A stretch of DNA of 64,000 bases, taken from the NCBI GenBank assembly GCA_963755715.1, contig CAVWLW010000001.1, positions 96,001 to 160,000 of the forward strand. Direction: 5' to 3'. Position 1 is the first letter of the stretch; each line of letters begins with the position of its first letter. This stretch comes from an uncultured delta proteobacterium (GTDB lineage: Bacteria; Desulfobacterota; Binatia; UBA9968). The translations under genes were made by a program, and so were the position numbers. This document shows positions 1 through 64,000 of this stretch, piece by piece. Under the pieces are notes generated by a model. The model worked only from the letters and a program-made list of their open reading frames with translations. It made no database searches and was not told the DNA's origin.

Positions 1-2
1 GG

Positions 3-479
3 CTGCTCTTCTGGCTCATGGGCAGTCTATCGACCCGCGCTTATCTCACCGTCGCTTTCATCTGGGCATACATCAGCTTTGGTTTTCTCTGGCTGTGGGC
101 GAAAGGCCTTTCGCTGAACCTGATCACCCTTGGCGAAGAAGCAGCCATGCAATTGGGCGTTGAAACCGGCGCGCTGCAGCGCCAGATTTTCATTGCGTCG
201 TCGTTGATGATCGGCGCCATGGTTTCGGTCAGCGGCATGATCGGTTTCATCGGCCTGATGATCCCGCATGTCATGCGCTTGATCGTCGGCAGCGATCACC
301 GGCTGCTGCTGCCCGCATCGTTTCTCGCCGGCGGGATTTTCTTGTGTTGGGCGGATACTCTCGCCCGCGTTCTGCTCGCTCCCGCCGAGCTGCCGGTGGG
401 AATCATCACCGCATTCTTCGGTGGCCCATTCTTTTTATTCTTGCTTTACCGCGAAGGCAGAAAAGCCCTGACTTTATGA
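3..479 (+). CDS. FecCD/BtuC-family ABC transporter permease (C-terminal part; truncated by window edge)
   Basis: LGEEAAMQLGV, GMIGFIGLMIPH and ELPVGIITAFFGGPFF motifs. Confidence 0.92.
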   Translation: MLFWLMGSLSTRAYLTVAFIWAYISFGFLWLWAKGLSLNLITLGEEAAMQLGVETGALQRQIFIASSLMIGAMVSVSGMIGFIGLMIPHVMRLIVGSDHRLLLPASFLAGGIFLCWADTLARVLLAPAELPVGIITAFFGGPFFLFLLYREGRKALTL

Positions 480-1312
480 ATCCGGCAATCCAAACTCGCG
501 ATCTGTCATTCGCTTATCAAGACCGGTTAGTGCTTCACGACGTGTCACTGTCGGTCGATCGCGGTGAAATGATCGGCATCCTCGGTCCCAACGGCTCGGG
601 GAAAACAACCTTGCTCAAGATATTTTCGGCGGTGTTGCATGGGCAAGGCGCGGTCAAGATAAACGATAGGGACATCGAAACCTATGGCCGGCGGGACTTG
701 AGCAAACTTTTTGCCGTCGTAGCGCAAGAAAGCCGCGTGAATTTTCCTTACACCGTTGCCGAAGTCGTCTTAATGGGGCGAGCCAGTTATCACAGCGCCT
801 TCGCTCTCGAAGGAAAAAAAGACCTTGAGATCGCCCGGGCGAGCATGGAACTGACCGATTGCTTGCTCTTCGCCAATCGTTATCTCCACGAGTTGAGCGG
901 CGGCGAAAAACAACGTGTGATAATCGCGCGCGCCTTGGCGCAGGAGCCAGAGATACTTTTGCTCGACGAGCCCTCCGCCTTTCTCGATCTCAAACATCAG
1001 ATCCAGGTCTTCGAGCTTTTGTGCCGACTCAACCGCGAGCGCGGCCTGACCATCGTCGCCGCGTTGCACGATCTCAACCTCGCTTCGCTGTTCTTTCCCC
1101 GTTTAGTGATGCTAAGGGATGGGAAAATCTACCGCGACGGATCGCCGCAAGAAGTGCTGACCGAGGCGACCATCGAGGAAGTGTACGGCATTCGCGTTCG
1201 ATCGAACACGATCCCGTCAGCGAGAAACCGCAACTGTTCATTTGCCCATCTTTGTAGACCCAGACCTACGACCGATTCGCCTTTCGATATCCCAGCGCAT
1301 CCTGCGCGATGA
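476..1312 (+). CDS. Iron/cobalamin/heme ABC transporter ATP-binding protein (probable frameshift near 1200; true end may be 1257)
   Basis: Walker A GPNGSGKT, LSGGEKQR signature, LLLDEP; ATGA overlap with permease stop. Confidence 0.92.
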   Translation: MNPAIQTRDLSFAYQDRLVLHDVSLSVDRGEMIGILGPNGSGKTTLLKIFSAVLHGQGAVKINDRDIETYGRRDLSKLFAVVAQESRVNFPYTVAEVVLMGRASYHSAFALEGKKDLEIARASMELTDCLLFANRYLHELSGGEKQRVIIARALAQEPEILLLDEPSAFLDLKHQIQVFELLCRLNRERGLTIVAALHDLNLASLFFPRLVMLRDGKIYRDGSPQEVLTEATIEEVYGIRVRSNTIPSARNRNCSFAHLCRPRPTTDSPFDIPAHPAR

Positions 1313-2420
1313 TCATCTTCTGCACGTTCGAGGAGCCTTCGACGATCTGGTAGGACTTGGCGTCACGATAGTAACGCTCGACGGGAAATTCAGTGGAATA
1401 ACCGTACGCGCCGAGAATTTTCATCGCCGCGTCGGCAGCGAAGTTGGCGGCCTCCGCGGCGCTGTATTTGCCGATAGACGTTTCTAAATTGTTGGGTTGC
1501 TTCTGATCTGCGAGCCAGGCAGCGCGATAGACGAGCAGGCGCGCCGCTTCTTCGTGGGCGATCATCTGCGCGATCAGATCCTGATTCATCTGAAACTCGC
1601 CGATCTTCTGGCCAAATTGAACCCGCTGATTGCAATAACTCACCGCGGCCTCTTTGGAGGCGCGCGCAACTCCTAACGCGCCCGCGGCGCAATTGAGCCG
1701 GGTTTGATTGAGCTGCCACATGCAGATTTTGAAACCGTCGCCCTCGTTGCCGAGCCGGTTCGTCACGGGAATTGGAAAGTTGTCGAAGATCATTTCGCCG
1801 ATCGGCGAGCAATGCGCGCCCATGGTTTCGAGCGGCTTGCGGGTCAAACCCGGTCGATCCCAGTCCGCATAAAAAGCGCTCATGCCTCGATGTTTTTGCG
1901 ATCGGTCGGTGTAAGCGTAAACCAAGCCACCATGGGTCACCGGCGCATTGGAGATCCAGAGCTTGCTGCCGTTCAGCAAATAGCGTTCACCGTCCTTCGT
2001 CGCTGTCGTGCGCAGCGCCGCCACGTCGGAACCGGCGTCGGGCTCGGTGATCGCGAAGCAGCCGATTTTTTCACCGGCGACGAGCGGCGGTATAAATTTT
2101 TTCTTCTGCTCTTCGCTGCCAAATTGCAGCAGCGTGAGTGCCGGACCGATTTGCATGTTGATGGCAACCCGCATGGCGCTGTGGGCGCGCGCAATCTCTT
2201 CGGTGACCAGCACCATGGCGAGAAAGCCGAGACCGTTGCCGCCGTACGTTTCCGGAATCATCGTGCCGTAAAAACCCAGCTCGCCCATCTTTTTTATCAG
2301 GTCAGGACGAAAATTCTTTTCTTTATCATCCTTGGCGGCGCTCGGCGCGATCTCCTTCTCGGCAAATTCGCGCGCCAGGTCGCGCACTGCGATGAGCTCT
2401 TCCGATAATGCAAAATCCAT
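1266..2420 (-). CDS. Acyl-CoA dehydrogenase, resembling non-decarboxylating glutaryl-CoA dehydrogenase
   Basis: CFAITEPDAGSD, YGYSTEFPVERYYRDAK, YQIVEGSSN and C-terminal LGYRKANR. Confidence 0.85.
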   Translation of the reverse strand: MDFALSEELIAVRDLAREFAEKEIAPSAAKDDKEKNFRPDLIKKMGELGFYGTMIPETYGGNGLGFLAMVLVTEEIARAHSAMRVAINMQIGPALTLLQFGSEEQKKKFIPPLVAGEKIGCFAITEPDAGSDVAALRTTATKDGERYLLNGSKLWISNAPVTHGGLVYAYTDRSQKHRGMSAFYADWDRPGLTRKPLETMGAHCSPIGEMIFDNFPIPVTNRLGNEGDGFKICMWQLNQTRLNCAAGALGVARASKEAAVSYCNQRVQFGQKIGEFQMNQDLIAQMIAHEEAARLLVYRAAWLADQKQPNNLETSIGKYSAAEAANFAADAAMKILGAYGYSTEFPVERYYRDAKSYQIVEGSSNVQKMIIAQDALGYRKANRS

Positions 2421-2432
2421 TGTGCCTCCAAA

Positions 2433-2508
2433 AATAGGCAATAGGCACGCGGCAACAGGCAATAGTCCCCACTCCCCAACTTTTGCCTATTGCCTATTGC
2501 CTGTTGCC
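2433..2508. repeat. Inverted arrays of heptamer GGCAA(T/C)A forming a hairpin between the two ACAD genes
   Basis: aataggcaataggca..ggcaacaggcaatag followed by ttgcctattgcctattgcctgttgcc. Confidence 0.75.
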
Positions 2509-3645
2509 TTGAGTAGTTCTCGCGCAATGATAAGCTTCTGGATCTCCGAAGTGCCTTCATAGATCCGCAACGCGCGCACGTCGCGATATAGCCTTTCCAT
2601 AATGCTGCCTGCGATCAAGCCATTGCCGCCGTGGATCTGCAGTGCCTGATCGACGATGCGCTGCGCCGCTTCCGTGGCGTAGAATTTGGCCATGGACGAT
2701 TTCCGTTTGGCGTCATCGTCCGCACAATCGTGCGCCCAGGCGGCTTGGTAGACGAGCAAACGCGAGGCTTCGAGCTCCGTCGCCATTTCCGCGAGCTTGA
2801 ACTCGATACCTTGAAACTCAGCGATCGGCCGGCCGAACTGCCGGCGGGTTTTGCTGTACTGAACCGCTTCGTCCAAAGCTCTCTGCGCCAAGCCGACCGC
2901 GGCGGCGCCGACGCTGCACCTCAGGAGATCGAGAGTCGCAAAGGCGATTTTCAGTCCTTCGCCCTCTTTGCCGAGCAGCGCGTCTTCACCCACGACGCAG
3001 TCGGCAAATTCGATCACGCCGATCGGATGCGGCGCGAGCACCTCAGTTTTTTCTTTGATGAGCAGTCCCGGCGTATTGGCCGTAAGCAAAAAAGCGCTGA
3101 TGCCTTTGGCTTTTTTTTCCGGCGCGGTGGCGGCGAAAACGACGTAGTTGTCGGCGATGCCCGCGTTCGAGATGAACCGCTTCGTGCCCGTCAAGCGGAA
3201 TTCATTTCCGTGGCGCTCCGCGCGAGTTTGCAGGGACGCCACGTCAGATCCAGCGTCAGGCTCGGTAATAGCGAAGGCTGCAATACATTCGCCTCGTGCG
3301 ATCGCTGGTAGGAGACGGCTTTTTTGCTCGCCATTGCCGGCAAGTGAGATCGGGTAGCTGCCCAGAGCCTGCATCGCAAACATGGTGTCGCTCAACGCAT
3401 CGCCGCGCGCCAGCTCTTCGCGCAAAATGCACAAGTCGCGGGCCTGGACTGTAGCGCGAATGCCGCCGAATTCTTCAGACACCGTGTACTTAAGAAATCC
3501 GCCAGCGCCAAGCTCGCGCACCAAGGCGATAGCGCGTTCCTCCAAAATTGCCGTGGTGCCGGCTAAATGAAAGGCCCTTCTCGTCGACCCAACGCCGCGT
3601 GCGCTCGCGCAAAATTAAATGATCCGGTTTGAAGAACGGCAACAT
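2487..3645 (-). CDS. Acyl-CoA dehydrogenase (frameshift near 3560)
   Basis: AFAITEPDAGSD, ERLYRDVRALRIYEGTSE; N-terminus MLPFFKPDH lies in a second frame. Confidence 0.88.
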
Positions 3646-3679
3646 GCAATCTTGATCCGGGAATTTTGAATTCGCCATG

Positions 3680-4459
3680 CTAAACCATTACCGCGCCGCC
3701 ATCGACGTTCACGGCTTGGCCGGTCATGGCGCTGAGTTTTTCCGAGGCGATCAGGACGGCGAGCGAGGCCACTTCAGCGGGAGCGATCAAGCGATTCTGC
3801 GGTGCGCTGGCGGCGAACAGATTAAGAATCTCCGCCGCGCTCTTGTCGGTTTTTCCAGCCATGATTCTTGCGTTCTCGCGGGTGCGCTCGTCGTCAACGT
3901 AGCCGGGACAAATCGCATTAACAGTGATTCCCTGCCGCGCCGTTTCCAACGCCAGCGATCGGGTCAACCCGAGCAGCCCATGTTTCGACGCGGTATAAGC
4001 CGTCACGTAGGGATAGCCGACTTTCGCGGTGGTCGATGCGATATTGATGATGCGGCCCCATTTGGATTGAATCATCCCCGGCAAAAAAACCTTGCAGCAA
4101 TTGTAGGCGCCCGTCAGGTTTGTTTCCAGAGTCTCATCCCAGAGGTCGTCGGCCATGTCGAGAAAGCGCGCGGCGCGCGCGATGCCGGCGTTGTTGATCA
4201 GAATCTGCGCGGCACCCCAAGCGGCGATAATTCTACCGGCGAGTGCTTGCACCTGGTCTCGGCGGGCAACGTCACACGCCAAGGCGAGCACTTGGCCGCC
4301 TTCCCGGGCAATTCTTGCCGCGCTCACATCGAGCTTATCCTGATCACGAGCGGTGAGAACGACACGGCAATCCTCCGCCGCGAAAGCTTCTGCGAAAGCC
4401 GCACCCAAGCCGCCGCTGCCACCGGTAATGATAACAATTTTCCCCGCCAAGCCGGCCAT
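3680..4459 (-). CDS. Short-chain dehydrogenase/reductase (3-hydroxybutyrate/3-hydroxyacyl-CoA dehydrogenase-like)
   Basis: TGGSGGLG, NNAG, YTASK, NAICPG. Confidence 0.9.
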   Translation of the reverse strand: MAGLAGKIVIITGGSGGLGAAFAEAFAAEDCRVVLTARDQDKLDVSAARIAREGGQVLALACDVARRDQVQALAGRIIAAWGAAQILINNAGIARAARFLDMADDLWDETLETNLTGAYNCCKVFLPGMIQSKWGRIINIASTTAKVGYPYVTAYTASKHGLLGLTRSLALETARQGITVNAICPGYVDDERTRENARIMAGKTDKSAAEILNLFAASAPQNRLIAPAEVASLAVLIASEKLSAMTGQAVNVDGGAVMV

Positions 4460-4575
4460 ACCCACCGAGAATAACACATCCCTCAGCTTCAAGCGCAATC
4501 GGTAATTCTGCGGCGCTTGTCCTCGGAAAAGTTTTTCGATAAAGGAAACGCAGTCAAGTTACCGGAGGCTAAGCC

Positions 4576-5646
4576 GTGATGCGCTCGATCATCTTTGTCA
4601 TTATTCTTTTTGCGGTCTCGTCATCCCTGGCGTCGGCCCAACTCAAGCCGAGTTCAACCTCGCCTTTTACCTGGCGCGAAGCCCAGGCGTCAGAAGATTC
4701 GGAGCTGGATCGGTTAAATCGCGCGTTCGTTCAGTTGGCCGACCATGCTCGTCCCGCGATCGTACAGATCCGCGTGACCACGCAGGACGCAAAAGGCAAC
4801 CCGGCGCCGCCTCTCGGCAGTCGCGGCTCCGGCTTCATCATCGACGCGCACGGTTACATCTTGACCGCTCAGCACGTGGTCGAAAAATCCAAAGAGATTG
4901 AAATCCGGCTCGCCGACTCACAACGGCTGCCGGCGCAGGTCATCGCCACAGATAGCCAGATCGACGTGGCCATTCTCAAAATCACCACCGAGCGAGAGTT
5001 GCCGACTTTGGCGTTCGGCAATTCCGATACGATTCACGTTGGCGATCTGGCCGTCGTCTTCGGTTATCCCTTCGGTCGCGAAAGCTCGATGAACTTGGGA
5101 ATTGTCAGCCGTTCGGGGCGAAGTTATCCCGATTCGGCGAGTTATGATTTTATTCAAACCGATGCCGGCGCCTACCCCGGCGGCAGCGGCGGCCCGCTGC
5201 TGAATAGCAAAGGGCACGTGATCGGCATGATCACGATGGCGGCAGAACGGGGCAATATGGGATTCGCCACGCCGATCAACGCCATCAAGCGGATCCTGCC
5301 TCGTTTGGTGAAAGGAGAGAAATTTACCTGGGGCTGGCTCGGGGTCCAGATGTCGGATATCTCGCTCGAACAGGCAAAGATACTCGGACTTCATCCCGTG
5401 AAAGGGGTAGTGGTCAGTTCCGTGCTGCCGGGACAGCCCGCCGCGCGCGGCGGCATTCAAAAACAGGACGTGATTTTGTCGGTCAACGAAACCCAAGTCG
5501 ATAGCCCGCGCGATGTCTCGCGCATGATCGGCGGCTTAGAAGCCGGCCGAGTCGTCCATTTGACCATCCTGCGCAAGGGTAAATCCATGCAGCTTTCCGT
5601 TCCGCTGGGTATTCGCCCCGAATCGACCAAGGCGCGCGAGGGTTGA
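4576..5646 (+). CDS. HtrA/DegS-like serine protease with one PDZ domain
   Basis: Signal peptide, GSGFII, TAQHVV, IQTDA..PGGSGGPL, WLGV PDZ start. Confidence 0.88.
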   Translation: MMRSIIFVIILFAVSSSLASAQLKPSSTSPFTWREAQASEDSELDRLNRAFVQLADHARPAIVQIRVTTQDAKGNPAPPLGSRGSGFIIDAHGYILTAQHVVEKSKEIEIRLADSQRLPAQVIATDSQIDVAILKITTERELPTLAFGNSDTIHVGDLAVVFGYPFGRESSMNLGIVSRSGRSYPDSASYDFIQTDAGAYPGGSGGPLLNSKGHVIGMITMAAERGNMGFATPINAIKRILPRLVKGEKFTWGWLGVQMSDISLEQAKILGLHPVKGVVVSSVLPGQPAARGGIQKQDVILSVNETQVDSPRDVSRMIGGLEAGRVVHLTILRKGKSMQLSVPLGIRPESTKAREG

Positions 5647-5655
5647 TTTTTACTT

Positions 5656-8109
5656 CTATTGGGCCGTGTCCGCTGATTTCTCGCCGCCCGATGCCGCCAT
5701 GTGTTTTTGCTGTTCGGTGAATTGCTGCAATTTTTTCTGCACCCGCTCGTTGACCGTTCCCTCGACATAATTACCCGCCGAGTCGCGCGCCCCGGCGGGC
5801 ACGCCGGTCAACACTTCAATGCCTTCATCGATGGTGCCGACCGCGTAGATATGAAACTTATTCGCTTTAACCGCGTCGACCACGTCCGGTCGCAACATCA
5901 AATGGCGCAGGTTGGCGCGCGGAATCATCACGCCTTGGGCGCCCGTCAGTCCTTTCAGCCGGCACACGTCATAATGACCTTCGATTTTTTGATTGACGCC
6001 GCCGATCGCCTGAACCTCGCCGTTTTGATTGACCGAGCCGGTGACGGCGATGCCTTGTTGGATGGGGATTTCCGATAAGCTCGACAGGAGTGCGTAAAGC
6101 TCGGTAGATGACGCGCTGTCGCCGTCGACGCCGTCGTAGGATTGCTCGAAACAAACCGTGCTCGATAACGAGAGCGGCGTCTGCTGCGCATATTTACCGC
6201 CCAAGTAGCCGCCGAGAATCAGCACGCCCTTGTCGTGGCTCTTGCCGCTCATCTTCGATTCGCGCTCGATATTGACGATGCCGCCGCGCCCCATAAAAGT
6301 CTTGGCGGTGATGCGCGACGGCTTGCCGAAGCTGAAATCGCCCATTTGATAAACGGCCAGTCCGTTGACCTGGCCGATCGCCGCGCCCTCGACGTCGACC
6401 AGAATGGTTCCCTCGGTGATCAACTCTTGGAGACGCTTCTCGATCAAATTGAGACGAAAGTTTTTTTCGACGATCGCGCGCTCGACGTGCTTTCCGGAAA
6501 CCAGTTCGGCCTGATCTTTTCCTGCCCAATAATTCGACTCGATCAGCAGATCGACCATATCGCTGAAGCGGGTCGAAAGCTTGTTCTGATCCTCGATCTG
6601 TCGAGCCGCTTGTTCGATGACACGCGCTACGGCTTCGGAATCTAAGTGGCGCAAGCCCTCGCGGTTACAATAATCGCTGATGAAGCAGGCGAACGCCGTG
6701 ATATTTTCTTGCGTGCGATCGACTTCGAAATTGAAATCGGCCTTCACTTTAAATGTCTCGCGGAAATCCGGATCGGCGGCGGCCAAGCTTCGATACAACG
6801 TCGGGTCGCCGATCATGATAATTTTGGTATCGGTCGGAATCGGCTCGGGGCGCAGCCCCTGGGGCGGCACAAAGCCGAAAAACGCGCTCGGCTCCTCGAT
6901 CCTGAGCTCGCGGTTTTTTATCACGCGCTGTAGCGCCTCCCAGACTCCCGCGTTCGACAACACGTCGCGGTCGTAGAGGACCAAATAACCGCCGTTGGCC
7001 TTGCTGATCGAACCGGCCTTGATCATCGTGAAATCGGTCACGTAACCGCCGACCATAGGTTTCTTTTCAATGACGCCGAACACGTTGTGATAAGTCGGAT
7101 TGGTTTCAACGATGATCGGCGGGCCGTGAGTGTCGCTGTTGTCGACGAATACGTTGATTCGATAGGGCAAAAACGGATCGGTGGGCGGCTCACCGAATTG
7201 CATCGGTCCCAGCGCCGCCGCACTGGGCGCGCCCTCGGCGCCTTTGAAGCGTCCGAGATTTTTGAGAATATGATCGCGCACACCGTCGAGATAGGCGACG
7301 ACTTTGGGATATTCGCGGTATTTTTCTTTGAGATCGGCAAGCGGCATGCGCACGAGATAGTCCGCCGCCCGGGTTTCCGCTTCTTCGAGCTTCTCGCCGA
7401 TCTCCCGTTCGAGTTTTCTTCCTTCGCGCATCGCATCTTCGACTTTTTTTTCGATCTCGCCGCGCGTTTCCTCCAGCCGTTTCTTTTCCGCCGTCGGCAA
7501 AGCGAGATAGTCCGCCTCCTGCATCGGCTTGCCGTCCTTCGTCGGCAGCAGCACGATGCCCGATGGCGTCATGCGCAAAGTAAATCCACCCCTGTTGGCT
7601 TCCTCGATCAGCCCTTCCATCGTCTGCTGTTGTTTTTTCTGGATTTGCTCGACCATTTCCTGGCGTTGATGCGCGTATTCATCGCTCTCGAACATTTTTT
7701 TGGCTTCGCGCTGCACGCTTTGGACGAATTGTTCCATATCGGCTTTGAGCACTTTCCCCCAACCTCGACGGATTCTCAGCGCCAGCGGCCGATCGGCATC
7801 GGTAAAATTGTACACGTAACACCAATCTTCAGGCACCGGCGAATCAGCCACGGAAACCATTTGCCGGTTGGTAATTTTCTTGAGAAAGGCTTTGATGATA
7901 CTGGTTTTGCCGGTGCCGGTAAGTCCGGTGACAAAAATATTGAAACCGGGCTTGTTCACGCCCAGACCGAATTCGATCGCGCGGATCGCGCGGTCCTGGC
8001 CGATAAAATCTTCCAGCGGCGTCATCTCCGCGGTACAGCTGTACGGCAGAAAAGACAAATCGCAGCGCCAGGCGAGTTTCTCTGCTGGAACTTCGAAGCG
8101 TGTGGACAT
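5656..8109 (-). CDS. Lon-like (LonC/AAA_32-type) protease
   Basis: IGQDRA, GLTGTGKT, long coiled coil, GQVNGL, VDGDSAS (Ser), GGVNQKIEG (Lys). Confidence 0.9.
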   Translation of the reverse strand: MSTRFEVPAEKLAWRCDLSFLPYSCTAEMTPLEDFIGQDRAIRAIEFGLGVNKPGFNIFVTGLTGTGKTSIIKAFLKKITNRQMVSVADSPVPEDWCYVYNFTDADRPLALRIRRGWGKVLKADMEQFVQSVQREAKKMFESDEYAHQRQEMVEQIQKKQQQTMEGLIEEANRGGFTLRMTPSGIVLLPTKDGKPMQEADYLALPTAEKKRLEETRGEIEKKVEDAMREGRKLEREIGEKLEEAETRAADYLVRMPLADLKEKYREYPKVVAYLDGVRDHILKNLGRFKGAEGAPSAAALGPMQFGEPPTDPFLPYRINVFVDNSDTHGPPIIVETNPTYHNVFGVIEKKPMVGGYVTDFTMIKAGSISKANGGYLVLYDRDVLSNAGVWEALQRVIKNRELRIEEPSAFFGFVPPQGLRPEPIPTDTKIIMIGDPTLYRSLAAADPDFRETFKVKADFNFEVDRTQENITAFACFISDYCNREGLRHLDSEAVARVIEQAARQIEDQNKLSTRFSDMVDLLIESNYWAGKDQAELVSGKHVERAIVEKNFRLNLIEKRLQELITEGTILVDVEGAAIGQVNGLAVYQMGDFSFGKPSRITAKTFMGRGGIVNIERESKMSGKSHDKGVLILGGYLGGKYAQQTPLSLSSTVCFEQSYDGVDGDSASSTELYALLSSLSEIPIQQGIAVTGSVNQNGEVQAIGGVNQKIEGHYDVCRLKGLTGAQGVMIPRANLRHLMLRPDVVDAVKANKFHIYAVGTIDEGIEVLTGVPAGARDSAGNYVEGTVNERVQKKLQQFTEQQKHMAASGGEKSADTAQ

Positions 8110-8213
8110 GATGAGCTCCTTGGAGTCGTAATCGAGTCGAGAATAGGGACTCGGTCGGCGCTCGTCAACTGCTTGCCATTGCTACGGCCGAGCATAATTC
8201 CTATAATCCGTCG

Positions 8214-9635
8214 ATGATTGGCCAAGGCGTCACGCGCCGGCCATGGCACGGCCATTGTGCATGGTTGCTTTCAGTCGCTCTACTGCTCAGCAGTTGCAGT
8301 TCCGGGTTGGCCCCGGTTATTCCTTCAGTCAGTCCGCCAAGTGAAGACGAAGAGAGCAAAATCAGCCGCGAGTTTCGCCGCGAAGCAAAAAAATTTTTGA
8401 AATTCCCTAGCAATCCGGAAGTCGAGCGTTACATCGATCGCATTGGCCGGCGCATCCTTGCCGCCACCGGACCGCTGTCGTTTGACTATCGATTCTTTGT
8501 CGTCGAAGACGACCAGCTCAACGCATTTTCCGTTCCCGGCGGATCGATCTACGTATACACCGGACTGATCGAACGGGCGAAGAGCACGGATGAACTAGCC
8601 GGAGTATTGGGACACGAAATAACGCATGCCAAAGGGCACCACATGGCACGCTCGTCGGGGCCCGACGCAATTTCGATTCTGAGCCTGCTGGCGATGGTAG
8701 CGCTGGCAAGAAGTGGCAGCGGTGGGCAAGCAGCAGGCATAGTCGGGCAAGCCGTCTCGGCGACGCGCCAGTTGGCCTTCAGTCGCCAACTCGAAATGGA
8801 AGCCGATACCCTGGGGACACGATACATGGCGGCGGCCGGTTACGATCCGAAAGGGACGATCGCGTTTCTTAAAATGCTGGACCAAGAACGGGCGCTGAAC
8901 CCGATCGACGTTCCGGCCTATGTTATGAGTCATCCGATTACCCAGGAACGAGTCGCTAACGCCGAACTGGTGGTCAAATCACTGACACCGCGCGAATTGC
9001 GTTCCGAAAGTCCTGAGGCGTTGAAGAAAGTCCAGATCGTGATCCGCATGGATCGCCCTGGCCGCGAGGCTGTGGTGAACGAGTATGAAAAGCTGGTGCA
9101 AAAAAATCCGCAGGATGCCCAACTCCGCCATCTCTTAGGATTTGCCGAACAGCTGCAAGGGCAGTTGCCACAGGCGCGGCAAAATTATGAAAAGTCCCGG
9201 CAACTGCAGCCTGAGAATCCAGGCTTGGAACGTGACTTGGGCCGTTTGTATGGCGAAATCGGCGACTTTAACGAGTCGCGAAATGCTTTTGACCGTGCTC
9301 TAGCGCTCGAGCCCAACGAATCTCTGACCTACCTTTACTTAGGAGATATGCTGGAAAAATCAGGGGATTTGCGCGGCGCCGCCGGCGCTTTTCTGAACGC
9401 GCAAAACCTTGCGCCGTTCTGGGACCGACCGCCGAATCGGCTCGGTATGGTGTATGGAAAACTCGATCGGCCGGGGGATGGTTATTATTACATCGGCCGA
9501 TCGTTTATGCTCCAGGACGAAGATGAAAAAGCAATCTCCAGCCTTGAGCGAGCAGTCAAAATCATCGGCGCCGATACGCCGCGCGGCAAAATCATTCAGG
9601 ATGAGCTAAATAACTTAAAAACCAGAAGAAGATAG
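8214..9635 (+). CDS. M48 metalloprotease with TPR repeats (BepA/YfgC-like), probable lipoprotein
   Basis: LLLSSC lipobox-like, NAFSVPGG, HEITH, EMEAD, SHP, C-terminal TPRs. Confidence 0.88.
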   Translation: MIGQGVTRRPWHGHCAWLLSVALLLSSCSSGLAPVIPSVSPPSEDEESKISREFRREAKKFLKFPSNPEVERYIDRIGRRILAATGPLSFDYRFFVVEDDQLNAFSVPGGSIYVYTGLIERAKSTDELAGVLGHEITHAKGHHMARSSGPDAISILSLLAMVALARSGSGGQAAGIVGQAVSATRQLAFSRQLEMEADTLGTRYMAAAGYDPKGTIAFLKMLDQERALNPIDVPAYVMSHPITQERVANAELVVKSLTPRELRSESPEALKKVQIVIRMDRPGREAVVNEYEKLVQKNPQDAQLRHLLGFAEQLQGQLPQARQNYEKSRQLQPENPGLERDLGRLYGEIGDFNESRNAFDRALALEPNESLTYLYLGDMLEKSGDLRGAAGAFLNAQNLAPFWDRPPNRLGMVYGKLDRPGDGYYYIGRSFMLQDEDEKAISSLERAVKIIGADTPRGKIIQDELNNLKTRRR

Positions 9636-9636
9636 G

Positions 9637-10011
9637 CTACGGCTGCCCGCCCATAGCAGCCAGGGAAAACACTCTCTGGCCGAGCGGCTTGACGTATTTA
9701 TTTTCTCGCTTAAGCAGCACATCGCGCAGGTATTGCGGGTCAAAGCCCAATAAATCGCAGATGTTGGTAAAGGAAAATAGCCAATCGGTACCGTTATCCA
9801 TCACCCATTCAATCGCGTTTTCATAATTGCTCCGCGCTACACTGTTCCTCGACCCGCGGTATTTTTCCAAACATTCGACCGCATCCTTTAAAACCGCGAT
9901 CATGAGGCGTTTTTCACCTTCCAGTTTACGTGACAAACCTCCCGAACCGTAAAACTGCGAAGGTAAAAAAATATCGGGTTCAAGAATCCTTGCTAAAAAA
10001 TCATCGTACAT
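9637..10011 (-). CDS. Uncharacterised small helical protein (paralog of 18480..18935)
   Basis: GAGGAG RBS; shares PDI..Q, E..LM.AVL.DAV.C and FSF.NIC..LG.D..Y.R with the second copy. Confidence 0.8.
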   Translation of the reverse strand: MYDDFLARILEPDIFLPSQFYGSGGLSRKLEGEKRLMIAVLKDAVECLEKYRGSRNSVARSNYENAIEWVMDNGTDWLFSFTNICDLLGFDPQYLRDVLLKRENKYVKPLGQRVFSLAAMGGQP

Positions 10012-10044
10012 TGCAACCAGTCTCCTCGTTAATTTGAAACGCAT

Positions 10045-10073
10045 TCTATAACATACACGCTAATAGCGTGCAA
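10045..10073 (-). promoter_or_regulatory. Sigma70-like promoter overlapped by a perfect palindrome (candidate operator)
   Basis: Minus strand TTGCAC-17-TATAGA; CACGCTA-A-TAGCGTG at 10056-10070. Confidence 0.5.
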
Positions 10074-10258
10074 GAATAAAATCCACCCAACCTGTGGTGT
10101 AAGAGAATTCCTATCTAGCCAGCAAATTTAGCTACTTAACGACCTGTTGATAAAATCCCTACCGTGAGCTGGATCGGAAGAATAGGCGTGGCCCGAAGAA
10201 GCCTCAAAGCCAGCAGGCCGAGATCCATTTGGTAGAGGTAGTTAAGGAAGCTCTATGG

Positions 10259-10969
10259 CTAAATATCGTCCATCAACCCGGCCAGCTTGGTTTTGGCGGC
10301 GTTGTGGTCCCAAACCTTTTGCACGACGGAATCTTTGCGCCGCTGTTTCATCACCCGCTGCGTTTCATCCTCGCTGTAAACCAAAACCGGACCGAGCAAA
10401 GAAGCTTTATAAAACCGTGCTGCGGCTTCTTCCAAGTCGACACAGCCGGCAAATACCCATTCGATCGAATGCGCCACGACCATTGAGCCATGCCCACGCA
10501 GCATAACCGCGTCGGCATTGCCCAGAGCTTTTGCCACCGCGTCGCCTTGCTCGATCGTATGGATAAGCGCCGGATCCATATATTTCGGTAACGGCCCCGG
10601 CCCGAAAAAGGCGCCAGGATTAGAAGTTGCCGGGTAAAAGGGCTTATCGACCATCGATAAGGTAGCCACCATATGGTTATGAAGGTGGGCCACGCTCTGG
10701 ATGTCGCTGCGCGCTTTATACGCCCGCGCGTGCATATTGACCTCCGACGGCGCTTTGTATTTGCCTTCGATCACTTTACCTTCAAAATCAGTGATCACCA
10801 TATCGTCGGGCTTAACTGTCGCGCGGCTCACCGGATGAGGCAAGATCAGCAGGTGATCTGAACCAGGGATGCGCACGCTGATATGCCCGCTGTAATCTAC
10901 CAATCCGGCATTAAATAACATGCGCGAAGACATGGCGAGTTTGGTTTTAAGTTCTGATAAATCCGACAC
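10259..10969 (-). CDS. Class II aldolase/adducin family protein
   Basis: SGHISVR, PSEVNMH, AHLHN, MLRGHG. Confidence 0.88.
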   Translation of the reverse strand: MSDLSELKTKLAMSSRMLFNAGLVDYSGHISVRIPGSDHLLILPHPVSRATVKPDDMVITDFEGKVIEGKYKAPSEVNMHARAYKARSDIQSVAHLHNHMVATLSMVDKPFYPATSNPGAFFGPGPLPKYMDPALIHTIEQGDAVAKALGNADAVMLRGHGSMVVAHSIEWVFAGCVDLEEAAARFYKASLLGPVLVYSEDETQRVMKQRRKDSVVQKVWDHNAAKTKLAGLMDDI

Positions 10970-11167
10970 AAAAATTCTCCTCTCTCTGGTAGGCTAATAT
11001 TTTCGTGCTATATCTTTCATCGCGTCAGAGTTCAACCGCGGCCCGCAGTCTGTGTCAGTCGACGGCTCAAATAACTTGATTATCGCGAGTATAAACCGCG
11101 CCGGAAAAAGACTCCGTGGCCCTACCCGCCGCTCAAAAGCGGCGGCCTTGGAAGGAATGCAAGGGCA

Positions 11168-12955
11168 ATGACTACAAATAGCGCCGAAGGCATCCGATGG
11201 GATCTAAGCGATCTTTACGCAGCGCACGACGATCCGCGCATCGACCTGACGATTAAGGATTGTTATGCCCGCGCCGAGAGATTTGCCGATCGTTTCCGCG
11301 CCTTGATGCAAGACCATGAAACGCTCACGGCCGAGTCCCTTCTTCAGGCACTCAGGGAATTGGAAGTCATTTATGAATCCTTGGGCCGCGTCGGCAGTTA
11401 CGCCGGACTGCTCTACGCGGCCGATACGGCAAAGCCGGAATATCAAGATTTGACGCAACGAGTCGAGCAGCGCTCGACTGAGGTTCGCAACCTGCTGCTA
11501 TTTTTCGAGCTGGAATGGCTCAAATTCGATGACACGATCGCGAGTCGGCTCATGGCGGACCCTACATTAGAAGCTTACCGTCATTATCTCATAAGCCTGC
11601 GCCGCTACCGGCCGCATACGCTCACCGAGTTGGAAGAAAAGGTCATCAACGACAGAGACAACACCGGGCGCAATGCCTTCGGCCGGCTTTTTTCCGAGAT
11701 CACGTCGTCGCTGACATTCGCCTTCGAAAAGCCAGGCGAAAAAGCAGACCTCAATCTCAGTCAGATTCTCTCACTGCTCCACGAATCCGACCGCGCGCTG
11801 CGGCAGAGCGCCATGGAGACGCTCTATCAAGGTTTGTCTCAGCAGGGCCAAGTGCTGACGTTCATCTATGACACGCTCATCCAAGATCAGTTGACCATGG
11901 ACCGCCTGCGCAGTTATCCCGATCCCATGGCCCAGCGCCATCTGTTCAATGAAATCGACGGCGCGGCCGTGAAAACGATGATGGCGGTGGTGGAGGAAAA
12001 CTACGGTTTGGCGCAGGACTACTTTCGTCTAAAAGCCAAACTGCTTAAGCTTCCGCGTCTTGCGCTCTATGACCAGTACGCGCCAGTGGGTAAAGAAGTT
12101 AAACCATTTCCGTACCATCAAGCGCGCCAAGTGATTCTCGCAGCGTTCGACGCTTTCGATCCGAAGTTTCGTCAAATCGCCGCGGAATTTTTTGATAAAA
12201 ATTGGATCGATGCCGAGATTCGCAAAGGCAAACGCGGCGGCGCCTTCTGCGCTTCGCCTTCGCCGCAGTTACATCCGTACATTCTGTGCAACTACGATGA
12301 CAACCTGCGTGACGTCATGACCGTCGCCCACGAGCTCGGCCACGGTCTGCATGGCTGCTTAAGCCGTAAGCAAAGTTATTTCAATTACGACACGCCGCTC
12401 ACCACCGCCGAGACCGCTTCGGTGTTCGGCGAAATGCTCGTCTTCGATTACTTGCTGGAGCATCAAACCGATCCGGAAGTGCAAATCGCGCTGCTCGCCG
12501 GCAAAATCGAAGACATCTTCGCCACCGTATTCCGTCAAAACGTGCTCACCCGATTCGAGGAAAAGGCGTTTGCCGCAAGAACCGAAAAACGCCTTACGCC
12601 CGACGCGCTCGGAACTCTTTGGCTCGAAGCCAACGGAAAATACTACGGCGATGCGGTTGAGATACCGGATGGCTACCGTTGGGGCTGGTCGTATATCCCG
12701 CACTTCATCCATTCACGGTTTTACTGCTACAGCTATGTCTTCGGCCAGCTCTTGGTCCTCGCGCTTTATCGAATGTACAAAGACGAAGGAAAGAGTTTCG
12801 TGCCGAAATATCTCGCGTTGCTCGAAGCGGGCGGTTCGGATACACCCGAAGCACTGCTCAAGCCGCTTGGTGTGAACACTCGCGCCGCAGAATTTTGGCA
12901 GAAAGGGTTTGAAGAGATCCGTGCACTAACTGCTAAACTACAAACATTGATATAG
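11168..12955 (+). CDS. pepF: Oligoendopeptidase F (M3B)
   Basis: WDLSDLY, KGKRGGAFC, HELGH, AETAS, IPHF..FYCYSY. Confidence 0.92.
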   Translation: MTTNSAEGIRWDLSDLYAAHDDPRIDLTIKDCYARAERFADRFRALMQDHETLTAESLLQALRELEVIYESLGRVGSYAGLLYAADTAKPEYQDLTQRVEQRSTEVRNLLLFFELEWLKFDDTIASRLMADPTLEAYRHYLISLRRYRPHTLTELEEKVINDRDNTGRNAFGRLFSEITSSLTFAFEKPGEKADLNLSQILSLLHESDRALRQSAMETLYQGLSQQGQVLTFIYDTLIQDQLTMDRLRSYPDPMAQRHLFNEIDGAAVKTMMAVVEENYGLAQDYFRLKAKLLKLPRLALYDQYAPVGKEVKPFPYHQARQVILAAFDAFDPKFRQIAAEFFDKNWIDAEIRKGKRGGAFCASPSPQLHPYILCNYDDNLRDVMTVAHELGHGLHGCLSRKQSYFNYDTPLTTAETASVFGEMLVFDYLLEHQTDPEVQIALLAGKIEDIFATVFRQNVLTRFEEKAFAARTEKRLTPDALGTLWLEANGKYYGDAVEIPDGYRWGWSYIPHFIHSRFYCYSYVFGQLLVLALYRMYKDEGKSFVPKYLALLEAGGSDTPEALLKPLGVNTRAAEFWQKGFEEIRALTAKLQTLI

Positions 12956-13013
12956 GTTCGATAGCGAATAATCTGATCGGCAAGGCAAGCCGACAGCCGT
13001 CTTTTCTTTGATT

Positions 13014-14456
13014 TCACTTCATCCTAAAACTCGGCGGCACGACTTCGTCAATTCCCTTTCCCGTCCAATGCCATTTGGGTACGCTGTCCCAGACTTGTTC
13101 GCCCTTGGCTTGGACTTTGTCGAGCAGCTCTTGCTCGTCGAGACGGAGATACTTGCCGTTATCGACCAGCGTTTCGCCGTCGACGATAACCGTGCGCACG
13201 TCGCGGCTCACCGCAGTTTCCATGAGCGAGCGGATCGGATCACGCACCGCGCCGAAGGCGATGTCTCGCAGGTTGACGATCGTGATGTCGGCCTTGGCGC
13301 CTCTTTGCAGCCGGCCTAGGTCGTCACGCCCGAGCATCTTCGCGCCACCTAAAGTGATCGCGTTGAAAACATCGCGCGGGTGGCCGGCGAGAAAATTCTT
13401 ATCAGCGACGCGCGACGCGATCGCCGCGTAGCGCATGTCGGAGAGAATGTCTTTGGGAAAGGTATCCGTGCCGATACCCATGTTGATGCCCGCTTGACGA
13501 TATCTATCGAAGGACTCCATGACGATGCCGAGCTTTAAATACTTTAGCGGGCTGTAAGCCACCGACGCGCCGGAGTCGGCGATAATTTTGAGATCATCGC
13601 CGTAGGGATAGGCGAGCCAACTATGGCCGCTGATAAAGATGCAGTGCGACAGCGATACTTCCGGATCGAGAAAGCCAATCTTTTTCAGCAACTCGATCGG
13701 TGTGCAACGTTCGCGCTGCAGCACCGTGTGAAACTCGAAAAGATTGATCGTTGCGTGGATTTGAATTCTCACTCCCGCGTCCTTTGCCGCTTTCTTGGTG
13801 TCTTTCAACAACGCCGGCGTGCACGAATCCACATGGCCCGGATAGAGCAACGCGCTCATGCGGCCGCTGCATGCGCCGTCAAATTTCTTGGCGAAGTCGA
13901 CGGCGGTCTTTAGTCCTTTACTGCCGCGCTCGTCGTCCCAGTCGTACTCGAGCCGACCTTCGCGATCATGAAAGAAAGATACGTTCTTATAACTCGGACC
14001 GGCGGCGCAACGAATGCCGACTTGATCGACCATGTCGACGTACCGCTCCGGCTCGCCGCCGGCACCGCCGATGTCGAACGTCGTCGTCACGCCGCTCTTC
14101 AAAACATGGACGAGCGAATACCGCTGGCCGATGTCGACATCTTTTAAATGCGCCGAGTGCGCGCCCTCGCGAGTCGGGCCACCGTGGGCCAAATAGTTGG
14201 AAGCAAAAAAATCGGTCTTGGTCGAATCGTTAAGAATGTAATCGCTGGCATTGATGCCCGAGTGAAAGTGCGTGTCGATGAAGCCCGGCGAAACCAGGCA
14301 ACCTTTGGCGTCGATCTTTTTGTCGACGGCTTGTGCATAATCCTTGCCGACGAACTCAACCCGATTACTGTCGAAGACGACCACGCCATCTTTGATAATT
14401 TCATGTTCTTTGCCGTCGAAGCCGACCACGTAGCCGCCCTGGATCAGTGTTTTCAT
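13014..14456 (-). CDS. Amidohydrolase (AtzA/TrzA chlorohydrolase-deaminase-like)
   Basis: PGFIDTHFH, IGTDT, GAKADI motifs. Confidence 0.85.
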   Translation of the reverse strand: MKTLIQGGYVVGFDGKEHEIIKDGVVVFDSNRVEFVGKDYAQAVDKKIDAKGCLVSPGFIDTHFHSGINASDYILNDSTKTDFFASNYLAHGGPTREGAHSAHLKDVDIGQRYSLVHVLKSGVTTTFDIGGAGGEPERYVDMVDQVGIRCAAGPSYKNVSFFHDREGRLEYDWDDERGSKGLKTAVDFAKKFDGACSGRMSALLYPGHVDSCTPALLKDTKKAAKDAGVRIQIHATINLFEFHTVLQRERCTPIELLKKIGFLDPEVSLSHCIFISGHSWLAYPYGDDLKIIADSGASVAYSPLKYLKLGIVMESFDRYRQAGINMGIGTDTFPKDILSDMRYAAIASRVADKNFLAGHPRDVFNAITLGGAKMLGRDDLGRLQRGAKADITIVNLRDIAFGAVRDPIRSLMETAVSRDVRTVIVDGETLVDNGKYLRLDEQELLDKVQAKGEQVWDSVPKWHWTGKGIDEVVPPSFRMK

Positions 14457-14547
14457 CGCTGAGACCTTTCAGAATTGGAATAGAGCTGGTTTCACTCGGA
14501 TTAACGAACGGGCCGCGCACGGTTTCAGCATGGTTGGCTAGCGCTCC

Positions 14548-15609
14548 TCACTTGCCCCAAAGCTCTCTCAGAAAACCGCTCTTGTCGAGATTGTTCACAA
14601 AGGAATTGTCGTAAAGGTCGTCCGCCTTTCGTTTGATCGGCGTGCCCAAGCTCCGCTGCAGTTCCACAGACTCGGCAACCACTTGCGCCGGCACGATCAT
14701 GTGCCGATCGACGATGTCTTTGGTGTAGACGCTATAGGCAACTTGCAGTGCTTCTTCGTCCTTCACGCGCATGACTTTGGCGATGGCCGCTTTGGCTTTG
14801 GCGGGATTTCGATCGGAGAAACTGATCGCTTCAGCGAACGCCGCAACCATGCGTTGCACCGTTTCCGGATATTCGCGAATCGTCCGCGAACTGGCATGCA
14901 GCGAGCTGTAGATGAAGGGAATATCCAGATCGATCAATCGGTAGGCGACATTATAACCGTCGTTTTTTGCGCGCACGTCGAGCGGCGGGGTGATGACGAC
15001 GCCCTGAACGACGTTGGCGATCATCGCTTGATAGCGTTCGGTCTGGCTGCCGCCGATCGGCCGCATGGTAACGTCAGGAACATTAAGTTTTTTTACGAGC
15101 AAACGCGACAGCCGATCGCTCAGATCGCCGGCGCGGGCCACGCCCAACGACTTCCCCTTCAAATCCTCGACGCGGCGGATTTCTTTCCGGGTGACAAGCA
15201 CATAAGGGAGCTTGATTAGCGGCGCCGCGACCAGCTTCACGTCGACGCCGGCCGCCAGCGCCGGCAGCGTGGCGTCCGCGGCGCAGTAAAGAAATTGAAT
15301 CTCGTCCGCCATCAGCGCCGCCAGCGAGGCGCTGCTGCCGCGGATAAAAACATGCTCCATCTTGAAACCGTACTTGTCGAAAAGATGATTTTCCAAAGCG
15401 GTGTAAAGGTGCGCGAAGCCGCCGGAGACGGCGCACGTCGCGATGCGGATATGGGTCGAGCGCTCGCCGGGTTTCGCAAGATAAGGATTGGCAAGGACGG
15501 GAGAATAATTTGCGCCGAGGAAAATCGCCGCGAGCAACCAGATCCTGATCAATGCCCACGCTAATGGCGCGCGACCCTGTTGCGCTGGGAAAAGCCCGTT
15601 TTGCCTCAT
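14548..15609 (-). CDS. ABC substrate-binding protein, SsuA/THI5/NMT1-like
   Basis: Signal region, FDKYG, EDLKGKSLGV fold motifs. Confidence 0.8.
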   Translation of the reverse strand: MRQNGLFPAQQGRAPLAWALIRIWLLAAIFLGANYSPVLANPYLAKPGERSTHIRIATCAVSGGFAHLYTALENHLFDKYGFKMEHVFIRGSSASLAALMADEIQFLYCAADATLPALAAGVDVKLVAAPLIKLPYVLVTRKEIRRVEDLKGKSLGVARAGDLSDRLSRLLVKKLNVPDVTMRPIGGSQTERYQAMIANVVQGVVITPPLDVRAKNDGYNVAYRLIDLDIPFIYSSLHASSRTIREYPETVQRMVAAFAEAISFSDRNPAKAKAAIAKVMRVKDEEALQVAYSVYTKDIVDRHMIVPAQVVAESVELQRSLGTPIKRKADDLYDNSFVNNLDKSGFLRELWGK

Positions 15610-15716
15610 GAGAAGATCCTTCGAATCTCAAGCCGCGCGGATAATAGTCTATTTCATTCGGCCACTCAAACGCGCCACCGAACTAGCTCATGGGGACAAT
15701 TCCATGGGAACAAGAG

Positions 15717-16752
15717 TTAGACGGCGAAGCGAAAGTGGATGATGTCGGCATCCTTGACGAGATACTCTTTGCCTTCGAGCCGGAGTTTGCCGGCTTCCTT
15801 GCATTTTGCTTCGCTGCCGTAAACGATGAAATCCTCGTAGGCGACCACCTCGGCGCGAATAAAGCCGCGCTCGATGTCGCTATGTATTTTGCCGGCGGCT
15901 TTTTTGGCGACGGTGCCTTGGGTGATCGTCCAGGCGCGCACTTCGTCTTCGCCGGCGGTAAAAAAACTGATCAGATTGAGCAAGGCGTAAGAGGCGCGGA
16001 TAAAGCGCTCGCGCGCCGGCTCATCGATGCCGATCTCCTTCAAAAACCCCGCCCGGTCATTTTCATCGAGCTGGGCGATTTCCATTTCCACCTTGCCGGC
16101 GAGAGCGAGCCCCTGCAGGCCGCGGCGATTCAACTCCTGCTGGTAAGCAGGATCGAGCGGCTTGCCGGCCTGTTCTTCGGGCTCATTGAAAATCACCAGT
16201 AAAGGCTTGCGGCTGAGAAATCCGAATCCGGACGCGAGACTCTCTTCATCCGCGCTGAAGCTCAACGCGCGCAGGCTTTGCTCGCTTTCCAGCGCTTCGA
16301 GCGCAGCGCGCGAGCAATGCCTCTTCTTGAGGGCGCGCCTTTTCTTTTTTTAGACGGCTGCGCCGGTTCTCGACCACGGCGAGATCTGCGAGGATCATCT
16401 CCGTCATCAGGTCCGTTAGCTCTTTGATCGGCTTGGCGCCGGCGCCGAAATCGCGCAGTACGAGAGTGATGGCGTCGACTTCGCGCATTTGCGTCACCAG
16501 CGCCTGATTCGACTTGAGGTTTTCCTCTCCCTCGCTCGGCGGAAAATCGGTGAAGCGGATTTCAGCGTAGGTGGTTTTCTTCGGTTTGAAGATCGCCGAC
16601 AGCTTGTCGATCCGCGCATCGGGAACCTTGATGACGCCCAGGTGAATCTCTTCTTTGCCGCCAAAGCCGCCGGTCTGGGCCTGAAGGCCGGTCAGCATGT
16701 TGAAAATCGTCGTCTTCCCCGCGCCCCGATGGCCGATCAATCCCACTTTCAT
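15717..16752 (-). CDS. ychF: YchF/Obg-like ATPase paralog with C-terminal TGS (DUF933) domain; frameshift near 16300
   Basis: KVPDARID.LS.IFKPKKT, FFTAGEDEVRAW, AAGKIHSDIERGFIRAEV, LEGKEY.VKDADIIHFRF. Confidence 0.8.
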
Positions 16753-16865
16753 CTTTGGTACATTCTCCTCACGCAGCAACTCAGGGAAAGCAATCTAGCA
16801 GGAAACACCGAGCGAATAAATCTTTGGCGCGCGCTAGAATGGCGGGATTGCCGTGATGAAAACAT

Positions 16866-16910
16866 CATCGCCCAGCTCCCGACACCGTAAGGCGCCGAAG
16901 CTGGGCGATG
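16866..16910. terminator. Hairpin downstream of degQ-like gene (probable terminator)
   Basis: CATCGCCCAGCT / AGCTGGGCGATG 12-bp stem. Confidence 0.55.
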
Positions 16911-16934
16911 TTTGGAAGCATTAGAAAAGCGCGG

Positions 16935-18408
16935 CTATTTTTTTAACGCGAGAAACACGCTCTCCTGGCCGCGCTTGACGAGTAACAAGACTGATTTACC
17001 TTTCTCGCTGCCTGCCATTTCACGGTTGTAGTCCGCTAGGTTTTTCACCGGGTGGCGGTTGATCTGAGAAATCAAATCGCCCGCGCGCAACCCCGCTTCG
17101 TCCGCGGCACTGCCCGGCGTGACCTCCGTGATCACCAAACCCTCGGCGCGTTCTAACCCTAAGCTTTGGGCTATTTCCGGCGTCACCGGTTGCACGGCCA
17201 GACCTAAACCGCCCTCCGCACTCGAGGCCGCGACTTCGTTCTCTTTCATTTCGCCCACCCCGATCGGCAGCGAAATCTCTTTGCCGTCGCGCATCACCTT
17301 AAGCGGCACGGTCGTTCCCGGCGCAACCCGCGCCACCAATGCCGGCAAGTCACTCGAGTCTTTGATATCTTTGTTATTGAATGCAACGATCACGTCGCCG
17401 GTTTTGATCCCCGCGCGTTCGGCCGGGCTGCCCTTCATGACATCGGCGACCAAAGCGCCGCGCCCTTCTTTTAGACCCAGCGAGTCGGCGATTTCAGGGG
17501 TAATTTTTTGCACCGTGGTGCCGAGATAACCGCGCACAACCTTGCCCTTGTCTTTGAGTTGCGGCAGCACTTCTGTGATCGAATTCGTCGGAATGGCAAA
17601 GCCAATGCCGATATTGCCGCCTGACTGGCTAAAGATCGCGGTGTTGATGCCGACGACTTCGCCGCGCAAATTGATCAACGGGCCACCCGAGTTGCCTGGA
17701 TTGATCGAGGCGTCGGTTTGAATGAAATTATCATAGGGACCCGGCGCCGATCTGTCTGCCTTTAGCGCTGACGATCCCCGAAGTGACCGTGTGATCGAGA
17801 CCGAAAGGATTGCCGATCGCCATGACCCATTCGCCCACTTCGAGTCGATCGGAATCGCCGAGGGTGACCGCAGGCAGATCGTGCCCCGCATCGATTTTTA
17901 CCATCGCGATATCGGTTTTTTGATCTTTGCCGATCACTTTGGCGTCGTAACTTTTTCCGTCCGATAACGTGACCGAGATTTTTTGCGCGCCATCGACCAC
18001 ATGATAGTTGGTGAGAATCGTGCCATTGCGGTCGATGATAAATCCGGAGCCGAGCCCGTTTTGCCGTTGCGGCCCACGCGGCCCGCGCCCGCCAAAAAAT
18101 CTTTGCCAGAACTGGCTCATCGGATCGTCATCATCAAAAGGCGACGGGCCGCCTTGGGCGGCCTTGCGAATCTGAGTCGTCGAGACGTTAACAACCGATG
18201 GGCCTACTCGCTTCGCCAGAGTGGCAAAGTCCGGAAGACCTTGCGCAACGACGGGTGTCCCGGCAGCGCCGACAGGCACGATCCGCCCGGCCGTAGAGTA
18301 GCGCTCGATGGCACCGCTGATACCGGCCCCCGCCAGCAAACAAAGGATGCTACCGAAAATTAGCGAATAAACCGCTATGTTTTTTTTCTTGGTTAAATCG
18401 TTGATCAT
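16935..18408 (-). CDS. Do/DegQ-family serine protease, two PDZ domains (frameshift near 17745)
   Basis: [34 protein letters not shown]. Confidence 0.92.
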
Positions 18409-18479
18409 TTTTCTCACCTCCACCATTTAGACATGGCGGCCCACTTTTCCGTTCACGTTTATTTTTATAAAAGATCAAA

Positions 18480-18935
18480 CTAGTTGGCCCACGACTTTTT
18501 ACTTTCCCTTTTCCCCTGGTTTTCCAAGACCGCTTCCTTCCACCGCAATAGTCCCTGTCTCATATAGCTGGCATCATAGCCCAAGGCTTCGCAGATGTTC
18601 TCGAAAGAGAAAGGATAAGAACGGTCGTCGTTAGTAATCCATTCGGCGGCATCGAGATGCATTGTTTGTTTGCGTTTGCACGTAGCCTTTACGTTATCTT
18701 GGAAGCAAACCACGGCGTCTTGTAACACCGCAAGCATCAGCACACGTTCGGGATCGAGGTGAAAACGTCGACGATAAGTAGATTGATATTGATGTTCGAT
18801 CAAAATGTCGGGTTGAAACACCGAAAGAGCCCGCTCTTCAATCGGCGCTCGCGGCTGACCGTTGTTTTTCACCCAAAACGGCGAGCGCCCCCGGAGCCGG
18901 GACTCGCGGACTGTAGCTAATTTTTTTTCGACCAT
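18480..18935 (-). CDS. Uncharacterised small helical protein (paralog of 9637..10011)
   Basis: GGGAGG RBS; PERVLMLAVLQDAVVC, AAEWI, FSFENICEALGYD. Confidence 0.8.
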   Translation of the reverse strand: MVEKKLATVRESRLRGRSPFWVKNNGQPRAPIEERALSVFQPDILIEHQYQSTYRRRFHLDPERVLMLAVLQDAVVCFQDNVKATCKRKQTMHLDAAEWITNDDRSYPFSFENICEALGYDASYMRQGLLRWKEAVLENQGKRESKKSWAN

Positions 18936-19110
18936 GGAACTACCTCCCTTTGGATTAGACAAGCCATCGACTGGCATTGTTCCAAATTTTTGGCGCGACG
19001 CGCGCCGGCCCCCGTGATGGGCATAGAATTCTAAAAAAGTCGGTCATGCCCAGGGCCCTGGTGATGCAACCCCGGGATTGGTGTAAACAAAATTAACTGG
19101 CGCGGGAGCT

Positions 19111-19461
19111 TTAGATCAAAAGAATCGAATCGAGCATGTGGCGAGAAATTTTGGGCACATAGGGGCCGCCGTAGGCGGCGAACACACCGGCACGAATCGC
19201 GGGTGGCGCTGCAAAAAGACGACCCGCCTCCGGAGTTTTTGCTGAGGGAGTTGGTACATCGCATGTTTCCCAGTCCAAGCTGACCCAGCGTGACTGAGGC
19301 GCGACATGGGCAATTTTGTTCGATCCCTCAAGATCTACTTTGACGCTGTAGACAAATTTGCCCGGGACGGTTTCATGAGCCAAACCAACCGCAAGGCTGC
19401 CGAAGAAAAAAAACAGTATCAGCCCGCCGACGAACAAGGCGGTCTTGAATTGGTTTAGCAT
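19111..19461 (-). CDS. Small hypothetical protein with N-terminal hydrophobic segment
   Basis: ORF with TM/signal segment and Pro-rich tail ending PKISRHMLDSILLI; no recognised family. Confidence 0.45.
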   Translation of the reverse strand: MLNQFKTALFVGGLILFFFFGSLAVGLAHETVPGKFVYSVKVDLEGSNKIAHVAPQSRWVSLDWETCDVPTPSAKTPEAGRLFAAPPAIRAGVFAAYGGPYVPKISRHMLDSILLI

Positions 19462-19652
19462 TATAAATCCAAAAAATACGCTAACACCGAGGGACCGAAA
19501 GTCAACAAGAGCGAAACCGGCCACGATTCTGTACATCCCTGCTAGGGAATGTCTCGCCGGGATAAATGCTCGATGTCGGCTCAAGCAAGACTCGGGCGCG
19601 CGCTTTGACTCGCCAGTTGACGACACGGGTCAAGATGGTAGATTACCTGGCC

Positions 19653-20831
19653 ATGCCACTAGCAACTATCGAAGCGGCGATCGCCGATATTCGCCGCGGT
19701 CAAATGATCATTCTGATGGATGATAAAGACCGCGAGAACGAAGGCGATCTCTGCATGGCTGCCGAGAAAGTCACTCCGGAAGCAATTAATTTTATGGCGA
19801 CCCATGGCCGTGGGTTGATCTGTTTGCCGCTCACCGAAGAGCGCGTCCGACAGTTGGGTATCTCGATGATGGTGTCGGACAACACCTCTCCCTTCGGCAC
19901 TGCGTTTACGGTATCGGTGGACTCCGCCACCGGCATTAGCACCGGCATTTCCGCCGCCGATCGAGCTAAGACCATTCTCGATGCAATTGCAGATGAAGCC
20001 AAACCACAGGATCTGGTTACCCCCGGCCACATATTTCCGCTGCGCGCCCGCAATGGCGGCGTCCTGGTGCGCGCGGGACAAACCGAAGGCTCGGTCGACT
20101 TGGCCCGTTTGGCGGGGCTCAAGCCGGCCGGGGTTATCTGCGAAATTATGAAAGACGACGGCACGATGGCGCGACTGCCCGACCTCATGCGCTTCGCCAA
20201 AAAGCACAAATTGAAAGTGGTGACAATCGCTGATTTGATCCAACACCGATTGAATTATGACCTTTTGGTCTACAAAGCGGCGTCCGCGCCCCTGCCGACC
20301 CGAGTTGGCGGTCTCTTCCAAGCCATCGTCTACAACACCCATGTCGATCAGAGCGAGCACCTCGCTTTGATCAAGGGCGATATTTCGCCTAAGCAAGAGA
20401 CTCTGGTGCGGGTCCACACCAAATATGTCCCCGGCGATGTCTTTGGTTTCGAATTGCTGAACACCAATGCGGTGATCCAGCGTTCCATGGAAATCATCGC
20501 CAAAGAAGGCAAGGGCGTGATTCTTTATCTGCAACCGAAGCGCAAAGGACTGCACCCGGCAATGGTCACCTACCCGAGACTGGAAGGAAAGCAGCAAAAG
20601 GAGATGAACCGCTCGTTCGTTTACCAGGCCGATTTCAAAGAATACGGCATCGGCGCGCAAATTCTGCGCGACCTAGGCGTGCGCAAAATGCGCCTGCTCA
20701 GCAATAACAAGAAACATCTGGTTGGACTGCGCGGTTACGGCTTGGAAATCACTGCCCTCGAACCAATCGCACGGGATAATCCGCTGCGCGACGCGGTTAA
20801 ACAAAAAAAGCCTAAAGCGCAAGGCGCTTGA
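19653..20831 (+). CDS. ribB: DHBP synthase fused to a degenerate GTP cyclohydrolase II domain (RibBX-type)
   Basis: DRENEGD, GLIC, TAFTVS, TGISAADRA, PGHIFPL, GQTEG; GCHII Cys motif absent. Confidence 0.9.
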   Translation: MPLATIEAAIADIRRGQMIILMDDKDRENEGDLCMAAEKVTPEAINFMATHGRGLICLPLTEERVRQLGISMMVSDNTSPFGTAFTVSVDSATGISTGISAADRAKTILDAIADEAKPQDLVTPGHIFPLRARNGGVLVRAGQTEGSVDLARLAGLKPAGVICEIMKDDGTMARLPDLMRFAKKHKLKVVTIADLIQHRLNYDLLVYKAASAPLPTRVGGLFQAIVYNTHVDQSEHLALIKGDISPKQETLVRVHTKYVPGDVFGFELLNTNAVIQRSMEIIAKEGKGVILYLQPKRKGLHPAMVTYPRLEGKQQKEMNRSFVYQADFKEYGIGAQILRDLGVRKMRLLSNNKKHLVGLRGYGLEITALEPIARDNPLRDAVKQKKPKAQGA

Positions 20832-20885
20832 TTTAAATCAAAGCACGGTTCGTATAATTCCGCGCTCAGGTAACGCCGAGGATCT

Positions 20886-21095
20886 ATGCCAATATTTGAA
20901 TATCGCTGCCGCGGCTGCAACGCTTATTTTGAAACCATCGTGCTTTCGCCGCGCGAGAAAATCACTTGCCCGCACTGCCAGGGCGGCGCCGTGGACAAAC
21001 AGCTCTCGGTTTTCAGCGCGCCGGCGGCCGCGAAGGACGCCAGCGCACCAGCCGGGGGCTGCGGCTGCACGCCGCAAACTTGTGGCTGCCATTAA
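20886..21095 (+). CDS. FmdB-family zinc-ribbon protein
   Basis: MPIFEYRC..C..FE, CPHC, KQLSVF, Cys-rich tail. Confidence 0.88.
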   Translation: MPIFEYRCRGCNAYFETIVLSPREKITCPHCQGGAVDKQLSVFSAPAAAKDASAPAGGCGCTPQTCGCH

Positions 21096-21616
21096 GACTT
21101 TTCAGGCGGGCTAAAATAGCGCGGCAATTCGGCGCGAATGCGTTTCAGAGCCTCGCCGACATTGCCGTAAACGCGCTCTTCCACCAATTGGCCGTGGACC
21201 CAGCAGTCCAACGACGGCGCGTCGGTAAAATTAATATCGACGTAGCGTTCGCCGATCGGCTCGCCGGTGATGATCACGCGAACTGAATAGCCGGCATCGA
21301 CGACAATCCCTCGGGCGCCGGGCGGGAGCGGTAACCCGCTTTTGATCTTGGCCAGCTTTTCCTGCGGATACTTGCCGATTTCCAGTGAGTAATAACCCCA
21401 GTCGCCGGGGCCGACGGATAAACCGTTGAGGAGTTTGGTGTTGATGTCGACAAGGTTTTTGGCCGCTTGATCTTGATTATAGTTTTTGAGCAGTTCGTAA
21501 GCCCATTTCTCGATGATACCCTTGATCGGCTCCGCGGCTTTTTCCCGCTCCTTGACCGGGCCACGATCAATCCACCACTTGGTCTCTTCGAATGTGGAGG
21601 TTTTTTCTTCCGCCAT
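21092..21616 (-). CDS. Hypothetical protein
   Basis: 174-aa ORF with host-like composition, co-directional with neighbours. Confidence 0.65.
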   Translation of the reverse strand: MAEEKTSTFEETKWWIDRGPVKEREKAAEPIKGIIEKWAYELLKNYNQDQAAKNLVDINTKLLNGLSVGPGDWGYYSLEIGKYPQEKLAKIKSGLPLPPGARGIVVDAGYSVRVIITGEPIGERYVDINFTDAPSLDCWVHGQLVEERVYGNVGEALKRIRAELPRYFSPPEKS

Positions 21617-21655
21617 AATGACAAATACTACGAAGCAGCGTTGAGTCCGCGTTGT

Positions 21656-22651
21656 TTAAATTTTGAATTCCTCCAGCGTGCTTTTCGCGAACAGCGAATC
21701 AACTTCGGGACGCTTGCTGATCAGACCCTGCTCATGGGTGTACTGCACCAACGTCTCCAGCACGTGACGGTTCGCTTCCAAGCCGTAAGCCCATGGGTCC
21801 GGGCCGAGAACTTCACGCTCTTTTTCCATCTCATCGATCGACCAAGCGAGCATATACTTGAGCGCCGAGAACTCATACATCGCTTCCTGGCAAAGGCGCT
21901 TCGATTCATCGAACGCCTTAAACAGACTTTGAGCAATCCAGGGATGCTTCTCGTAGACTTCTTCGCGGATCACGATCGTGTGCATGATGGGAAAAATTTT
22001 CGTGCGGCGAAAATAATCCTGCTCCACTTCGCGGAAATTGGCAATCAACCGTTGAACCTTGGGGTGGCGGTGCTTGAACGGCGACGGCATGTGCGCCGAG
22101 ATCATCGCGTCGATCTCGCCGCTTGCGAGCATGGCGGAAAGAGTTTGATCGTCGGGAATCGGCTGAATATTGATATTGGGCGGCAAATTATGTTTGACCT
22201 TGTCCTGGCGCCCGGGATGTTCTTCGCCGCCGGTGAACCACTTCATTTGTTCCGGCAATACGCCGTATTCATGCTGTAAGATACCGCGCGCCCAAGTCGC
22301 CATGGTGATTTGATATTCAGGTACGCCGACACGTTTACCCGCCATGTCGGCCGGTTTTTTAATGCCCGAGTCGGTATTGATGTAGATACAGGAATGGCGA
22401 AAAGTCTTGGACGGAAACACCGGGATGCCGATCAGCCGCGGCGCGCCTTTGTCGCGCGACATGAGGAAAGAGCCCGTCGACATCTCGGCGACGTCGAACT
22501 CGCCGTAGCGCAGCATGCGCCAAAAAGTCTCCTCTACGCGCAACGGCAAATAGGTGAGATCCACGCCCTCGACTTCGACCCTGCCGTCTTGCAGCGCGCG
22601 CGTACGGTCGTAATCCCAGCACGCCAAAGTCAAACGAATTCTCCCCATCAT
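21656..22651 (-). CDS. 4,5-dihydroxyphthalate decarboxylase-like (periplasmic-binding-fold) protein
   Basis: LACWDYDRTRAL, FDVAEMS, PVFPS..FRHS, GVPEYQ.T, IFPIMH, WAYGLEAN. Confidence 0.85.
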   Translation of the reverse strand: MMGRIRLTLACWDYDRTRALQDGRVEVEGVDLTYLPLRVEETFWRMLRYGEFDVAEMSTGSFLMSRDKGAPRLIGIPVFPSKTFRHSCIYINTDSGIKKPADMAGKRVGVPEYQITMATWARGILQHEYGVLPEQMKWFTGGEEHPGRQDKVKHNLPPNINIQPIPDDQTLSAMLASGEIDAMISAHMPSPFKHRHPKVQRLIANFREVEQDYFRRTKIFPIMHTIVIREEVYEKHPWIAQSLFKAFDESKRLCQEAMYEFSALKYMLAWSIDEMEKEREVLGPDPWAYGLEANRHVLETLVQYTHEQGLISKRPEVDSLFAKSTLEEFKI

Positions 22652-22692
22652 GGACTCCCCTAGACCTGACGAAATTGTTCTCGGCGAGTCAG

Positions 22693-22893
22693 TTAAGCCT
22701 GCACGCCGGCAAGAAATTGATTAGCGCCGATGACGAACTGTTCCTTTTCGCTCTGCAAGACAACGGCCGCCTCGCCGGAGGCGAGCGTCGTGCGCCGTTG
22801 TAGGCTATACGGTTTGCCCTTGAACGTGACCCGCTGACCGAGAGCAAACCGGCTTAGTTTTTCGTGATCGCTCTGTGGATCAATTTTTTCCAT
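22693..22893 (-). CDS. Small hypothetical protein
   Basis: Short ORF directly upstream of the PhtD-like gene. Confidence 0.5.
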   Translation of the reverse strand: MEKIDPQSDHEKLSRFALGQRVTFKGKPYSLQRRTTLASGEAAVVLQSEKEQFVIGANQFLAGVQA

Positions 22894-22993
22894 CGCCTGG
22901 TTTAATACCATATCGGCGCTTAAAGCTTAAACCGCCGTCAAATTGACATCACCGACACCCGAGAATAAAGTACCGCGAAACGGCACAAACATC

Positions 22994-23923
22994 ATGCGTA
23001 TCGCGGTCATCGGCACGGGCGCCGTGGGCGGCTATTTCGGAGCGAAGCTGGCTGCGGCCGGACATGAGCTGGTTTTCATCGCCCGCGGCAAGCATCTCGA
23101 TGCCCTGCGCCGCGACGGTTTGCACATCGTCAGTTCGAGCGGCAATCGGCACGTGCGCAATGCCGTGTTTACCGCCAGCGCCGCCGCGATCGAGAGTGTC
23201 GAGCTTGTGCTATTTTGCGTCAAGTCCTACGACACCGAAACGGCGGCAAAAGCTTTCGCGCCGCTGATCGGCGCGCACACAACGATTCTCTCACTCCAAA
23301 ACGGCATCGATAATTCGGAAAAGCTCGCCGGATTGTGGGGCGATGATCGCACCCTCGCCGGCGTGGTTTATATCGGCGCGCAAATCGATGCTCCGGGCGT
23401 AATCCACCACGCCAACGGCGGCAAAATTGTCTTCGGTCGACTCGACGGTAAAACTAAAGAAGGCGCAAAAACCGTCGAGCACGTACTAGCGGCGGCGGAA
23501 ATCCCGTGCGAGCTCAGTGACAACATTCAAAAGATCCAATGGGCCAAGCTCCTTTGGAACGCGCCTTTTTGCGCCATCAGTTGCCTCGCTCGCGCCAACG
23601 TCAAACAAATCGTCGAGTCCGAAGCACTGACCGATCTCGCCATCGCCTGCATGATGGAAGTGCATGGCGCTGCGCTCACGCGCGGCATCGATTTGCACCG
23701 CTCCCTTTTCGACGACACCATCGCTTTTTCGCGCGGCTTGGGCGAGTTCAAGCCTTCCATGCTGCAGGATCTGGAAGCGCGTAAGCCCCTCGAATACGAA
23801 GCCTTCAACGGCATCGTCATCAGGGTCTTGCGCCAAGCCGGCCAAACGGCGCCGGTCAACCAAACCTTTTACGCTCTACTCCAGCACTTGGACAGAAAAT
23901 CTCGCGAGGAGGCCGCGCCCTAA
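22994..23923 (+). CDS. panE: 2-dehydropantoate 2-reductase (ApbA/PanE family)
   Basis: GTGAVGG, VKSYD, LQNG, WAKLLWN, SMLQD...E. Confidence 0.88.
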   Translation: MRIAVIGTGAVGGYFGAKLAAAGHELVFIARGKHLDALRRDGLHIVSSSGNRHVRNAVFTASAAAIESVELVLFCVKSYDTETAAKAFAPLIGAHTTILSLQNGIDNSEKLAGLWGDDRTLAGVVYIGAQIDAPGVIHHANGGKIVFGRLDGKTKEGAKTVEHVLAAAEIPCELSDNIQKIQWAKLLWNAPFCAISCLARANVKQIVESEALTDLAIACMMEVHGAALTRGIDLHRSLFDDTIAFSRGLGEFKPSMLQDLEARKPLEYEAFNGIVIRVLRQAGQTAPVNQTFYALLQHLDRKSREEAAP

Positions 23924-23926
23924 ATC

Positions 23927-24838
23927 ATGTCGCTCTTAAATTCAATTCGCGCATCGATCATCGGCTCGATCAGTCTTGTCGGAGCGATCGTGCTGTTGCA
24001 AAGCTTCGCCCACGCCCAAACCGGTAATAAAGAACAGATCGCCAAGGGCCAATACATTTTCGCTTTGGCCGGCGGGTGCGCCTGCCATACCGTGCCGAAA
24101 GGAACGCCGCACGCAGGCGGGCGCGCTTTTCCGATCCCATTCGGAACGGTTTACAGCACCAACATTACTCAGGATAAAGAGACCGGCTTGGGCGATTGGA
24201 CGGATCAGCAAATTCACGATGCCATGACGAAAGGGATCCGGCGCGACGGCAGCCGAATTTTGCCGGTAATGCCTTACGAGAAATACTCCGGCATGGCGCA
24301 AGCGGATCTGCAAGCGCTGATCGCTTATTTGAGAACGATAAAGCCGGTCAAAAAAGCGACGCCGGAGTTAAAAACCTGGGCGCCGTTTGCGCGCAGCCTC
24401 GGTACGCCGATTTTTTTAAAAATCTTTGGCCGTTTCAGCAACGCGTCGAGCGCGGCGCCGCAAAGTGGCGTCGAGCGCGGCCGTTACTTGGTTGATCATG
24501 TTTCCTTGTGCGGCGATTGTCATACGCCGCGCAATTCGATCGGCGTGCCGAAACAGTCTTACTACTTGGCCGGGGCGAGCGAAAAGGCCGGACCTCTCGG
24601 CCAAGCGGTGGCGAATATTACGCCCGACAAAGAAACCGGCATCGGCGAATGGAAACGCGAAGACATAGTCGAGTTGTTACACTCCGGAACCAAGCCCGAC
24701 CTCGATAACGTGCAAGGGCTCATGTACGAAGTGATTCAAGGAATTTCCTACGGCTATAAAGACATGACAAAGCAAGACGCCCTGGCGATCGCCGATTATT
24801 TGAAATCTACCCCGCCAATCAAAAATAAGGTCAAATAG
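23927..24838 (+). CDS. Exported diheme cytochrome c (dehydrogenase cytochrome subunit-like)
   Basis: Signal peptide, CACH and CGDCH, repeated NIT.DKETG.G.W, PVMPY. Confidence 0.88.
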   Translation: MSLLNSIRASIIGSISLVGAIVLLQSFAHAQTGNKEQIAKGQYIFALAGGCACHTVPKGTPHAGGRAFPIPFGTVYSTNITQDKETGLGDWTDQQIHDAMTKGIRRDGSRILPVMPYEKYSGMAQADLQALIAYLRTIKPVKKATPELKTWAPFARSLGTPIFLKIFGRFSNASSAAPQSGVERGRYLVDHVSLCGDCHTPRNSIGVPKQSYYLAGASEKAGPLGQAVANITPDKETGIGEWKREDIVELLHSGTKPDLDNVQGLMYEVIQGISYGYKDMTKQDALAIADYLKSTPPIKNKVK

Positions 24839-24848
24839 TTTTACGCCG

Positions 24849-25835
24849 CTAATTTCGCGGCACTTTTTTGATGACGTCGCCGAGCACCTGGTCGGCGCTG
24901 ATGTTCTCAGCTTCGGCTTGAAAGTTGAGGATGAGCCGATGGCGCAGCGCCGGGAAAATAACTTTCTCGACGTCTTCGTAGCTCACATGAACCCGGCCCT
25001 CGGCGAGGGCGTTGCCTTTCGCGCCGAGGATGATCGATTGGGCGCCGCGCGGGCTCGAGCCAAAGCGAATGTATTGCTTGACCGATGTTTGCACCGGACC
25101 GCCGTTTTGCGCTTCGGCTTGAGTCGCATGAACCAATCGAACCACGTAGTCTTCGATCGGCGGCGCGATCATCACTTGGCGCAGTAAATATTTCATTTCG
25201 TTAACCGTTCCGCTATCGTCATCCGGCAGCACTTTGGTCGCATCGCCGCTTTCTATGCCCGTTGTCCGTTTGAGTATTTCGCGCAACTCCGCGGGCGCCG
25301 GCGGCGCCACCAAGAGCTTGAAGAAAAACCGATCGAGCTGCGCCTCCGGCAACGGGTAGGTGCCCTCGAGCTCGATGGGATTTTGCGTGGCAAGCACGAT
25401 GAAGGGAGAGGCGAGAATATGCGACTCGCCGAATACCGTGACTTGCTTTTCTTCCATCGCTTCGAGCACTGCCGATTGGGTCTTAGGCGTGGCTCGGTTG
25501 ATCTCGTCGGCGAGAACGACATGAGCGAAGATCGGGCCCTGCTTGAATTGAAATTCCCGCCGGCCGTTGGTGTCGGTCAGCACTTCGGTGCCGACGATAT
25601 CCGATGGCATCAAGTCGGGAGTGAACTGAATCCGTTTGAATGACATGCCGAGAGCGCGGCTCAAGGACTTCACCAGCAGCGTCTTGCCTAAACCCGGCAC
25701 GCCCTCGAGTAAAACATGTCCACCCGCAAAAAAGGCGATCAGGACTTTTCTAATCAGATCGTCGTGACCGACGATCACTTTTTGCACCTCGGTTTGCAGG
25801 CGCTTAAAAATTTCGCGAAACTGCTCCGGCTCCAT
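24849..25835 (-). CDS. MoxR-family AAA+ ATPase
   Basis: GHVLLEGVPGLGKT, RIQFTPDLMPSD, DEINRATPKTQSA, TQNPIE.EGTYPLPEAQLDRF. Confidence 0.93.
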   Translation of the reverse strand: MEPEQFREIFKRLQTEVQKVIVGHDDLIRKVLIAFFAGGHVLLEGVPGLGKTLLVKSLSRALGMSFKRIQFTPDLMPSDIVGTEVLTDTNGRREFQFKQGPIFAHVVLADEINRATPKTQSAVLEAMEEKQVTVFGESHILASPFIVLATQNPIELEGTYPLPEAQLDRFFFKLLVAPPAPAELREILKRTTGIESGDATKVLPDDDSGTVNEMKYLLRQVMIAPPIEDYVVRLVHATQAEAQNGGPVQTSVKQYIRFGSSPRGAQSIILGAKGNALAEGRVHVSYEDVEKVIFPALRHRLILNFQAEAENISADQVLGDVIKKVPRN

Positions 25836-25852
25836 CACTTCCCCTTTCCCCA

Positions 25853-27235
25853 TCAACGGATCATGCCGCGATATTCAATCGGCACCTGCTGCTTTTCGCT
25901 CGGCGCATTAGGAACATGGGCGGGCAGCGGAACATTACTGACGGGCACCTGGGTTCGCGCTCGGCTGCCTTTGGATTCTTTGGTGGCCCGGCTTTCGCCT
26001 TTGCCGTCGGCCGCAATTTCCTCGGGTAATTGTACCGTCACATAGCGCGCGTTTTTGATGCCTTCCTTACCTTCGCCACCCTTGTAAAACCGTTCTGCGG
26101 GAGACACGCCTTGAGGCGGCGGCTCCTCCGATGATTTTTCTTTGCCGGCACCATCTTTCGAACCGCCCTCGGTCTTGCCCATTTGCTCTTTGTTCTGTTC
26201 TTTGCCGGACCGACTCGGGTCGGGTTGATTATCTTGCTTGGCGTCGCCCGGCTGCTGATTTTTTTCCGAACCCGGTTCCTTCGGATTTCCCTGGGCGGTC
26301 TTTCCTTGCTGCAATTCCGTGCTCAATTGCGCGCTCGAATCTCCTTTGCTGTCACCACTACCACCTTGGCTTTGCTCGCTTTTCCCTTGTCCTTGTTGGC
26401 GCACATCGCTTTGAATGCCGCCGCCGCCTTTTTGTTCGTCCTTTCGCTCCTGGCCGCCTGCTTGTTGCTGTTCCACGCCCTCAAGCGCGCTCGCTGCCTG
26501 GCCGAGCAAGTCGCGATTGTCCTTTTGTTCTTCCTTCTTTTGCTGTTCCTCGATTTCTTTTTTTAACTCCTGGGCCTGTGCCTGTTTTTCTTCGCGCGGG
26601 ATTTTTGGCTCGTCGAGCTTTGCCGCGAGCGCTAGGAGATCTTTACCGACTTTCTTGAGTCCCGGTTTTAGCGCCATCTCTTGGCCTAAGGCACGAAGCC
26701 GATCTTGAAGCACGCCGGGGCGAGCCACAGACGCGGTCAAAGGCAATAAAAAACTGATGAGTATCGCTGCGAGCAACGACAAGCCGAACGACCAGTAAGC
26801 AGAGGATTTGAGCCGATAGGGAAAGTCGCGTTTGAGCTCGACTCTGTGACTGAAGCCGCTGGTTTCGCGCCGCAGCCGAGACAAGAACGATGCCGGCCAA
26901 TCCGCCGGCTTTACGGTCGCTAAGGTGAGAAAATGATCTTTCGCAGCCGCCTGCCGATCGAGCAATTGCGCCGCAGCCGAGACACTTGGAGCTGCAGGCC
27001 GGTAACGCAAAACTACGGCGAAGCAACCTAAAACCATCACGAGCGCGGCGCTCACGAGCATGGGAATCTGGCCCAGCCAAGCCGCGCCGAACAGCACAGC
27101 GATGATATAAATTGCCGCGCCTACCGGCGGGCTAAAAATAAGTAATGAATCCAAAAGCGCCTGGTGGCGCAGTTTTGCCGCCAAACGATAGATTAGTTTT
27201 TCCGGGCGCTCCCCTTCATCCGGCTCGGATTGCAT
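25853..27235 (-). CDS. Membrane protein with coiled-coil and Gln/Gly/Lys-rich tail (MoxR-associated type)
   Basis: Three TM segments, low-complexity region, C-terminal VP.EYR motif; overlaps moxR start region. Confidence 0.7.
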   Translation of the reverse strand: MQSEPDEGERPEKLIYRLAAKLRHQALLDSLLIFSPPVGAAIYIIAVLFGAAWLGQIPMLVSAALVMVLGCFAVVLRYRPAAPSVSAAAQLLDRQAAAKDHFLTLATVKPADWPASFLSRLRRETSGFSHRVELKRDFPYRLKSSAYWSFGLSLLAAILISFLLPLTASVARPGVLQDRLRALGQEMALKPGLKKVGKDLLALAAKLDEPKIPREEKQAQAQELKKEIEEQQKKEEQKDNRDLLGQAASALEGVEQQQAGGQERKDEQKGGGGIQSDVRQQGQGKSEQSQGGSGDSKGDSSAQLSTELQQGKTAQGNPKEPGSEKNQQPGDAKQDNQPDPSRSGKEQNKEQMGKTEGGSKDGAGKEKSSEEPPPQGVSPAERFYKGGEGKEGIKNARYVTVQLPEEIAADGKGESRATKESKGSRARTQVPVSNVPLPAHVPNAPSEKQQVPIEYRGMIR

Positions 27236-27284
27236 GGCAGCAAACTATAACATGTCGGCGCTGACGGCTTAAGCGGATAAAGTC

Positions 27285-28316
27285 CTAACGCGGCACCGGG
27301 GACTTGCCGCGGGTCGCGGGCTCGCGAACCGGTTGGTAGACTTTCACGGCGTGGTTGTGGGCCTCGATGGTAGCGGAAAACAGATGGGTGCCATCGTTTT
27401 TTGACACGAAGTAAAGATACGGCACATCCGCGGGCTGAAGCGCAGCGCGAATCGAAGATAGACTCGGATTGCAAATAGGGCCGGGAGGCAGCGCGGCAAT
27501 GCGATAGGTATTATAGGGGTTGGGGTCATTCAAGTCTTTGCGCGTCAAATTGCCGTTAAAATCTTTAAGTCCGTAGATGACCGTCGGATCGCTTTGCAGC
27601 GCCATTTGGCGCTGCAATCGGTTATGAAAAACCGCAGAGACGAGTGGACGTTCACTTTCGACACCGGTTTCTTTTTCGATGATCGAGGCTAGGGTGAGAA
27701 TTTCGTGGGCAGTCAATTTGCTGTTCCCTTCGCGCTGGGCCAACAGCGGTAGTGAAACCTTACGAAACTGCTCGGCCATCGTCAGAATGATGTCCCGTTC
27801 CGGCGTCGAGGGAACGAAATGATAGGTGCTCGGAAACAAGTAGCCTTCAATCCCCTTGTCTTGCAAGCCGAGACCGGCCAGTAAATTCGGATCGGCAGCC
27901 GCCGCAAGAAATTTTTCTTTGTTGGCAATCTGCATATTTTCCAGCAACACGGCGATTTCGCGCACGGTCAGCCCTTCGGGAATCGTCACGGTTTGGAAGA
28001 TCCCCTTGCCCATAACCAAGCGCTCTAAAACATCGCGCGGCGCGACCCTCGTTTCAAAACGATAGAGCCCCGGATGGATCTTCTTTTCAGCGCCGCTCAA
28101 GCGCGCCAAGAGCGAAAACAGAAAGCCGTTCGAGACGATCTTTTGATCGCCTAGTTTGCGCGCGACGGTGGCCAAAGATTCGCCCTGCTCGACGCGGATT
28201 TCTGCCGGCAGCGGTCCTTCGCCAGGCAGCGCATAAAAAATGTAATAGAGAAATAGGCCGGCCGAGAGCGCGATCCCCATGACCCCGACGAGGAGAATAG
28301 TGCGTAAAGCTTTCAC
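27285..28316 (-). CDS. mltG: Endolytic transglycosylase MltG
   Basis: TIPEG, EGYLFP.TY, ASIIEKET, LQSDPTV.Y, PYNTY...LPPGPI.NP, LYFV. Confidence 0.93.
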   Translation of the reverse strand: MKALRTILLVGVMGIALSAGLFLYYIFYALPGEGPLPAEIRVEQGESLATVARKLGDQKIVSNGFLFSLLARLSGAEKKIHPGLYRFETRVAPRDVLERLVMGKGIFQTVTIPEGLTVREIAVLLENMQIANKEKFLAAAADPNLLAGLGLQDKGIEGYLFPSTYHFVPSTPERDIILTMAEQFRKVSLPLLAQREGNSKLTAHEILTLASIIEKETGVESERPLVSAVFHNRLQRQMALQSDPTVIYGLKDFNGNLTRKDLNDPNPYNTYRIAALPPGPICNPSLSSIRAALQPADVPYLYFVSKNDGTHLFSATIEAHNHAVKVYQPVREPATRGKSPVPR

Positions 28317-28379
28317 GATCGCGCGTCGGAAGAGGAATAGAAGGATGAGCGAGCGCGGGTTTCAGAAGGGAGCGGCAAG

Positions 28380-28949
28380 CTAGTTTTCCGTGATATTGAC
28401 CTTGATCCAGCCTTCGACTTGACGCATGAATCCGGCAAACGGATCTTCTCCGGGAGCCGATGCAAAATAAGCCTTGCGCGTGTAATCGAGCGCACCGGAA
28501 TAATATTCGAACTTCTTCGAAAGTTCCTGGTAGAGAAAGTACCCCGTACGGTAGAGCGAGAGGTCGAGCTCGGAGACAGTCCAGTAGGAGCGGCTGCCTT
28601 CCTGGATATAGTAATCGAGCGAGCCGCTTCCCTCGACGTGCTTGCGAAAAATGCCGCTCATGAACAAAGCGTAATCGCCGACGTACTTGCGCAAGGATCG
28701 TTCTTTGAGAACGTCGCTTTCGGCCGCTCCAGCGGCCGGTTGGCGCGCCAGCATTTCGACCACGCTATCTTCTTTGCGACCGGCGCGGCCGCGAAATTTG
28801 TAAAGTGCATCACTGCGGGCAAATTCCGCAAGGACATCGGCCACATATCCAGCAACCGTGGCGTCGTAGATACCCAGTTGCCAGAAGCTTTCCCGCACTA
28901 TTTTGAGAAAATAGCTTTGTAACTTGTTGTCGGGACCGCGGGTTTCCAT
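28380..28949 (-). CDS. Conserved hypothetical protein
   Basis: YVADVL..F, R..GDYALF.SG.F, YY...G..SY pattern of a widespread uncharacterised family. Confidence 0.7.
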   Translation of the reverse strand: METRGPDNKLQSYFLKIVRESFWQLGIYDATVAGYVADVLAEFARSDALYKFRGRAGRKEDSVVEMLARQPAAGAAESDVLKERSLRKYVGDYALFMSGIFRKHVEGSGSLDYYIQEGSRSYWTVSELDLSLYRTGYFLYQELSKKFEYYSGALDYTRKAYFASAPGEDPFAGFMRQVEGWIKVNITEN

Positions 28950-29247
28950 CGTTACGTTCAAATGATAGCAAAGTTGCCATGGCGTGAAAAGGTTCTTTTT
29001 CAGATTTGCCGCGAAGCACATGTGGATCGGCGCGCCGCGTCTGGCGAATTTTCCCACCGCGGCTATATCGCCACGGTTGGTAAAGAAGCTCTGGTTTGGA
29101 GGTGCCAAGATGGCAAGACAGCTGAAGGAAGATTTTGTCACCTGATGGCGCCTGGGCGTCTTTTGAGCTCATGACGATCCGCAAGCATGACGATTATCTC
29201 AAGTCGTTCCGGGTGCGCCGAGGACGCCGTAGAAGGCGTTGCGCCGA

Positions 29248-30077
29248 ATGGTAGTCCACATCACGCTAGGTTGGCCTGCTTTTTGGCTTACGGCAATCTC
29301 CCTGATGGCTGTCTCTTGCCGATTTGAAGATCGAGTGATTTTCCAACCCAGCGTCACGATCGACCAATCGCCTCGAGATGTCGACCTCGACTTCGAGAAT
29401 CTGGATTTCAACGCGCGCGGCGGTGTTGTTCTAAACGGTTGGTTTATTCGCCATCGCGAAGCGCGCTCCACGCTGGTTTAGTTTCACGGCAACGCAGGCG
29501 ACATCGGCCATCGCGCGGGAACATCAAGCTGCTCCATGAAAAAACCCGAGTCGATATTTTCATCCTGACTACCGAGGCTATGGGCGCAGCGCCAGGCGCG
29601 CCCTCGGAGGAAGGCACTTATCTCGACGGTGAAGCGGCGCTCGACTTTGCGCGCAATCCGTTGGGCATCGATCCGGCGCAAACGGTTCTCTTCGGCCGCT
29701 CCCTCGGCGCCGCCGTTGCTGCAGAGATGGCAACCCAGTTCGACAGTCAGGCGTTGATTTTGGAAAGCCCGTTCGCATCCATTCGCGCCATCGCCTAGCC
29801 ATGTTTTCATTTCTGCCGATCGGACCGCTCCTCGGCACCCGTTACGATGTTCTGGAAAAAATCCGCGCCGTTAAAACACCGCTATTGGAGTTGCACGGCG
29901 ATCGCGACGAAGTCGTGCCCTTCGACCAAGGCAAGCTGGTTTTCGCTGCGGCACCGCAACCAAGAAATTTATCACGCTCGCTGGCGCGGGCCACAACGAT
30001 ACCTATCTGGTCGGCAGCGACCGGTATTTTGAACAATTGAGACAATTGATCGAGGAAACGGCGCCGCCGCGCCGCTG
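29248..30077 (+). pseudogene. Alpha/beta hydrolase (ABHD13/YfhR-like), disrupted
   Basis: FHGNAG, GRSLG, HGDRDEVVP, GAGHND spread across frames; two in-frame TAG stops plus frameshifts. Confidence 0.8.
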
Positions 30078-30132
30078 ATCGCCTTGAAAAGGCCGAGACC
30101 AGGAGTTCGGCTCAGAGAGGCTAAGCTAAAGT

Positions 30133-31842
30133 TTACCCGGCCCGCGCGCTGGCGTCGGCGTAGGCGTTTTTGACGTATTGGCAGAGCATGCGCTGGGTGT
30201 TGAAATAGGAACCGTTGAAGGCGATGGCGGAGCGCATCACTTGGGCAAAACGGTCAGGCTCTCTGTAATAGAGTGGCAGGATGACATTTTCGAGCTTTGT
30301 GTAAAGCGACAATGCTTCGCTGGCGGTATCGTTCTCGTTCGCGTCACCGATCGACCAACCGGTCACTCCTTCAACATGGCCTTCGACCCACCAACCGTCG
30401 AGCACGCTGAAACTTGGCACACCGTTGAGCGCCGCCTTCATGCCGCTGGTGCCGGAAGCTTCTTGCGGCCTTAGCGGGGTATTGAGCCAAACATCGACAC
30501 CTGAACAGAGCAGCTTGCCCAAGGCCATATCGTAGTTTTCCAAATAAATTACCCGCACGTCGTCAGCCAGGGCCGCCGCTGCTTCGAAGATGTGGCGAAT
30601 GATCGCCTTGCCGCTTTCATCGCGTGGATGGGCTTTGCCGGCGTAGATAAGTTGTATCGGTCCGACTTGTCGGGCGATCTGCTGGATGCGCTCGCGGTCG
30701 GTGAAAATCAAGTCGCCGCGCTTGTATCCCGTGGCGCGACGCGCAAAGCCGAGAGTGAAGACTTTCTCGTCCAGTCGCGTCCCGGTGAGCCAACGAACTT
30801 GCTGGAATAACTCTTTCTTGGCGTTCCCATGTGCTTGGCGAATCTCGGCCAGGGGGATGCCCACCGCATAACGCAGATAACAATTGTCACGACGCCACCC
30901 GGGCGCAAACCGGTCGTACAGAGACGCAAACGGCGCGCTCGTCCAAGTCGTCGCGTGCACGCCGTTTGTGATCGCTTGAATGTTGTGGTTCGGGAACATC
31001 GCGCGCGATATGTCGCGGTGGCGCATGGACACGGCATTGACGAAGCCGGACAGCCGCAGCGCCAGCTCGGTCATATTGAGGAATCCGTTCAGGAGCTGCA
31101 TTTGCGCCAAAGCCGTCGCCCGGCCGTTGCCGAGGATTCGGTAGACCAACTCGGCATTGAAACGATCATGGCCGGCCGGCACCGGCGTATGCGTGGTAAA
31201 AGCGCACCGGTGTCGAACCGTTTCGATCTCCACCTCCGAAAATTCCCGCTCCGGCGAAGATCGCGATTGCTCTTCTAGAAGAGCGAGAGTTGCGAAGGCC
31301 GAGTGACCCTCGTTCATGTGAAACATGCCGATATCGTCGTAGCCGAGCGCGCGCAGCATCGCCACGCCGGCCAATCCCAATATTACTTCTTGGCACAGGC
31401 GGTAGCGTTCATCGCCGCCATAGAGAAAATCCGTCAGACCGCGATCGGCGGCGGTATTCTCCGGCAGATCTGCGTCGAGAAAAAACAGCGGCACCGTGTG
31501 GCCGGTGATGCCCTGAAACAAGTACTTCCAGGCGCCCACGCGCACTTCTCGATTTTCAATTGAAACCGTCACTTTGGTCGGCAGACGCACGAGATATTCT
31601 TCGGGTGTCCACTTGGCCGGACTTTCCAACTGGTTGCCGCGTGAGTCAAGGTGCTGATCGAAGTAACCTTTTCGGTGGATTAGAGAAACGGCGACCATGG
31701 GCAGCTCCAGATCGGCCGCCGAGCGCAACATGTCTCCAGCCAAAACACCTAAGCCGCCGCTGTAAGTTGGAATTTTAGAATCGACGGCGATGTCCATGGA
31801 AAAATAGGCGACGGTCCCGATAGGGGGCGATGCATTCTGCAT
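30133..31842 (-). CDS. glgP: Alpha-glucan (glycogen/starch) phosphorylase, short form
   Basis: YSGGLGVLAGD, HMNEGH, FTTHTP..AGHD, FARR...YKR, EASGTSGMK. Confidence 0.93.
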   Translation of the reverse strand: MQNASPPIGTVAYFSMDIAVDSKIPTYSGGLGVLAGDMLRSAADLELPMVAVSLIHRKGYFDQHLDSRGNQLESPAKWTPEEYLVRLPTKVTVSIENREVRVGAWKYLFQGITGHTVPLFFLDADLPENTAADRGLTDFLYGGDERYRLCQEVILGLAGVAMLRALGYDDIGMFHMNEGHSAFATLALLEEQSRSSPEREFSEVEIETVRHRCAFTTHTPVPAGHDRFNAELVYRILGNGRATALAQMQLLNGFLNMTELALRLSGFVNAVSMRHRDISRAMFPNHNIQAITNGVHATTWTSAPFASLYDRFAPGWRRDNCYLRYAVGIPLAEIRQAHGNAKKELFQQVRWLTGTRLDEKVFTLGFARRATGYKRGDLIFTDRERIQQIARQVGPIQLIYAGKAHPRDESGKAIIRHIFEAAAALADDVRVIYLENYDMALGKLLCSGVDVWLNTPLRPQEASGTSGMKAALNGVPSFSVLDGWWVEGHVEGVTGWSIGDANENDTASEALSLYTKLENVILPLYYREPDRFAQVMRSAIAFNGSYFNTQRMLCQYVKNAYADASARAG

Positions 31843-32002
31843 AACGGCTCTTGTTAGACGAAGTTTAGAATCAAGCGCTTTAGCGGATTACCGAAGAGAT
31901 CGAATGGACGAGCGAGCATTCTGAAGTCGTGCGAATCTTGAGTAGCCATAGCATAACGTCGGCTCCCGGGCAATTAATCGACATAGAGAATTTCACCTTA
32001 TG

Positions 32003-32017
32003 GCAAGGACGATGCCA
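32003..32017 (-). promoter_or_regulatory. Sigma54 (-24/-12) promoter upstream of glgP
   Basis: TGGCATCGTCCTTGC matches TGGCAC-N5-TTGC spacing. Confidence 0.6.
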
Positions 32018-32091
32018 CTTACAAAATCGAAGAATTTGGCAAATTATAGGATTGGTTGGCAGCTCGGCGCGGCGTTGTTGATGCCATTACG

Positions 32092-32806
32092 TTAGCGCAA
32101 GTCAAAAGCGTCACGCAATTCCTCCCAGGTTCGGTGCGCGCTCAGATTGCGCAATACCATCAACGTCGGCGGCATCATAGGAAAATTACCCGCTTGGTGG
32201 CGCTCGAGAGCCCGTTCGGGAGAAATCCAGAGACTTTCCGAGACTTCTTCCACCGCATCGAAGGGGCTCTGATCGGGCGGCAAAGCGGCGAGATAAAAGC
32301 GGGTATCGAAGCGGACGCGATAATGTTCCGGTGTGATCCGGTGAAAGATATAGTGAAGTCGCGCCAAATCACAATAAAGCCGCTCGCGATAAAAGAAAAT
32401 CGGCAAAAGCGATCTCGCCGCGTTGTAAGGCCGCTCGCTCAGCGGCTACTCGATTAAGAAATGTCTGCTGCGGTTGCGCCCCATCCGTTTCGCTCTCAGA
32501 GAGGAAAAAATGAATTCCCACTTCTTCAAATAATTCTCGGACCGCGGCGACCCAGTAGCCTAGACAGAGTTCCGGTCGAAGATCTACGCCAAGTTTTTTT
32601 TGCGCCTCGTCTGGCGTGATGCCGCGGGTTAAGCTAATCATCGCCGTCGACCAGTCGCTGGCTTCAACTCTTCCTCCGGGGAAGACATAGACGCCGGCGT
32701 AGGTATCCATCTGTTCCGGACGACGGTTCAGGTAAATTTCAAACCTGCGCGCGGCGTCCGGTCGCACGAGCACGACGGTCGAGGCGGGAAGCGGAATAGC
32801 CGGCAT
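32092..32806 (-). CDS. NUDIX hydrolase (Nudt19-like), frameshift near 32400
   Basis: VFPGG.V...D, AAVRELFEEVG, RFDTRFY, W.SP..AL, MMPPT. Confidence 0.85.
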
Positions 32807-32890
32807 AAATCAGTTCGCCTTTCTCTTTGGCACACTAAATACGTGACTATTTCGCGCGGCCGCGGTTTTTGCTCTCCATCCAAGCCGCCG

Positions 32891-33673
32891 TCAGTTTCGC
32901 GACGACGGTTTGCCGATGTGAATATGGGCTCCCGTCGCAGCTCCCGGAACCGCGTTTCTAAACGCGATAAATGGAATCCCCGCTTGGCGTAGATAATTAA
33001 GCAACGATCGTCCTTCCGCACTATCCGGATGAAGCGCCACATCCATGGCGTTACGATGATCGAAGTGCAGACGGTCGTGGGTTGGGGTTTGGCCTAAGGC
33101 ACTGATCGGCAGCGGGCGACCGAAGGTTTCGAAATAAAACTTTTCGATTTTTGGTGCGAAGGCGAGGGACCACAACGCGCCGCCATTAAAGCGCAGGAGG
33201 GCGGCAGTCTCGCTGTAGCCGCCCACTGCTAAACCGGGGAGACGAAGAAGTTCGTCGCGCATCGTCGCCTCGGTAATCACCATGTCGGTTTCCGCCAGCC
33301 AACGTTTGTCCTCATTAATGCGTACTATGGCTTGTGCCAAAGCATCCTCGGCCTTGAGAACGTCGTTGCGCGCGATCAGGCCCTGATAGTAGAGCTCTCG
33401 CTGTTGTTCATATCTCTCCAAGGCGCGCTGCCGTTCGGATTCGTGCAGCGTGAGCAGTTTCTCGGCGCCGGCGCGGGTCTCTTTGATTTTTTGAATAACA
33501 TCGCTGCGTGCGCGCGTCAGCTCCGACTCAGTCGGACCAACTTGGCGATTGGTAGAGGGACGAGCCGGCCTATTCTTGAGATTGTCCTGAGCGATTCCCG
33601 CATCGACAAAAAAGGGCAAGGCCATGTGGAGCGTAGCCATGCCGATAAGCGTGAAAAACAAGGATCGCTTCAT
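32891..33673 (-). CDS. Exported coiled-coil protein with C-terminal M15/LAS-like metallopeptidase domain (paralog of 35660..36427)
   Basis: Signal peptide; H..L.FDHR.AMDVALHPDS and HIHIG. Confidence 0.7.
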   Translation of the reverse strand: MKRSLFFTLIGMATLHMALPFFVDAGIAQDNLKNRPARPSTNRQVGPTESELTRARSDVIQKIKETRAGAEKLLTLHESERQRALERYEQQRELYYQGLIARNDVLKAEDALAQAIVRINEDKRWLAETDMVITEATMRDELLRLPGLAVGGYSETAALLRFNGGALWSLAFAPKIEKFYFETFGRPLPISALGQTPTHDRLHFDHRNAMDVALHPDSAEGRSLLNYLRQAGIPFIAFRNAVPGAATGAHIHIGKPSSRN

Positions 33674-33694
33674 TGCTTCTTTAGCACGCCCTTG

Positions 33695-33723
33695 AGTCTA
33701 GGGACTACGCTACCTCGGGTCAA
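33695..33723 (-). promoter_or_regulatory. Sigma70-like promoter
   Basis: TTGACC-17-TAGACT. Confidence 0.6.
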
Positions 33724-33838
33724 CACCACAAATGAGAGGCTGGAAGGATTGATAAGGAAATGGTTGTTACCCAGGTGAGCGCGCGGTACTATCGCGCCTT
33801 GCGGTTGTGAATGCTTTTTGCCCGTTTACCGGAAGTAA

Positions 33839-34624
33839 ATGAAAATTTCTCATCCTCGGGTTTGGCTTGGGTTAGGCTGTATCGCCGGTCTGCTTGGGCT
33901 GGCTGTGCCATCCGCGCAAGCGCAAAATCTGGCTGACACCATCGAAAAAATCAAGCCGTCGATCGTAGCCATCGGGACTTTCCAGAAAACCCGCAGACCA
34001 CCATCGATCTTTCGTGGCACCGGCTTCATTGTCGCGGATGGCCTGCACGTTGTCACCAACGCCCATGTCTTGCAGGAAAAAATAGATACGGAAAAAAAAG
34101 AAACGCTCACGATATTTAGCGGCAAATCCGACAGGATTGAGATACGCGAAGCGACCAAGCTCGTTGAAGACCTCGATCATGACCTCGTGATCCTGAAAAT
34201 TTCCGGCCGACCGCTAACCGCTTTGACAATCGGTGACTCCAGCCGCGTGCGCGAGGGCGAAACCTACGCCTTTACCGGCTTTCCGATCGGAATGGTTTTA
34301 GGTCTGAATGCGGTGACGCACAAAGCCATGATCTCAGCGGTAACGCCGGTCGTAATTCCACAGCTCTCCGGCCAGCAACTGGACAAGAAAGTCTTAATCC
34401 GGCTTACCGCGCCCTATGATGTCTTCCAACTCGACGCCACAGCCTACCCCGGTAACAGTGGCAGCCCGCTTTACCAACTCGACAGCGGACAAGTGGTGGG
34501 CATTATCAACAAAGTGTTCATCCAAGAAACCAAGGAAACCGTCTTGCAAAAACCCAGCGGCATCTCCTACGCAATCCCGATTAATCACTTGCAAGAACTG
34601 CTAAAAAAAATCCGTCCTGAGTAA
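33839..34624 (+). CDS. Exported trypsin-like (S1) serine protease without PDZ
   Basis: GTGF, TNAHV, DHDL, AYPGNSGSP. Confidence 0.88.
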   Translation: MKISHPRVWLGLGCIAGLLGLAVPSAQAQNLADTIEKIKPSIVAIGTFQKTRRPPSIFRGTGFIVADGLHVVTNAHVLQEKIDTEKKETLTIFSGKSDRIEIREATKLVEDLDHDLVILKISGRPLTALTIGDSSRVREGETYAFTGFPIGMVLGLNAVTHKAMISAVTPVVIPQLSGQQLDKKVLIRLTAPYDVFQLDATAYPGNSGSPLYQLDSGQVVGIINKVFIQETKETVLQKPSGISYAIPINHLQELLKKIRPE

Positions 34625-34864
34625 GCGAGCTTTGGCATAGCGATCCGCGTCGAAACATCGGCTAAGCTAACGTCAAAAAATGACGAGCGTCAGGAATCCC
34701 CTCACGCTCAATCATAGGGGACGCAAAGTCTGAGCAAGAACTCGCCGACTTGGCGGAGCACGAAAACGGCGCGGAGCAGCCCGACTAACCGTGAGGTTGT
34801 GGGCTAATGAAACAACGGCAAATTATTAATACGGGTCACACCGGAAGGTTTAGCCGCACCGGTC

Positions 34865-35320
34865 TTAGCGAATCAGCGAGAGCAAAGTCGCGGCGAAGAC
34901 GAATCCGAAAATCGCCAGCCAGATGATCGATTTGGTCGAGGCCAACCCGTCGGGGATGCCGCTTGGCTCATCACGACCTTCTCTCCTCGCCACATCTAAA
35001 AGTGTATCTCGTAAAAGTGTATCTCGAACCATGATCAGTTGCTCCTGTAGTTCCTTTTGTCTCTGTTCGCTCAACCGGCACCATTGAACGCTATCGAACT
35101 GCGCGGCACCGCCAAGCACAGCAGCGCGCACTTTATCTAATTTACTGTCTTCGAGCCGGCTTGACCTGGAGCCCATGAAATCAATGATCGTTTTTCTGAG
35201 CCGTTCAATATCATCAAGAAGAGTTTGTATGACGCTGGGGTCGACGTTGGCCACGTTGTTGTGATCCTTCTCTCGCGCTGTTGAATCAAACTCTCTTCGA
35301 TCAGTAAGACCAAGCTGCAT
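34865..35320 (-). CDS. Hypothetical protein ending in a TM helix, possibly truncated
   Basis: 151-aa ORF; internal 15-bp tandem duplication at 34997-35026 (RDTLL twice). Confidence 0.45.
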   Translation of the reverse strand: MQLGLTDRREFDSTAREKDHNNVANVDPSVIQTLLDDIERLRKTIIDFMGSRSSRLEDSKLDKVRAAVLGGAAQFDSVQWCRLSEQRQKELQEQLIMVRDTLLRDTLLDVARREGRDEPSGIPDGLASTKSIIWLAIFGFVFAATLLSLIR

Positions 35321-35390
35321 AAATTTTTGGACCTTTGCCTTGGCCAGCTAAAAAGATCAGCGACTTTTACTGCGACGTAAGTCGCCTAAC

Positions 35391-35405
35391 GCAACGCAAA
35401 TGCCA
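35391..35405 (-). promoter_or_regulatory. Sigma54 (-24/-12) promoter
   Basis: TGGCATTTGCGTTGC, preceded by AAG exactly as in the glgP site. Confidence 0.55.
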
Positions 35406-35659
35406 CTTGCGCGAGATTGATAAATACTCAATTACATGAAGGTTTACGGATGACGGAGAAAATTTTCGGGGCGCGACGTGACCTCAGCGTTGACAGCACG
35501 CACACGCGATCAGCACAGAATGAATAAGGAAACGTGGGGGTTAGCGCTGTGTAAACACTGGTTCACAGACTAACTACGGAAGTTTACAGGGAAGGATAGC
35601 GTCGCATACCAGGCGAGTGGATCGAAAACCGTAGAATGATGTGGAAGCAGAATTGGATT

Positions 35660-36427
35660 TCAGTCGTGATGGAGTCGTCCCGAAGGTCTGCCGACGTGGA
35701 TGTGCGGACCGGTAGAAGCGCCCGGCACGGAGCTGCGAAAGGCAATAAACGGAACGCCCGATCTACGCAGATAATCCATGAGCGCTTTGCCTTCGGCACT
35801 GTCGGGATGGAGCGCCACGTCCATGGAATCGCGATGATCGAAACCTAAGCGATTGTGCGTCTCTGACTGGCCCAACGCTGTGACAGGCAAGCGCCGGCCG
35901 AAGGTTTGCGTGAAATATCTTTCAAGCCGCGGCGCCTCCCTTAACGACCATTTAAAGCCACCGTTAAAACGGGCCACGTCCTTTGTTTCACTGAAGCCGT
36001 TTACCGGCAGCGCCGGCATGCGCTCCACCTTTTCTCCTAAAACAGCCTCGGTGATCGCGATGTCCGTCTCAAGCACGGAATGGCGCATTTCATGAACTCG
36101 ATTGAGCGCTGCAACAAAAGCTTGCTCCGCTTCTTTGACTTGATCCTGCGAGATTCGGCCCTCCTGATAGAGCTTTCGCCTTTTGATGACTTCCGCCCTT
36201 AACTTGGTTTGTTTCTGTTCGTAATCAACCAAAAGGGCTCGGTCAGTATCGAGGGTCGCTCTCATCTTGGCGATCGCGTCGACGCCACTCATTTCACTCG
36301 ATCCGCGGAGAGTCCAAGACTGATTCCGGGAACCAGTTGTTTTAAGCGCAAATAATCCTATACCGGCAAGCGGTAGGACTATCACAGCGATTTGGAAACT
36401 TCGCGATTTTGCCAGGTCGGAAAACAT
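35660..36427 (-). CDS. Membrane-anchored coiled-coil protein with M15/LAS-like domain (paralog of 32891..33673)
   Basis: TM anchor; HNRLGFDHRDSMDVALHPDS and HIHVG. Confidence 0.7.
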   Translation of the reverse strand: MFSDLAKSRSFQIAVIVLPLAGIGLFALKTTGSRNQSWTLRGSSEMSGVDAIAKMRATLDTDRALLVDYEQKQTKLRAEVIKRRKLYQEGRISQDQVKEAEQAFVAALNRVHEMRHSVLETDIAITEAVLGEKVERMPALPVNGFSETKDVARFNGGFKWSLREAPRLERYFTQTFGRRLPVTALGQSETHNRLGFDHRDSMDVALHPDSAEGKALMDYLRRSGVPFIAFRSSVPGASTGPHIHVGRPSGRLHHD

Positions 36428-36436
36428 GAGCCTGTG

Positions 36437-36465
36437 AGTCTAAGGGCTTATGGCCGGAGCGTCAA
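36437..36465 (-). promoter_or_regulatory. Sigma70-like promoter, near-leaderless
   Basis: TTGACG-17-TAGACT, 9 nt before ATG. Confidence 0.6.
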
Positions 36466-36469
36466 GCCA

Positions 36470-36510
36470 AAACAAAGCCCGTAACGAACCGGGCCGTACG
36501 GGCTTTGTTT
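36470..36510. terminator. Intrinsic terminator after the Mo-oxidoreductase operon
   Basis: AAACAAAGCCCGTA / TACGGGCTTTGTTT 14-bp stem. Confidence 0.7.
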
Positions 36511-36567
36511 GAACATGGAACACGGCGCAGCGCAGCGGTCAGCCGATATTCGCTCCAACGGAATTGG

Positions 36568-37552
36568 CTAAACCGACGCGAGCAGGCCACGCTGAATTAG
36601 GTCTTGCGCCAGCTTCACCTTGTAAATGTTGTCTTTTAGCGGTTTAGCGCCTTCGAGGGCAATCTCGCCGGCCTGTTTCGCCGTTGCTTGATCGAGTCTT
36701 TTTGCCACGCAAAAATTCTTCGGCTTTTGCCGCTCGCCAGGGAATCGGCGCGACGCCGCCCATGACAACGCGCGCTTCGCGCACTGAGCCGCCGCTGTTC
36801 TCGACAATCGTGGCGACGGCAACGATGGCATGGTCCCACGCCAGTCGCTCGCGCACTTTATGATAGAAGCCCTTGCTGCCGGCTTTGGGTGTCGGCACGA
36901 ACAGTTCGGTGACGACCTCGCCGGGGCCGAGGATATTTTCTCGCTTGTAGTCCACCGAAGGCGGCACGAAAAATTTCTCTAACGGAATCGTCTTGTCGCC
37001 GGCCGGTCCGGCGATCTTGATTTGCGCATTGAGAGCCACCAGCGCGGGCGCGGTATCGGATGGATGCACGATGTAGCTCGGCCCGGCGCCGAGGATCGCA
37101 TGAAAACGGCTATCGCCTGTCACCGTGTAGCAAACCTGACCGCCTTTGCGCAGACAGGTGAAATTCGACGAACGAAAATACCAACAGAAGGGCCGCTGAC
37201 AAATGTTGCCGGCGATCGTGCCGGCGTTGCGGATCTGCGGCGACGCCGCTTCGCCCGCCGCGTCGGAAAGTATCAGCAGTTTTTCCCGAATCGCCGGGTG
37301 TTCTTCGATGTCCGCGAGCTTGGCCAGTGCTCCGATGCGAAACCCACCGCGCTCTTCTTTGATATAGTCAAGGCCAGGGATCGTCTTCAAATTAATCAGA
37401 TAATCGGGCTCGACGACGTGATCCTTCATCAACTGCAAATACTCGCTGCCGCCGCCGACCACCGCCGCGGTTTTTTTCTGCTGGTGAAATTTTTGCAGCA
37501 GACCGACCGCTTCTTTGACGCTTTTCACATCGATATTTTCGAAGCTCTTCAT
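36568..37552 (-). CDS. Xanthine dehydrogenase family FAD subunit with 4Fe-4S insert (PaoB/YagS-like); frameshift near 36700
   Basis: ASPQIRNAGTIAGN, CQRPFCWYFR..C...G..C, HPSD. Confidence 0.9.
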
Positions 37553-37569
37553 GACGGCTCCCTTCTCAT

Positions 37570-39787
37570 TTAAACCTGAACCGCGCGGACGATCTTGTCG
37601 GGCGTGATCGGCAGCTCTTTGAACCGTTTGCCGGTGGCGTTGAAAATCGCGTTGGCGATGGTTGCCACGGCCGCCGTGATCGGCGGCTCGCCGACTACTT
37701 TGCCACCAAAGACGCCGTAGGGATCAAAATGCTCGACAAAGATGACTTCGACTTCGGGCGCTTCCAAATGCGTCGGTACCTTGGCGTCACGGTAGTTCGG
37801 ATTGATCGGAATCCCGGTCACCCGATCGATCAATAGCTCTTCGGAAAACGCCATGCCGATACCCTGCACGACGCCGCCTTTGATCTGGCTTTCCGCGGTC
37901 AGGCGATTGAGGATCGTGCCGCTGTCGTGCGCCGCGACGTATCGGGTGATGCGCACATGCCCCGTCCAGGTGTCGACTTCGACCTCGGCGAAGTGGGCTG
38001 AAAAGCATTTACCGTCCATCTCTTTGGGAAAATTCGGATTGGTCGTGGCGCGGCCGATGAGATCGCCGCTGTCTTTTACGATTTGTTCCAGAGGCGTCTT
38101 CTCGGCAGGATCGCTTTTGAGAAAAACCTGACTATCGCGGAGGTCAAGATCTTCGAGTTTGGCTTTTAGCTTTGGCGCGGCTAGGGCAAAAATTTGCTTG
38201 CGCACATCTTCTGCCGCCGCCACGACCGCCGGTCCGGTAAACGCGGTCGTGCGGCTGCCCGACTCACCGACCGAATAAGGCGTCACATCGGTATCACCGT
38301 TAGTGAGCTGAATTTGATTGAGTGGAATCCCCAGCGCTTCCGAAGCGATGATCGCCATCGTCGATTTCGCTCCGGTGCCGATGTCGGTGACGCCGACCAA
38401 AACATGCGCGGTGCCGTCCGGATTGATGCGGATCGTCGCGGCGCCGAGACCCGGGCGAAATGGATAGCCGCCGAGCGCCATGCCAATGCCATGTTTGTTC
38501 GGACCGGCCATGGCGCCGGGCTTGTGCCATTTGTCACTAAAGCCGATTCGCTTCGAGCCTTCGAGGATGCACTGCTCTAAATAGTTCGAAGTGAAGGCAA
38601 GCTTGCCTTTGGATTTTTGCGCGCGGTTGCGCATGAACATATCGAGCGGATTGATGCCCAACTCAAAGGCGATCTGATCGAGAAACGACGCGAAACCGAA
38701 CACCGATTGCGGATAAGCCGGTGCGCGATAGTTGGCGGCCACCACCGTGTTGGTGTGCACCGGCTTGATGACTTTTTTAAAGTTCGGGATGTTGTAGAAA
38801 TCGGTGCCGCTTAAATTGCCGCTCTGCTTTCGGTACGCGCCCATATTGGTTACAGCGTCAAGCGTGACAGCGGTAATCGTGCCGTCGTTTTTAACGCCGG
38901 CTTTGTAGTGCTGCTCCGACGACCAGCGTCCGTGCATGCCGATGAAATCGTCTTCGCGGGTGAATTCGAGCTTGACCGGCTGCGCGGCAGCTTTAGCAAG
39001 CATCGCCGCCATGTAGTCGTAGTCCTGCGCCTGATTCTTGTTGCCGAAGCCGCCGCCCATGTATTTGCACACCACCCGCACTTTGCTCAGCGGCAGACCA
39101 AAATCCTTGGCGATATCCGTGCGCGCGTTGGAAACCCCTTGGGTCGAAGCGTAAACGGTGAGCTTACCCGCGTCCCATTTGGCGATGCTGACGCGCCGCT
39201 CCATCTGCGCGTTGTTGACATGCTTGCTGATGTACGTGTCTTCGAATACCCGGTCAGCTTCCTTAAATCCCTGCTCTACATTTCCCCAGGATTCTTCGAT
39301 CGGCGCGCTGAACGCTCCCTTGCCGACGGAAAGATTGCCGTTGGGCGCGATCTTCGGCGCGTCGGGTTTGAGCGCTTCGTTGGCGTCCAGCACGTAGGGG
39401 ATCTTTTCGTACTTGACGTCGATCAATTTCAAGGCATCTTCGGCGATATGCCGGTCGGTGGCGGCCACCGCCGCCACCGGATCGCCGACATAACGCACCG
39501 GATTGTTGAAAATATAGCGGCTGATGGGTGAGCCCGCCGCTCGACCACGGCACCTGCGCGTTGCCGTGATGAATAATCGCCTTCACGCCCGGGAGTTTAT
39601 CCGCTTTGGAAGTATCGATCCCGATAATCTTTGCATGCGGCACGTTGCTGCGCAGGACACGCGCGTAGAGCATACCAGGAAGCTGAAGATCGCCGGTGTA
39701 CTGCGCTTGCCCGGTCACGCGCTCGTAGGCATCGATGCGCGGAGTCTTCTTGCCGACGACGGAAAATTCTTTTTGTGCTTGTGCCAT
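37570..39787 (-). CDS. Xanthine dehydrogenase family molybdopterin-binding subunit; frameshift near 39520
   Basis: VTGQAQY..D, YMGGGFGNK, YRAP, DIGTG, GSRT, QIKGG..QG.G, GKVVGE. Confidence 0.92.
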
Positions 39788-39798
39788 AACGACCTCCC

Positions 39799-40413
39799 TT
39801 AACTCGCCTTCGCCGCGGCGGCGAGCACGGCGGCGACCTCGCGATTGTAGTTGCCGCAGCGGCAGAGATTGCCGGACAAACCGCGGCGCGCTTGGGCTTC
39901 CGTCGGTTTAGGATTCTTCATCAGCAGCGCCTTGCCGGACATGATCTGTCCGGAAGTGCAAAAGCCGCATTGCGGCCCGTCGTGTTCGATAAATGCTTCC
40001 TGCACCGGATCGAGCTTGTCGCCCTTTACCAGCCCCTCGACGGTGACGATTGCCTTGCCCTGCATCCATACCGCTAATTGGCTGCACGAATACATGTTGC
40101 GGCCGTCGATGATCACCGTGCAAGCGCCGCACTCGCCGCGGTCGCAGCCGATCTTGGTACCCGTGAGTCCCAGCTCGTCGCGCAATACTTCGGCGAGGGT
40201 TTGACGGTGCTCGACTTCGACGCGGTAGCTCTTGCCGTTGACTTTAAGCGCCACCGCGGTCTTGCCGAGCGCCGTGCCCGTGCTTTCGGCGATGTACGCT
40301 TGCGCCGGATCGACTTTCACCAGTCCGGTCGAGACCACCGCCGTACCGATGGCGCCGCCGCCGATACCTTTGAGAAACGAGCGTCGGGAGAATTTCTGCT
40401 TTTCTTTTTCCAT
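39799..40413 (-). CDS. (2Fe-2S) subunit with Tat signal (PaoA/YagT-like)
   Basis: SRRSFLK; GCDRGECGACT; QCGFCT; CRC. Confidence 0.93.
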   Translation of the reverse strand: MEKEKQKFSRRSFLKGIGGGAIGTAVVSTGLVKVDPAQAYIAESTGTALGKTAVALKVNGKSYRVEVEHRQTLAEVLRDELGLTGTKIGCDRGECGACTVIIDGRNMYSCSQLAVWMQGKAIVTVEGLVKGDKLDPVQEAFIEHDGPQCGFCTSGQIMSGKALLMKNPKPTEAQARRGLSGNLCRCGNYNREVAAVLAAAAKAS

Positions 40414-40551
40414 GGCTGGTCACCTCCTGATTGGAAACTAATACATGGCCGGTCGTGACAACTAAGGGGTAATATGGCCAATCACGCCTGTCAATGCCAA
40501 AAACTGTGCCTTGCCGCGCGAAAACAAAATCGCTAGGCTGCGCTCCGAAGC

Positions 40552-41454
40552 ATGGCGAAAGAACCGATCATAGAATCCGAAGGCGCCGCCCTTGACGCGG
40601 TCTTGGGAGAACTGCAAAGCGAGCACGCGGTAAAGGAAATCAGCGGCTGGGAAACTGGCTTTGTGAACTTGAGCCGCGCCTTGGACGGCATGCGGCCGGG
40701 GCTTTACCTATTCATCGGACCACCCGCAAGCGGCAAAACCGCCTTCGCCAAACAGCTCCTCGATCAAACCGCCATGCACAGCCGGGTGACGGGAATGTAT
40801 TTTAGCTTCGCGGAAACCAAGAAAGAATTGCGCATAAGAACGCTCGCGCGCTTGAGCGGGCTGGATCAACGCGAGATCCGTCGCGGCAGCGCTTATCTGC
40901 TGCACTGGTACGGTGTGCCGCGATTAGCCGGCAGTGAAGCTAGCGACCTGCCGCCGAGTTGGGAAAAACTGAAACGCTCGGCCGAAGACGCCAAGAGCTG
41001 GCTCGACTTGAGCTACCTGATCGAGTGTCAACGCGGCACGACCGTGCAGGCGATCGAAGCGCAAATTACCCACAATCGCGCGCGCAGCGGCTCAGAGCAA
41101 ATGATGATTGTTATCGACGATTGCCAGCGGCTCGGTGGCGCCGATCAACCGTTGGACATGCGCTTGCCGCTTGTCGCCGAGCAGCTACAAGAAATCGCCG
41201 TGAGCCTCAACATGCCTGTGTGGGCCGTGTGGCCGAGTCTTGACGCCGGAGGCATGGCTGGGGAAGCGTGGCGCGAGAAAGTCGCGAGCCCGGACGTAAT
41301 CTTGGTGCTGGAACAAGACCGTGAACGCACCAGGAAACTGACCGAACCCAATCAGGCGATCATTTTGCACGTCGTAAAAAACCGCGGCGGTGAAAAAGGT
41401 CGACTTGCTTTCGATTTTTTTCCGGCGTTTTCAAGATTCACTGAAGCACCATAG
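40552..41454 (+). CDS. DnaB-like helicase C-terminal (RecA-fold) domain protein
   Basis: TGF..L...L.GM.PG, GPPASGKT, FSF.E, VIDD.Q, KNRGG arginine finger. Confidence 0.75.
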   Translation: MAKEPIIESEGAALDAVLGELQSEHAVKEISGWETGFVNLSRALDGMRPGLYLFIGPPASGKTAFAKQLLDQTAMHSRVTGMYFSFAETKKELRIRTLARLSGLDQREIRRGSAYLLHWYGVPRLAGSEASDLPPSWEKLKRSAEDAKSWLDLSYLIECQRGTTVQAIEAQITHNRARSGSEQMMIVIDDCQRLGGADQPLDMRLPLVAEQLQEIAVSLNMPVWAVWPSLDAGGMAGEAWREKVASPDVILVLEQDRERTRKLTEPNQAIILHVVKNRGGEKGRLAFDFFPAFSRFTEAP

Positions 41455-41457
41455 CGG

Positions 41458-42203
41458 CTAAGATTCCCAGCGATAGAGTTGGATTGTAGCGGGCTCGACC
41501 CTCGTATACCAACGCTCCCTCATAATCGGCGACGACGTTCAATTCGATCAATGACCAGCCCGGTACGTTGGCGTCGATCCGCGCCTGTTCGCCGGCTTGC
41601 GGCGAGGCCTATGTTTACCTCATCCAAGTCGCCCGATAGGCCGGTGCCCTTCGCTTTAAGGAACGCTTCCTTGCTCGTCCAACATTTATAAAACGCTTGG
41701 CGGCGCAGGTGCGCCGGCAGGGCGCGCAGCGCGGCTACCTCGCCGGCGGTAAAAAATCGCTCGGCGACTTCATCGAAGGCAAAATCCGCGTTGACAAACT
41801 CGACGTCGATACCGACTTCACGAGAACGAGCTACGGCCAGTAAGGCCACGCCGTGAGAATGAGAAAGGTTGAAGGCAACTCGGCTTTCCGCCTGGGGTGC
41901 GCCTAGTTTTGGTTTGCCGTGGCCGCCGAGGTCGAACTGCAAGTTTCCGGGGAGAGTCTCTGTATATTGCGCCAAGATCGAGCGCAAAGCGGCGTGTGCG
42001 ACCGTGAATAGCAAACGATCTTTGGCAAACTTGAACCTATCGGCGCGAGCCTGTTCTGCAGCCGATAGCAGAGCGGCGTATGCGCCTAAGTTGTCGGCGG
42101 CGGTTTCCGCCGCCTCAATCAGCCAAACATGGATTTCGTTTGCATCCAAAAGGAGACCGGCAGGGGGCGAGCGCCAAACGGATTTGAAAGATTGGTTCGG
42201 CAC
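41458..42203 (-). CDS. Sfp-type 4'-phosphopantetheinyl transferase (3' frameshifts)
   Basis: GKP, FNLSHS, GIDVE, WTSKEAFLKAKGTG. Confidence 0.9.
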
Positions 42204-42488
42204 GGTTCTTCGCAGTACTTTGCTCCGAACGAGCTAAAGATCAAGTTCCCGTCGCAGTCTCTGCCCGACCGCAAGCGACCCGAGATCATTGACTTCCATC
42301 AACGCACCCCCCGGCGGATATCGAAAACCAGCTATCCATCGACAAGCTCTTCAATGACGACAGCGTCGAGCTCTTGGCCAAACTCCGCAGCGGCAGCGCG
42401 TGGCGGTTCAATCCTCACAGTTATGCTATCGGCAGCAGAGCGCCGAAGGTTTACCCGGAATTCAGGATTTGTGGAGCATTATGGGCAA

Positions 42489-42803
42489 TCAGGCGAAATC
42501 TTGGTGTGGCGCGATCCCTGTCACAATCACTTTATCGCCTTCCCGAATGATTTGAAGATCGCACGGGCCGTGGAACAAAATCATCGTGCGGGGATGTTCG
42601 TAAACGGTTGTTTTATGGGGAATCTCTTCGATGTAAACGTCGAACATGCGGCCTGCCGGCAAATTGACGGTCTGAGTGTGCATTAAATCGCCTTCGAAGA
42701 AAACTTCGATCCAGTTGCGATTCTCGGTAACCGCGAGAATGAGACCGGCGGCGTTCTTAATCGTCGCGATCAACTCCTCGCCTTCGATCGTTTGCGCCGC
42801 CAC
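42489..42803 (-). CDS. Hypothetical beta-rich small protein, last gene of the operon
   Basis: 104-aa ORF starting 12 nt after the ligase stop. Confidence 0.7.
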   Translation of the reverse strand: MAAQTIEGEELIATIKNAAGLILAVTENRNWIEVFFEGDLMHTQTVNLPAGRMFDVYIEEIPHKTTVYEHPRTMILFHGPCDLQIIREGDKVIVTGIAPHQDFA

Positions 42804-42815
42804 GGCTAGAATCCG

Positions 42816-44345
42816 TTAATTCGCCAGCAAGGTTTGCGCGTCGCGAATCGATTTGCCGGACGAAGTGCGCGGCAGTGAATCGCGCACGACGATTTTATCC
42901 GGCACTTTGAAATTGGCCAAATTAGCGCGCAAAAACGCCAACAACTCTTTTTCACTGAGGTGCGCGCCGGGACGGGGCACGACGGCGGCACCGATCACCT
43001 GGCCGCGTTTGCCATCCGGTATTGCGAAGACGATATTTTCCTGCACGCCTGGATAAGTATAGATCAGGTTTTCCACTTCAGCGGGGTAAACGTTGAGCCC
43101 GCCGGTGATGATCATGTCGTCGCGCCTGCCGAGATGGTAATAGTAGCCGTCCGTGCCGCGTTTGCCGACGTCGCCGGTATAAAGCCAGCCGTCGCGAACC
43201 CGCTCGGCGGTGGCGTCGGGCCGGCGAAAATAACCTTTCATCACGTGAGGACCGCGGGTGATGATCTCGCCGGGCTCATCGACGCCCAGCTCATTGCCTG
43301 CCTGGTCGATGATCTTAACTTCGACACCCGGCACGGCCCGGCCGATGCTGCCCACTTTTGCTTCGGCCTGGTTCGGCTCTACCAAAGTGATTAGCGGAGA
43401 GGTCTCCGTCAAGCCGTAACCTTGAATGACTTTGATATGCGGCTGGGCAGATTGAAAGGCACGCAAGAGCGGCAGCGGAATGCTGGTGCCCATCATCGCG
43501 GCGATTTTCACGCTGCTGGTATCATAGCTCGCCAGATTTTTTACTCCCATCAAGAGCTGGAAGACGATCGGCACGCTTTCAAAAACACTGACCCGGTATT
43601 TTTGGATGCCCTCCAAAAGCGTGATCGGATTGATCTGATCGAAGATCACCAGCGTGTAACCGCGCTCGGCTAGTTCGTTGCAGACGACTGGCCCGACGAT
43701 ATGCGACATCGGCAAGATACAGCCGCGGATCGTCGATGTGTCGGTGATGCCGAACTCGCCCATCACGCGCGGATACTGGTTGAGATTGCGATAACTCAAC
43801 ACCACGCCTTTGGGCTCGCCGGTGGTGCCCGATGTGTAGAGAATCAATGCGTCGTCGTCGGCTTGCAAGTTTGGCGCAGACACCGTCCCGGCCGATGTCG
43901 CGCGCCGGCTTTCAAAGCTGCGCGTGCCGGTGCCGTTGACAATCCAGGTCGGGATCGACGTGAGTGTTTTAAAATTTTCTTCGACTTCCGAAAATAACTG
44001 GCTGTGCACGATCAGCAAACTCAGATCGGCATCGCTTAAAACCCCTTGCAGCTCTTTTCCCTTGAGCCGGGCGTCGAGGATGACCGTCACCGCGCCGATT
44101 TTCTGCGTCGCGTAATAACTGAGCGGTATCGCCGTGGAATTGGGTAGCAAAAGGCCGACCCGGTCGCCCCGGCGGATGCCTTCCCTTTGCAGATGCGAGG
44201 CCAACGCCTGCGCCTGGTGATTCAACTCGCCAAACGTTAGTTGCTCCTCCTTCGCGATAATCGCGGTTTTTTGCGCTTGACGAGCGGCGGTTTTTTCCAG
44301 AACTTCAGCCGCAAAAAAACCTACTGAATCGGTATGGTTTGCCAT
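42816..44345 (-). CDS. Acyl-CoA synthetase / AMP-dependent ligase
   Basis: YTSGTTGEPKG, QGYGLTE, TGD, GRRDD, GG.NVYP.EVE, PRT.SGK. Confidence 0.92.
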   Translation of the reverse strand: MANHTDSVGFFAAEVLEKTAARQAQKTAIIAKEEQLTFGELNHQAQALASHLQREGIRRGDRVGLLLPNSTAIPLSYYATQKIGAVTVILDARLKGKELQGVLSDADLSLLIVHSQLFSEVEENFKTLTSIPTWIVNGTGTRSFESRRATSAGTVSAPNLQADDDALILYTSGTTGEPKGVVLSYRNLNQYPRVMGEFGITDTSTIRGCILPMSHIVGPVVCNELAERGYTLVIFDQINPITLLEGIQKYRVSVFESVPIVFQLLMGVKNLASYDTSSVKIAAMMGTSIPLPLLRAFQSAQPHIKVIQGYGLTETSPLITLVEPNQAEAKVGSIGRAVPGVEVKIIDQAGNELGVDEPGEIITRGPHVMKGYFRRPDATAERVRDGWLYTGDVGKRGTDGYYYHLGRRDDMIITGGLNVYPAEVENLIYTYPGVQENIVFAIPDGKRGQVIGAAVVPRPGAHLSEKELLAFLRANLANFKVPDKIVVRDSLPRTSSGKSIRDAQTLLAN

Positions 44346-45320
44346 ATTGCAAATGCCCTCTGAAACGGTTTGTACCAGCGCGACAATTGCGCCAGCTCGC
44401 CTCGCTGTAATTTTAATTTTCCTTGCTGGGTCGCCATGAACGCGTCGATGCGATTGTTAAACACCGCGCGCCACCACTCCGCTTGACCGCCGATCAAGAA
44501 CTCACCGCCGTCACCGGGATTGAGTTCGGTAATCGTGCCATCGCGAAATTGCACCGTCCAAGTCTTGCCGCCCTCTTCGAGTAAGAGCGTCAACGAGGTC
44601 GTCAAACTCGTGGCGGCGCCATCGGCACGAAATTGCGAATCCTGATTGGCGCTATCGACCAATGCTTGCATGTGTTCTTGGGAGAATAGCGCATAGCCTT
44701 TTCCCGATTGCACCCCCACCCCAGTCGGCTTTTCTGTCGAATCAGCCGGCGGCGCCCCGCCTTTGCCTACCCGCTCTTTAAAAAATTGGCAATGCACCGC
44801 CTCTTCGAGCAAATCGGTGATCAGAAAGGCTTCCTGAAAATCCTTGCCGATAGCGACGGTGCCGTGTCCTTTGATAATCACCACCGGATGGTATTTGAGC
44901 GCTTCGACGACCGCCTGCGGCCGAGTCACCGTCGGCGTGTCCTGGGGAATGATCGGCACCTCGCCGATCGTATATTTCTCTTCATAGCTAAGCGGCACGA
45001 AGCTTTCATGCGTCAGCGAAAAAGCGAGCACCATGGGCGGGTGGACGTGGACGATCGCCTGCGCGTCGGTGCCGGCGTACACGGCCAGATGCATCGGCGT
45101 TTCACTCGACGCCCGCTGCGCCGTGTTGATCGGTTTGCCGTTCTGATCGAGCGCCACCAAATCCTTGGGCGAAAGAAAACCGAGCGGCGCATGCTGTCCG
45201 GTAATCATGAAACATTTCTTGTCGAGCCGGCAGCTTAGATTACCGCCCCAGCCGCTGACCAGCCGACGCTCAAAGAGCAGCTTGCCCCAGCCGAATCATT
45301 TCGCGTTCGAGGGTAGTCAT
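44321..45320 (-). CDS. Class II aldolase (FucA/Ald2/MtnB-like) fused to C-terminal SCP2 sterol-carrier-like domain; frameshift near 45290
   Basis: GGNLSCR, SSETPMH, VHVHP, KGHG; tail LFS.E.......N.D..F, W...F....DAFMA..QGKLKL.RG. Confidence 0.82.
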
Positions 45321-45323
45321 CGA

Positions 45324-46841
45324 TTAATTCTTGAACAGCGACCAGGGCACTACTTCCGATTCAAGCGGACGAACGGCAACACCCGCAGGGCAGATATCCT
45401 TGCCCAAGAAGGTCGAAACATCGTTGTCGGGAGTCGAAGCTTTGCATGCGTCGCCGTTGAAAAGCTCAATGGCAACGCCGTGCAGGCGCGCCAACTGAAC
45501 GGCGAGCAACGACCCGCAAATCCCGCTTGGCCCCTCCGCCGCTAGGTTTTCGTAAAACAGACACAGCTTGCGAATCTCGCCTTGGGCGAAAAGCGTTCCC
45601 ATGACATTGTCGGAGATCAGGGTCGTCGGCGCGCGACGCTTCAATAGCTCGCGCGCGACCACCTGCGCGCCCCAGAGCTGCGGCCGCATCTCGGGCACGA
45701 GAATGCTTGCGGCTTGCTCCGCCTTCAGGGCGCTCAGCAAAAAGGCATATTGATTCTTCGGCGGCACGCCGTAAATCAGAATATATTTTCCGTCTTCGCT
45801 TGCCTTTTCCGGATCGGGCGTTGCCGCGATCTGATACTTGCGGCGAAAAGTTTCCGGCGTGTAGAGATCATCGAAGCCGATCAGATGGGTAACCAGTCGT
45901 GCCGGCGTGACATCGAACGACGGATAACGCGCGTTGAGAACGGGATCGTCAACGACGGTGATCGGCTGTCCCTGAAACTTCAGCAACTCTGCTACTGGGC
46001 GTTCCTCAATCGGCACATCGATGCCTCGTTCCAACGAGCGCGGATCCTGCACCAATGCATGAAACGGTACGCCGTACTCGCGCGCCATGAGCGCCAGCGG
46101 ATAGGTGCCGACCTTATTGATGATATCGCCGTTTTGCGCCACGCGATCGGCGCCGACGATCACCGCGTTGACTTCACCCGCAGCCATTACCTGTGCCACC
46201 GCGGCATCGGGAATCAGCGACACCGCAACGCCCGCTTGAGCAAGCTCCCAAGCAGTCAAGCGCGCGCCCTGCAGGTAGGGCCGCGTTTCCGTGGCGACCA
46301 CGGAAAACTCTTTGCTCAACTCGCGACAACACTGAGCGACGGCAACCAGCTCACCGCTCACGTTGCAATGCGTCAGCACGCGCGCCGGATTCGGCAATAT
46401 GGCTGCCGCCCGGCGCGCCCGGGCTTGCCGCGCGTGCATGATCTGCTGGCCGAATTCGCGCGCCTGCCTGCCGATAGTCTCGCCGGCGGCGGCGCCGGCA
46501 GGCAATCGGACGAACCATTCGTCAAAGAAACACTCGAGGCCGCGAAAATCGAAGGTCGGCCGGGCGGCGCAAAATTGCTGCGTCATTTCTGCGATGCGCG
46601 CCCGCAGCGCGGCGGCATCGCTGTGCGTATCACGTTGCGCCAACAGCGCGCCGCTATAAAGAAAGGCCAGCACCTGCCCGAAGGCGCGGGTTTTCATTTC
46701 GCGCACGGCGTCGAGCGCTTGCTCGACTTCGCTGATTTGGATGTAGTGGATTTCCTCGGGCACGAGGGTCTCGTCGAGAATCTTAAACCCGTCGCCATCC
46801 CACAACACCGGTTCGAACAACGGACTCGGATTGACATTCAT
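45324..46841 (-). CDS. mtnA: Methylthioribose-1-phosphate isomerase-like protein with C-terminal degenerate domain duplication
   Basis: LDET.VP, ARPT, THCN, ETRPYLQGARLTAWEL, GADR..NGD..NK.GT, PIEER, FDVTP. Confidence 0.85.
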   Translation of the reverse strand: MNVNPSPLFEPVLWDGDGFKILDETLVPEEIHYIQISEVEQALDAVREMKTRAFGQVLAFLYSGALLAQRDTHSDAAALRARIAEMTQQFCAARPTFDFRGLECFFDEWFVRLPAGAAAGETIGRQAREFGQQIMHARQARARRAAAILPNPARVLTHCNVSGELVAVAQCCRELSKEFSVVATETRPYLQGARLTAWELAQAGVAVSLIPDAAVAQVMAAGEVNAVIVGADRVAQNGDIINKVGTYPLALMAREYGVPFHALVQDPRSLERGIDVPIEERPVAELLKFQGQPITVVDDPVLNARYPSFDVTPARLVTHLIGFDDLYTPETFRRKYQIAATPDPEKASEDGKYILIYGVPPKNQYAFLLSALKAEQAASILVPEMRPQLWGAQVVARELLKRRAPTTLISDNVMGTLFAQGEIRKLCLFYENLAAEGPSGICGSLLAVQLARLHGVAIELFNGDACKASTPDNDVSTFLGKDICPAGVAVRPLESEVVPWSLFKN

Positions 46842-46867
46842 AACTTTAACGGGACGCGCGTGGTGGT

Positions 46868-47602
46868 TTACAGATATTGCAACGCCTTGCGCGCCACATC
46901 GATGGTTTTTTTCTCCGCCTCGAAGAACTGCGGATCGCGAAAACCAAACTTGCCGTGGAGACATTCATCGGAGACCGCTAGCACGGCACCGGCCTTCTTG
47001 CCGCGCACCTGCGCGATCGTCAGAAAGGTCGACGTCACCATGTCGATGCTCGAGAGGTTTTGCTCGCTCAATTGCTGAATCAGCTCCGGAGTTTCCTGAA
47101 ACAGCGCGTCGGTGGTGAAGATCCAGCCGAGATGATAGCGCACGTTCAAACTGTCGGCGGCCTTCTTGAGAGCGTCGACAATCTCCGGGTGAGCAATAGT
47201 GGAAAAATTCTCCGCGACATAGTAGCGCGAGGTGCCTTCGCCGCGCAGCGCCCCAGTAACGATCACCAGATCGCCGATGCTTACGTTTTCCTGCAGCGAG
47301 CCGCAACTGCCGACGCGGATCAATGCCTCAGCGCCGGCGCCGCAGAGAATTTCAGTGGTGATCGCCGTATCCGGCGCGTAACGGCCGCCATTGCCGACCG
47401 TGACGCGCTTGCCGTCGAGCGCCCCCGTGTACATCTCGTAATCGAGAAAAGTGAAATTCTTTTGCGGATTTTCCAGCAATCGTAAAATCGCTTCGCTGCG
47501 TTCTTTAGGACCGGGGATCAGCGCGTAAGCGCCGAGGGAGTCCGGCTTGAGACCGAGCATCGACAGCATGCGTTGCGGCGTAAAGTGTGCTTCTTTAAGC
47601 AT
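46868..47602 (-). CDS. Nucleoside phosphorylase (NP-I, uridine/purine phosphorylase family)
   Basis: LIPG...R, IRVGSCGSL, RGEGTS..Y, TTDA.F.E, AVSD. Confidence 0.88.
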   Translation of the reverse strand: MLKEAHFTPQRMLSMLGLKPDSLGAYALIPGPKERSEAILRLLENPQKNFTFLDYEMYTGALDGKRVTVGNGGRYAPDTAITTEILCGAGAEALIRVGSCGSLQENVSIGDLVIVTGALRGEGTSRYYVAENFSTIAHPEIVDALKKAADSLNVRYHLGWIFTTDALFQETPELIQQLSEQNLSSIDMVTSTFLTIAQVRGKKAGAVLAVSDECLHGKFGFRDPQFFEAEKKTIDVARKALQYL

Positions 47603-47604
47603 GA

Positions 47605-48828
47605 TCAGAGCGCCTGATCGATAAATTCGAGCAAATCTTGCGTCGGCAACGCAGGTTCTTTGAGGTCAGCGAAAGACCGCCCGCAGAGCGCGCTCGAGGT
47701 GAGCACGACTTCGGCGCCGGTGGCCGCGGCCTCACGCAAGCGATCGGCGGCGTTCCACTGCGCCAGCTCGGGATCCGCTTCGGGCACTCCACCCCCGCCG
47801 CCGCAGCACCAGCTCCAGCGTCGATTACGTTCCATCTCGACTAGCTCGAGGCCGGGAATCGCGCGAAGAATTCTTCGCGGCGGCTCATAAACGCCGCAGC
47901 CGCGGCCGAGATGGCAGGAGTCGTGGTAGGTGACTTTCTTCTTTATCGGCTTGGTAAATTTTAGAGAACCCGAATCGAGCAGCCGGGCGACATATTCAAT
48001 GCCATGCAGCGCTTCAAATTGGCCAGCGCCGGTCTTGGCGTATTCGCGCCAGATTCGTTGACAACTGCCGCAGGCGACAACCACTTGGGTAATACCGCCG
48101 GCAGCGATTGTCGCCAGATTATTTTCTTTCAAGCGTTCGTACTCGCGACGGAAGCCGAGGTCGAAGGCATAAAGGCCGCAGCATTTTTCCTCGCTGCCGA
48201 GAAAGACAAAATCTTCGCCCGCCTTTTGCATGATCTTGGCGAGCGCGACCGCGCCGCTCCGGCCACTCGAACGATCCGCCGAACAGCCGGCGAAAAGCAA
48301 GGTGCGCGCGTTGGACTCGCCCAGTTTCTTGAGCCCAAGCCCCTCGGCCCAAGCGCCCCGGTCGACCTTTGGCTGCGCCCACGGGTTGTCATGTTGGCGC
48401 AAGCCTTCGTAAATCGGTCGATGCGGCTCGATCGGACCTTCCTTCTCGGTGATCTCCTCGCGCATGGCCACGGTGATATCCCAGGGTCCATAACCGTCGT
48501 CGCGCACGCCGCAAAGTTCCTGGCACATCAGGCAATTCGTGCAGGCGTAGATGACTTCTTTGAGCTCAGGCGTAATCGGATCCAGACCGTGAAAAACCCG
48601 CTGCGCCATCAGCCAGCGCGACTTCGGCGTGTGACGCTGGAAGCGATAAAACTCATAGGGTGGACACTTCTCTTTCGGTCCCACCACATCTTCCATTGGA
48701 TTGGCCGGACCATGGCCGTAACAGGAGCCGCACAGAACGCAGCCGCTGCTGCGCTCGCTCAAATCTTTGGCGTAGAGCCATCTTTTGACCCGTTCGAGCC
48801 CGAGCAATTTTTTCTCTTCGTTTTTCAT
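47605..48828 (-). CDS. Fe-S oxidoreductase with 4Fe-4S motifs and two CCG domains (GlpC/HdrD-like)
   Basis: CVLCGSC..CP, CTNCLMCQELC, EKCCG, TYHDSCHLGR, WCCGGGGG. Confidence 0.9.
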   Translation of the reverse strand: MKNEEKKLLGLERVKRWLYAKDLSERSSGCVLCGSCYGHGPANPMEDVVGPKEKCPPYEFYRFQRHTPKSRWLMAQRVFHGLDPITPELKEVIYACTNCLMCQELCGVRDDGYGPWDITVAMREEITEKEGPIEPHRPIYEGLRQHDNPWAQPKVDRGAWAEGLGLKKLGESNARTLLFAGCSADRSSGRSGAVALAKIMQKAGEDFVFLGSEEKCCGLYAFDLGFRREYERLKENNLATIAAGGITQVVVACGSCQRIWREYAKTGAGQFEALHGIEYVARLLDSGSLKFTKPIKKKVTYHDSCHLGRGCGVYEPPRRILRAIPGLELVEMERNRRWSWCCGGGGGVPEADPELAQWNAADRLREAAATGAEVVLTSSALCGRSFADLKEPALPTQDLLEFIDQAL

Positions 48829-48851
48829 CGAACCGCGTTCAAGCAAAATTA

Positions 48852-48894
48852 GTTAAAGCCTTAACCTTTATAGCTCGCCATTTCGAACTGTCAA
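48852..48894 (-). promoter_or_regulatory. Sigma70 promoter with an inverted repeat over the start site (candidate MarR operator)
   Basis: TTGACA-16-TATAAA; GTTAA-AGCC-TTAAC at 48852-48865. Confidence 0.65.
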
Positions 48895-49005
48895 TAATTG
48901 TCGTTCAAGCGCGCTGCCAGATTGCAAGTCGGCGAAGCGGCGCGAACGGGGTGGTTTAGGCTCGATCCGCTGGAAGTCAGTCGGAAAACGCCGTCGGCGC
49001 TTTAA

Positions 49006-49458
49006 TCAATTCGTCAACGATTCTTGATTGAGCTTGCGCAACAGCGCGGAGAGTTCTTTCTGTTCTGGACCAGCGAGTATTGTGAAGATTTTCGAGACGC
49101 TCGATTCAAAAAGGGGAATCGTACTCTTGTACACCTTGGCCCCTTTGTCGGTCAGCACCACATGCACGACGCGGCGGTCATTTTCGTCGCGCTTGCGCGT
49201 GACCAGCTTTTTCTCTTCGAGACGGTCGACAATGCCGGTGAGATTGCTGACGGTGACCATCATTTTTGCGCCGATCTCGCCGAAGGGCAGTCCACCGGCG
49301 TAGCCGATCGTCGCCAACACGTAAAACTGTGGCGACGTGAGGCCAACTTTGTCTAAATCAGCTTCCAGTTTTTTGTGCGATTGCAGGCTGAAGCGAAGAA
49401 AACGGATCCAAAGGCTAGTTGCATAAGATGTGAAGAACGGACGTTTGTAAACTCTCAC
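49006..49458 (-). CDS. MarR-family transcriptional regulator
   Basis: LTSPQFYVL, SNLTGIVDRLEEK.LV.R...E.DRR....LT.KG. Confidence 0.92.
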   Translation of the reverse strand: MRVYKRPFFTSYATSLWIRFLRFSLQSHKKLEADLDKVGLTSPQFYVLATIGYAGGLPFGEIGAKMMVTVSNLTGIVDRLEEKKLVTRKRDENDRRVVHVVLTDKGAKVYKSTIPLFESSVSKIFTILAGPEQKELSALLRKLNQESLTN

Positions 49459-49612
49459 GCTTTGCACTTTATTCGCACGGCCACTAAAAAGCAACTTCGT
49501 TGGCGCGAGCGCGCGTTCAATAATTATGGACCGGCCCATTTCATTGCAAGCCGTGCGACCGAGTGTTAATGAGTGCAAAAAGAGATCGCTGGCGAGGAAC
49601 TGATAAAGCGCG

Positions 49613-50344
49613 ATGAGACTGCATATTCTCGGTTGCGGCGACGCCTTCGGCAGCGGCGGACGCAACCAAAGTGGCTACCTGATCGAGGCCGCTGACCGGT
49701 TGTTTCTCTTGGACTGCGGTCCAACTACGTTGCCGGCGATGAAGCGCGCCGCCATCGAACCGCGCCGTCTGGATGCGATCCTGCTAAGCCATCTGCACGG
49801 CGATCACTTCGGCGGCGTGCCATTTTTTTTAATCGAATATCTTTATCACAAACCACCGCACAGCCCACTAACGATCGCCGGTCCGCCCGGAACAGAAGAA
49901 CGGGTCCGCCAACTGTTCGACCTGATGTACGGCGGCGCCAAGGAAACGCCGTTCCTCCGTTTCCAAGTTTTGACTCCCGAAAAACTGCAGAGCGTCAAGG
50001 ACATCGAGGTTTTTCCATTTCGCGTGCCGCATCAAATGAATGACATTTCACTCGGGCTGAAGGTCGCTTACCAAGGCAAGCAGATCCTTTTTTCCGGCGA
50101 TTCGGCATGGACCGATTTGTTCATCGAGCACGCACGCGACACCGATCTGTTTCTGTGCGAGTGTTCTTTTTATCACGAGGAGCCGGGCATGCACGTGAAT
50201 TACCAGATCCTGCGGTCAAACCTGGCGCGCTTGGCATGCAAGAAGCTTGTGCTCACCCATCTCGGCGAGGACATGCTCGCGCGCGCCGAGAATTTGGACG
50301 CAAGGCTGACCGTGGCAAAAGATGGAATGGTGATCGAGGTCTAA
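49613..50344 (+). CDS. MBL-fold metallohydrolase (RNase Z-like)
   Basis: LGCGDAFGSGGR, LDCG, SHLHGDHFGG, SGDS, LTH. Confidence 0.88.
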   Translation: MRLHILGCGDAFGSGGRNQSGYLIEAADRLFLLDCGPTTLPAMKRAAIEPRRLDAILLSHLHGDHFGGVPFFLIEYLYHKPPHSPLTIAGPPGTEERVRQLFDLMYGGAKETPFLRFQVLTPEKLQSVKDIEVFPFRVPHQMNDISLGLKVAYQGKQILFSGDSAWTDLFIEHARDTDLFLCECSFYHEEPGMHVNYQILRSNLARLACKKLVLTHLGEDMLARAENLDARLTVAKDGMVIEV

Positions 50345-50349
50345 GGGAC

Positions 50350-51606
50350 TTAACTTGGATCGCCGCGCGACGATGGCGCCGCCTGAACCGGCAGGATCAT
50401 GACCCGATGTCCGCTTTTGCTGAGAATCTCTTGAGCCGTTTCCTGCGCCGCGACTAATTCTCGGTAGGGACCCAGGCGCACCCGGTAGGCGGTTTCGCTG
50501 GGTTTGACTAGAGTCTGTTCGACAAAAGCGTCAAAGCCTTTTTCATTTATCTGCCGTAACAAGATCTCCGCCCGAGCTCTCTCGCGGAACGATCCCACCT
50601 GTAAGATGAAACCGTCGGTTGGTTGGGCCAGATCTTTTTCCGTTGACGGCGCGCCGAGCGCTGACAGACGATCGCCCCGGACGCCTACCTGCTGCTCGCT
50701 CGACGTTGCCTTGCCGGCGGGCAGCGATGGCGCTTTCAAGCTATCAAAATTATCGAAGCCGTACTCTAAAAGGTGCTTGGTGTCGCCCCACTGATCGCGC
50801 GCGCCTAGAATGGCGACGATCAATGTCGTGCCATTCCGTTGCACGGCGCCGACGAAGCATTTTTGTGCGGCGTGGGTATAGCCGGTTTTGCCGCCGAGGG
50901 CGCCGTCAAAATTCCACAACAAGCGATTATGGTTGCGCACGGAAATCCTCCGCGGCACGACTTTCTTGCGCACCACGGCCGTGGTGCTAACGGAGCTGAA
51001 CTTAGTTTGGACGATCTCGCGAAAAGTCGCGTTTTTCATCGCGTAGCGAAATATGATGGCCAGATCTTTCGCGCTCGAATAGTGATCCGCCGCCGTGAGG
51101 CCGTGGGGATTGGTAAAATTGCTGTTGGTGGCGCCGATGTCGTGCGCTTTCTTGGTCATCAGCTCGGCAAATCGCTCCACAGAGCCGGCAATGCCTTCAG
51201 CCAAGACCATGCTGGCATCATTGGCCGATGCCAGCATAATTCCATAAAGCAATTCTTGAATGCTTAAGGATTGACCGGGCTGCAAATAAAGCTTTGACGC
51301 GGGAACGCGGGTCGCTTCTTTGGAAACCGGCAAGGTTTCTTGGAAACTTCGACCGCTTTCCAAGGTCAGGATCGCCGTCATAACTTTAGTTGTACTCGCC
51401 GGCGGTAGGCGAAGATCGGGCTCTTTTTGATAGAGGATTTTACCCGTGGCCGCGTCCATCAAGACCGCGGCGCGGGCTGTTAGATCTTCATCGGGGGCAA
51501 AAGCCCAAGTTGAATCGACAGGCGTGGTAAAAAAGAGAATGGTGAGAACCAAACCAAACGAAATCGAATCCGGAAAACCCAGCCGAATTGCCAGTCTCTG
51601 TAACAT
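50350..51606 (-). CDS. D-Ala-D-Ala carboxypeptidase (S11) with C-terminal SPOR domain
   Basis: ASTTK, SAND, NPHGL, KTG; LQVGSF...YRVRLGP. Confidence 0.9.
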   Translation of the reverse strand: MLQRLAIRLGFPDSISFGLVLTILFFTTPVDSTWAFAPDEDLTARAAVLMDAATGKILYQKEPDLRLPPASTTKVMTAILTLESGRSFQETLPVSKEATRVPASKLYLQPGQSLSIQELLYGIMLASANDASMVLAEGIAGSVERFAELMTKKAHDIGATNSNFTNPHGLTAADHYSSAKDLAIIFRYAMKNATFREIVQTKFSSVSTTAVVRKKVVPRRISVRNHNRLLWNFDGALGGKTGYTHAAQKCFVGAVQRNGTTLIVAILGARDQWGDTKHLLEYGFDNFDSLKAPSLPAGKATSSEQQVGVRGDRLSALGAPSTEKDLAQPTDGFILQVGSFRERARAEILLRQINEKGFDAFVEQTLVKPSETAYRVRLGPYRELVAAQETAQEILSKSGHRVMILPVQAAPSSRGDPS

Positions 51607-51841
51607 TCTAAATAAAGTCACCCAACGTCAAATTTAGAAAAATAAAATTGCTGGAATTCTAACACGCTTTTATATTTAAGAATAGTATTACTTGATTTAA
51701 TTCGCTTTGAGCGGCCCATTTTGCGTTCAAGTGTGGGGGAACTTCGTGCCGAAAGTAAACCACTCTCGATTATCCAATGAGAAGGCCGACAGGCGACATC
51801 GGGTGGAGTAAAGTGGCTAACGACTTTTCCCAACCAGTCCG

Positions 51842-52021
51842 CTATTTCTTTGTCGGAGTCACGCCTTGGCGCGAAAGCTCACGGTCGGCGCCGGCACTGG
51901 TGCGCGCCTGTTCACCCAGCGCTTCGCGGCGGATTCGGTCTTGGCAAACTTCACAGATGCCGCCTTTCAAATTCTCACTCTCCTTAGCGCACACCATGCA
52001 TCTTTTTTTCGTTTCAGTCAT
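51842..52021 (-). CDS. Small CxxC-CxxC zinc-binding protein (59 aa, below ORF-track cutoff)
   Basis: MTETKKRCMVCAKESENLKGGICEVCQDRIRREALGEQ...; GGAAAGG RBS. Confidence 0.7.
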   Translation of the reverse strand: MTETKKRCMVCAKESENLKGGICEVCQDRIRREALGEQARTSAGADRELSRQGVTPTKK

Positions 52022-52054
52022 AAGCGTTGCCTTTCCGCACTTGCTCCGTTCGCC

Positions 52055-52588
52055 TCAATCGACCAGCTTAATCTGCTTGGGATGTTCGAGGATCACCTCC
52101 AGGCCATATTGCGGGTGATCTTTAATAAATCCGGTCAATTCCACTTCGCGGTTTTCAAAATTCTTTGGCTGCTGCTTACTTTTTTCGAAAAGCTCGGTGA
52201 CGGAGCCAAAAATCACCGCCGTCAGGGCTTCGCGTGAAGGTCCGAAATTAAGAAAATAGGTGTTGCTCTTGGCCGAATGGCCGACGCGAAATACTCGGCC
52301 GCGGATGCGTGCTTGTCGGCCCGTCAAGCCGCGAATTTTTTCCACCTCGCGCGCCGCGAGCAGCGGCAAGTCGGCGAGAGTGTCCTCGGGGACGGCAGCG
52401 AAGGGAACAAAGCTCACTCGATGGATGGCCGACGCGCCGTCGTTCGTCGGAGCGGAAATGTCCGCATTCGTTATCGATTGCTGTATTTCGGAGGCCGGGT
52501 TCCAACGTTGATAGAGCACGTGGGTCAAAAAGCCGGCAAAAAATGCCAGCAGGACGACGCCAGCGCTAGCGGAAGTGGATCGTTTCAC
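52055..52588 (-). CDS. Membrane-anchored OB-fold nucleic-acid-binding-like protein
   Basis: TM helix; IRGRV..V, FLNFG, TAVIF, VELTG.I..H....EVIL..P.QI. Confidence 0.7.
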   Translation of the reverse strand: MKRSTSASAGVVLLAFFAGFLTHVLYQRWNPASEIQQSITNADISAPTNDGASAIHRVSFVPFAAVPEDTLADLPLLAAREVEKIRGLTGRQARIRGRVFRVGHSAKSNTYFLNFGPSREALTAVIFGSVTELFEKSKQQPKNFENREVELTGFIKDHPQYGLEVILEHPKQIKLVD

Positions 52589-53127
52589 GGCTTCCGCTCC
52601 CAGAGCTGCACGAACGCCTTGCGATATTCCTCGGCGAGCGGACCGGCGTCGCGAAAGAGCAGCAGATTTTCATCGTTGGAACTTTCCGCGGCGTAAGTCC
52701 AATTATAGGAGCCGGCAAAGACGATCTTTCGGTCGATGACGGCGAATTTCTGGTGCATCAGACCCGCGTCTTTTTCTCGGTTATTGGCTTTGTTGCCGGA
52801 GATTCGCCGCAGCGGGATTTTCTGCGCATCGAGAAACTTGCCTTTGGATTTTTCATTGGCGAGATCGAATTCCCGATCGATCACGACTTGGACGCCGACC
52901 CCGCGCTTTTTTGCCTGCACCAGGGCGCTTGCCAAATCATCGCTGGTAAAAGCGTAGACCGCGACCAGCAATTCTTTCTTGGCGGCTTCGATTTCGCGCA
53001 GAATATGCGCCGCACATTTACCCTGCGGACTGAAGCAGGCTTGTACGACCATGTCGGCGCCGGCCGTGTGATCAAAGAGCACCGCGCCGTAAAGCCAAAG
53101 CGCCACCGCGAAGATCGTTTTTTTCAT
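52585..53127 (-). CDS. Exported phospholipase D-family nuclease (Nuc/Zucchini-like, single HKD)
   Basis: Signal peptide, FSP, VYAFT, MHQKFAVID...GSYNWT..A...NDEN. Confidence 0.88.
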   Translation of the reverse strand: MKKTIFAVALWLYGAVLFDHTAGADMVVQACFSPQGKCAAHILREIEAAKKELLVAVYAFTSDDLASALVQAKKRGVGVQVVIDREFDLANEKSKGKFLDAQKIPLRRISGNKANNREKDAGLMHQKFAVIDRKIVFAGSYNWTYAAESSNDENLLLFRDAGPLAEEYRKAFVQLWERKP

Positions 53128-54479
53128 GTCCCGGTCGGCGCTTGGTTTCGCTCGCCGGCTTTGCGTGCCCGCAGGCACATGCCGAGGATCAATCGCTCGA
53201 GCACCAGCCGCGGCTGATTGCCGCTCGATTTGAGCCGGTAGTCCGCGGCAAACAATTGTTCCATGTGAGAACGCAACTCGCCGAGCGAGAACCGCTCCGC
53301 CCGCTGAAAACACATGTAATCCGCGTAGGGGTTACGGGTGATGAGGGGAGAGCCCTGTTTTAACACCGTTTGCTGAAACTGCTGATAGCTCATGCCGCGC
53401 TTCCAAAGCTTCGTCAGCTCCGTCGTCTGAAGTTGGCGCGCTGCCAGCAAGCGCCGCGTTTCGCTTGCGATCGTGCCCAAAATTTTCAGCGCCGGTTCTC
53501 CCTGAGCCAGCAAACGCGCCAGCTGCGAAAGCGCCGTCGCCGCATTGCGCTCGCCGAGGGCGCGGGTGAGATCAAAAATCCACCCTTCACCGTGATCCGC
53601 GACGACCGCCTCTACGTCCTCGACTCGAATCGTCGGTCGCTCGCCGACAAACAGCAACAGTTTCTCGATCTCCTGGCGCAGCTCACGCAGGTCTTCGCCG
53701 GCCCTCGCAAGAATCGTTTCGCGCGCTTGAGGATCGAGCGCTTTGTCCGCCTGGGCGATGCGTTGGCCGACAAAGTCTATCAAACTCTCGCGGCTCACTT
53801 TGCCGGTGCGGTCGCGCTCGAGACCGAGAAAAAGCACCGCGCCAAGCTCTTCGAAACGCTTATAGAGCCGGGTGCGCCGATCGACCTGCACCGCCGTGAG
53901 CAATAAAAAACTCCACTCGGGCGGTGCCTCATCCAAAAGCGCCCCGAGTCTGTGGTCTTCGGCGCTTTTGCGCTTGGTCAAATCATAGTCGCAGGATTTG
54001 CAGTACGCTACCAAGGCTCCGACGGCTTCGCTGCCGTCGTCGGCGTCGAACAAATCCAAAAGCGGCTTGGGCGACTCCAGGCGCGCCCATTGCTCTTGAG
54101 TCCAGCCCTCGATAGTCAATAGGTCGATCAGTAGCTTGGCGGCCCCATCTCTCTTGCCATCGCGCCAGAGTTCGAGAATTTTTTCGCTGAGCTCGCCCTT
54201 TTGCTCCCGCGAAAAAAAATAGGGCGCGTTTTCGATCCACAGGAGCTTCTTTCCCGGAAAAAACGGCGGCGTCATCAGCGAAGCTTCGATTTGTTCCCAA
54301 CTCGCCGTGCGGCCGTCGAAGCGCTCGAGGTTAAATCCCCTCTGTTCTACCGGGACCAGTTGATCGAGAATTGCTTTGCAGGTCTCTTCGACTTGCAGAT
54401 CATCGCCGAAAACAAGCAAGAGCCGCGGCGCTTTATCGGTCCGCAAATTCGCAAGGAAGGTTTTTAAGTCGGGTTTCAC
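53124..54479 (-). CDS. holA: DNA polymerase III delta subunit (with internal insertion)
   Basis: LLLVFGDD, FNLERFDG, TPPFF...K, QEIEKL..F, IFDL..A, D..LKSS....LERL. Confidence 0.8.
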   Translation of the reverse strand: MKPDLKTFLANLRTDKAPRLLLVFGDDLQVEETCKAILDQLVPVEQRGFNLERFDGRTASWEQIEASLMTPPFFPGKKLLWIENAPYFFSREQKGELSEKILELWRDGKRDGAAKLLIDLLTIEGWTQEQWARLESPKPLLDLFDADDGSEAVGALVAYCKSCDYDLTKRKSAEDHRLGALLDEAPPEWSFLLLTAVQVDRRTRLYKRFEELGAVLFLGLERDRTGKVSRESLIDFVGQRIAQADKALDPQARETILARAGEDLRELRQEIEKLLLFVGERPTIRVEDVEAVVADHGEGWIFDLTRALGERNAATALSQLARLLAQGEPALKILGTIASETRRLLAARQLQTTELTKLWKRGMSYQQFQQTVLKQGSPLITRNPYADYMCFQRAERFSLGELRSHMEQLFAADYRLKSSGNQPRLVLERLILGMCLRARKAGERNQAPTGT

Positions 54480-54558
54480 GATCGGTAGAAAACTTGCCAG
54501 CGCGTCATTCCGTTTTTATCGAGGAAACGCTCATGGCAGAACGGCCCGAAAGAACGCG

Positions 54559-54798
54559 TCATGATTGATATTTCGCTACCCACATTTGATTTTTTTCGTT
54601 CCAGGCATAGTCCGATCTCCAAACCTTCAACCCGATGGTATACTTGCCGCCGGACTTAGTAACAAAGATCCTCTCGTTCGAATGAGGAATCTCGGTGCGG
54701 GCAATGATCATGACTTTTTTCGAGATTCCCTTGTTGATGAGAATCCGATCGCCCTCGCGCATGGTCACGCGATTTTCCCTTTTCCGCTTTGGGTTCAT
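54559..54798 (-). CDS. Small hypothetical protein
   Basis: 79-aa basic ORF upstream of holA. Confidence 0.5.
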   Translation of the reverse strand: MNPKRKRENRVTMREGDRILINKGISKKVMIIARTEIPHSNERIFVTKSGGKYTIGLKVWRSDYAWNEKNQMWVAKYQS

Positions 54799-54975
54799 GC
54801 GCCAAAACTACCACTGCCGAATTCATCAGGCAAATAACTTTCCTCGTGCTCGAATGGCGCGACATCGCCGTGCACTAGCTTTGGCTACTCCGATCGCCAA
54901 AGCACCCGCTCAGCTTGACATTCCGTCGTACCTCCGATAGCTCTCCGTAAAATCCCCGGTCGCCGGCGATCCGCG

Positions 54976-55971
54976 ATGAATATCGATGTCCATGCTCACT
55001 ATGTGCCGTCGGACAGCTTGAAGATGGCCGCCGAAATCGGCGCGCGCCATGGTCTGAAGCTTTCCAAGAACGAGCGCGGCCGTGATGTGCTGACCCGTGA
55101 CGGCAAAGCCTTCTTGAGCCAACTCAAAGCCGAGTTTTCCGATCTCGATCTGCGGCTTTCGATTATGGATCAACAAGGCGTGGACATGCAGGTTTTGTCG
55201 CCCGCCGGTTCATATTTTTTCTACTGGATGGCGGCCGCCGAGTCACTCGAATATGCCCGTTGGTTCAATGACCGCTCCGCCGAGGCCGTCGCCAAACATC
55301 CGCGCCGCTTTGTGGCTCTGGCCTCGGTGCCGCTGCAAGACAGCGCGCGCGCCGCGGCGGAGTTGGAACGGGCGATGACCCAACTGGGACTGCGCGGCGC
55401 TGAGATCGCTTCGAACATCAATGGCCGTTATCTCGACGATCCCGCCTTCGATCCATTCTGGGAAGCGGCGCAAGCGCTTGACGCCGTGCTTTTTGTCCAT
55501 CCGAACCAGGTGGTCGGGGCCGAGCGCATGAGGGATTACAATCTGGCCAATCTGATCGGCAATCCGACCGACACCTCGTTGGCCTTTGCCAAGTTGATCT
55601 TCGGCGGTGTCTTGGAGCGCTTTCCCCGCCTCAAGTTTTTGCTGGCCCACGGCGGCGGGTTTTTGCCTTATACCTGGGGCCGGCTTGACCGCGGCTATCG
55701 CATTCAGAACTCGTCGAGCGCGAGAATTTCCAAACCGCCGTCGGAGTATGTTAAGTTACTGTACTTCGACACAATCACGCATAGCCCGATGGCTCTGGAA
55801 TATTTGATCACGAACTTCGGCGCCGAGCATGTGCTGCTCGGCAGCGACTACCCCTATGACATGGGCGATCCCGAGCCGGTCGGATCGCTGGCCGCGGCGA
55901 GAATCGAGCGCGCGCAAATAACCGAAGTGGCCGGCGCCAACGCTTGTCAACTTTTCCGCATCGGTATTTAA
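54976..55971 (+). CDS. Amidohydrolase_2 family (ACMSD-like decarboxylase/hydratase)
   Basis: IDVHAH, FVHP, AHGGG.LP...GR, GSDYPYDM. Confidence 0.88.
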   Translation: MNIDVHAHYVPSDSLKMAAEIGARHGLKLSKNERGRDVLTRDGKAFLSQLKAEFSDLDLRLSIMDQQGVDMQVLSPAGSYFFYWMAAAESLEYARWFNDRSAEAVAKHPRRFVALASVPLQDSARAAAELERAMTQLGLRGAEIASNINGRYLDDPAFDPFWEAAQALDAVLFVHPNQVVGAERMRDYNLANLIGNPTDTSLAFAKLIFGGVLERFPRLKFLLAHGGGFLPYTWGRLDRGYRIQNSSSARISKPPSEYVKLLYFDTITHSPMALEYLITNFGAEHVLLGSDYPYDMGDPEPVGSLAAARIERAQITEVAGANACQLFRIGI

Positions 55972-55998
55972 GCAAAACTCTTCTACCCGGAGGCACGC

Positions 55999-56943
55999 AT
56001 GCGATTTGTCACCTTCTCGCGCAAGAACCAACAGCGACTCGGACTGATGGGCCCGCAAGAGCAGATCATCGATCTTGCCGAGGTCAACCGGCGTTACCTA
56101 AAGGGCGGCAATGCGCCTTTTCTCGCCAGCATGCAGGCATTTATCGAAGCCGGCGCCAAAGCGGTGCAAGTCGCGCGTAAAGCCGAAAAGTACGTCGCTG
56201 GCAAGAACAGCGACGAGCAGAAAAAACTCGTCGGTGTCGGCGCGCTGGTGAAGCCGACCCAAGCAAAGATCATCGCGCCAATTCCTCAGCCTAAGAAAAA
56301 TTGCGTCATGCTCGGGATCAACTATAAAGAGCACGTCGATGAAGGCGCGCGCGCGCGTTCACTGGAAATCAAATATCCCGAGTGGCCGGTTTTTTTCACC
56401 AAGCCGGCGACCTCCGTAATCGGCCAGCAGGGCAAAGTGATCAATCATAAATGCACGACCAAACTCGACTGGGAGGTCGAGCTGGCCGTCGTGATGGGCC
56501 GAAGAGGCCGCGATATAGCGAAAGACAAAGCCTACGATTACGTATTCGGTTATACGGTCTGTCTCGACATGACCGCGCGCGAGCTACAACGTCAGCACGG
56601 CCAGTGGTTCAAGGGAAAATCGCTCGACACTTTCTGTCCTCTCGGTCCCTGGATCGTGCACAAGAGTGCTCTGCCCGACCCGCAGCAAGTCCGTCTCATC
56701 TGCCGCGTGAACGGCGAAGTCATGCAAGATGGCAACACGCGTGACATGATTTTTGATATTCCGACGATCATCGAGAGCTTGTCCTCGGGCATGACGCTCG
56801 AGCCCGGCGATATCATCAGCACCGGCACGCCCTCGGGCGTTGGTTTTGCGCGGGTGCCGCCGGTATTTCTCAAACCCGGCGATAAAGTCGAGGGCGACGT
56901 CGAAGGCATCGGCAACTTGCAAGTGGAAATCGTCGCTCCATAG
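55999..56943 (+). CDS. Fumarylacetoacetate hydrolase family protein
   Basis: G.NY.EH, FTKP, DWEVEL, D.TAR, GKSLD, TGTPSGVG. Confidence 0.92.
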   Translation: MRFVTFSRKNQQRLGLMGPQEQIIDLAEVNRRYLKGGNAPFLASMQAFIEAGAKAVQVARKAEKYVAGKNSDEQKKLVGVGALVKPTQAKIIAPIPQPKKNCVMLGINYKEHVDEGARARSLEIKYPEWPVFFTKPATSVIGQQGKVINHKCTTKLDWEVELAVVMGRRGRDIAKDKAYDYVFGYTVCLDMTARELQRQHGQWFKGKSLDTFCPLGPWIVHKSALPDPQQVRLICRVNGEVMQDGNTRDMIFDIPTIIESLSSGMTLEPGDIISTGTPSGVGFARVPPVFLKPGDKVEGDVEGIGNLQVEIVAP

Positions 56944-56962
56944 CCAAAAAATCGGGTGTCCT

Positions 56963-57808
56963 ATGACCTCGATCAGGCCCGCCGCCGTGGCCGGATCGTT
57001 CTATCCTGCCGGCGCTGACGAACTGAGCGCGTTGCTCGGTGACTGCTTCAACAAAAGTCCTCTGGGACCGCGCGGTGCTAAGGAGCCCGAAGCGTCGATT
57101 ATCGCCGGCTTGGTTCCCCACGCCGGCCCAATCTACTCAGGTCCTTGCGCGGCGCATTTGTACAGTTGCCTCCCTTCTTCCGTGCAGCGGATTATTTTGC
57201 TCGGCGTCAACCATCACGCGCGCGGCCACAAAGCGGCGCTGAGCCCTTGGTCACGCTGGCAAAGCCCGGCCAACGAGACTGTCGTCGACGATCGACTAGG
57301 CGATGATCTGCTCGCACGAGTGAAATTCCTGGCGCGCGACGCGGATGCTCACGCAGAAGAGCACAGCATCGAAATACAATTGCCGTTTCTCCATCGCGTG
57401 CTTGGAAAATTCGAGCTCGTGCCAATTTCGCTCTCGTATTTATCCATCGACGAATGCGCCGAGTTGGGCGGCGCGATTGCAGCAGCCTGCAAAGCTCAGG
57501 CGCCGGCAAATATTAAAACCACTATCTTGGCCAGCAGCGATCTGAGCCACTATCTTTCCCCAAGTAAAACCGACGAGCTCGATCGCTTGGCCCTGGATCA
57601 GGTTCTGCAAATGAACCCCGAAGGTCTGATGCGCGTCGTCGAAGACAACGACATTACCATGTGCGGCGTCCTGCCGACGGCGGTGATGCTTTTTGCCGCC
57701 CGTGGCCTCGGCGCCACTCAGGCGCGGTTGTTAAAACATTGCCACTCGGGCGAAGTAACGCCAATGCGCAAAGTCGTCGGCTATGCCAGCGTGGCGATAA
57801 ATCTTTGA
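56963..57808 (+). CDS. MEMO1 family protein (AmmeMemoRadiSam protein B)
   Basis: RPAAVAGSFYP, PHAG..YSG, EHSIE.QLPF, SSDLSHY, MCG, VVGYA. Confidence 0.92.
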   Translation: MTSIRPAAVAGSFYPAGADELSALLGDCFNKSPLGPRGAKEPEASIIAGLVPHAGPIYSGPCAAHLYSCLPSSVQRIILLGVNHHARGHKAALSPWSRWQSPANETVVDDRLGDDLLARVKFLARDADAHAEEHSIEIQLPFLHRVLGKFELVPISLSYLSIDECAELGGAIAAACKAQAPANIKTTILASSDLSHYLSPSKTDELDRLALDQVLQMNPEGLMRVVEDNDITMCGVLPTAVMLFAARGLGATQARLLKHCHSGEVTPMRKVVGYASVAINL

Positions 57809-57926
57809 CCGACTCGTGGACCGCTCTCCCATAAAGTCAGCCGCGCGACGAATTCGGCTTTTCCGAGGCGTAAAAGCTCGCGTGCAATTTGACTTGCCAG
57901 AATCGCTCTGTTAAGGGTGCTTTCGA

Positions 57927-58020
57927 TGCTAGGGGTGTCTGTCGTAGGCAGACTGAGAGCCTGACAAATCGCAGGTAACCCTTCGAACCTGATCCGGGTC
58001 GCACCGGCGTAGGGAAGCGT
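57927..58020 (+). ncRNA. TPP riboswitch aptamer
   Basis: GGGGTG...CTGAGA...ACCC..GAACCTGATCCGGGT...ACCGGCGTAGGGAAG consensus, upstream of thiS. Confidence 0.95.
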
Positions 58021-58063
58021 GAAAGTCAAAGTCCGGCGGTTTTACTACGGCCTGGACAAACTT

Positions 58064-58115
58064 AAACCGTATTCCCTGACCACTCACGCGTGGTCGCTGC
58101 GAATACGGTTTTTTT
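58064..58115 (+). terminator. Intrinsic terminator of the TPP riboswitch expression platform
   Basis: AAACCGTATTC / GAATACGGTTT stem followed by a T run; competing CGGTTT at about 58037. Confidence 0.75.
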
Positions 58116-58121
58116 ATTGAC

Positions 58122-58322
58122 GTGAAAATCAAAATCAACGGCGAAGAAAAAGAGATCGAGGACGGCCTAAGTATCGCGGGCCTGCTGGAAGAGCTGCAAA
58201 TTCGCCCGGCTCGAGTCGTCGTGGAACACAATCGCCACATCGTTGCGCGTGACGCTTATGGCGCAACCCTGCTGGCGGAAGGCGATGCATTGGAAGTCGT
58301 CCACTTCGTCGGCGGAGGATAG
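58122..58322 (+). CDS. thiS: Sulfur carrier protein ThiS
   Basis: INGE start, C-terminal FVGGG. Confidence 0.95.
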   Translation: MKIKINGEEKEIEDGLSIAGLLEELQIRPARVVVEHNRHIVARDAYGATLLAEGDALEVVHFVGGG

Positions 58323-58325
58323 ATC

Positions 58326-59099
58326 ATGGAAGACTGGCTCGAAATCGCGGGCAATAAGTATCGCTCTCGGCTGATCGTCGGCACCGGCAAATACAAGGAT
58401 TTCGCGGAGACCAAGCGGGCCATCGAAGTCTCCGGCGCGGAAATCGTCACCGTGGCCGTGCGCCGCGTCAACATCACGGATCCGAACAAAGAAAATTTGC
58501 TCGATTATCTCGATCCGAAAAAATACACGATCCTGCCGAACACGGCCGGTTGCTACAATGCCGACGACGCGGTGCGAACTTGCCGTCTGGCGCGCGAAGC
58601 CGGCGTGGGAAAATTGGTCAAGCTGGAAGTCATCGGCGACGATAAGACTCTCTTCCCCGATGTGCCGGCGACGCTTGAAGCCGCGAAAATACTGGTCAAA
58701 GAAGGTTTCGACGTTCTGCCTTACATCACCGACGATCCGATTACCGCAAAAAAGCTGCAAGACATCGGTTGCGCCGCGGTCATGCCATTGGCCGCGCCTA
58801 TCGGCTCGGGGCTGGGCATTCGTAACCCCTATAATATTCGTATCATCCTCGAATATGCCACGGTTCCGGTGATCGTCGACGCCGGCGTCGGCACGGCATC
58901 CGATGCCGCGATGGCGATGGAGATGGGCTGCCACGGCGTGCTCATGAACACAGCGATCGCCGGCGCCAAGGATCCGATCCTCATGGCCGAAGCCATGCGC
59001 CAAGGAGTCGAAGCCGGCCGCAAGGCTTTCCTCGCCGGAAGAATTCCCAAAAAGCTCTACGCCACCGCCTCCAGCCCGCTGGATGGAATGCTGAATTGA
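58326..59099 (+). CDS. thiG: Thiazole synthase
   Basis: SRL.VGTGKY, LPNTAGC, KLEVIGD, MPL.APIGSG.G, VDAGVG. Confidence 0.96.
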
Positions 59100-59108
59100 T
59101 CAGCGCAA

Positions 59109-59736
59109 GTGGCGACACCCAATTTTGATCTTTATCTCGTCACAGATCGGACCCAAACACGGGGACGAGATCTGCTCTCGGTGCTGGAGCAAGCGCTGGA
59201 GGGCGGCGTCCAAGCGATCCAGCTTCGGGAAAAGGATCTTGGCGGCAAAGCGCTGTTCGATCTCGCTGAGAAGACGCGCGAGCTGTGCGACCGCTACGAT
59301 GCGCTGCTGCTGATCAACGATCGCATCGACGTCGCCCTTGCCGTCGACGCCGCGGGCGTGCAATTGAATAAAACCTCGCTTCCGATCAGCGCCGCCCGAA
59401 CGCTTCTTGGCGCGCAAAAACTGATCGGCGCCTCGACCCATTCACTCGATGAAGCCCGCCAGGCTCAAAGCAGCGGCGCCGATTTCGTCCTCTTCGGTCC
59501 GGTTTACTTCTACGCCGTCCAAAGCCAGTTTTGGCGCGCCCCAAGGTCTCGACGCGCTAAAGAAAATAGTGGCAAACTTGCGCGTGCCCGTCTATGCTAT
59601 CGGCGGCATCAAGCCTGAGAATATCATTGATGTTCATAGTGTAGGCGTCCGCGGCGTTGCGCTCATCTCGGCGATTATCGGCGCGGACCGACCGAAAGAG
59701 GCTGCAACCACGATGGCGCAAATGCTACGGAGGTGA
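59109..59736 (+). CDS. thiE: Thiamine-phosphate synthase / TenI-like (frameshift near 59510)
   Basis: LYLVTD, QLREKD, INDRID, STHS, GPVY, YAIGGI. Confidence 0.85.
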
Positions 59737-59740
59737 GTGC

Positions 59741-60046
59741 TTGGGAGAGGCCCTCGAGAAAGTTGCGACCTATCTACAACCCAATCCGTTCTTGGCTTTG
59801 GGCATAGCCTTCGTTGCCGGGTTTGCAGCTATTAAAACCGTCGCTCACGACCGAAGGGCTGGCTTTGTCCTCTTCCTGCTCATCGGCGTGATTGGTTTAT
59901 TCCTGGGCGAGTTCGTGTTAATTTACTTCCAGCTTGACGAGTACTTGGAAACCATCAGCCAATTCCGGCTATTGTTTGATTTCATCGCTGCTTATATCGG
60001 CTCTTTCGTCGTCGCGGCGATCATCCACTTCATAAGACCCACCTGA
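59741..60046 (+). CDS. Small three-TM membrane protein (GlsB/YeaQ-like)
   Basis: IAFVAGF.A, LIGVIG.FLG, A.IGS pattern. Confidence 0.6.
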   Translation: MGEALEKVATYLQPNPFLALGIAFVAGFAAIKTVAHDRRAGFVLFLLIGVIGLFLGEFVLIYFQLDEYLETISQFRLLFDFIAAYIGSFVVAAIIHFIRPT

Positions 60047-60122
<76 letters not shown>

Positions 60123-60199
60123 GTTTTTCAATAACTTGGAAGGCGGCTTTCTCTTCCGGAGCCTGATTTTCGCCAAAATGTTTCCATTTTGTTTCCATA

Positions 60200-60398
60200 C
60201 AAAATTGGTCAGGAACTTCGGATGCGTCATCGAGTCTATCAACGGCCTGGCGATTACCGCCCGGAACGAGATGGCCATAGATATCGACTGTGACGTCAAT
60301 TGACGAGTGCCCCATCTGCTCCTTCACATAGGCAACACTCTCCCCTTGCTGAATGAGCAGGCTCGCAAACGTGTGCCTCAGAAAATGGAGATTGCGCG
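60200..60398 (-). pseudogene. Tyrosine recombinase (phage integrase) C-terminal remnant
   Basis: HFLRHTFASLL, MGHSSI.VT.DIYGH; directly downstream of the tRNA. Confidence 0.85.
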
Positions 60399-61184
60399 TC
60401 AGACCGGGAAGTGAACGCCCCAGAAGAGACGCACCTCGAGGTCGTCCGCCATGTTGCTGCCGTGCGTCCCACGCCCCGTCGACGGATCGATGTGCGTGCC
60501 GTGATCTGACACGAATGCAACGGCGTGTGACGTGGTTGCCCACCGGTCGCGCGCCGCGCGAGCGACGCGATCGAAGTTGCGTACGTGGTTGGCCATCGCG
60601 CGCAGGGCCTCTGGACTCCGTGGTACCGTGGCGTGCATCTTGTCGTCGTACTCCTGCTGGTACGCCAGAATGAAGTCATGCTGGTCCGCTGCGACGAGAT
60701 TGAGCGTCCGCTCAATAACCTCCTCGTCGTAGGTCTCGGTGAAGTAGTCAATCCTCCGACTCCGGAAGATCAGATCGATTGAGGAGTTCTCCACGGCCAC
60801 GATGGCGACACGGCGGCCGGCCCGCGAGAGCGCGTCGAAGAGGGTGTCGCAGGTCAGCGTCGGCCTTTCGGACTTGCGGATGCCATGGGTGTCCGGAGGG
60901 GCGCCCGTGAACATCGATGCGAAGCAGACGGGTGTGACCGAGGGCATCACGGCGCATGCTTCAACCGATGTTGGTGCGTGGCGCGCGACCGGCTCAAAGG
61001 CCTCCGCGTATGAGCGGACCAGGTGCGCACCGATCGCGTCGGCTGCGAACACGAGTGCCTTCGTCACGGTTCGACGCGCCGCGAACGCAGCGACCTCGCT
61101 GAATGGGGGCGCGACGCAATCGGCCGGTCTGGGAATCCCGAAGAGGTCACATACAGTGCTCGTCACCGACGCCACGTCAAGCAT
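60399..61184 (-). CDS. Alkaline-phosphatase-superfamily protein (PglZ/phosphodiesterase-like)
   Basis: ADAIG, PSVTPVCFASMFTG..P..HG, D...H, SDHG. Confidence 0.75.
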   Translation of the reverse strand: MLDVASVTSTVCDLFGIPRPADCVAPPFSEVAAFAARRTVTKALVFAADAIGAHLVRSYAEAFEPVARHAPTSVEACAVMPSVTPVCFASMFTGAPPDTHGIRKSERPTLTCDTLFDALSRAGRRVAIVAVENSSIDLIFRSRRIDYFTETYDEEVIERTLNLVAADQHDFILAYQQEYDDKMHATVPRSPEALRAMANHVRNFDRVARAARDRWATTSHAVAFVSDHGTHIDPSTGRGTHGSNMADDLEVRLFWGVHFPV

Positions 61185-61640
61185 GCCTCGCATCATCTCG
61201 GATTCCGGCGGAGGGAGCAAGGGGTCCCGGCACCCGGGTCGACGTCGCCCGTCGCTCCGAAGCGCGCTAACCCATGCACACGAGGTATGCTGGGCGCCAC
61301 TGGCAACCTAACTAACGTGGAATATACATCTTGCTACAGCCGACGAACAGGCTACCTTGTGAGACCAGCCGACCACGCTGTTACTTCAATAGAGGGGCCG
61401 ATGTCCAGCTCTGTCCGCAGTTCGGTGCCGAAGTTGACATAAGACCCCATGTCGGATACGCCCCGCCCAAAAATACAGCTGTGAGGTTGGTTCGCTCTTT
61501 GCGGCGGCGCGTTTCGGCTCTTAAGGCCGGGGTGGCGGGCGATCGTCGTCGGAATTTTTAAATTCTTGGTGGCGGACCTTCAAAAGCAAATTCCTATCAG
61601 TAATTTCTATCAGTTTGAATCGTCTAATCGAAAGGTTGGT

Positions 61641-62490
61641 ATGAGAGCGCGATTGTTAACAATCACGGGACTGGTGATATTATCTTTGCTCACCGCGATT
61701 TCCGAGGCGGATCAACCGTCAAGCAAAGCTTCAAACGTAGTTCCGGTTTATCAACCCAAGCATTATCCTTTTGACGGGGGCGAGAGATTGGTTTATCACG
61801 CCAGTTGGAATGGGCTGTTCTCCGTGGCAACCGCCACGGTTCATACAACGTCGGAATGGGTCGATGGCCAAAAATTTTACAACGTTCGCGTCGAAGCGAG
61901 TTCATCAAAGCTCTTGGACTTCATCTGGAAAATGCGGGACACGATCACATCAAAAATAAATGCCAATGGCCTTACGCCGACGCATTTCACGTTCAGCCAG
62001 AGAGAAAATCGCAAAGTCATTGATACCGTCGCGAGTTTTGACCGGACCACGAAAACATGGTCGGTGCAATCGAGATGAGCGAGAGAAGGTTAAACGCTAT
62101 CAGTTCGATCAACCGAACAATACGCTCGACGTGATCACGGCCGTTTACCTTGCCAGAAGCCTAGACTTCAAAGTGGGCGACCATCTTTATTTTCATATCT
62201 TCGGCGGAAAGTACCGCTATCTGTTGGATTTACAAGTGGAATGTAAGGAAACTATCCGACTCAAGTCCGGCAATATCGAAGCGTTTAAGTTCGTTCCGAG
62301 GATTGAGGATGTTCTGCAAGAGGGATACGCAACAAGATTGAATGAAGCGGCTGTTTGGATATCCGCCGATGAGCGTCGCCTGCCGGTCATGCTCAAAGGC
62401 AAGATTATTTTCGGCAGCGTCTACATTGAAATCTCGGATGATAGCGCTCCGATCCAGACATTTTCGGAAAAGAACTCCCGATCTTCGTAA
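61641..62490 (+). CDS. DUF3108-like exported protein (frameshift near 62070)
   Basis: Signal peptide, GERL.Y, D.ITA.Y..R, W.S.DERRLPV.....I.FG.V. Confidence 0.75.
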
Positions 62491-62529
62491 CTCTGCCCGT
62501 TTCAACACTATTCCCGCCCTTCGCGGTAT

Positions 62530-62740
62530 TAAAATGAACCCGGTCCTAAAGAAAAATTTCGCGGTCTTCCCCGTCCTGGATTGGATTGCGACTCTCGCCG
62601 CGCACATCCCCGACAAAGGCGAGCAACTGCTCCGGTACTATGGCTACTACAGCAATGTGTCGCGGGGAAAAAGAAAAAAGCAAAAGCCCGAAGAGAAAAC
62701 CGAGATTCGTCCGATCGACGCGCCGCCGATCTACTGGGCA
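62530..62740 (+). mobile_element. IS91-family (Y2) transposase C-terminal remnant
   Basis: LDWIA.L..HIPDKGEQL.RYYGYYSNVSRGKRKK. Confidence 0.8.
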
Positions 62741-62777
62741 CCTCGTGTTTCAGCCCACACGCTGTACTTTACCCCTT

Positions 62778-63743
62778 TTAGCTCGCCGGTATCTCTGGTT
62801 GCCGTGAATCATAGCGAACCCAACGACTAAATGGGCTGATTTCCTTGTCAAAGATAAATTTGAGCACGAGTCGCGTATAGGACTGGTAGGCAAATAAGGT
62901 CCGGTAAAATTCAGGAGCCATGCGGTAAAGCTGCGGCAGTCTGCTCCACGCGACCATGGGAAAGTCATGATGTTCATTATGAAATCCCATATTGAACATC
63001 ACCCAATTGAGCGGGCCATAATACGAATAGGTCTCTTGCTGTTTGCCCATAACATCATAGTGCTCTTGAATCCAGCGGCCGCCTAACGGATGCAACCCCA
63101 AAGCAAAGAATGTCGAGAGGAGCAAATACATCAGTCCACCCCACCCTACATACAACCAGAGCCAGTAACTCACCCCTAACTGCAAGGCGATATTGGTAAA
63201 CACCCACGGGTCGACAAACGATTGGCCCGGAACCTTTAGTGGCCGCAAGGCTTGCGAGACAGACAACAAAGCGAGCCACAGCGACTTGCGCAGAGGACCA
63301 TGACCAATCAGCCGGCCTTCAAATTGGCTCACCACGTCCGGATCCATCGTTATTTTATTTAGGTGTTGGTGATGCAAAAGATGATACTTTCTGAAACTCA
63401 TAGCGCTGGGGATAATTAAGGCAAAATCACAACTGAGGCCGGCAAGCTTGTTTAACACTGGTATTGCGAAAATTAAGTTGTGCGTTGCCTCATGCATTAA
63501 CACATACAACCCATGATTGAGAACCGCGCCAGCAAGATAAGCCACAGGCAAAATCACGTACCACGGCTGATCGCAAAGCAGCCAGGCCACTGTCCATTGC
63601 AGAGCGACCAGCCCGACAATGAGGAGGGCTGACAGAGGATAAGGGCCAAACAATACCTTCACCTCGGGATAATGTTTAATGATGTCTTTACGGCGTTGGG
63701 TGTGAACCTGCTCAGACTGTCCGTTGATGGTGAAGGAATCCAT
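62778..63743 (-). CDS. Membrane fatty-acid desaturase of the sphingolipid delta-4 desaturase (DES/DEGS) type
   Basis: N-terminal H..RR..I...YPEVK.L.GP; His boxes HEATH, HLLHH, HNEHH; ETYSYYGPLN. Confidence 0.85.
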   Translation of the reverse strand: MDSFTINGQSEQVHTQRRKDIIKHYPEVKVLFGPYPLSALLIVGLVALQWTVAWLLCDQPWYVILPVAYLAGAVLNHGLYVLMHEATHNLIFAIPVLNKLAGLSCDFALIIPSAMSFRKYHLLHHQHLNKITMDPDVVSQFEGRLIGHGPLRKSLWLALLSVSQALRPLKVPGQSFVDPWVFTNIALQLGVSYWLWLYVGWGGLMYLLLSTFFALGLHPLGGRWIQEHYDVMGKQQETYSYYGPLNWVMFNMGFHNEHHDFPMVAWSRLPQLYRMAPEFYRTLFAYQSYTRLVLKFIFDKEISPFSRWVRYDSRQPEIPAS

Positions 63744-64000
63744 AGGAATAGGAATTTTATACCCCTTTTTTCTGAGCTGAGATATAGCGCCAGTGCGCCG
63801 AGCCCGTCAAGCACAGCCGAGAACGCTATAAAAAAGGTAAAAAAACCAGCGTATTTTATCGAAGGTCTTCAGGCAGGTAAACGGAACGCTTCATGATCGG
63901 CGTTCTTTAACCTCTTTCAGCTTGAGTCCCGGCTGCACAAAATCAGGAAACATCGGCCGGAGATTTTTGCTCGGCGGTCCTTGCGGTGAAAGCCGACACC

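Follow-up and report, generated by a model that had tools for sequence, protein, structure and literature searches.

The window, a 64,000-nt stretch of DNA, carries a gene run in which a nucleoside phosphorylase, an MtnA-like isomerase and a class II aldolase stand together with an acyl-CoA ligase, and in which the aldolase is fused to an SCP2 domain, raising the question of what substrate such a set of enzymes handles. The preliminary description had proposed a co-directional run from a MarR regulator to a small protein, its genes from the oxidoreductase onwards spaced by less than 30 nt or overlapping, with a PPTase ~290 nt further on. All eight genes were recovered on the minus strand from the window ORFs and the Pfam and NCBIfam matches (Table 1), and the coordinates agreed with the spacing, with gaps of 2 nt (ccg-pnp), 26 nt (pnp-mtnA) and 3 nt (mtnA-aldolase), a 25-nt overlap of the aldolase and ligase genes, a 12-nt gap between the ligase gene and the small ORF, and 285 nt between the small ORF and the PPTase gene. 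The start of marR is uncertain, as its ORF is open up to 49665 but overlaps a divergent MBL-fold gene there.

Table 1 Genes of the run and the evidence for their assignment (window coordinates).
Feature	Coordinates	Strand	Evidence
marR, MarR-family regulator	49006-49539	-	PF01047 E 4.6e-17
CCG/Fer4 Fe-S protein (ccg)	47605-48846	-	PF02754 E 8.1e-29 (2 stretches) + PF13183
PNP_UDP_1 nucleoside phosphorylase (pnp)	46868-47602	-	PF01048 E 5.1e-33
MtnA-like sugar-1-phosphate isomerase	45324-46841	-	PF01008 E 2e-55, 2 stretches
Class II aldolase::SCP2 fusion	44321-45320	-	PF00596 E 2.1e-39; SCP2 domain 44324-44698
AMP-forming acyl/aryl-CoA (or acyl-AMP) ligase	42816-44345	-	PF00501 E 1.6e-84 + PF13193
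Small conserved protein, 104 aa	42489-42803	-	Conservation; no family match
Sfp/HetI-type 4'-phosphopantetheinyl transferase (PPTase), accessory neighbour	41520-42203	-	PF01648 E 9.6e-17 + PF22624 E 1e-7

A search with the extra domain of the isomerase gave 59 loci, nearly all titled Candidatus Binatia or bearing older deltaproteobacterial labels, and synteny was compared across them, with counts limited to loci with enough flank. The expected conservation was borne out, the gene order being far beyond chance: pnp was present at 53 of 53 loci and the aldolase at 58 of 58 (with its SCP2 part at 55), the ligase followed the aldolase at 48 of 50, marR lay upstream of the cluster at 45 of 46, and ccg and the small ORF were present at 45 of 51 and 28 of 44, respectively. 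The PPTase lay within 7 kb at only 22 of 36 loci, which does not bear out its standing as a fixed member. The fusion was found in 24 of 25 genomes of the genus, the own genome included, and near-identical DNA (at least 80% of sampled words) occurred in 14 metagenome runs from 9 studies, labelled soil, mine or rhizosphere.

By its sequence, the phosphorylase belongs to the hexameric PNP/UP/MTAP-I type and forms a distinct subfamily. It scored below the cut-offs of all 14 NCBIfam families that it matched, among which the MTAP model was absent and uridine phosphorylase ranked best (136 bits, cut-off 280), while the nearest solved chain was the S. solfataricus MTA phosphorylase 1jds (E 2.6e-26). 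A D-M-V motif, found in all 11 cluster-type phosphorylases aligned, replaces the E/D-M-E of the five best solved relatives. Against the HpnG model TIGR03468 the protein reached 24.9 bits (cut-off 187.1) and is not a member; the HpnG-like gene of this genome sits in a hopanoid locus instead (L041:3662-4408). The 505-aa isomerase consists of an MtnA-like part (residues 1 to ~335), followed by a degenerate second IF-2B-like half domain (~352-505; window 45327-45791) that is absent from the preliminary description, aligns to TIGR00512 positions 175-265 (E 9.6e-6) and is encoded as a separate 149-161 aa gene in distant clusters. The isomerase scored 228.6 bits against TIGR00512 (cut-off 279) and 253 against PRK05720 (cut-off 271), with the THCN Cys and GADR/NGD Asp, which we take to be catalytic positions, invariant in 9 of 9 aligned sequences. 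Elsewhere in the genome lie a canonical MtnA (449 bits) and a canonical MTAP (325 bits), so the triad of phosphorylase, MtnA-like isomerase and class II aldolase proposed earlier holds up as a second, specialised set; a canonical MtnA over cut-off was likewise located elsewhere in five of five distant cluster-bearing genomes tested.

The aldolase model superimposed on FucA (2fk5) with Z 25.7 and an r.m.s.d. of 1.9 over 176 residues, and its fold matches included 6btd/6btg, the aldolase of the 5-deoxyribose pathway of B. thuringiensis, placing the modelled protein, by fold and family, in the class II metal-dependent, DHAP-giving type. The SCP2 part of the window protein fell under the Pfam threshold (E 0.014, 16.2 bits, cut-off 21.3), and Pfam SCP2 matched 16 of 17 homologues at E ≤ 1 (best 2.4e-6). 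The fold itself was confirmed in the AF2 model of the fusion (mean pLDDT 85), as residues 201-322 matched the solved SCP2 structure 2cx7 with Z 18.3 and an r.m.s.d. of 1.7 over 120 residues, four further SCP2 entries matched at Z of about 10, and a profile of the domain matched 2cx7 at E 3.1e-5. Together with its persistence down to 35% identity (35-47% in distant lineages), this upholds the fusion first read from the window. Intact relatives are 330-334 aa long, whereas a 1-nt insertion near 45294 splits off the first 12 codons of the window gene; the letter at 45294 is missing from the contigs of all four runs compared (three DNA, one RNA-library), which points to either a mistake in the assembly or a lesion peculiar to this strain.

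The ligase is closer to long-chain/aryl acid ligases than to acetyl-CoA synthetase: it scored 264 versus 149 bits on solved chains of these, its best solved relatives were the feruloyl-/fatty-acyl-CoA synthetase 8wev/8weu and FadD13, and its best NCBIfam match was the long-chain-fatty-acid-CoA ligase PRK06187 (420 bits, cut-off 476). The CCG protein combines Fer4_8 with two CCG domains in an HdrD/GlcF/GlpC/TfrB-like architecture and is probably an electron-transfer subunit, judging from its sequence; its best NCBIfam match was TfrB (138 bits, cut-off 385), and no equivalog cut-off was reached. Its gene was present in genera g1 (21/24) and g5 (2/2) and was not found in g2 (0/2), g3 (0/11), g4 (0/1) or the distant clusters, a distribution that marks it as a lineage-specific addition. 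It also belongs to no aldehyde-oxidising family, and the role of aldehyde oxidase once suggested for it is not supported. The layout resembles that of GlcDEF/YdiJ-type FAD + Fe-S (CCG) dehydrogenases, and the lineage pattern of ccg equals that of a GlcD/YdiJ-like FAD_binding_4 protein encoded beside a radical-SAM gene (see below); unlike in those dehydrogenases, the FAD_binding_4 and CCG genes lie in different loci here, and no score comes near its equivalog cut-off.

In distant relatives (35-47% identity), the phosphorylase, isomerase and aldolase::SCP2 genes stand beside a gene for a B12-binding radical-SAM enzyme, which abuts pnp in L121, L127, L129, L130, L140 and G276:C58 (L123) and lies one gene away from it in L125. 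In a separate sample of 301 related, non-independent genomes, the full-length fusion occurred in 13, the radical-SAM orthologue in 14 and both in 12, at an orthologue cut of E ≤ 1e-100 that was set after seeing the gap in E-values (7e-112 versus 7e-66). In Binatia, where the orthologue (36-41% identity) is unlinked to the operon (C21:27896-29374), it nevertheless follows the operon's lineages (g1 21/24, g2 2/2, g5 2/2, g3 0/11, g4 0/1). G018 lacks both, G033 has the orthologue without the operon, and two genus genomes, G001 (65% complete) and G002 (84% complete), have the operon without a radical-SAM match. The best named matches of the orthologue were BchE, HpnJ, HpnR and P-methylases, all below cut-offs. 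Directly 3' of the aldolase gene, L100, L121, L122, L123, L125 and L127 carry an ALDH gene (domain confirmed by Pfam in all of these except L123), and an aldehyde:ferredoxin oxidoreductase (AOR) gene lies nearby in L100. Distant clusters are flanked by genes of the HAE3-type RND, LolA-like and DUF1302 kinds, together with between one and three AMP-ligase genes, with an MFS transporter gene also seen; those of small-genome lineages include anaerobe-type enzymes (AOR, glycyl-radical enzyme), and those of G185 and G246 are embedded in what look like biosynthetic islands, which also contain a KS pair, cyclases and KR.

What was observed is which genes are present, how their products fold, and how the genes are conserved, co-occur and adjoin one another. 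From this we infer the substrate, the ability of the radical-SAM enzyme to adenosylate and every chemical step of the following reading, to which we give a probability of about 0.38: acting as a lipid-adapted relative of the DHAP shunt, the operon would free adenine and DHAP from a hydrophobic adduct of 5'-deoxyadenosyl, the product of the B12-binding-domain radical-SAM enzyme. The radical-SAM enzyme would add 5'-deoxyadenosyl to a hydrophobic molecule, paralleling HpnH (adenosylhopane) and MqnE (aminofutalosine); the phosphorylase would take off the base to leave a 1-phospho-sugar, which the isomerase, aided by its extra half domain, would turn into a 1-phospho-ketose. The aldolase would then cut C3'-C4' to give DHAP and an aldehyde keeping ribose C4'-C5' on the hydrophobic part, held by the fused SCP2 domain. 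Oxidation to the acid may fall to ALDH or AOR in distant clusters and to an unlinked enzyme in Binatia, the AMP-ligase may turn the acid into a thioester, and MarR may regulate the operon. The route from aldehyde to acid to thioester on a hydrophobic substrate, already part of the preliminary description, fits the ALDH/AOR, AMP-ligase and RND/LolA-like/DUF1302 transporter genes of the distant clusters, and radical-SAM adenosyl adducts, there listed as an alternative, are now the best-supported version by adjacency, co-occurrence and lineage pattern. The position of the radical-SAM gene outside the operon in Binatia speaks against this reading, as do the genomes with only one of the two (G001, G002, G033), the loci of G076 and G330 in which the aldolase and ligase genes stand apart from pnp and mtnA, and the relatedness of the genomes counted for co-occurrence. 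A further point against it is that HpnH and MqnE, the radical-SAM enzymes known to adenosylate, do not, to our knowledge, belong to the B12-binding class, whose members usually release plain 5'-deoxyadenosine.

The same habit of the B12-binding class favours the main rival, in which the module exists to dispose of plain 5'-deoxyadenosine (or MTA) on behalf of a highly active radical-SAM enzyme, and which we consider only somewhat less probable than the first reading. Its products would be adenine, DHAP and acetaldehyde (or methylthioacetaldehyde), the aldehyde being oxidised by ALDH/AOR, with SCP2 as a tether to a lipid-handling complex or membrane. Phosphorylase, MtnA and class II aldolase constitute the known DHAP shunt, as described in PMC12632272 and PMC10986504, and the operon resembles the shunt and 5-deoxyribose disposal (MtnP or MtnN+MtnK, MtnA, Ald2; DrdK-DrdI-DrdA) in uniting PF01048, PF01008 and PF00596, in the FucA-type and 6btd/6btg aldolase fold and in the expected products of base, DHAP and aldehyde. 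That an MTA phosphorylase is the nearest solved relative of the phosphorylase points the same way. Bacillus thuringiensis, moreover, has separate paralogues of the isomerase for MTA and for 5-deoxyribose, and finding a second MtnA therefore does not prove that a new substrate is involved. The operon departs from the shunt, however, in its SCP2-fused aldolase, in an isomerase that fails to reach the MtnA cut-offs and carries or pairs with an extra half domain, in the D-M-V site of its hexameric PNP/UP-type phosphorylase, in its fixed neighbour, a ligase in Binatia or ALDH in distant clusters, and in coexisting with canonical MTAP and MtnA, whose presence in the genome also counts against clean-up. 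Clean-up leaves unexplained why the fusion is kept at 35% identity and the half domain retained, as well as the long-chain/aryl-type ligase, the hydrophobe transporter neighbours and the association with a single radical-SAM family when each genome has many.

Catabolism of an exogenous lipophilic nucleoside from soil, adenosylhopane included (C32 aldehyde to acid to CoA ester), would account for the MarR control, the catabolic-looking ligase, the uptake/efflux-type and MFS transporter genes of the distant clusters and the soil, mine and rhizosphere origin of the matching runs, and a genome without hpnH could still feed on the hopanoids of others. The strong endogenous radical-SAM tie and the biosynthetic-looking islands argue for an internal substrate instead, and with the hopanoid gene link absent and HpnG membership failing, we regard this explanation as distinctly improbable. 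Still less probable is ordinary nucleoside/pentose catabolism, in which a nucleoside would pass through ribose-1-P and ribulose-1-P to DHAP and glycolaldehyde along the ribulose-1-phosphate aldolase route of halophiles, and the CCG protein would play the part of a GlcF-like subunit of glycolate oxidase. The aldolase is matched by the haloarchaeal ribulose-1-phosphate aldolase model (E 2.4e-15), uridine phosphorylase is the best NCBIfam match of the phosphorylase and GlcF weakly matches the CCG protein (6.3e-8), but all of these scores are far below curated cut-offs, ccg was not found in the g2 genomes or the distant clusters searched, and the SCP2 domain, ligase, transporters and radical-SAM link are left unexplained.

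Adenosylhopane, the substrate favoured in the preliminary description, was rejected as scarcely credible. HpnH scored over cut-off in 2 and SHC in 5 of 41 relatives, yet nearly every genome of the genus has the operon, contrary to the predicted co-occurrence with shc/hpnH, and the link to C32 hopanoids, tempting but unsupported, has been removed. The review PMC13459092 provides a precedent in which a PNP-family enzyme acts after radical adenosylation: in the HpnH-HpnG pair (adenosylhopane to ribosylhopane), a radical-SAM enzyme adenosylates a lipid and the base is then removed, the logic also proposed for the operon. Apart from lacking co-occurrence with HpnH or SHC, the operon differs from this pair in that its phosphorylase is not HpnG, its radical-SAM partner is of the B12-binding class rather than HpnH (TIGR03470), and ribose would be trimmed to a C2 remnant instead of persisting as a C5 side chain. 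The futalosine route to menaquinone (MqnE-MqnB/MTAN) likewise begins with adenosyl radical addition, followed by a PNP_UDP_1-family enzyme; ribose C1'-C3' is later lost there and C4'-C5' retained, but trimming in the operon would use isomerase and aldolase rather than MqnC/MqnD.

Should the substrate prove to be an adenosylated hydrophobic molecule, SAM would gain a new use as a recyclable two-carbon donor, and a new class of radical-SAM chemistry would come with a ready-made enzyme set to test. We tentatively speculate, while thinking it doubtful, that the B12-binding family joins HpnH and MqnE as a third type of radical adenosylase, one that attaches 5'-deoxyadenosyl to a hydrophobic substrate. 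A dedicated line of phosphorylase, isomerase with half domain and aldolase::SCP2 would then recover adenine and DHAP and leave a two-carbon aldehyde handle, so that in Binatia and several anaerobic lineages SAM would donate two carbons when a lipid or polyketide starter is built or activated. Even on a conservative reading, the operon represents an unrecognised, widely conserved DHAP-shunt variant, marked by the fusion of its aldolase to SCP2, an isomerase in two parts and a changed site in the phosphorylase, that occurs in Binatia and in small-genome lineages with anaerobe-type enzymes in their clusters. The small protein, for which Pfam and NCBIfam returned no match and Atlas no usable one, has invariant His/Cys/Glu positions in its alignment. 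The PPTase scored 174 bits against the HetI model (cut-off 370), and one distant cluster contains an ACPS-type PPTase (L125:7747-8085). In G076 and G330 (L128, L131), aldolase::SCP2 and ligase genes occur without pnp or mtnA nearby, suggesting that the aldolase can serve another upstream route.

The gene run proposed in the preliminary description is present, with Pfam calls placing it co-directionally on the minus strand, and the spacing was likewise as described, with gaps of 2, 26, 3, −25, and 12 nt from ccg, which encodes the CCG/Fer4 Fe-S protein, through to the small ORF, and with the PPTase gene 285 nt beyond. An NCBIfam search gave an equivalog-level name for none of the operon's genes, and the small protein matched no Pfam or NCBIfam family and had no Atlas match.

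Operon genes and domain calls in the window
Feature	Position	Strand	Basis
MarR	ORF 49006-49665	-	Pfam
Fer4_8 + 2xCCG	47605-48846	-	Pfam
PNP_UDP_1	46868-47602	-	Pfam
IF-2B/MtnA	ORF 45324-46964, likely start 46841	-	Pfam
Aldolase_II	ORF 44321-45208	-	Pfam
AMP-binding	42816-44345	-	Pfam
104-aa small ORF	42489-42803	-	no Pfam family
ACPS + AASDHPPT_N (PPTase)	41520-42203	-	Pfam

The operon appears to encode a specialised second shunt of the DHAP type, not the housekeeping route. Canonical MtnA (C23:45690-46670, 449 bits) and canonical MTAP (C74:85909-86631, 325 bits) are encoded elsewhere in the same genome, and 5/5 distant genomes bearing a cluster with the class II aldolase-SCP2 fusion likewise have a canonical MtnA over the cut-off besides the cluster paralogue at 154-163 bits. 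The 505-aa operon isomerase comprises an MtnA-like body, with THCN and GADR/NGD positions invariant in 9/9 aligned sequences, followed by 150 residues that repeat the IF-2B Rossmann half in degenerate form. In the distant clusters this extra domain is encoded on its own, with mtnA on one side and the aldolase gene on the other, and therefore the isomerase body and the extra domain act together; the stand-alone proteins (L100:10022-10471, L121:9104-9562, and L140:12980-13465) matched no Pfam family. All 11 aligned cluster-type phosphorylases carry D-M-V, compared with E/D-M-E in the five best solved relatives, the second Glu of which contacts the ribose hydroxyls in hexameric PNPs, a difference that we treat as a lead only.

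The first 12 codons of the aldolase are missing from the window ORF and lie in another frame, from ATG 45320, and intact relatives of 330-334 aa pass through the same region in a single uninterrupted frame. The letter at 45294, a one-base insertion within 45285-45298, is absent from the public contigs X1, X2, X3, and X15, which derive from three DNA runs of three studies and one RNA-library run and are 95-100% alike; because the contigs of all four runs lack it, the frameshift is either a fault of the assembly or a mutation private to this genome. Compared with the near-identical public contigs, all of which lack the extra base, only this assembly has a broken frame. X15, which is 189 nt long and comes from a soil metatranscriptome library, covers the stop codon of mtnA and the start of the aldolase gene (45207-45395, 95-99% likeness) and gives a weak hint of expression, as it demonstrates only that the sequence occurs in an RNA library and may reflect DNA carry-over.

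By sequence, Pfam detects the SCP2 part of the proposed fusion only weakly (E 0.014 in the window protein; 16/17 homologues match at E ≤ 1), but the predicted fold shows it clearly. In an AF2 model of the fusion (mean pLDDT 85.2, pTM 0.74), residues 1-181 align to FucA (2fk5, Z 25.7) and residues 201-322 to the Thermus thermophilus SCP2 2cx7 (Z 18.3, rmsd 1.7 over 120 residues) and to further SCP2 structures at Z about 10, with a predicted disordered linker at residues 178-197. The genome also yields twenty matches to a class II aldolase query (7-22 in genus relatives), a number that represents an unusual family expansion.

A scan of genomes from 185,579 species with the extra-domain alignment retrieved 59 loci, across which the gene order recurs. 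Counting only loci with enough flank, we found the aldolase in 58/58, pnp in 53/53, the SCP2 part in 55/58, the ligase in 48/50, marR in 45/46, ccg in 45/51, the small ORF in 28/44, and the PPTase in only 22/36, which rules out the last as a core member. The nearest named records are titled Candidatus Binatia or bear older 'delta proteobacterium' labels. Among 41 relatives, which include this genome and, in every tally, the unpublished genome G005, the fusion is present in 24 of 25 genomes of the genus (the exception being G018) and in G031; G025 and G029 have marR, pnp, the long mtnA, an aldolase without SCP2, and the ligase, and genus g3 has at most pnp and a short aldolase. The genes flanking the operon, for an MBL-fold protein and a D-Ala-D-Ala carboxypeptidase, are kept too, so within-genus synteny alone says little, and the weight of the conservation argument rests on the cross-family and cross-lineage cases.

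Querying 301 genomes of one phylum with the aldolase-SCP2 fusion of L100, the most divergent locus, which belongs to a genome of that phylum, recovered full-length fusions in 13 genomes at 35-47% identity and 32-54% GC. Their clusters repeatedly contain an RND transporter of the HAE3/MMPL type, a radical-SAM protein some 486 aa long with a B12-binding domain, pnp, mtnA, the extra-domain protein, the fusion, an aldehyde dehydrogenase, LolA-like and DUF1302 genes, and one to three AMP-ligases. L100 additionally has an aldehyde:ferredoxin oxidoreductase (AOR) and an MFS transporter, and in L125 an ACPS-type PPTase separates pnp from mtnA. The papers found for DUF1302/DUF1329 concern the handling of fatty acids, alcohols, and monoterpenes.

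The radical-SAM gene adjoins pnp in six genomes and lies one gene off in a seventh. Of the 301 genomes, 14 encode an orthologue of this enzyme at E ≤ 1e-100, a cut placed post hoc at an observed gap in E-values; 12 of these also carry the fusion, which 13 genomes have in all (mismatches: G076, fusion only; G066 and G158, radical-SAM only), counts that, like those for the relatives, are descriptive only because kin are not independent. Paralogues at 31-35% identity occur in 18 further genomes. The Binatia orthologue (C21:27896-29374) lies away from the operon, within a conserved module of radical-SAM, SDR, GlcD-like FAD_binding_4, TenA/PQQC-like, and O-methyltransferase genes, and tracks the operon lineages (g1, 21/24; g2, 2/2; g5, 2/2; g3, 0/11; g4, 0/1), agreeing with the operon in 38/41 genomes by our own tally (25 with both, 13 with neither). 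The G025 match, at only 45% identity, is possibly paralogous. No NCBIfam equivalog was found for the enzyme (the best match, BchE, scores 160-222 bits, its cut-off being 481), and its solved relatives are distant only (AprD4 at 1.9e-8, OxsB, and CysS). We rejected the TenA/PQQC-like neighbour as an UndA-like alkene former, its best solved matches being at chance level (one TENA/THI-4 chain, E 0.3).

The CCG protein, proposed earlier as the aldehyde oxidase, was rejected in that role, having no family support, and the distant clusters have aldehyde dehydrogenase or AOR instead. It was found in g1 and g5 and not in g2, g3, or g4, a lineage pattern shared by the GlcD/YdiJ-like FAD protein adjoining the radical-SAM gene; G029 (g2) has the radical-SAM gene without those module neighbours. 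A reasonable guess, based on one or two evolutionary events, is that the two form a split FAD and Fe-S dehydrogenase.

Five facts that we take as established, namely the second shunt, the lipid-binding fusion, the aldehyde-oxidising and acid-activating enzymes, the hydrophobe transporters, and the tie to one radical-SAM family, are all used by one simplest mechanism. The radical-SAM enzyme would adenosylate a hydrophobic substrate, from which adenine and DHAP would then be recovered, leaving a C2-extended aldehyde to be oxidised and activated as a thioester. We tentatively favour this mechanism, at a probability of about 0.38. Dedicated disposal of plain 5'-deoxyadenosine, which accounts for the triad and the radical-SAM link but leaves SCP2, the ligase type, and the transporters unaccounted for, is only somewhat less probable, and weaker are two other readings: import and degradation of lipophilic nucleosides from outside, which is improbable, and ordinary pentose catabolism, which is more improbable again.

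The adenosylhopane substrate suggested in the preliminary description did not hold up as an endogenous compound. Although the genome has a hopanoid locus on C69 with hpnH, shc, and an hpnG-like gene, HpnH exceeds the cut-off in only 2/41 relatives and SHC in 5/41, neither was found in some operon-bearing genomes that are 97-99% complete, and the operon phosphorylase fails the HpnG model; endogenous adenosylhopane is ruled out because HpnH and SHC are scarce and the phosphorylase is not HpnG. G005 has the fusion, radical-SAM gene, CCG protein, and FAD protein, with HpnH and SHC absent. Exogenous hopanoids have no support and are improbable as substrate, and adenosylhopane as the particular foreign nucleoside is very improbable indeed.

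We found no description of this module in the literature searched. A 2026 review of lipid-modifying radical-SAM enzymes (PMC13459092) treats just one lipid adenosylase, HpnH, and contains neither 'aldolase' nor 'adenosylation'. No lipid variant appears in the titles or abstract openings of the DHAP-shunt literature, a search for SCP2 with class II aldolase found no paper, nothing related was found on adenosylhopane together with an aldolase, and a search that joined radical-SAM chemistry and lipids with the three shunt enzymes yielded only a methionine salvage review.

Two further radical-SAM paralogues lie in islands of G185 and G246 (L136, L138, and L139; G246:C2 and G185:C4), with a KS pair, two cyclase-type genes, KR, Amidohydro_2, a CrtI-like flavoprotein, FMN reductase, AOR, an ApbA-like reductase, and another, small radical-SAM gene that carries Fer4 domains and that we read as glycyl-radical activase-like; a glycyl-radical enzyme is present in the G185 island only (L139). 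By gene types, these islands recall proposed ladderane-type lipid clusters (PMC13459092).

In the hopanoid locus of this genome, outside the window and between hpnH/hpnA-like genes on one side and GT2/hpnG-like/shc/sqs on the other, a 1328-aa protein (L040:13905-17891, minus strand) joins FGGY kinase, D-2-hydroxyacid dehydrogenase, SCP2, and class II aldolase. From its domains it could, on paper, phosphorylate, oxidise, and cleave a polyol side chain, for example that of bacteriohopanetetrol; we rejected it as a conserved hopanoid gene, as it is absent from the G011 hopanoid locus, the sole other one examined among the relatives. A second distant cluster type, without pnp or mtnA (L128 in G076 and L131 in G330), runs MMPL, LolA-like, DUF1302, Zn-ADH, DeoC-like aldolase, aldolase-SCP2, ligase, phosphomutase, LpxL-like. 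Adjacent DeoC-like and Zn-ADH genes 55-57% identical to these occur on C42 of this genome (L134:8700-10630), with a further class II aldolase, a BNR protein, and AOR fragments close by. A lipid-gene group situated about 13 kb upstream of the operon (window 62778-64000 and beyond; C1:158778-167104, L135) encodes a desaturase of the fatty-acid/sphingolipid type, an acyltransferase resembling LpxL, two CDP-alcohol phosphatidyltransferases, and a 380-aa protein that belongs to no family and shares 33% identity along its whole length with the unknown protein after the ligase in distant cluster L121; an LpxL-like acyltransferase also follows the ligase in L091, L128, and L131.

Follow-up and report, generated by a model that had tools for sequence, protein, structure and literature searches.

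A class II aldolase fused to an SCP2-fold domain and encoded in a conserved operon with a nucleoside phosphorylase, an MtnA-like isomerase and an acyl-CoA ligase

The window analysed here, a stretch of 64,000 nucleotides from an uncultured delta proteobacterium (Binatia), contains an operon in which a class II aldolase of predicted activity is fused to a domain of the SCP2 fold, a combination which, judged by sequence comparison, is a large uncharacterised family. The reading favoured here, to which a probability of about one half is assigned, is that the fusion protein acts as an aldolase of the DHAP-shunt type, which would cleave a 5-substituted ribulose-1-phosphate to give DHAP and a hydrophobic aldehyde, the latter being held by the SCP2 domain and then oxidised and activated with CoA. 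The neighbouring phosphorylase and MtnA-like isomerase genes, which were missed in the initial annotation, likely set the substrate class of the aldolase.

The complete gene occupies positions 44321..45320 of the minus strand, that is, 332 codons, a stop and one surplus base, in agreement with relatives of 332 aa. It appears in the assembly as an ORF of 295 aa (44321-45208, minus strand) and a further 37 N-terminal codons, starting with the ATG at 45320, in a different frame. Relatives with an unbroken frame measure 323-342 aa, a range which includes every one of the 120 listed, and one of them (P0003) shares 96% identity over 332 aa. The single base which splits the frame lies within 45291..45295 (minus strand), where contigs from three soil-metagenome runs (three studies), with a likeness to the window of 95-99% or higher, have one base fewer, dropped at 45291 in the first contig and at 45294 in the other two. 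Each of these neighbouring positions gives a reading known from intact relatives, MIRWGK in P0012 and MIGWGK in P0003, and the window sequence at this point reads like a blend of two such haplotypes. Since the contigs of three other soil studies are free of the surplus base, the comparison leads to the conclusion that the gene is intact and the apparent frameshift an assembly blend. A pseudogene inactivated by the frameshift, as the out-of-frame position of the first 37 codons might suggest, is extremely improbable in view of these contigs, of the two alternative positions of the missing base and of the length of the relatives; moreover, no further indel was seen between 44200 and 45500 in the contig comparison, and no stop resulted from 30 re-translated substitutions. 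A stop between the two domains, named in the initial annotation as the finding that would speak against a fusion, was encountered neither in the contigs of the three soil studies nor among the re-translated substitutions. Contigs from a metatranscriptome run span 44601-44900, 45127-45277 and 45393-45500; DNA carry-over is possible in this material, so that expression is not implied.

The aldolase domain corresponds to residues 1-184 of the intact protein (44768..45320, minus strand). The initial annotation had described an intact metal aldolase and proposed profile searches with Aldolase_II and SCP2; for this domain, both the description and the profile were borne out, the truncated ORF matching Pfam Aldolase_II (PF00596) at 8.3e-31 (107.7 bits, cut-off 22.2) and the intact relative P0003 at 4.8e-40, over profile positions 2-182 of 183, with SSETPMH (E-x3-H), HVH and GHG all present. 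Among the residues of the domain (GGNLS, SSE73, H91, H93 and H152), E73, the three histidines and G26, N27 and S29 of the GGN.S motif do not vary among the 27 diverse members compared, and the SSE, HxH and HG motifs align with the solved structures 2fk5 and 6btd. We take E73 to be the FucA-type catalytic Glu, the three His to be metal ligands, and GGN.S and SS to be phosphate-binding motifs. Foldseek comparison gave a TMt of 0.85-0.87 to 2fk5/2flf, the closest solved relatives being fuculose-1-P aldolases and the 5-deoxyribulose-1-P aldolase DrdA (6btd). None of the NCBIfam equivalogs of the fold reached its cut-off, neither the best, NF006413 'aldolase' (135.3 bits against 203), nor TIGR03328 MtnB (69.9 against 137) nor TIGR01086 FucA (40.7 against 400). 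On this basis, the catalytic domain is intact and belongs to the metal-dependent class II aldolases of the FucA/DrdA type, its activity being a prediction. The class II aldolase fold also hosts dehydratase, epimerase and decarboxylase chemistry, and the domain does match MtnB (TIGR03328), a 3-oxo-tetronate 4-phosphate decarboxylase (85 bits) and YgbL structures, so that an MtnB-like dehydratase, an epimerase or a decarboxylase acting on the isomerase product might be envisaged instead. This is quite improbable, since the scores of those models fall far below their cut-offs, the top sequence and fold matches are aldolases, with DrdA among them, the SSE motif, FucA-type Glu included, shows no variation, and an aldehyde dehydrogenase gene lies directly 3' of the fusion in 45 of 48 loci of a distant metagenome subfamily, a neighbour which fits an aldehyde as the product.

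Both domains are joined, as had been noticed from the start, by a Pro/Gly-rich linker, GKGGAPPADSTEKPTGVG, which extends over residues 185-207 (44699..44767, minus strand) and is variable and predicted to be disordered, with a pLDDT below 50 at residues 187-204 and a mean pairwise identity of 20%, against 81% in the aldolase domain and 78% in the SCP2 domain. The latter comprises residues 208-332 (44324..44698, minus strand) and includes the motif stretch quoted in the initial annotation, WWRAVFNNRIDAFMATQQGKLKLQRG. Profile evidence for it was divided: the window's own domain remained under the cut-off of Pfam SCP2 (PF02036), with an E of 0.0026 and 18.5 bits against 21.3, whereas 20 of 27 diverse members matched at E<=0.01 (best 3.9e-08), and nine full-length fused ORFs from distant loci scored above the cut-off, at 27.5-38.8 bits. 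Comparison with the solved SCP2 chains 2cx7 and 1wfr gave 0.007-0.011 for one family profile (A1) and ~1e-12 for another (A3), which includes one canonical SCP2-like row. The AlphaFold model of the domain (pLDDT 91.1) found its best Foldseek matches in 1wfr and 2cx7, with a TM of 0.78-0.83 (for 2cx7, 0.78/0.83 and an rmsd of 1.8 A), and had 40 matches at E<=0.001, all of those listed being SCP2 proteins or SCP2 modules. According to this model, the C-terminal domain has the SCP2 alpha/beta fold, and its assignment as SCP2-type stands. As regards the arrangement of the two domains, a predicted complex of the aldolase domain (1-186) with the SCP2 domain (205-332), run without controls, obtained a score of 0.01 and a mark of 0.32, which speaks neither for nor against a contact. 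The whole-protein model has a pTM of 0.85, no more than a hint of a fixed arrangement. Stand-alone SCP2 forms (P0177, P0180 and P0181, 146-151 aa) were set aside as gene-calling or assembly artefacts and not natural fission, since they begin within the last helix of the aldolase (MNIF...) and one locus, L102, has a frameshift in the linker, in the same region as these starts.

The fusion is not rare, since counting the architecture across databases, also suggested in the initial annotation, returned 906 matches. In the ESM Atlas, eight clusters of at least 50 members were auto-named with Aldolase_II, SCP2 being found on 16-58% of the members in the three clusters listed, and distant members carry the organism labels Binatota and Myxococcota. 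Uncultured bacteria of soils and sediments carry the family in abundance, and it occurs in most of the Candidatus Binatia species representatives found. The impression that the architecture was not known from characterised proteins was shared by a search of the main texts of openly accessible literature, which retrieved no characterised protein of this type and nothing relevant on the operon.

In Candidatus Binatia the gene order is MarR, CCG Fe-S protein, nucleoside phosphorylase, divergent MtnA-like isomerase, aldolase-SCP2 and acyl-CoA ligase, all on the minus strand in the window; the counts given here for Binatia-type loci refer to loci with enough flank, and loci from related organisms, here and in the lineages described below, are not independent of each other. 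The ligase (42816..44345; Pfam AMP-binding, 1.6e-84) lies downstream in 61 of 61 loci, its start overlapping the aldolase stop by 25 nt. Its best NCBIfam match is the long-chain-fatty-acid--CoA ligase PRK06187 (420 bits, cut-off 476), and this FadD-like protein resembles long-chain and bulky-acid CoA ligases, with no acetate ligase among the 25 best families listed. Upstream, in 63 of 63 loci, is the isomerase with its small IF-2B-like C-terminal domain (45324..46964, the true start being probably the ATG near 46841), which reached 228.6 bits for TIGR00512, or 203.8 in a six-frame search, under the cut-off of 279, and whose C-terminal residues 390-543 match a separate small gene of other lineages (E 4.7e-31). 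Further upstream come a PNP_UDP_1-family nucleoside phosphorylase (46868..47602; Pfam, 5.1e-33; 59/59 loci), with the S. solfataricus 5'-methylthioadenosine phosphorylase 1jds as best solved relative (2.6e-26), then a CCG/4Fe-4S dicluster protein, HdrD/GlpC-like, which is the first enzyme gene of the operon (47605..48846; Pfam CCG, 8.1e-29; 54/57), and finally the MarR-family regulator that heads the cluster (49006..49665; Pfam MarR, 4.6e-17; 51/52). On the other side, and also on the minus strand, a small conserved ORF of 104 aa with no Pfam or NCBIfam match (42489..42803; 39/54) and an Sfp-type 4'-phosphopantetheinyl transferase (41520..42203; Pfam ACPS, 9.6e-17; 26/46) were found, the latter as a loose member of the neighbourhood. 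Genes for a radical SAM enzyme, an aldehyde dehydrogenase and a transporter are all absent from the Binatia operon. The gene of the window's own genome that comes closest to the operon-type radical SAM enzyme (C21, 40% identity) stands among SDR, FAD-oxidase, TENA-like and methyltransferase genes, and no link to the operon is drawn.

A canonical MtnA (437-449 bits) is also present in all six of the operon-bearing genomes tested, whose operon copies score only 153-204 bits, again under the cut-off of 279, which suggests that the operon isomerase has a job other than that of MtnA. The argument is a weak one, since the bona fide 5-deoxyribose pathway, too, has a paralogous isomerase, DrdI, beside the housekeeping MtnA. 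In four genomes, the neighbourhood of the canonical gene contained neither an aldolase nor a phosphorylase and therefore revealed no second shunt.

In two distant lineages phosphorylase, isomerase, aldolase-SCP2 and ligase are retained, and genes for an aldehyde dehydrogenase and for a radical SAM enzyme of the B12-binding kind join them. The order in the metagenome subfamily (80 loci) is ACS (34/36), PNP (43/45), IF-2B (49/51), small IF-2B (59/62), aldolase-SCP2, aldehyde dehydrogenase (45/48) and B12-binding radical SAM (28/35). Another lineage, represented by seven genome loci, has PNP, IF-2B and an MMPL transporter in 7/7, the B12-binding radical SAM gene in 6/7 and the aldehyde dehydrogenase in 5/7, with LolA-like, DUF1302 and AMP-binding genes in most of them. 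Overall, isomerase and phosphorylase accompany the fused gene in 7 of 13 distant genome loci, and three of the 13 (L091, L094 and L100) show none of these neighbours, L091 and L100 being short or at a contig end. The radical SAM enzyme is BchE/HpnJ-like (217 and 131 bits, both under cut-off). Modules of the DUF1302/LolA-like/RND type are tied, in the accessible text of two sources, to the handling of monoterpenes and fatty esters (PMC6394551; 10.1101/2020.07.04.188060).

From this context we infer the reaction, the nature of the 5-substituent, and the ligand and role of the SCP2 domain. The phosphorylase would take the base off a 5'-modified nucleoside of the adenosine type, and the divergent isomerase, with its extra IF-2B-like module, would convert the resulting 5-substituted ribose-1-phosphate into the ribulose-1-phosphate, from which the aldolase would release DHAP and an aldehyde bearing the 5-substituent. 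The SCP2 domain, which a linker free to vary tethers to the C-terminus of the catalytic domain, may bind the hydrophobic tail of the substrate or aldehyde and hand the aldehyde on to oxidation, presumably by the aldehyde dehydrogenase in other lineages and by some other enzyme in Binatia, and then to CoA activation by the translationally coupled ligase. The initial annotation had supposed that aldol cleavage involves the capture of a hydrophobic substrate or product; its architecture stands, and the capture itself is plausible, gaining indirect support from the gene neighbours, namely the FadD-like ligase, the aldehyde dehydrogenase and the hydrophobe-type transporter of one lineage.

The main alternative, possible if doubtful, is an ordinary salvage of 5'-deoxyadenosine (or MTA) which would work for a B12-binding radical SAM enzyme of high flux. 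This salvage would lead from 5'-dAdo through 5-deoxyribose-1-P and 5-deoxyribulose-1-P to DHAP and acetaldehyde, and from the latter through acetate to acetyl-CoA, and SCP2 would serve not the aldolase substrate but some other end, such as membrane association, assembly or the holding of the lipid on which the radical SAM enzyme acts. In fact, the trio of phosphorylase, isomerase and class II aldolase is that of the DHAP shunt and 5-deoxyribose schemes, as set out in the accessible text of the sources (PMC10986504, PMC12632272, PMC6079011), the radical SAM gene belongs to the operon in 28/35 loci of one lineage and 6/7 of another, and aldehyde dehydrogenase and CoA ligase would complete the conversion of acetaldehyde to acetyl-CoA. 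Two observations count, moreover, against the cleavage of a hydrophobic substrate: neither phosphorylase nor isomerase bears a lipid-binding module, which is awkward for greasy-tailed substrates, and plain 5'-deoxyadenosine salvage beside a radical SAM enzyme explains every enzyme of the operon with the exception of SCP2. Nevertheless, SCP2 equals the catalytic domain in strength of conservation, and it is the aldolase, not the radical SAM enzyme, that bears it; the ligase is like those for long-chain and bulky acids and not like acetyl-CoA synthetase, among the families listed; a general by-product pathway would not be expected to be tied to one radical SAM gene and to a hydrophobe transporter of one lineage; and in Binatia the operon lacks a gene for such an enzyme.

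A further elaboration, which we consider unlikely and which is reasoned by analogy, gives the radical SAM enzyme itself the task of making the substrate, by joining a lipid or hydrocarbon to the 5'-deoxyadenosyl part of SAM, in the way that HpnH acts on diploptene. The phosphorylase would then remove adenine, and isomerase and aldolase-SCP2 would cut three carbons off as DHAP, leaving the substrate longer by a two-carbon aldehyde which aldehyde dehydrogenase and CoA ligase would turn into an acyl-CoA, SAM being the C2 donor. In net terms, an inert hydrophobe would become, independently of O2, an acyl group fit for beta-oxidation or transfer, SCP2 being the handle by which a sugar-phosphate enzyme could act on a greasy substrate. 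There is one known radical SAM adenosylation of a lipid, in which HpnH puts the adenosyl group on and the PNP homologue HpnG then removes adenine (PMC13459092, accessible text), and the window's genome encodes, on contig C69, HpnH (542 bits), a squalene-hopene cyclase (774) and an HpnG-like gene (170, cut-off 187). It might thus be thought that adenosylhopane or phosphoribosylhopane made in this way is isomerised and cleaved to DHAP and a C32 hopanoid aldehyde, SCP2 holding the hopane. Such trimming of hopanoid side chains is very improbable, since the hopanoid genes are on another contig than the operon and the operon phosphorylase scores only 24.9 bits for HpnG; as a general explanation it was dropped, because HpnH exceeded its cut-off in none of five distant carrier genomes (91-99% complete, one of them closed).

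Salvage of SAM by-products, through the DHAP shunt or the 5-deoxyribose pathway, is known as a soluble three-enzyme route. What is new here is a salvage-type aldolase with a lipid-carrier domain as strongly conserved as the catalytic one, within a larger operon. If the substrate were a lipid-tailed nucleoside, the operon would represent a new means of making or breaking down lipids, SAM being the carbon donor; if it were plain 5'-deoxyadenosine, this would be the first salvage variant running through to acyl-CoA, and the function of SCP2 on a sugar-phosphate enzyme would call for an explanation.

Several known systems can be compared with this one. The L-fuculose-1-phosphate aldolases (E. coli FucA, 1fua; Thermus thermophilus, 2fk5/2flf) are the best matches for residues 1-190, 2fk5 being aligned at E 4.2e-19 and 29-32% identity, with the TMt already given and with metal ligands and Glu kept, but fucose genes are absent near aldolase-SCP2. 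The short C-terminal tail by which FucA covers its active site on the aldehyde side is replaced, in aldolase-SCP2, by the linker and SCP2. With the SCP2 proteins (T. thermophilus 2cx7/1wfr, A. fulgidus AF1534) and the UbiJ and alkylsulfatase modules, the C-terminal domain shares the five-strand/helix SCP2 fold, Foldseek giving further matches to, among others, UbiJ-SCP2, SdsA1 and MFE-2. It differs from them in its identity of only ~20%, in a family-specific, highly conserved C-terminal motif, RWYKPFQRAF..WQTIP, and in its fusion to a sugar-phosphate aldolase. HpnH and HpnG, the only such case described among those found (PMC13459092, accessible text), resemble the distant operons, where a radical SAM enzyme is likewise paired with a PNP homologue and lipid-type accessories; unlike HpnH, the enzyme here is B12-binding and BchE/HpnJ-like, and the isomerase and aldolase steps are without counterpart in hopanoid synthesis.

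A parallel in gene content is provided by DrdA of Bacillus thuringiensis (6btd/6btg) and Ald2 of the DHAP shunt, which have the same class II aldolase fold with aligned SSE, HxH and HG motifs and whose genes stand, in the three-step schemes of the accessible text, beside an MtnA-type isomerase and an enzyme producing the sugar-1-phosphate (PMC6079011, PMC10986504). Identity to 6btd in the fold alignment is 23%, and the C-terminal SCP2 domain sets aldolase-SCP2 apart from them. In comparison with these systems, the isomerase of the operon has an extra IF-2B-like module, and the operon itself gains a CoA ligase together with either an aldehyde dehydrogenase, a B12-binding radical SAM enzyme and a transporter, or a CCG Fe-S protein.

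The aldolase-SCP2 gene, as assembled, is an open reading frame of 295 aa on the minus strand, which extends from 45208 down to its stop codon (44321-44323), and upstream of it 37 codons starting with the ATG at 45320 lie on the same strand in a different frame. Since the two combined match the reading of the intact relatives (323-342 aa), among them the 332-aa P0003 (96% identity; N-terminus MTTLEHEMIGWGKLLFERRLVSGWGGNLSCRL), the coordinates 44321-45320 proposed in the initial annotation are exact, comprising 332 codons, the stop and one surplus base. The frame was checked by aligning contigs of X1, X2 and X3, three soil-metagenome runs from three studies, over 44200-45500, where the contigs of every run lack one base of the window, position 45291 for X1 and position 45294 for X2 and X3, and no further insertion or deletion was found. 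The frameshift is an assembly artefact. Leaving out the base at 45291 gives MIRWGK, as in the intact relative P0012, and leaving out that at 45294 gives MIGWGK, as in P0003; as the two sites restore two known readings, the stretch 45291-45295 seems to be a consensus that mixes two co-occurring haplotypes. None of the 30 re-translated substitutions that these contigs carry inside the reading frame creates a stop codon, and no stop between the domains, which by the initial annotation would have refuted the fusion, is present in the contigs examined, X1 record 4 covering 44608-45356 with its sole gap in the N-terminal part. That the copy in the window is a pseudogene is highly improbable, given that the contigs of all three runs are free of the surplus base. 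Single-base indel artefacts may occur elsewhere in the assembly, and frameshifts in the window therefore need a read check before a pseudogene is called.

Residues 1-184 form the class II aldolase domain (Pfam Aldolase_II, 8.3e-31 on the truncated frame and 4.8e-40 on P0003). Ten residues, G26, N27, S29, E73, H77, H91, H93, E113, H152 and G153, are invariant across 27 members with identities down to 25%, and we take their roles, from the FucA literature, to be metal binding and acid/base catalysis. The domain match and these residues bear out the intact aldolase recognised earlier. Among solved structures, the closest are 2fk5, a Thermus "fuculose-1-phosphate aldolase" (E 4.2e-19; Foldseek TMt 0.85-0.87), Aquifex aq_1979, YgbL, FucA and 6btd, the 5-deoxyribulose-1-phosphate aldolase of Bacillus thuringiensis. 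No NCBIfam equivalog cut-off was reached, the best score being 135 bits for NF006413 "aldolase" (cut-off 203), with the MtnB model at 69.9 bits against 137.

A linker predicted to be disordered (residues 185-207; pLDDT <50 for 187-204) leads into the SCP2-fold domain at residues 208-332, assigned by profiles and Foldseek. Pfam SCP2 stayed below threshold on the window's own domain (18.5 bits against 21.3); of 27 diverse members, 20 match the model at E<=0.01. The family profile A1 retrieved solved SCP2 proteins at 0.007-0.011, and A3, in which one canonical SCP2-like row (P0195) is included, did so at ~1e-12. The Foldseek matches listed at E<=0.001 for an AlphaFold model of this domain from the window (pLDDT 91.1) are all SCP2 proteins or modules, including T. 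thermophilus SCP2 (TM 0.78-0.83), AF1534, alkylsulfatase C-termini, UbiJ-SCP2 and the MFE-2 SCP2L domain, so that the C-terminal SCP2 assignment of the initial annotation holds at the level of the fold. Mean pairwise identities for aldolase, linker and SCP2 were 81%, 20% and 78% among 34 close relatives, and 40%, 9% and 37% in the diverse set; by this measure, the SCP2 domain is constrained as much as the catalytic one. Natural split forms were considered and rejected: at L102 (G289:C54, 7385-8366) the two parts lie in different frames with the shift inside the linker, and the "stand-alone" SCP2 proteins P0177, P0180 and P0181 (146-151 aa) start within the last helix of the aldolase, all of which look like sequencing or gene-calling artefacts. 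P0172 (694 aa), where a radical SAM N-terminal part runs directly into the central region of an aldolase-SCP2 protein, probably arose as a chimera during assembly or gene calling, but echoes the radical SAM/aldolase neighbourhood.

For the architecture, which had not been recognised from characterised proteins, a word-indexed database search gave 906 proteins at E<=0.001, and the 120 matches listed are all 323-342 aa long with full coverage. An exhaustive search with the C-terminal domain gave 73 representatives at 50% identity, most of them carrying it at about residues 200-330 of a protein of ~330 aa. In the ESM Atlas, eight Aldolase_II clusters of at least 50 members, labelled Binatota and Myxococcota, were found, with SCP2 on 16-58% of the members in the three clusters shown. 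The fused gene is present in 72 species-representative genomes, with titles nearly all Candidatus Binatia or "Deltaproteobacteria bacterium", and the C-terminal domain occurs at E<=1e-10 in 14 of 301 genomes sampled evenly over the phylum. A literature search outside subscription journals and supplements found no paper on this architecture.

The gene order in Binatia is MarR, CCG/4Fe-4S protein, PNP_UDP_1 phosphorylase, MtnA-like isomerase, aldolase-SCP2 and acyl-CoA ligase, often followed by a 104-aa ORF and a phosphopantetheinyl transferase. Considering, at 72 Binatia loci, only those with enough flank, the isomerase was found in 63/63, the phosphorylase in 59/59, the CCG protein in 54/57, MarR in 51/52, the ligase in 61/61, the 104-aa ORF in 39/54 and the transferase in 26/46; these counts come from related organisms and are dependent, and since synteny among Binatia genomes reaches well past the operon, they are partly due to relatedness. 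Neither Pfam nor NCBIfam matches the window's copy of the 104-aa ORF (42489-42803, minus strand), which follows the CoA ligase gene. Because the ligase alignment and the aldolase end overlap by 22 nt in 61 loci, translational coupling of the two genes is suggested. Among solved structures, the phosphorylase is closest to the hexameric S. solfataricus 5'-methylthioadenosine phosphorylase (1jds, 2.6e-26) and the isomerase to MtnA proteins, the score of the isomerase lying below the MtnA cut-off; canonical MtnA is also kept (437-449 bits) in all six operon genomes tested. The isomerase frame (45324-46964, minus strand) ends in an IF-2B-like half-domain of ~150 residues (390-543) which, in a local HMM comparison, matches at E 4.7e-31 a separate small gene (~155 aa) located in other lineages between isomerase and aldolase-SCP2, so that, on this comparison, the lineages differ by a gene fusion or split. 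The ligase matches best PRK06187 (420 bits, long-chain type), with no acetate ligase among the 25 best families shown. The operon is followed, some kb further downstream, by a three-gene molybdenum-hydroxylase set (FAD_binding_5/CO_deh_flav_C, MoCoBD_1/2, Fer2/Fer2_2; 36644-40413, minus strand). Its Fer2 subunit recurs at an equivalent position in 12 of the 72 Binatia loci, and the set could supply the missing oxidation of the aldehyde or reflect general synteny only.

Thirteen loci from other families of the phylum were also compared. Seven share a core of MMPL, PNP, IF-2B and aldolase-SCP2, with a B12-binding radical SAM enzyme (~486 aa) in six, an aldehyde dehydrogenase in five, and small IF-2B-like, LolA-like/DUF1329, DUF1302 and AMP-binding ligase genes in most, in varying order. 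The variants L099 (G035) and L102 (G289), at ~5300-12500, keep MMPL, LolA-like, DUF1302, aldolase-SCP2 and CoA ligase, with phosphorylase and isomerase replaced by a Zn-ADH, an LsrF-type aldolase/thiolase (NF006081, 505 bits, above cut-off) and a phosphomutase; next comes a lipid A-type acyltransferase. L090 is a Binatia-type operon from a same-family genome, and the three remaining loci show none of these neighbours, L091 and L100 being short or at a contig end. An independent subfamily of 80 metagenome loci, scored with local HMMs, has, on a single strand and in this order, ligase (34/36), PNP (43/45), IF-2B (49/51), small IF-2B (59/62), aldolase-SCP2, aldehyde dehydrogenase (45/48) and B12-radical SAM enzyme (28/35). 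This last enzyme is BchE/HpnJ-like, far under every cut-off (217 bits vs 481), with TokK as best solved relative (4e-10). The nearest homologue in the window's own genome (G000:C21:27896-29368, plus strand; 40% identity) sits in an unrelated-looking cluster with an SDR, an FAD-linked oxidase, a TENA/PQQC-like protein and an O-methyltransferase. The DUF1302/LolA-like/HAE3-RND module is of the type known as AmeABCD from anaerobic monoterpene metabolism and, in Pseudomonas, shows co-fitness on fatty esters (PMC6394551, 10.1101/2020.07.04.188060).

Phosphorylase, MtnA-type isomerase and class II aldolase together follow the layout of the DHAP shunt and of the 5-deoxyribose pathway, as outlined in PMC10986504, PMC12632272 and PMC6079011. 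Given this correspondence, aldolase-SCP2 probably cleaves a 5-substituted ribulose-1-phosphate to DHAP and an aldehyde. In other lineages an aldehyde dehydrogenase gene comes immediately after that of aldolase-SCP2; this enzyme and the coupled ligase fit an aldehyde that would then be oxidised and CoA-activated by them. The strong conservation of SCP2, the long-chain type of the ligase, a hydrophobe transporter in one lineage and the retained canonical MtnA suggest that this aldehyde is hydrophobic and would be held by the SCP2 domain. To the whole reading, cleavage to DHAP and a hydrophobic SCP2-held aldehyde followed by oxidation and CoA activation, we assign a probability of about 0.5.

Plain 5'-deoxyadenosine salvage, serving a high-flux radical SAM enzyme, would account for all the genes but SCP2 and is less likely than the reading above; in the bona fide Drd pathway, too, a paralogous isomerase exists beside the housekeeping one. 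That the fold carries out other chemistry is unlikely, the best matches being aldolases and an aldehyde dehydrogenase being adjacent. More speculatively, a radical SAM enzyme might adenosylate a hydrophobic molecule, and the operon would then cut the adenosyl moiety back until two carbons, ending in an aldehyde, extend that molecule, which would finally become an acyl-CoA. In the outline of PMC13459092, HpnH adenosylates diploptene and the PNP homologue HpnG acts next. HpnH and SHC occur in the window's own genome together with an HpnG-like gene, but all three sit on another contig than the operon and HpnH is above cut-off in none of five distant carrier genomes, which makes hopanoid trimming by the operon very doubtful indeed. 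Of the 20 class II aldolase-fold matches in this genome, one (G000:C69:153982-154395, minus strand, in a 1339-aa open frame) is located ~2.5 kb from the hopanoid radical SAM gene HpnH (C69:150446-151402).

In 2fk5 and 6btd, the SSE, HxH and HG motifs align with the invariant residues of aldolase-SCP2. In FucA, it is the C-terminal tail that closes the active site on its aldehyde side, whereas in aldolase-SCP2 the same position leads into the linker and the SCP2 domain.
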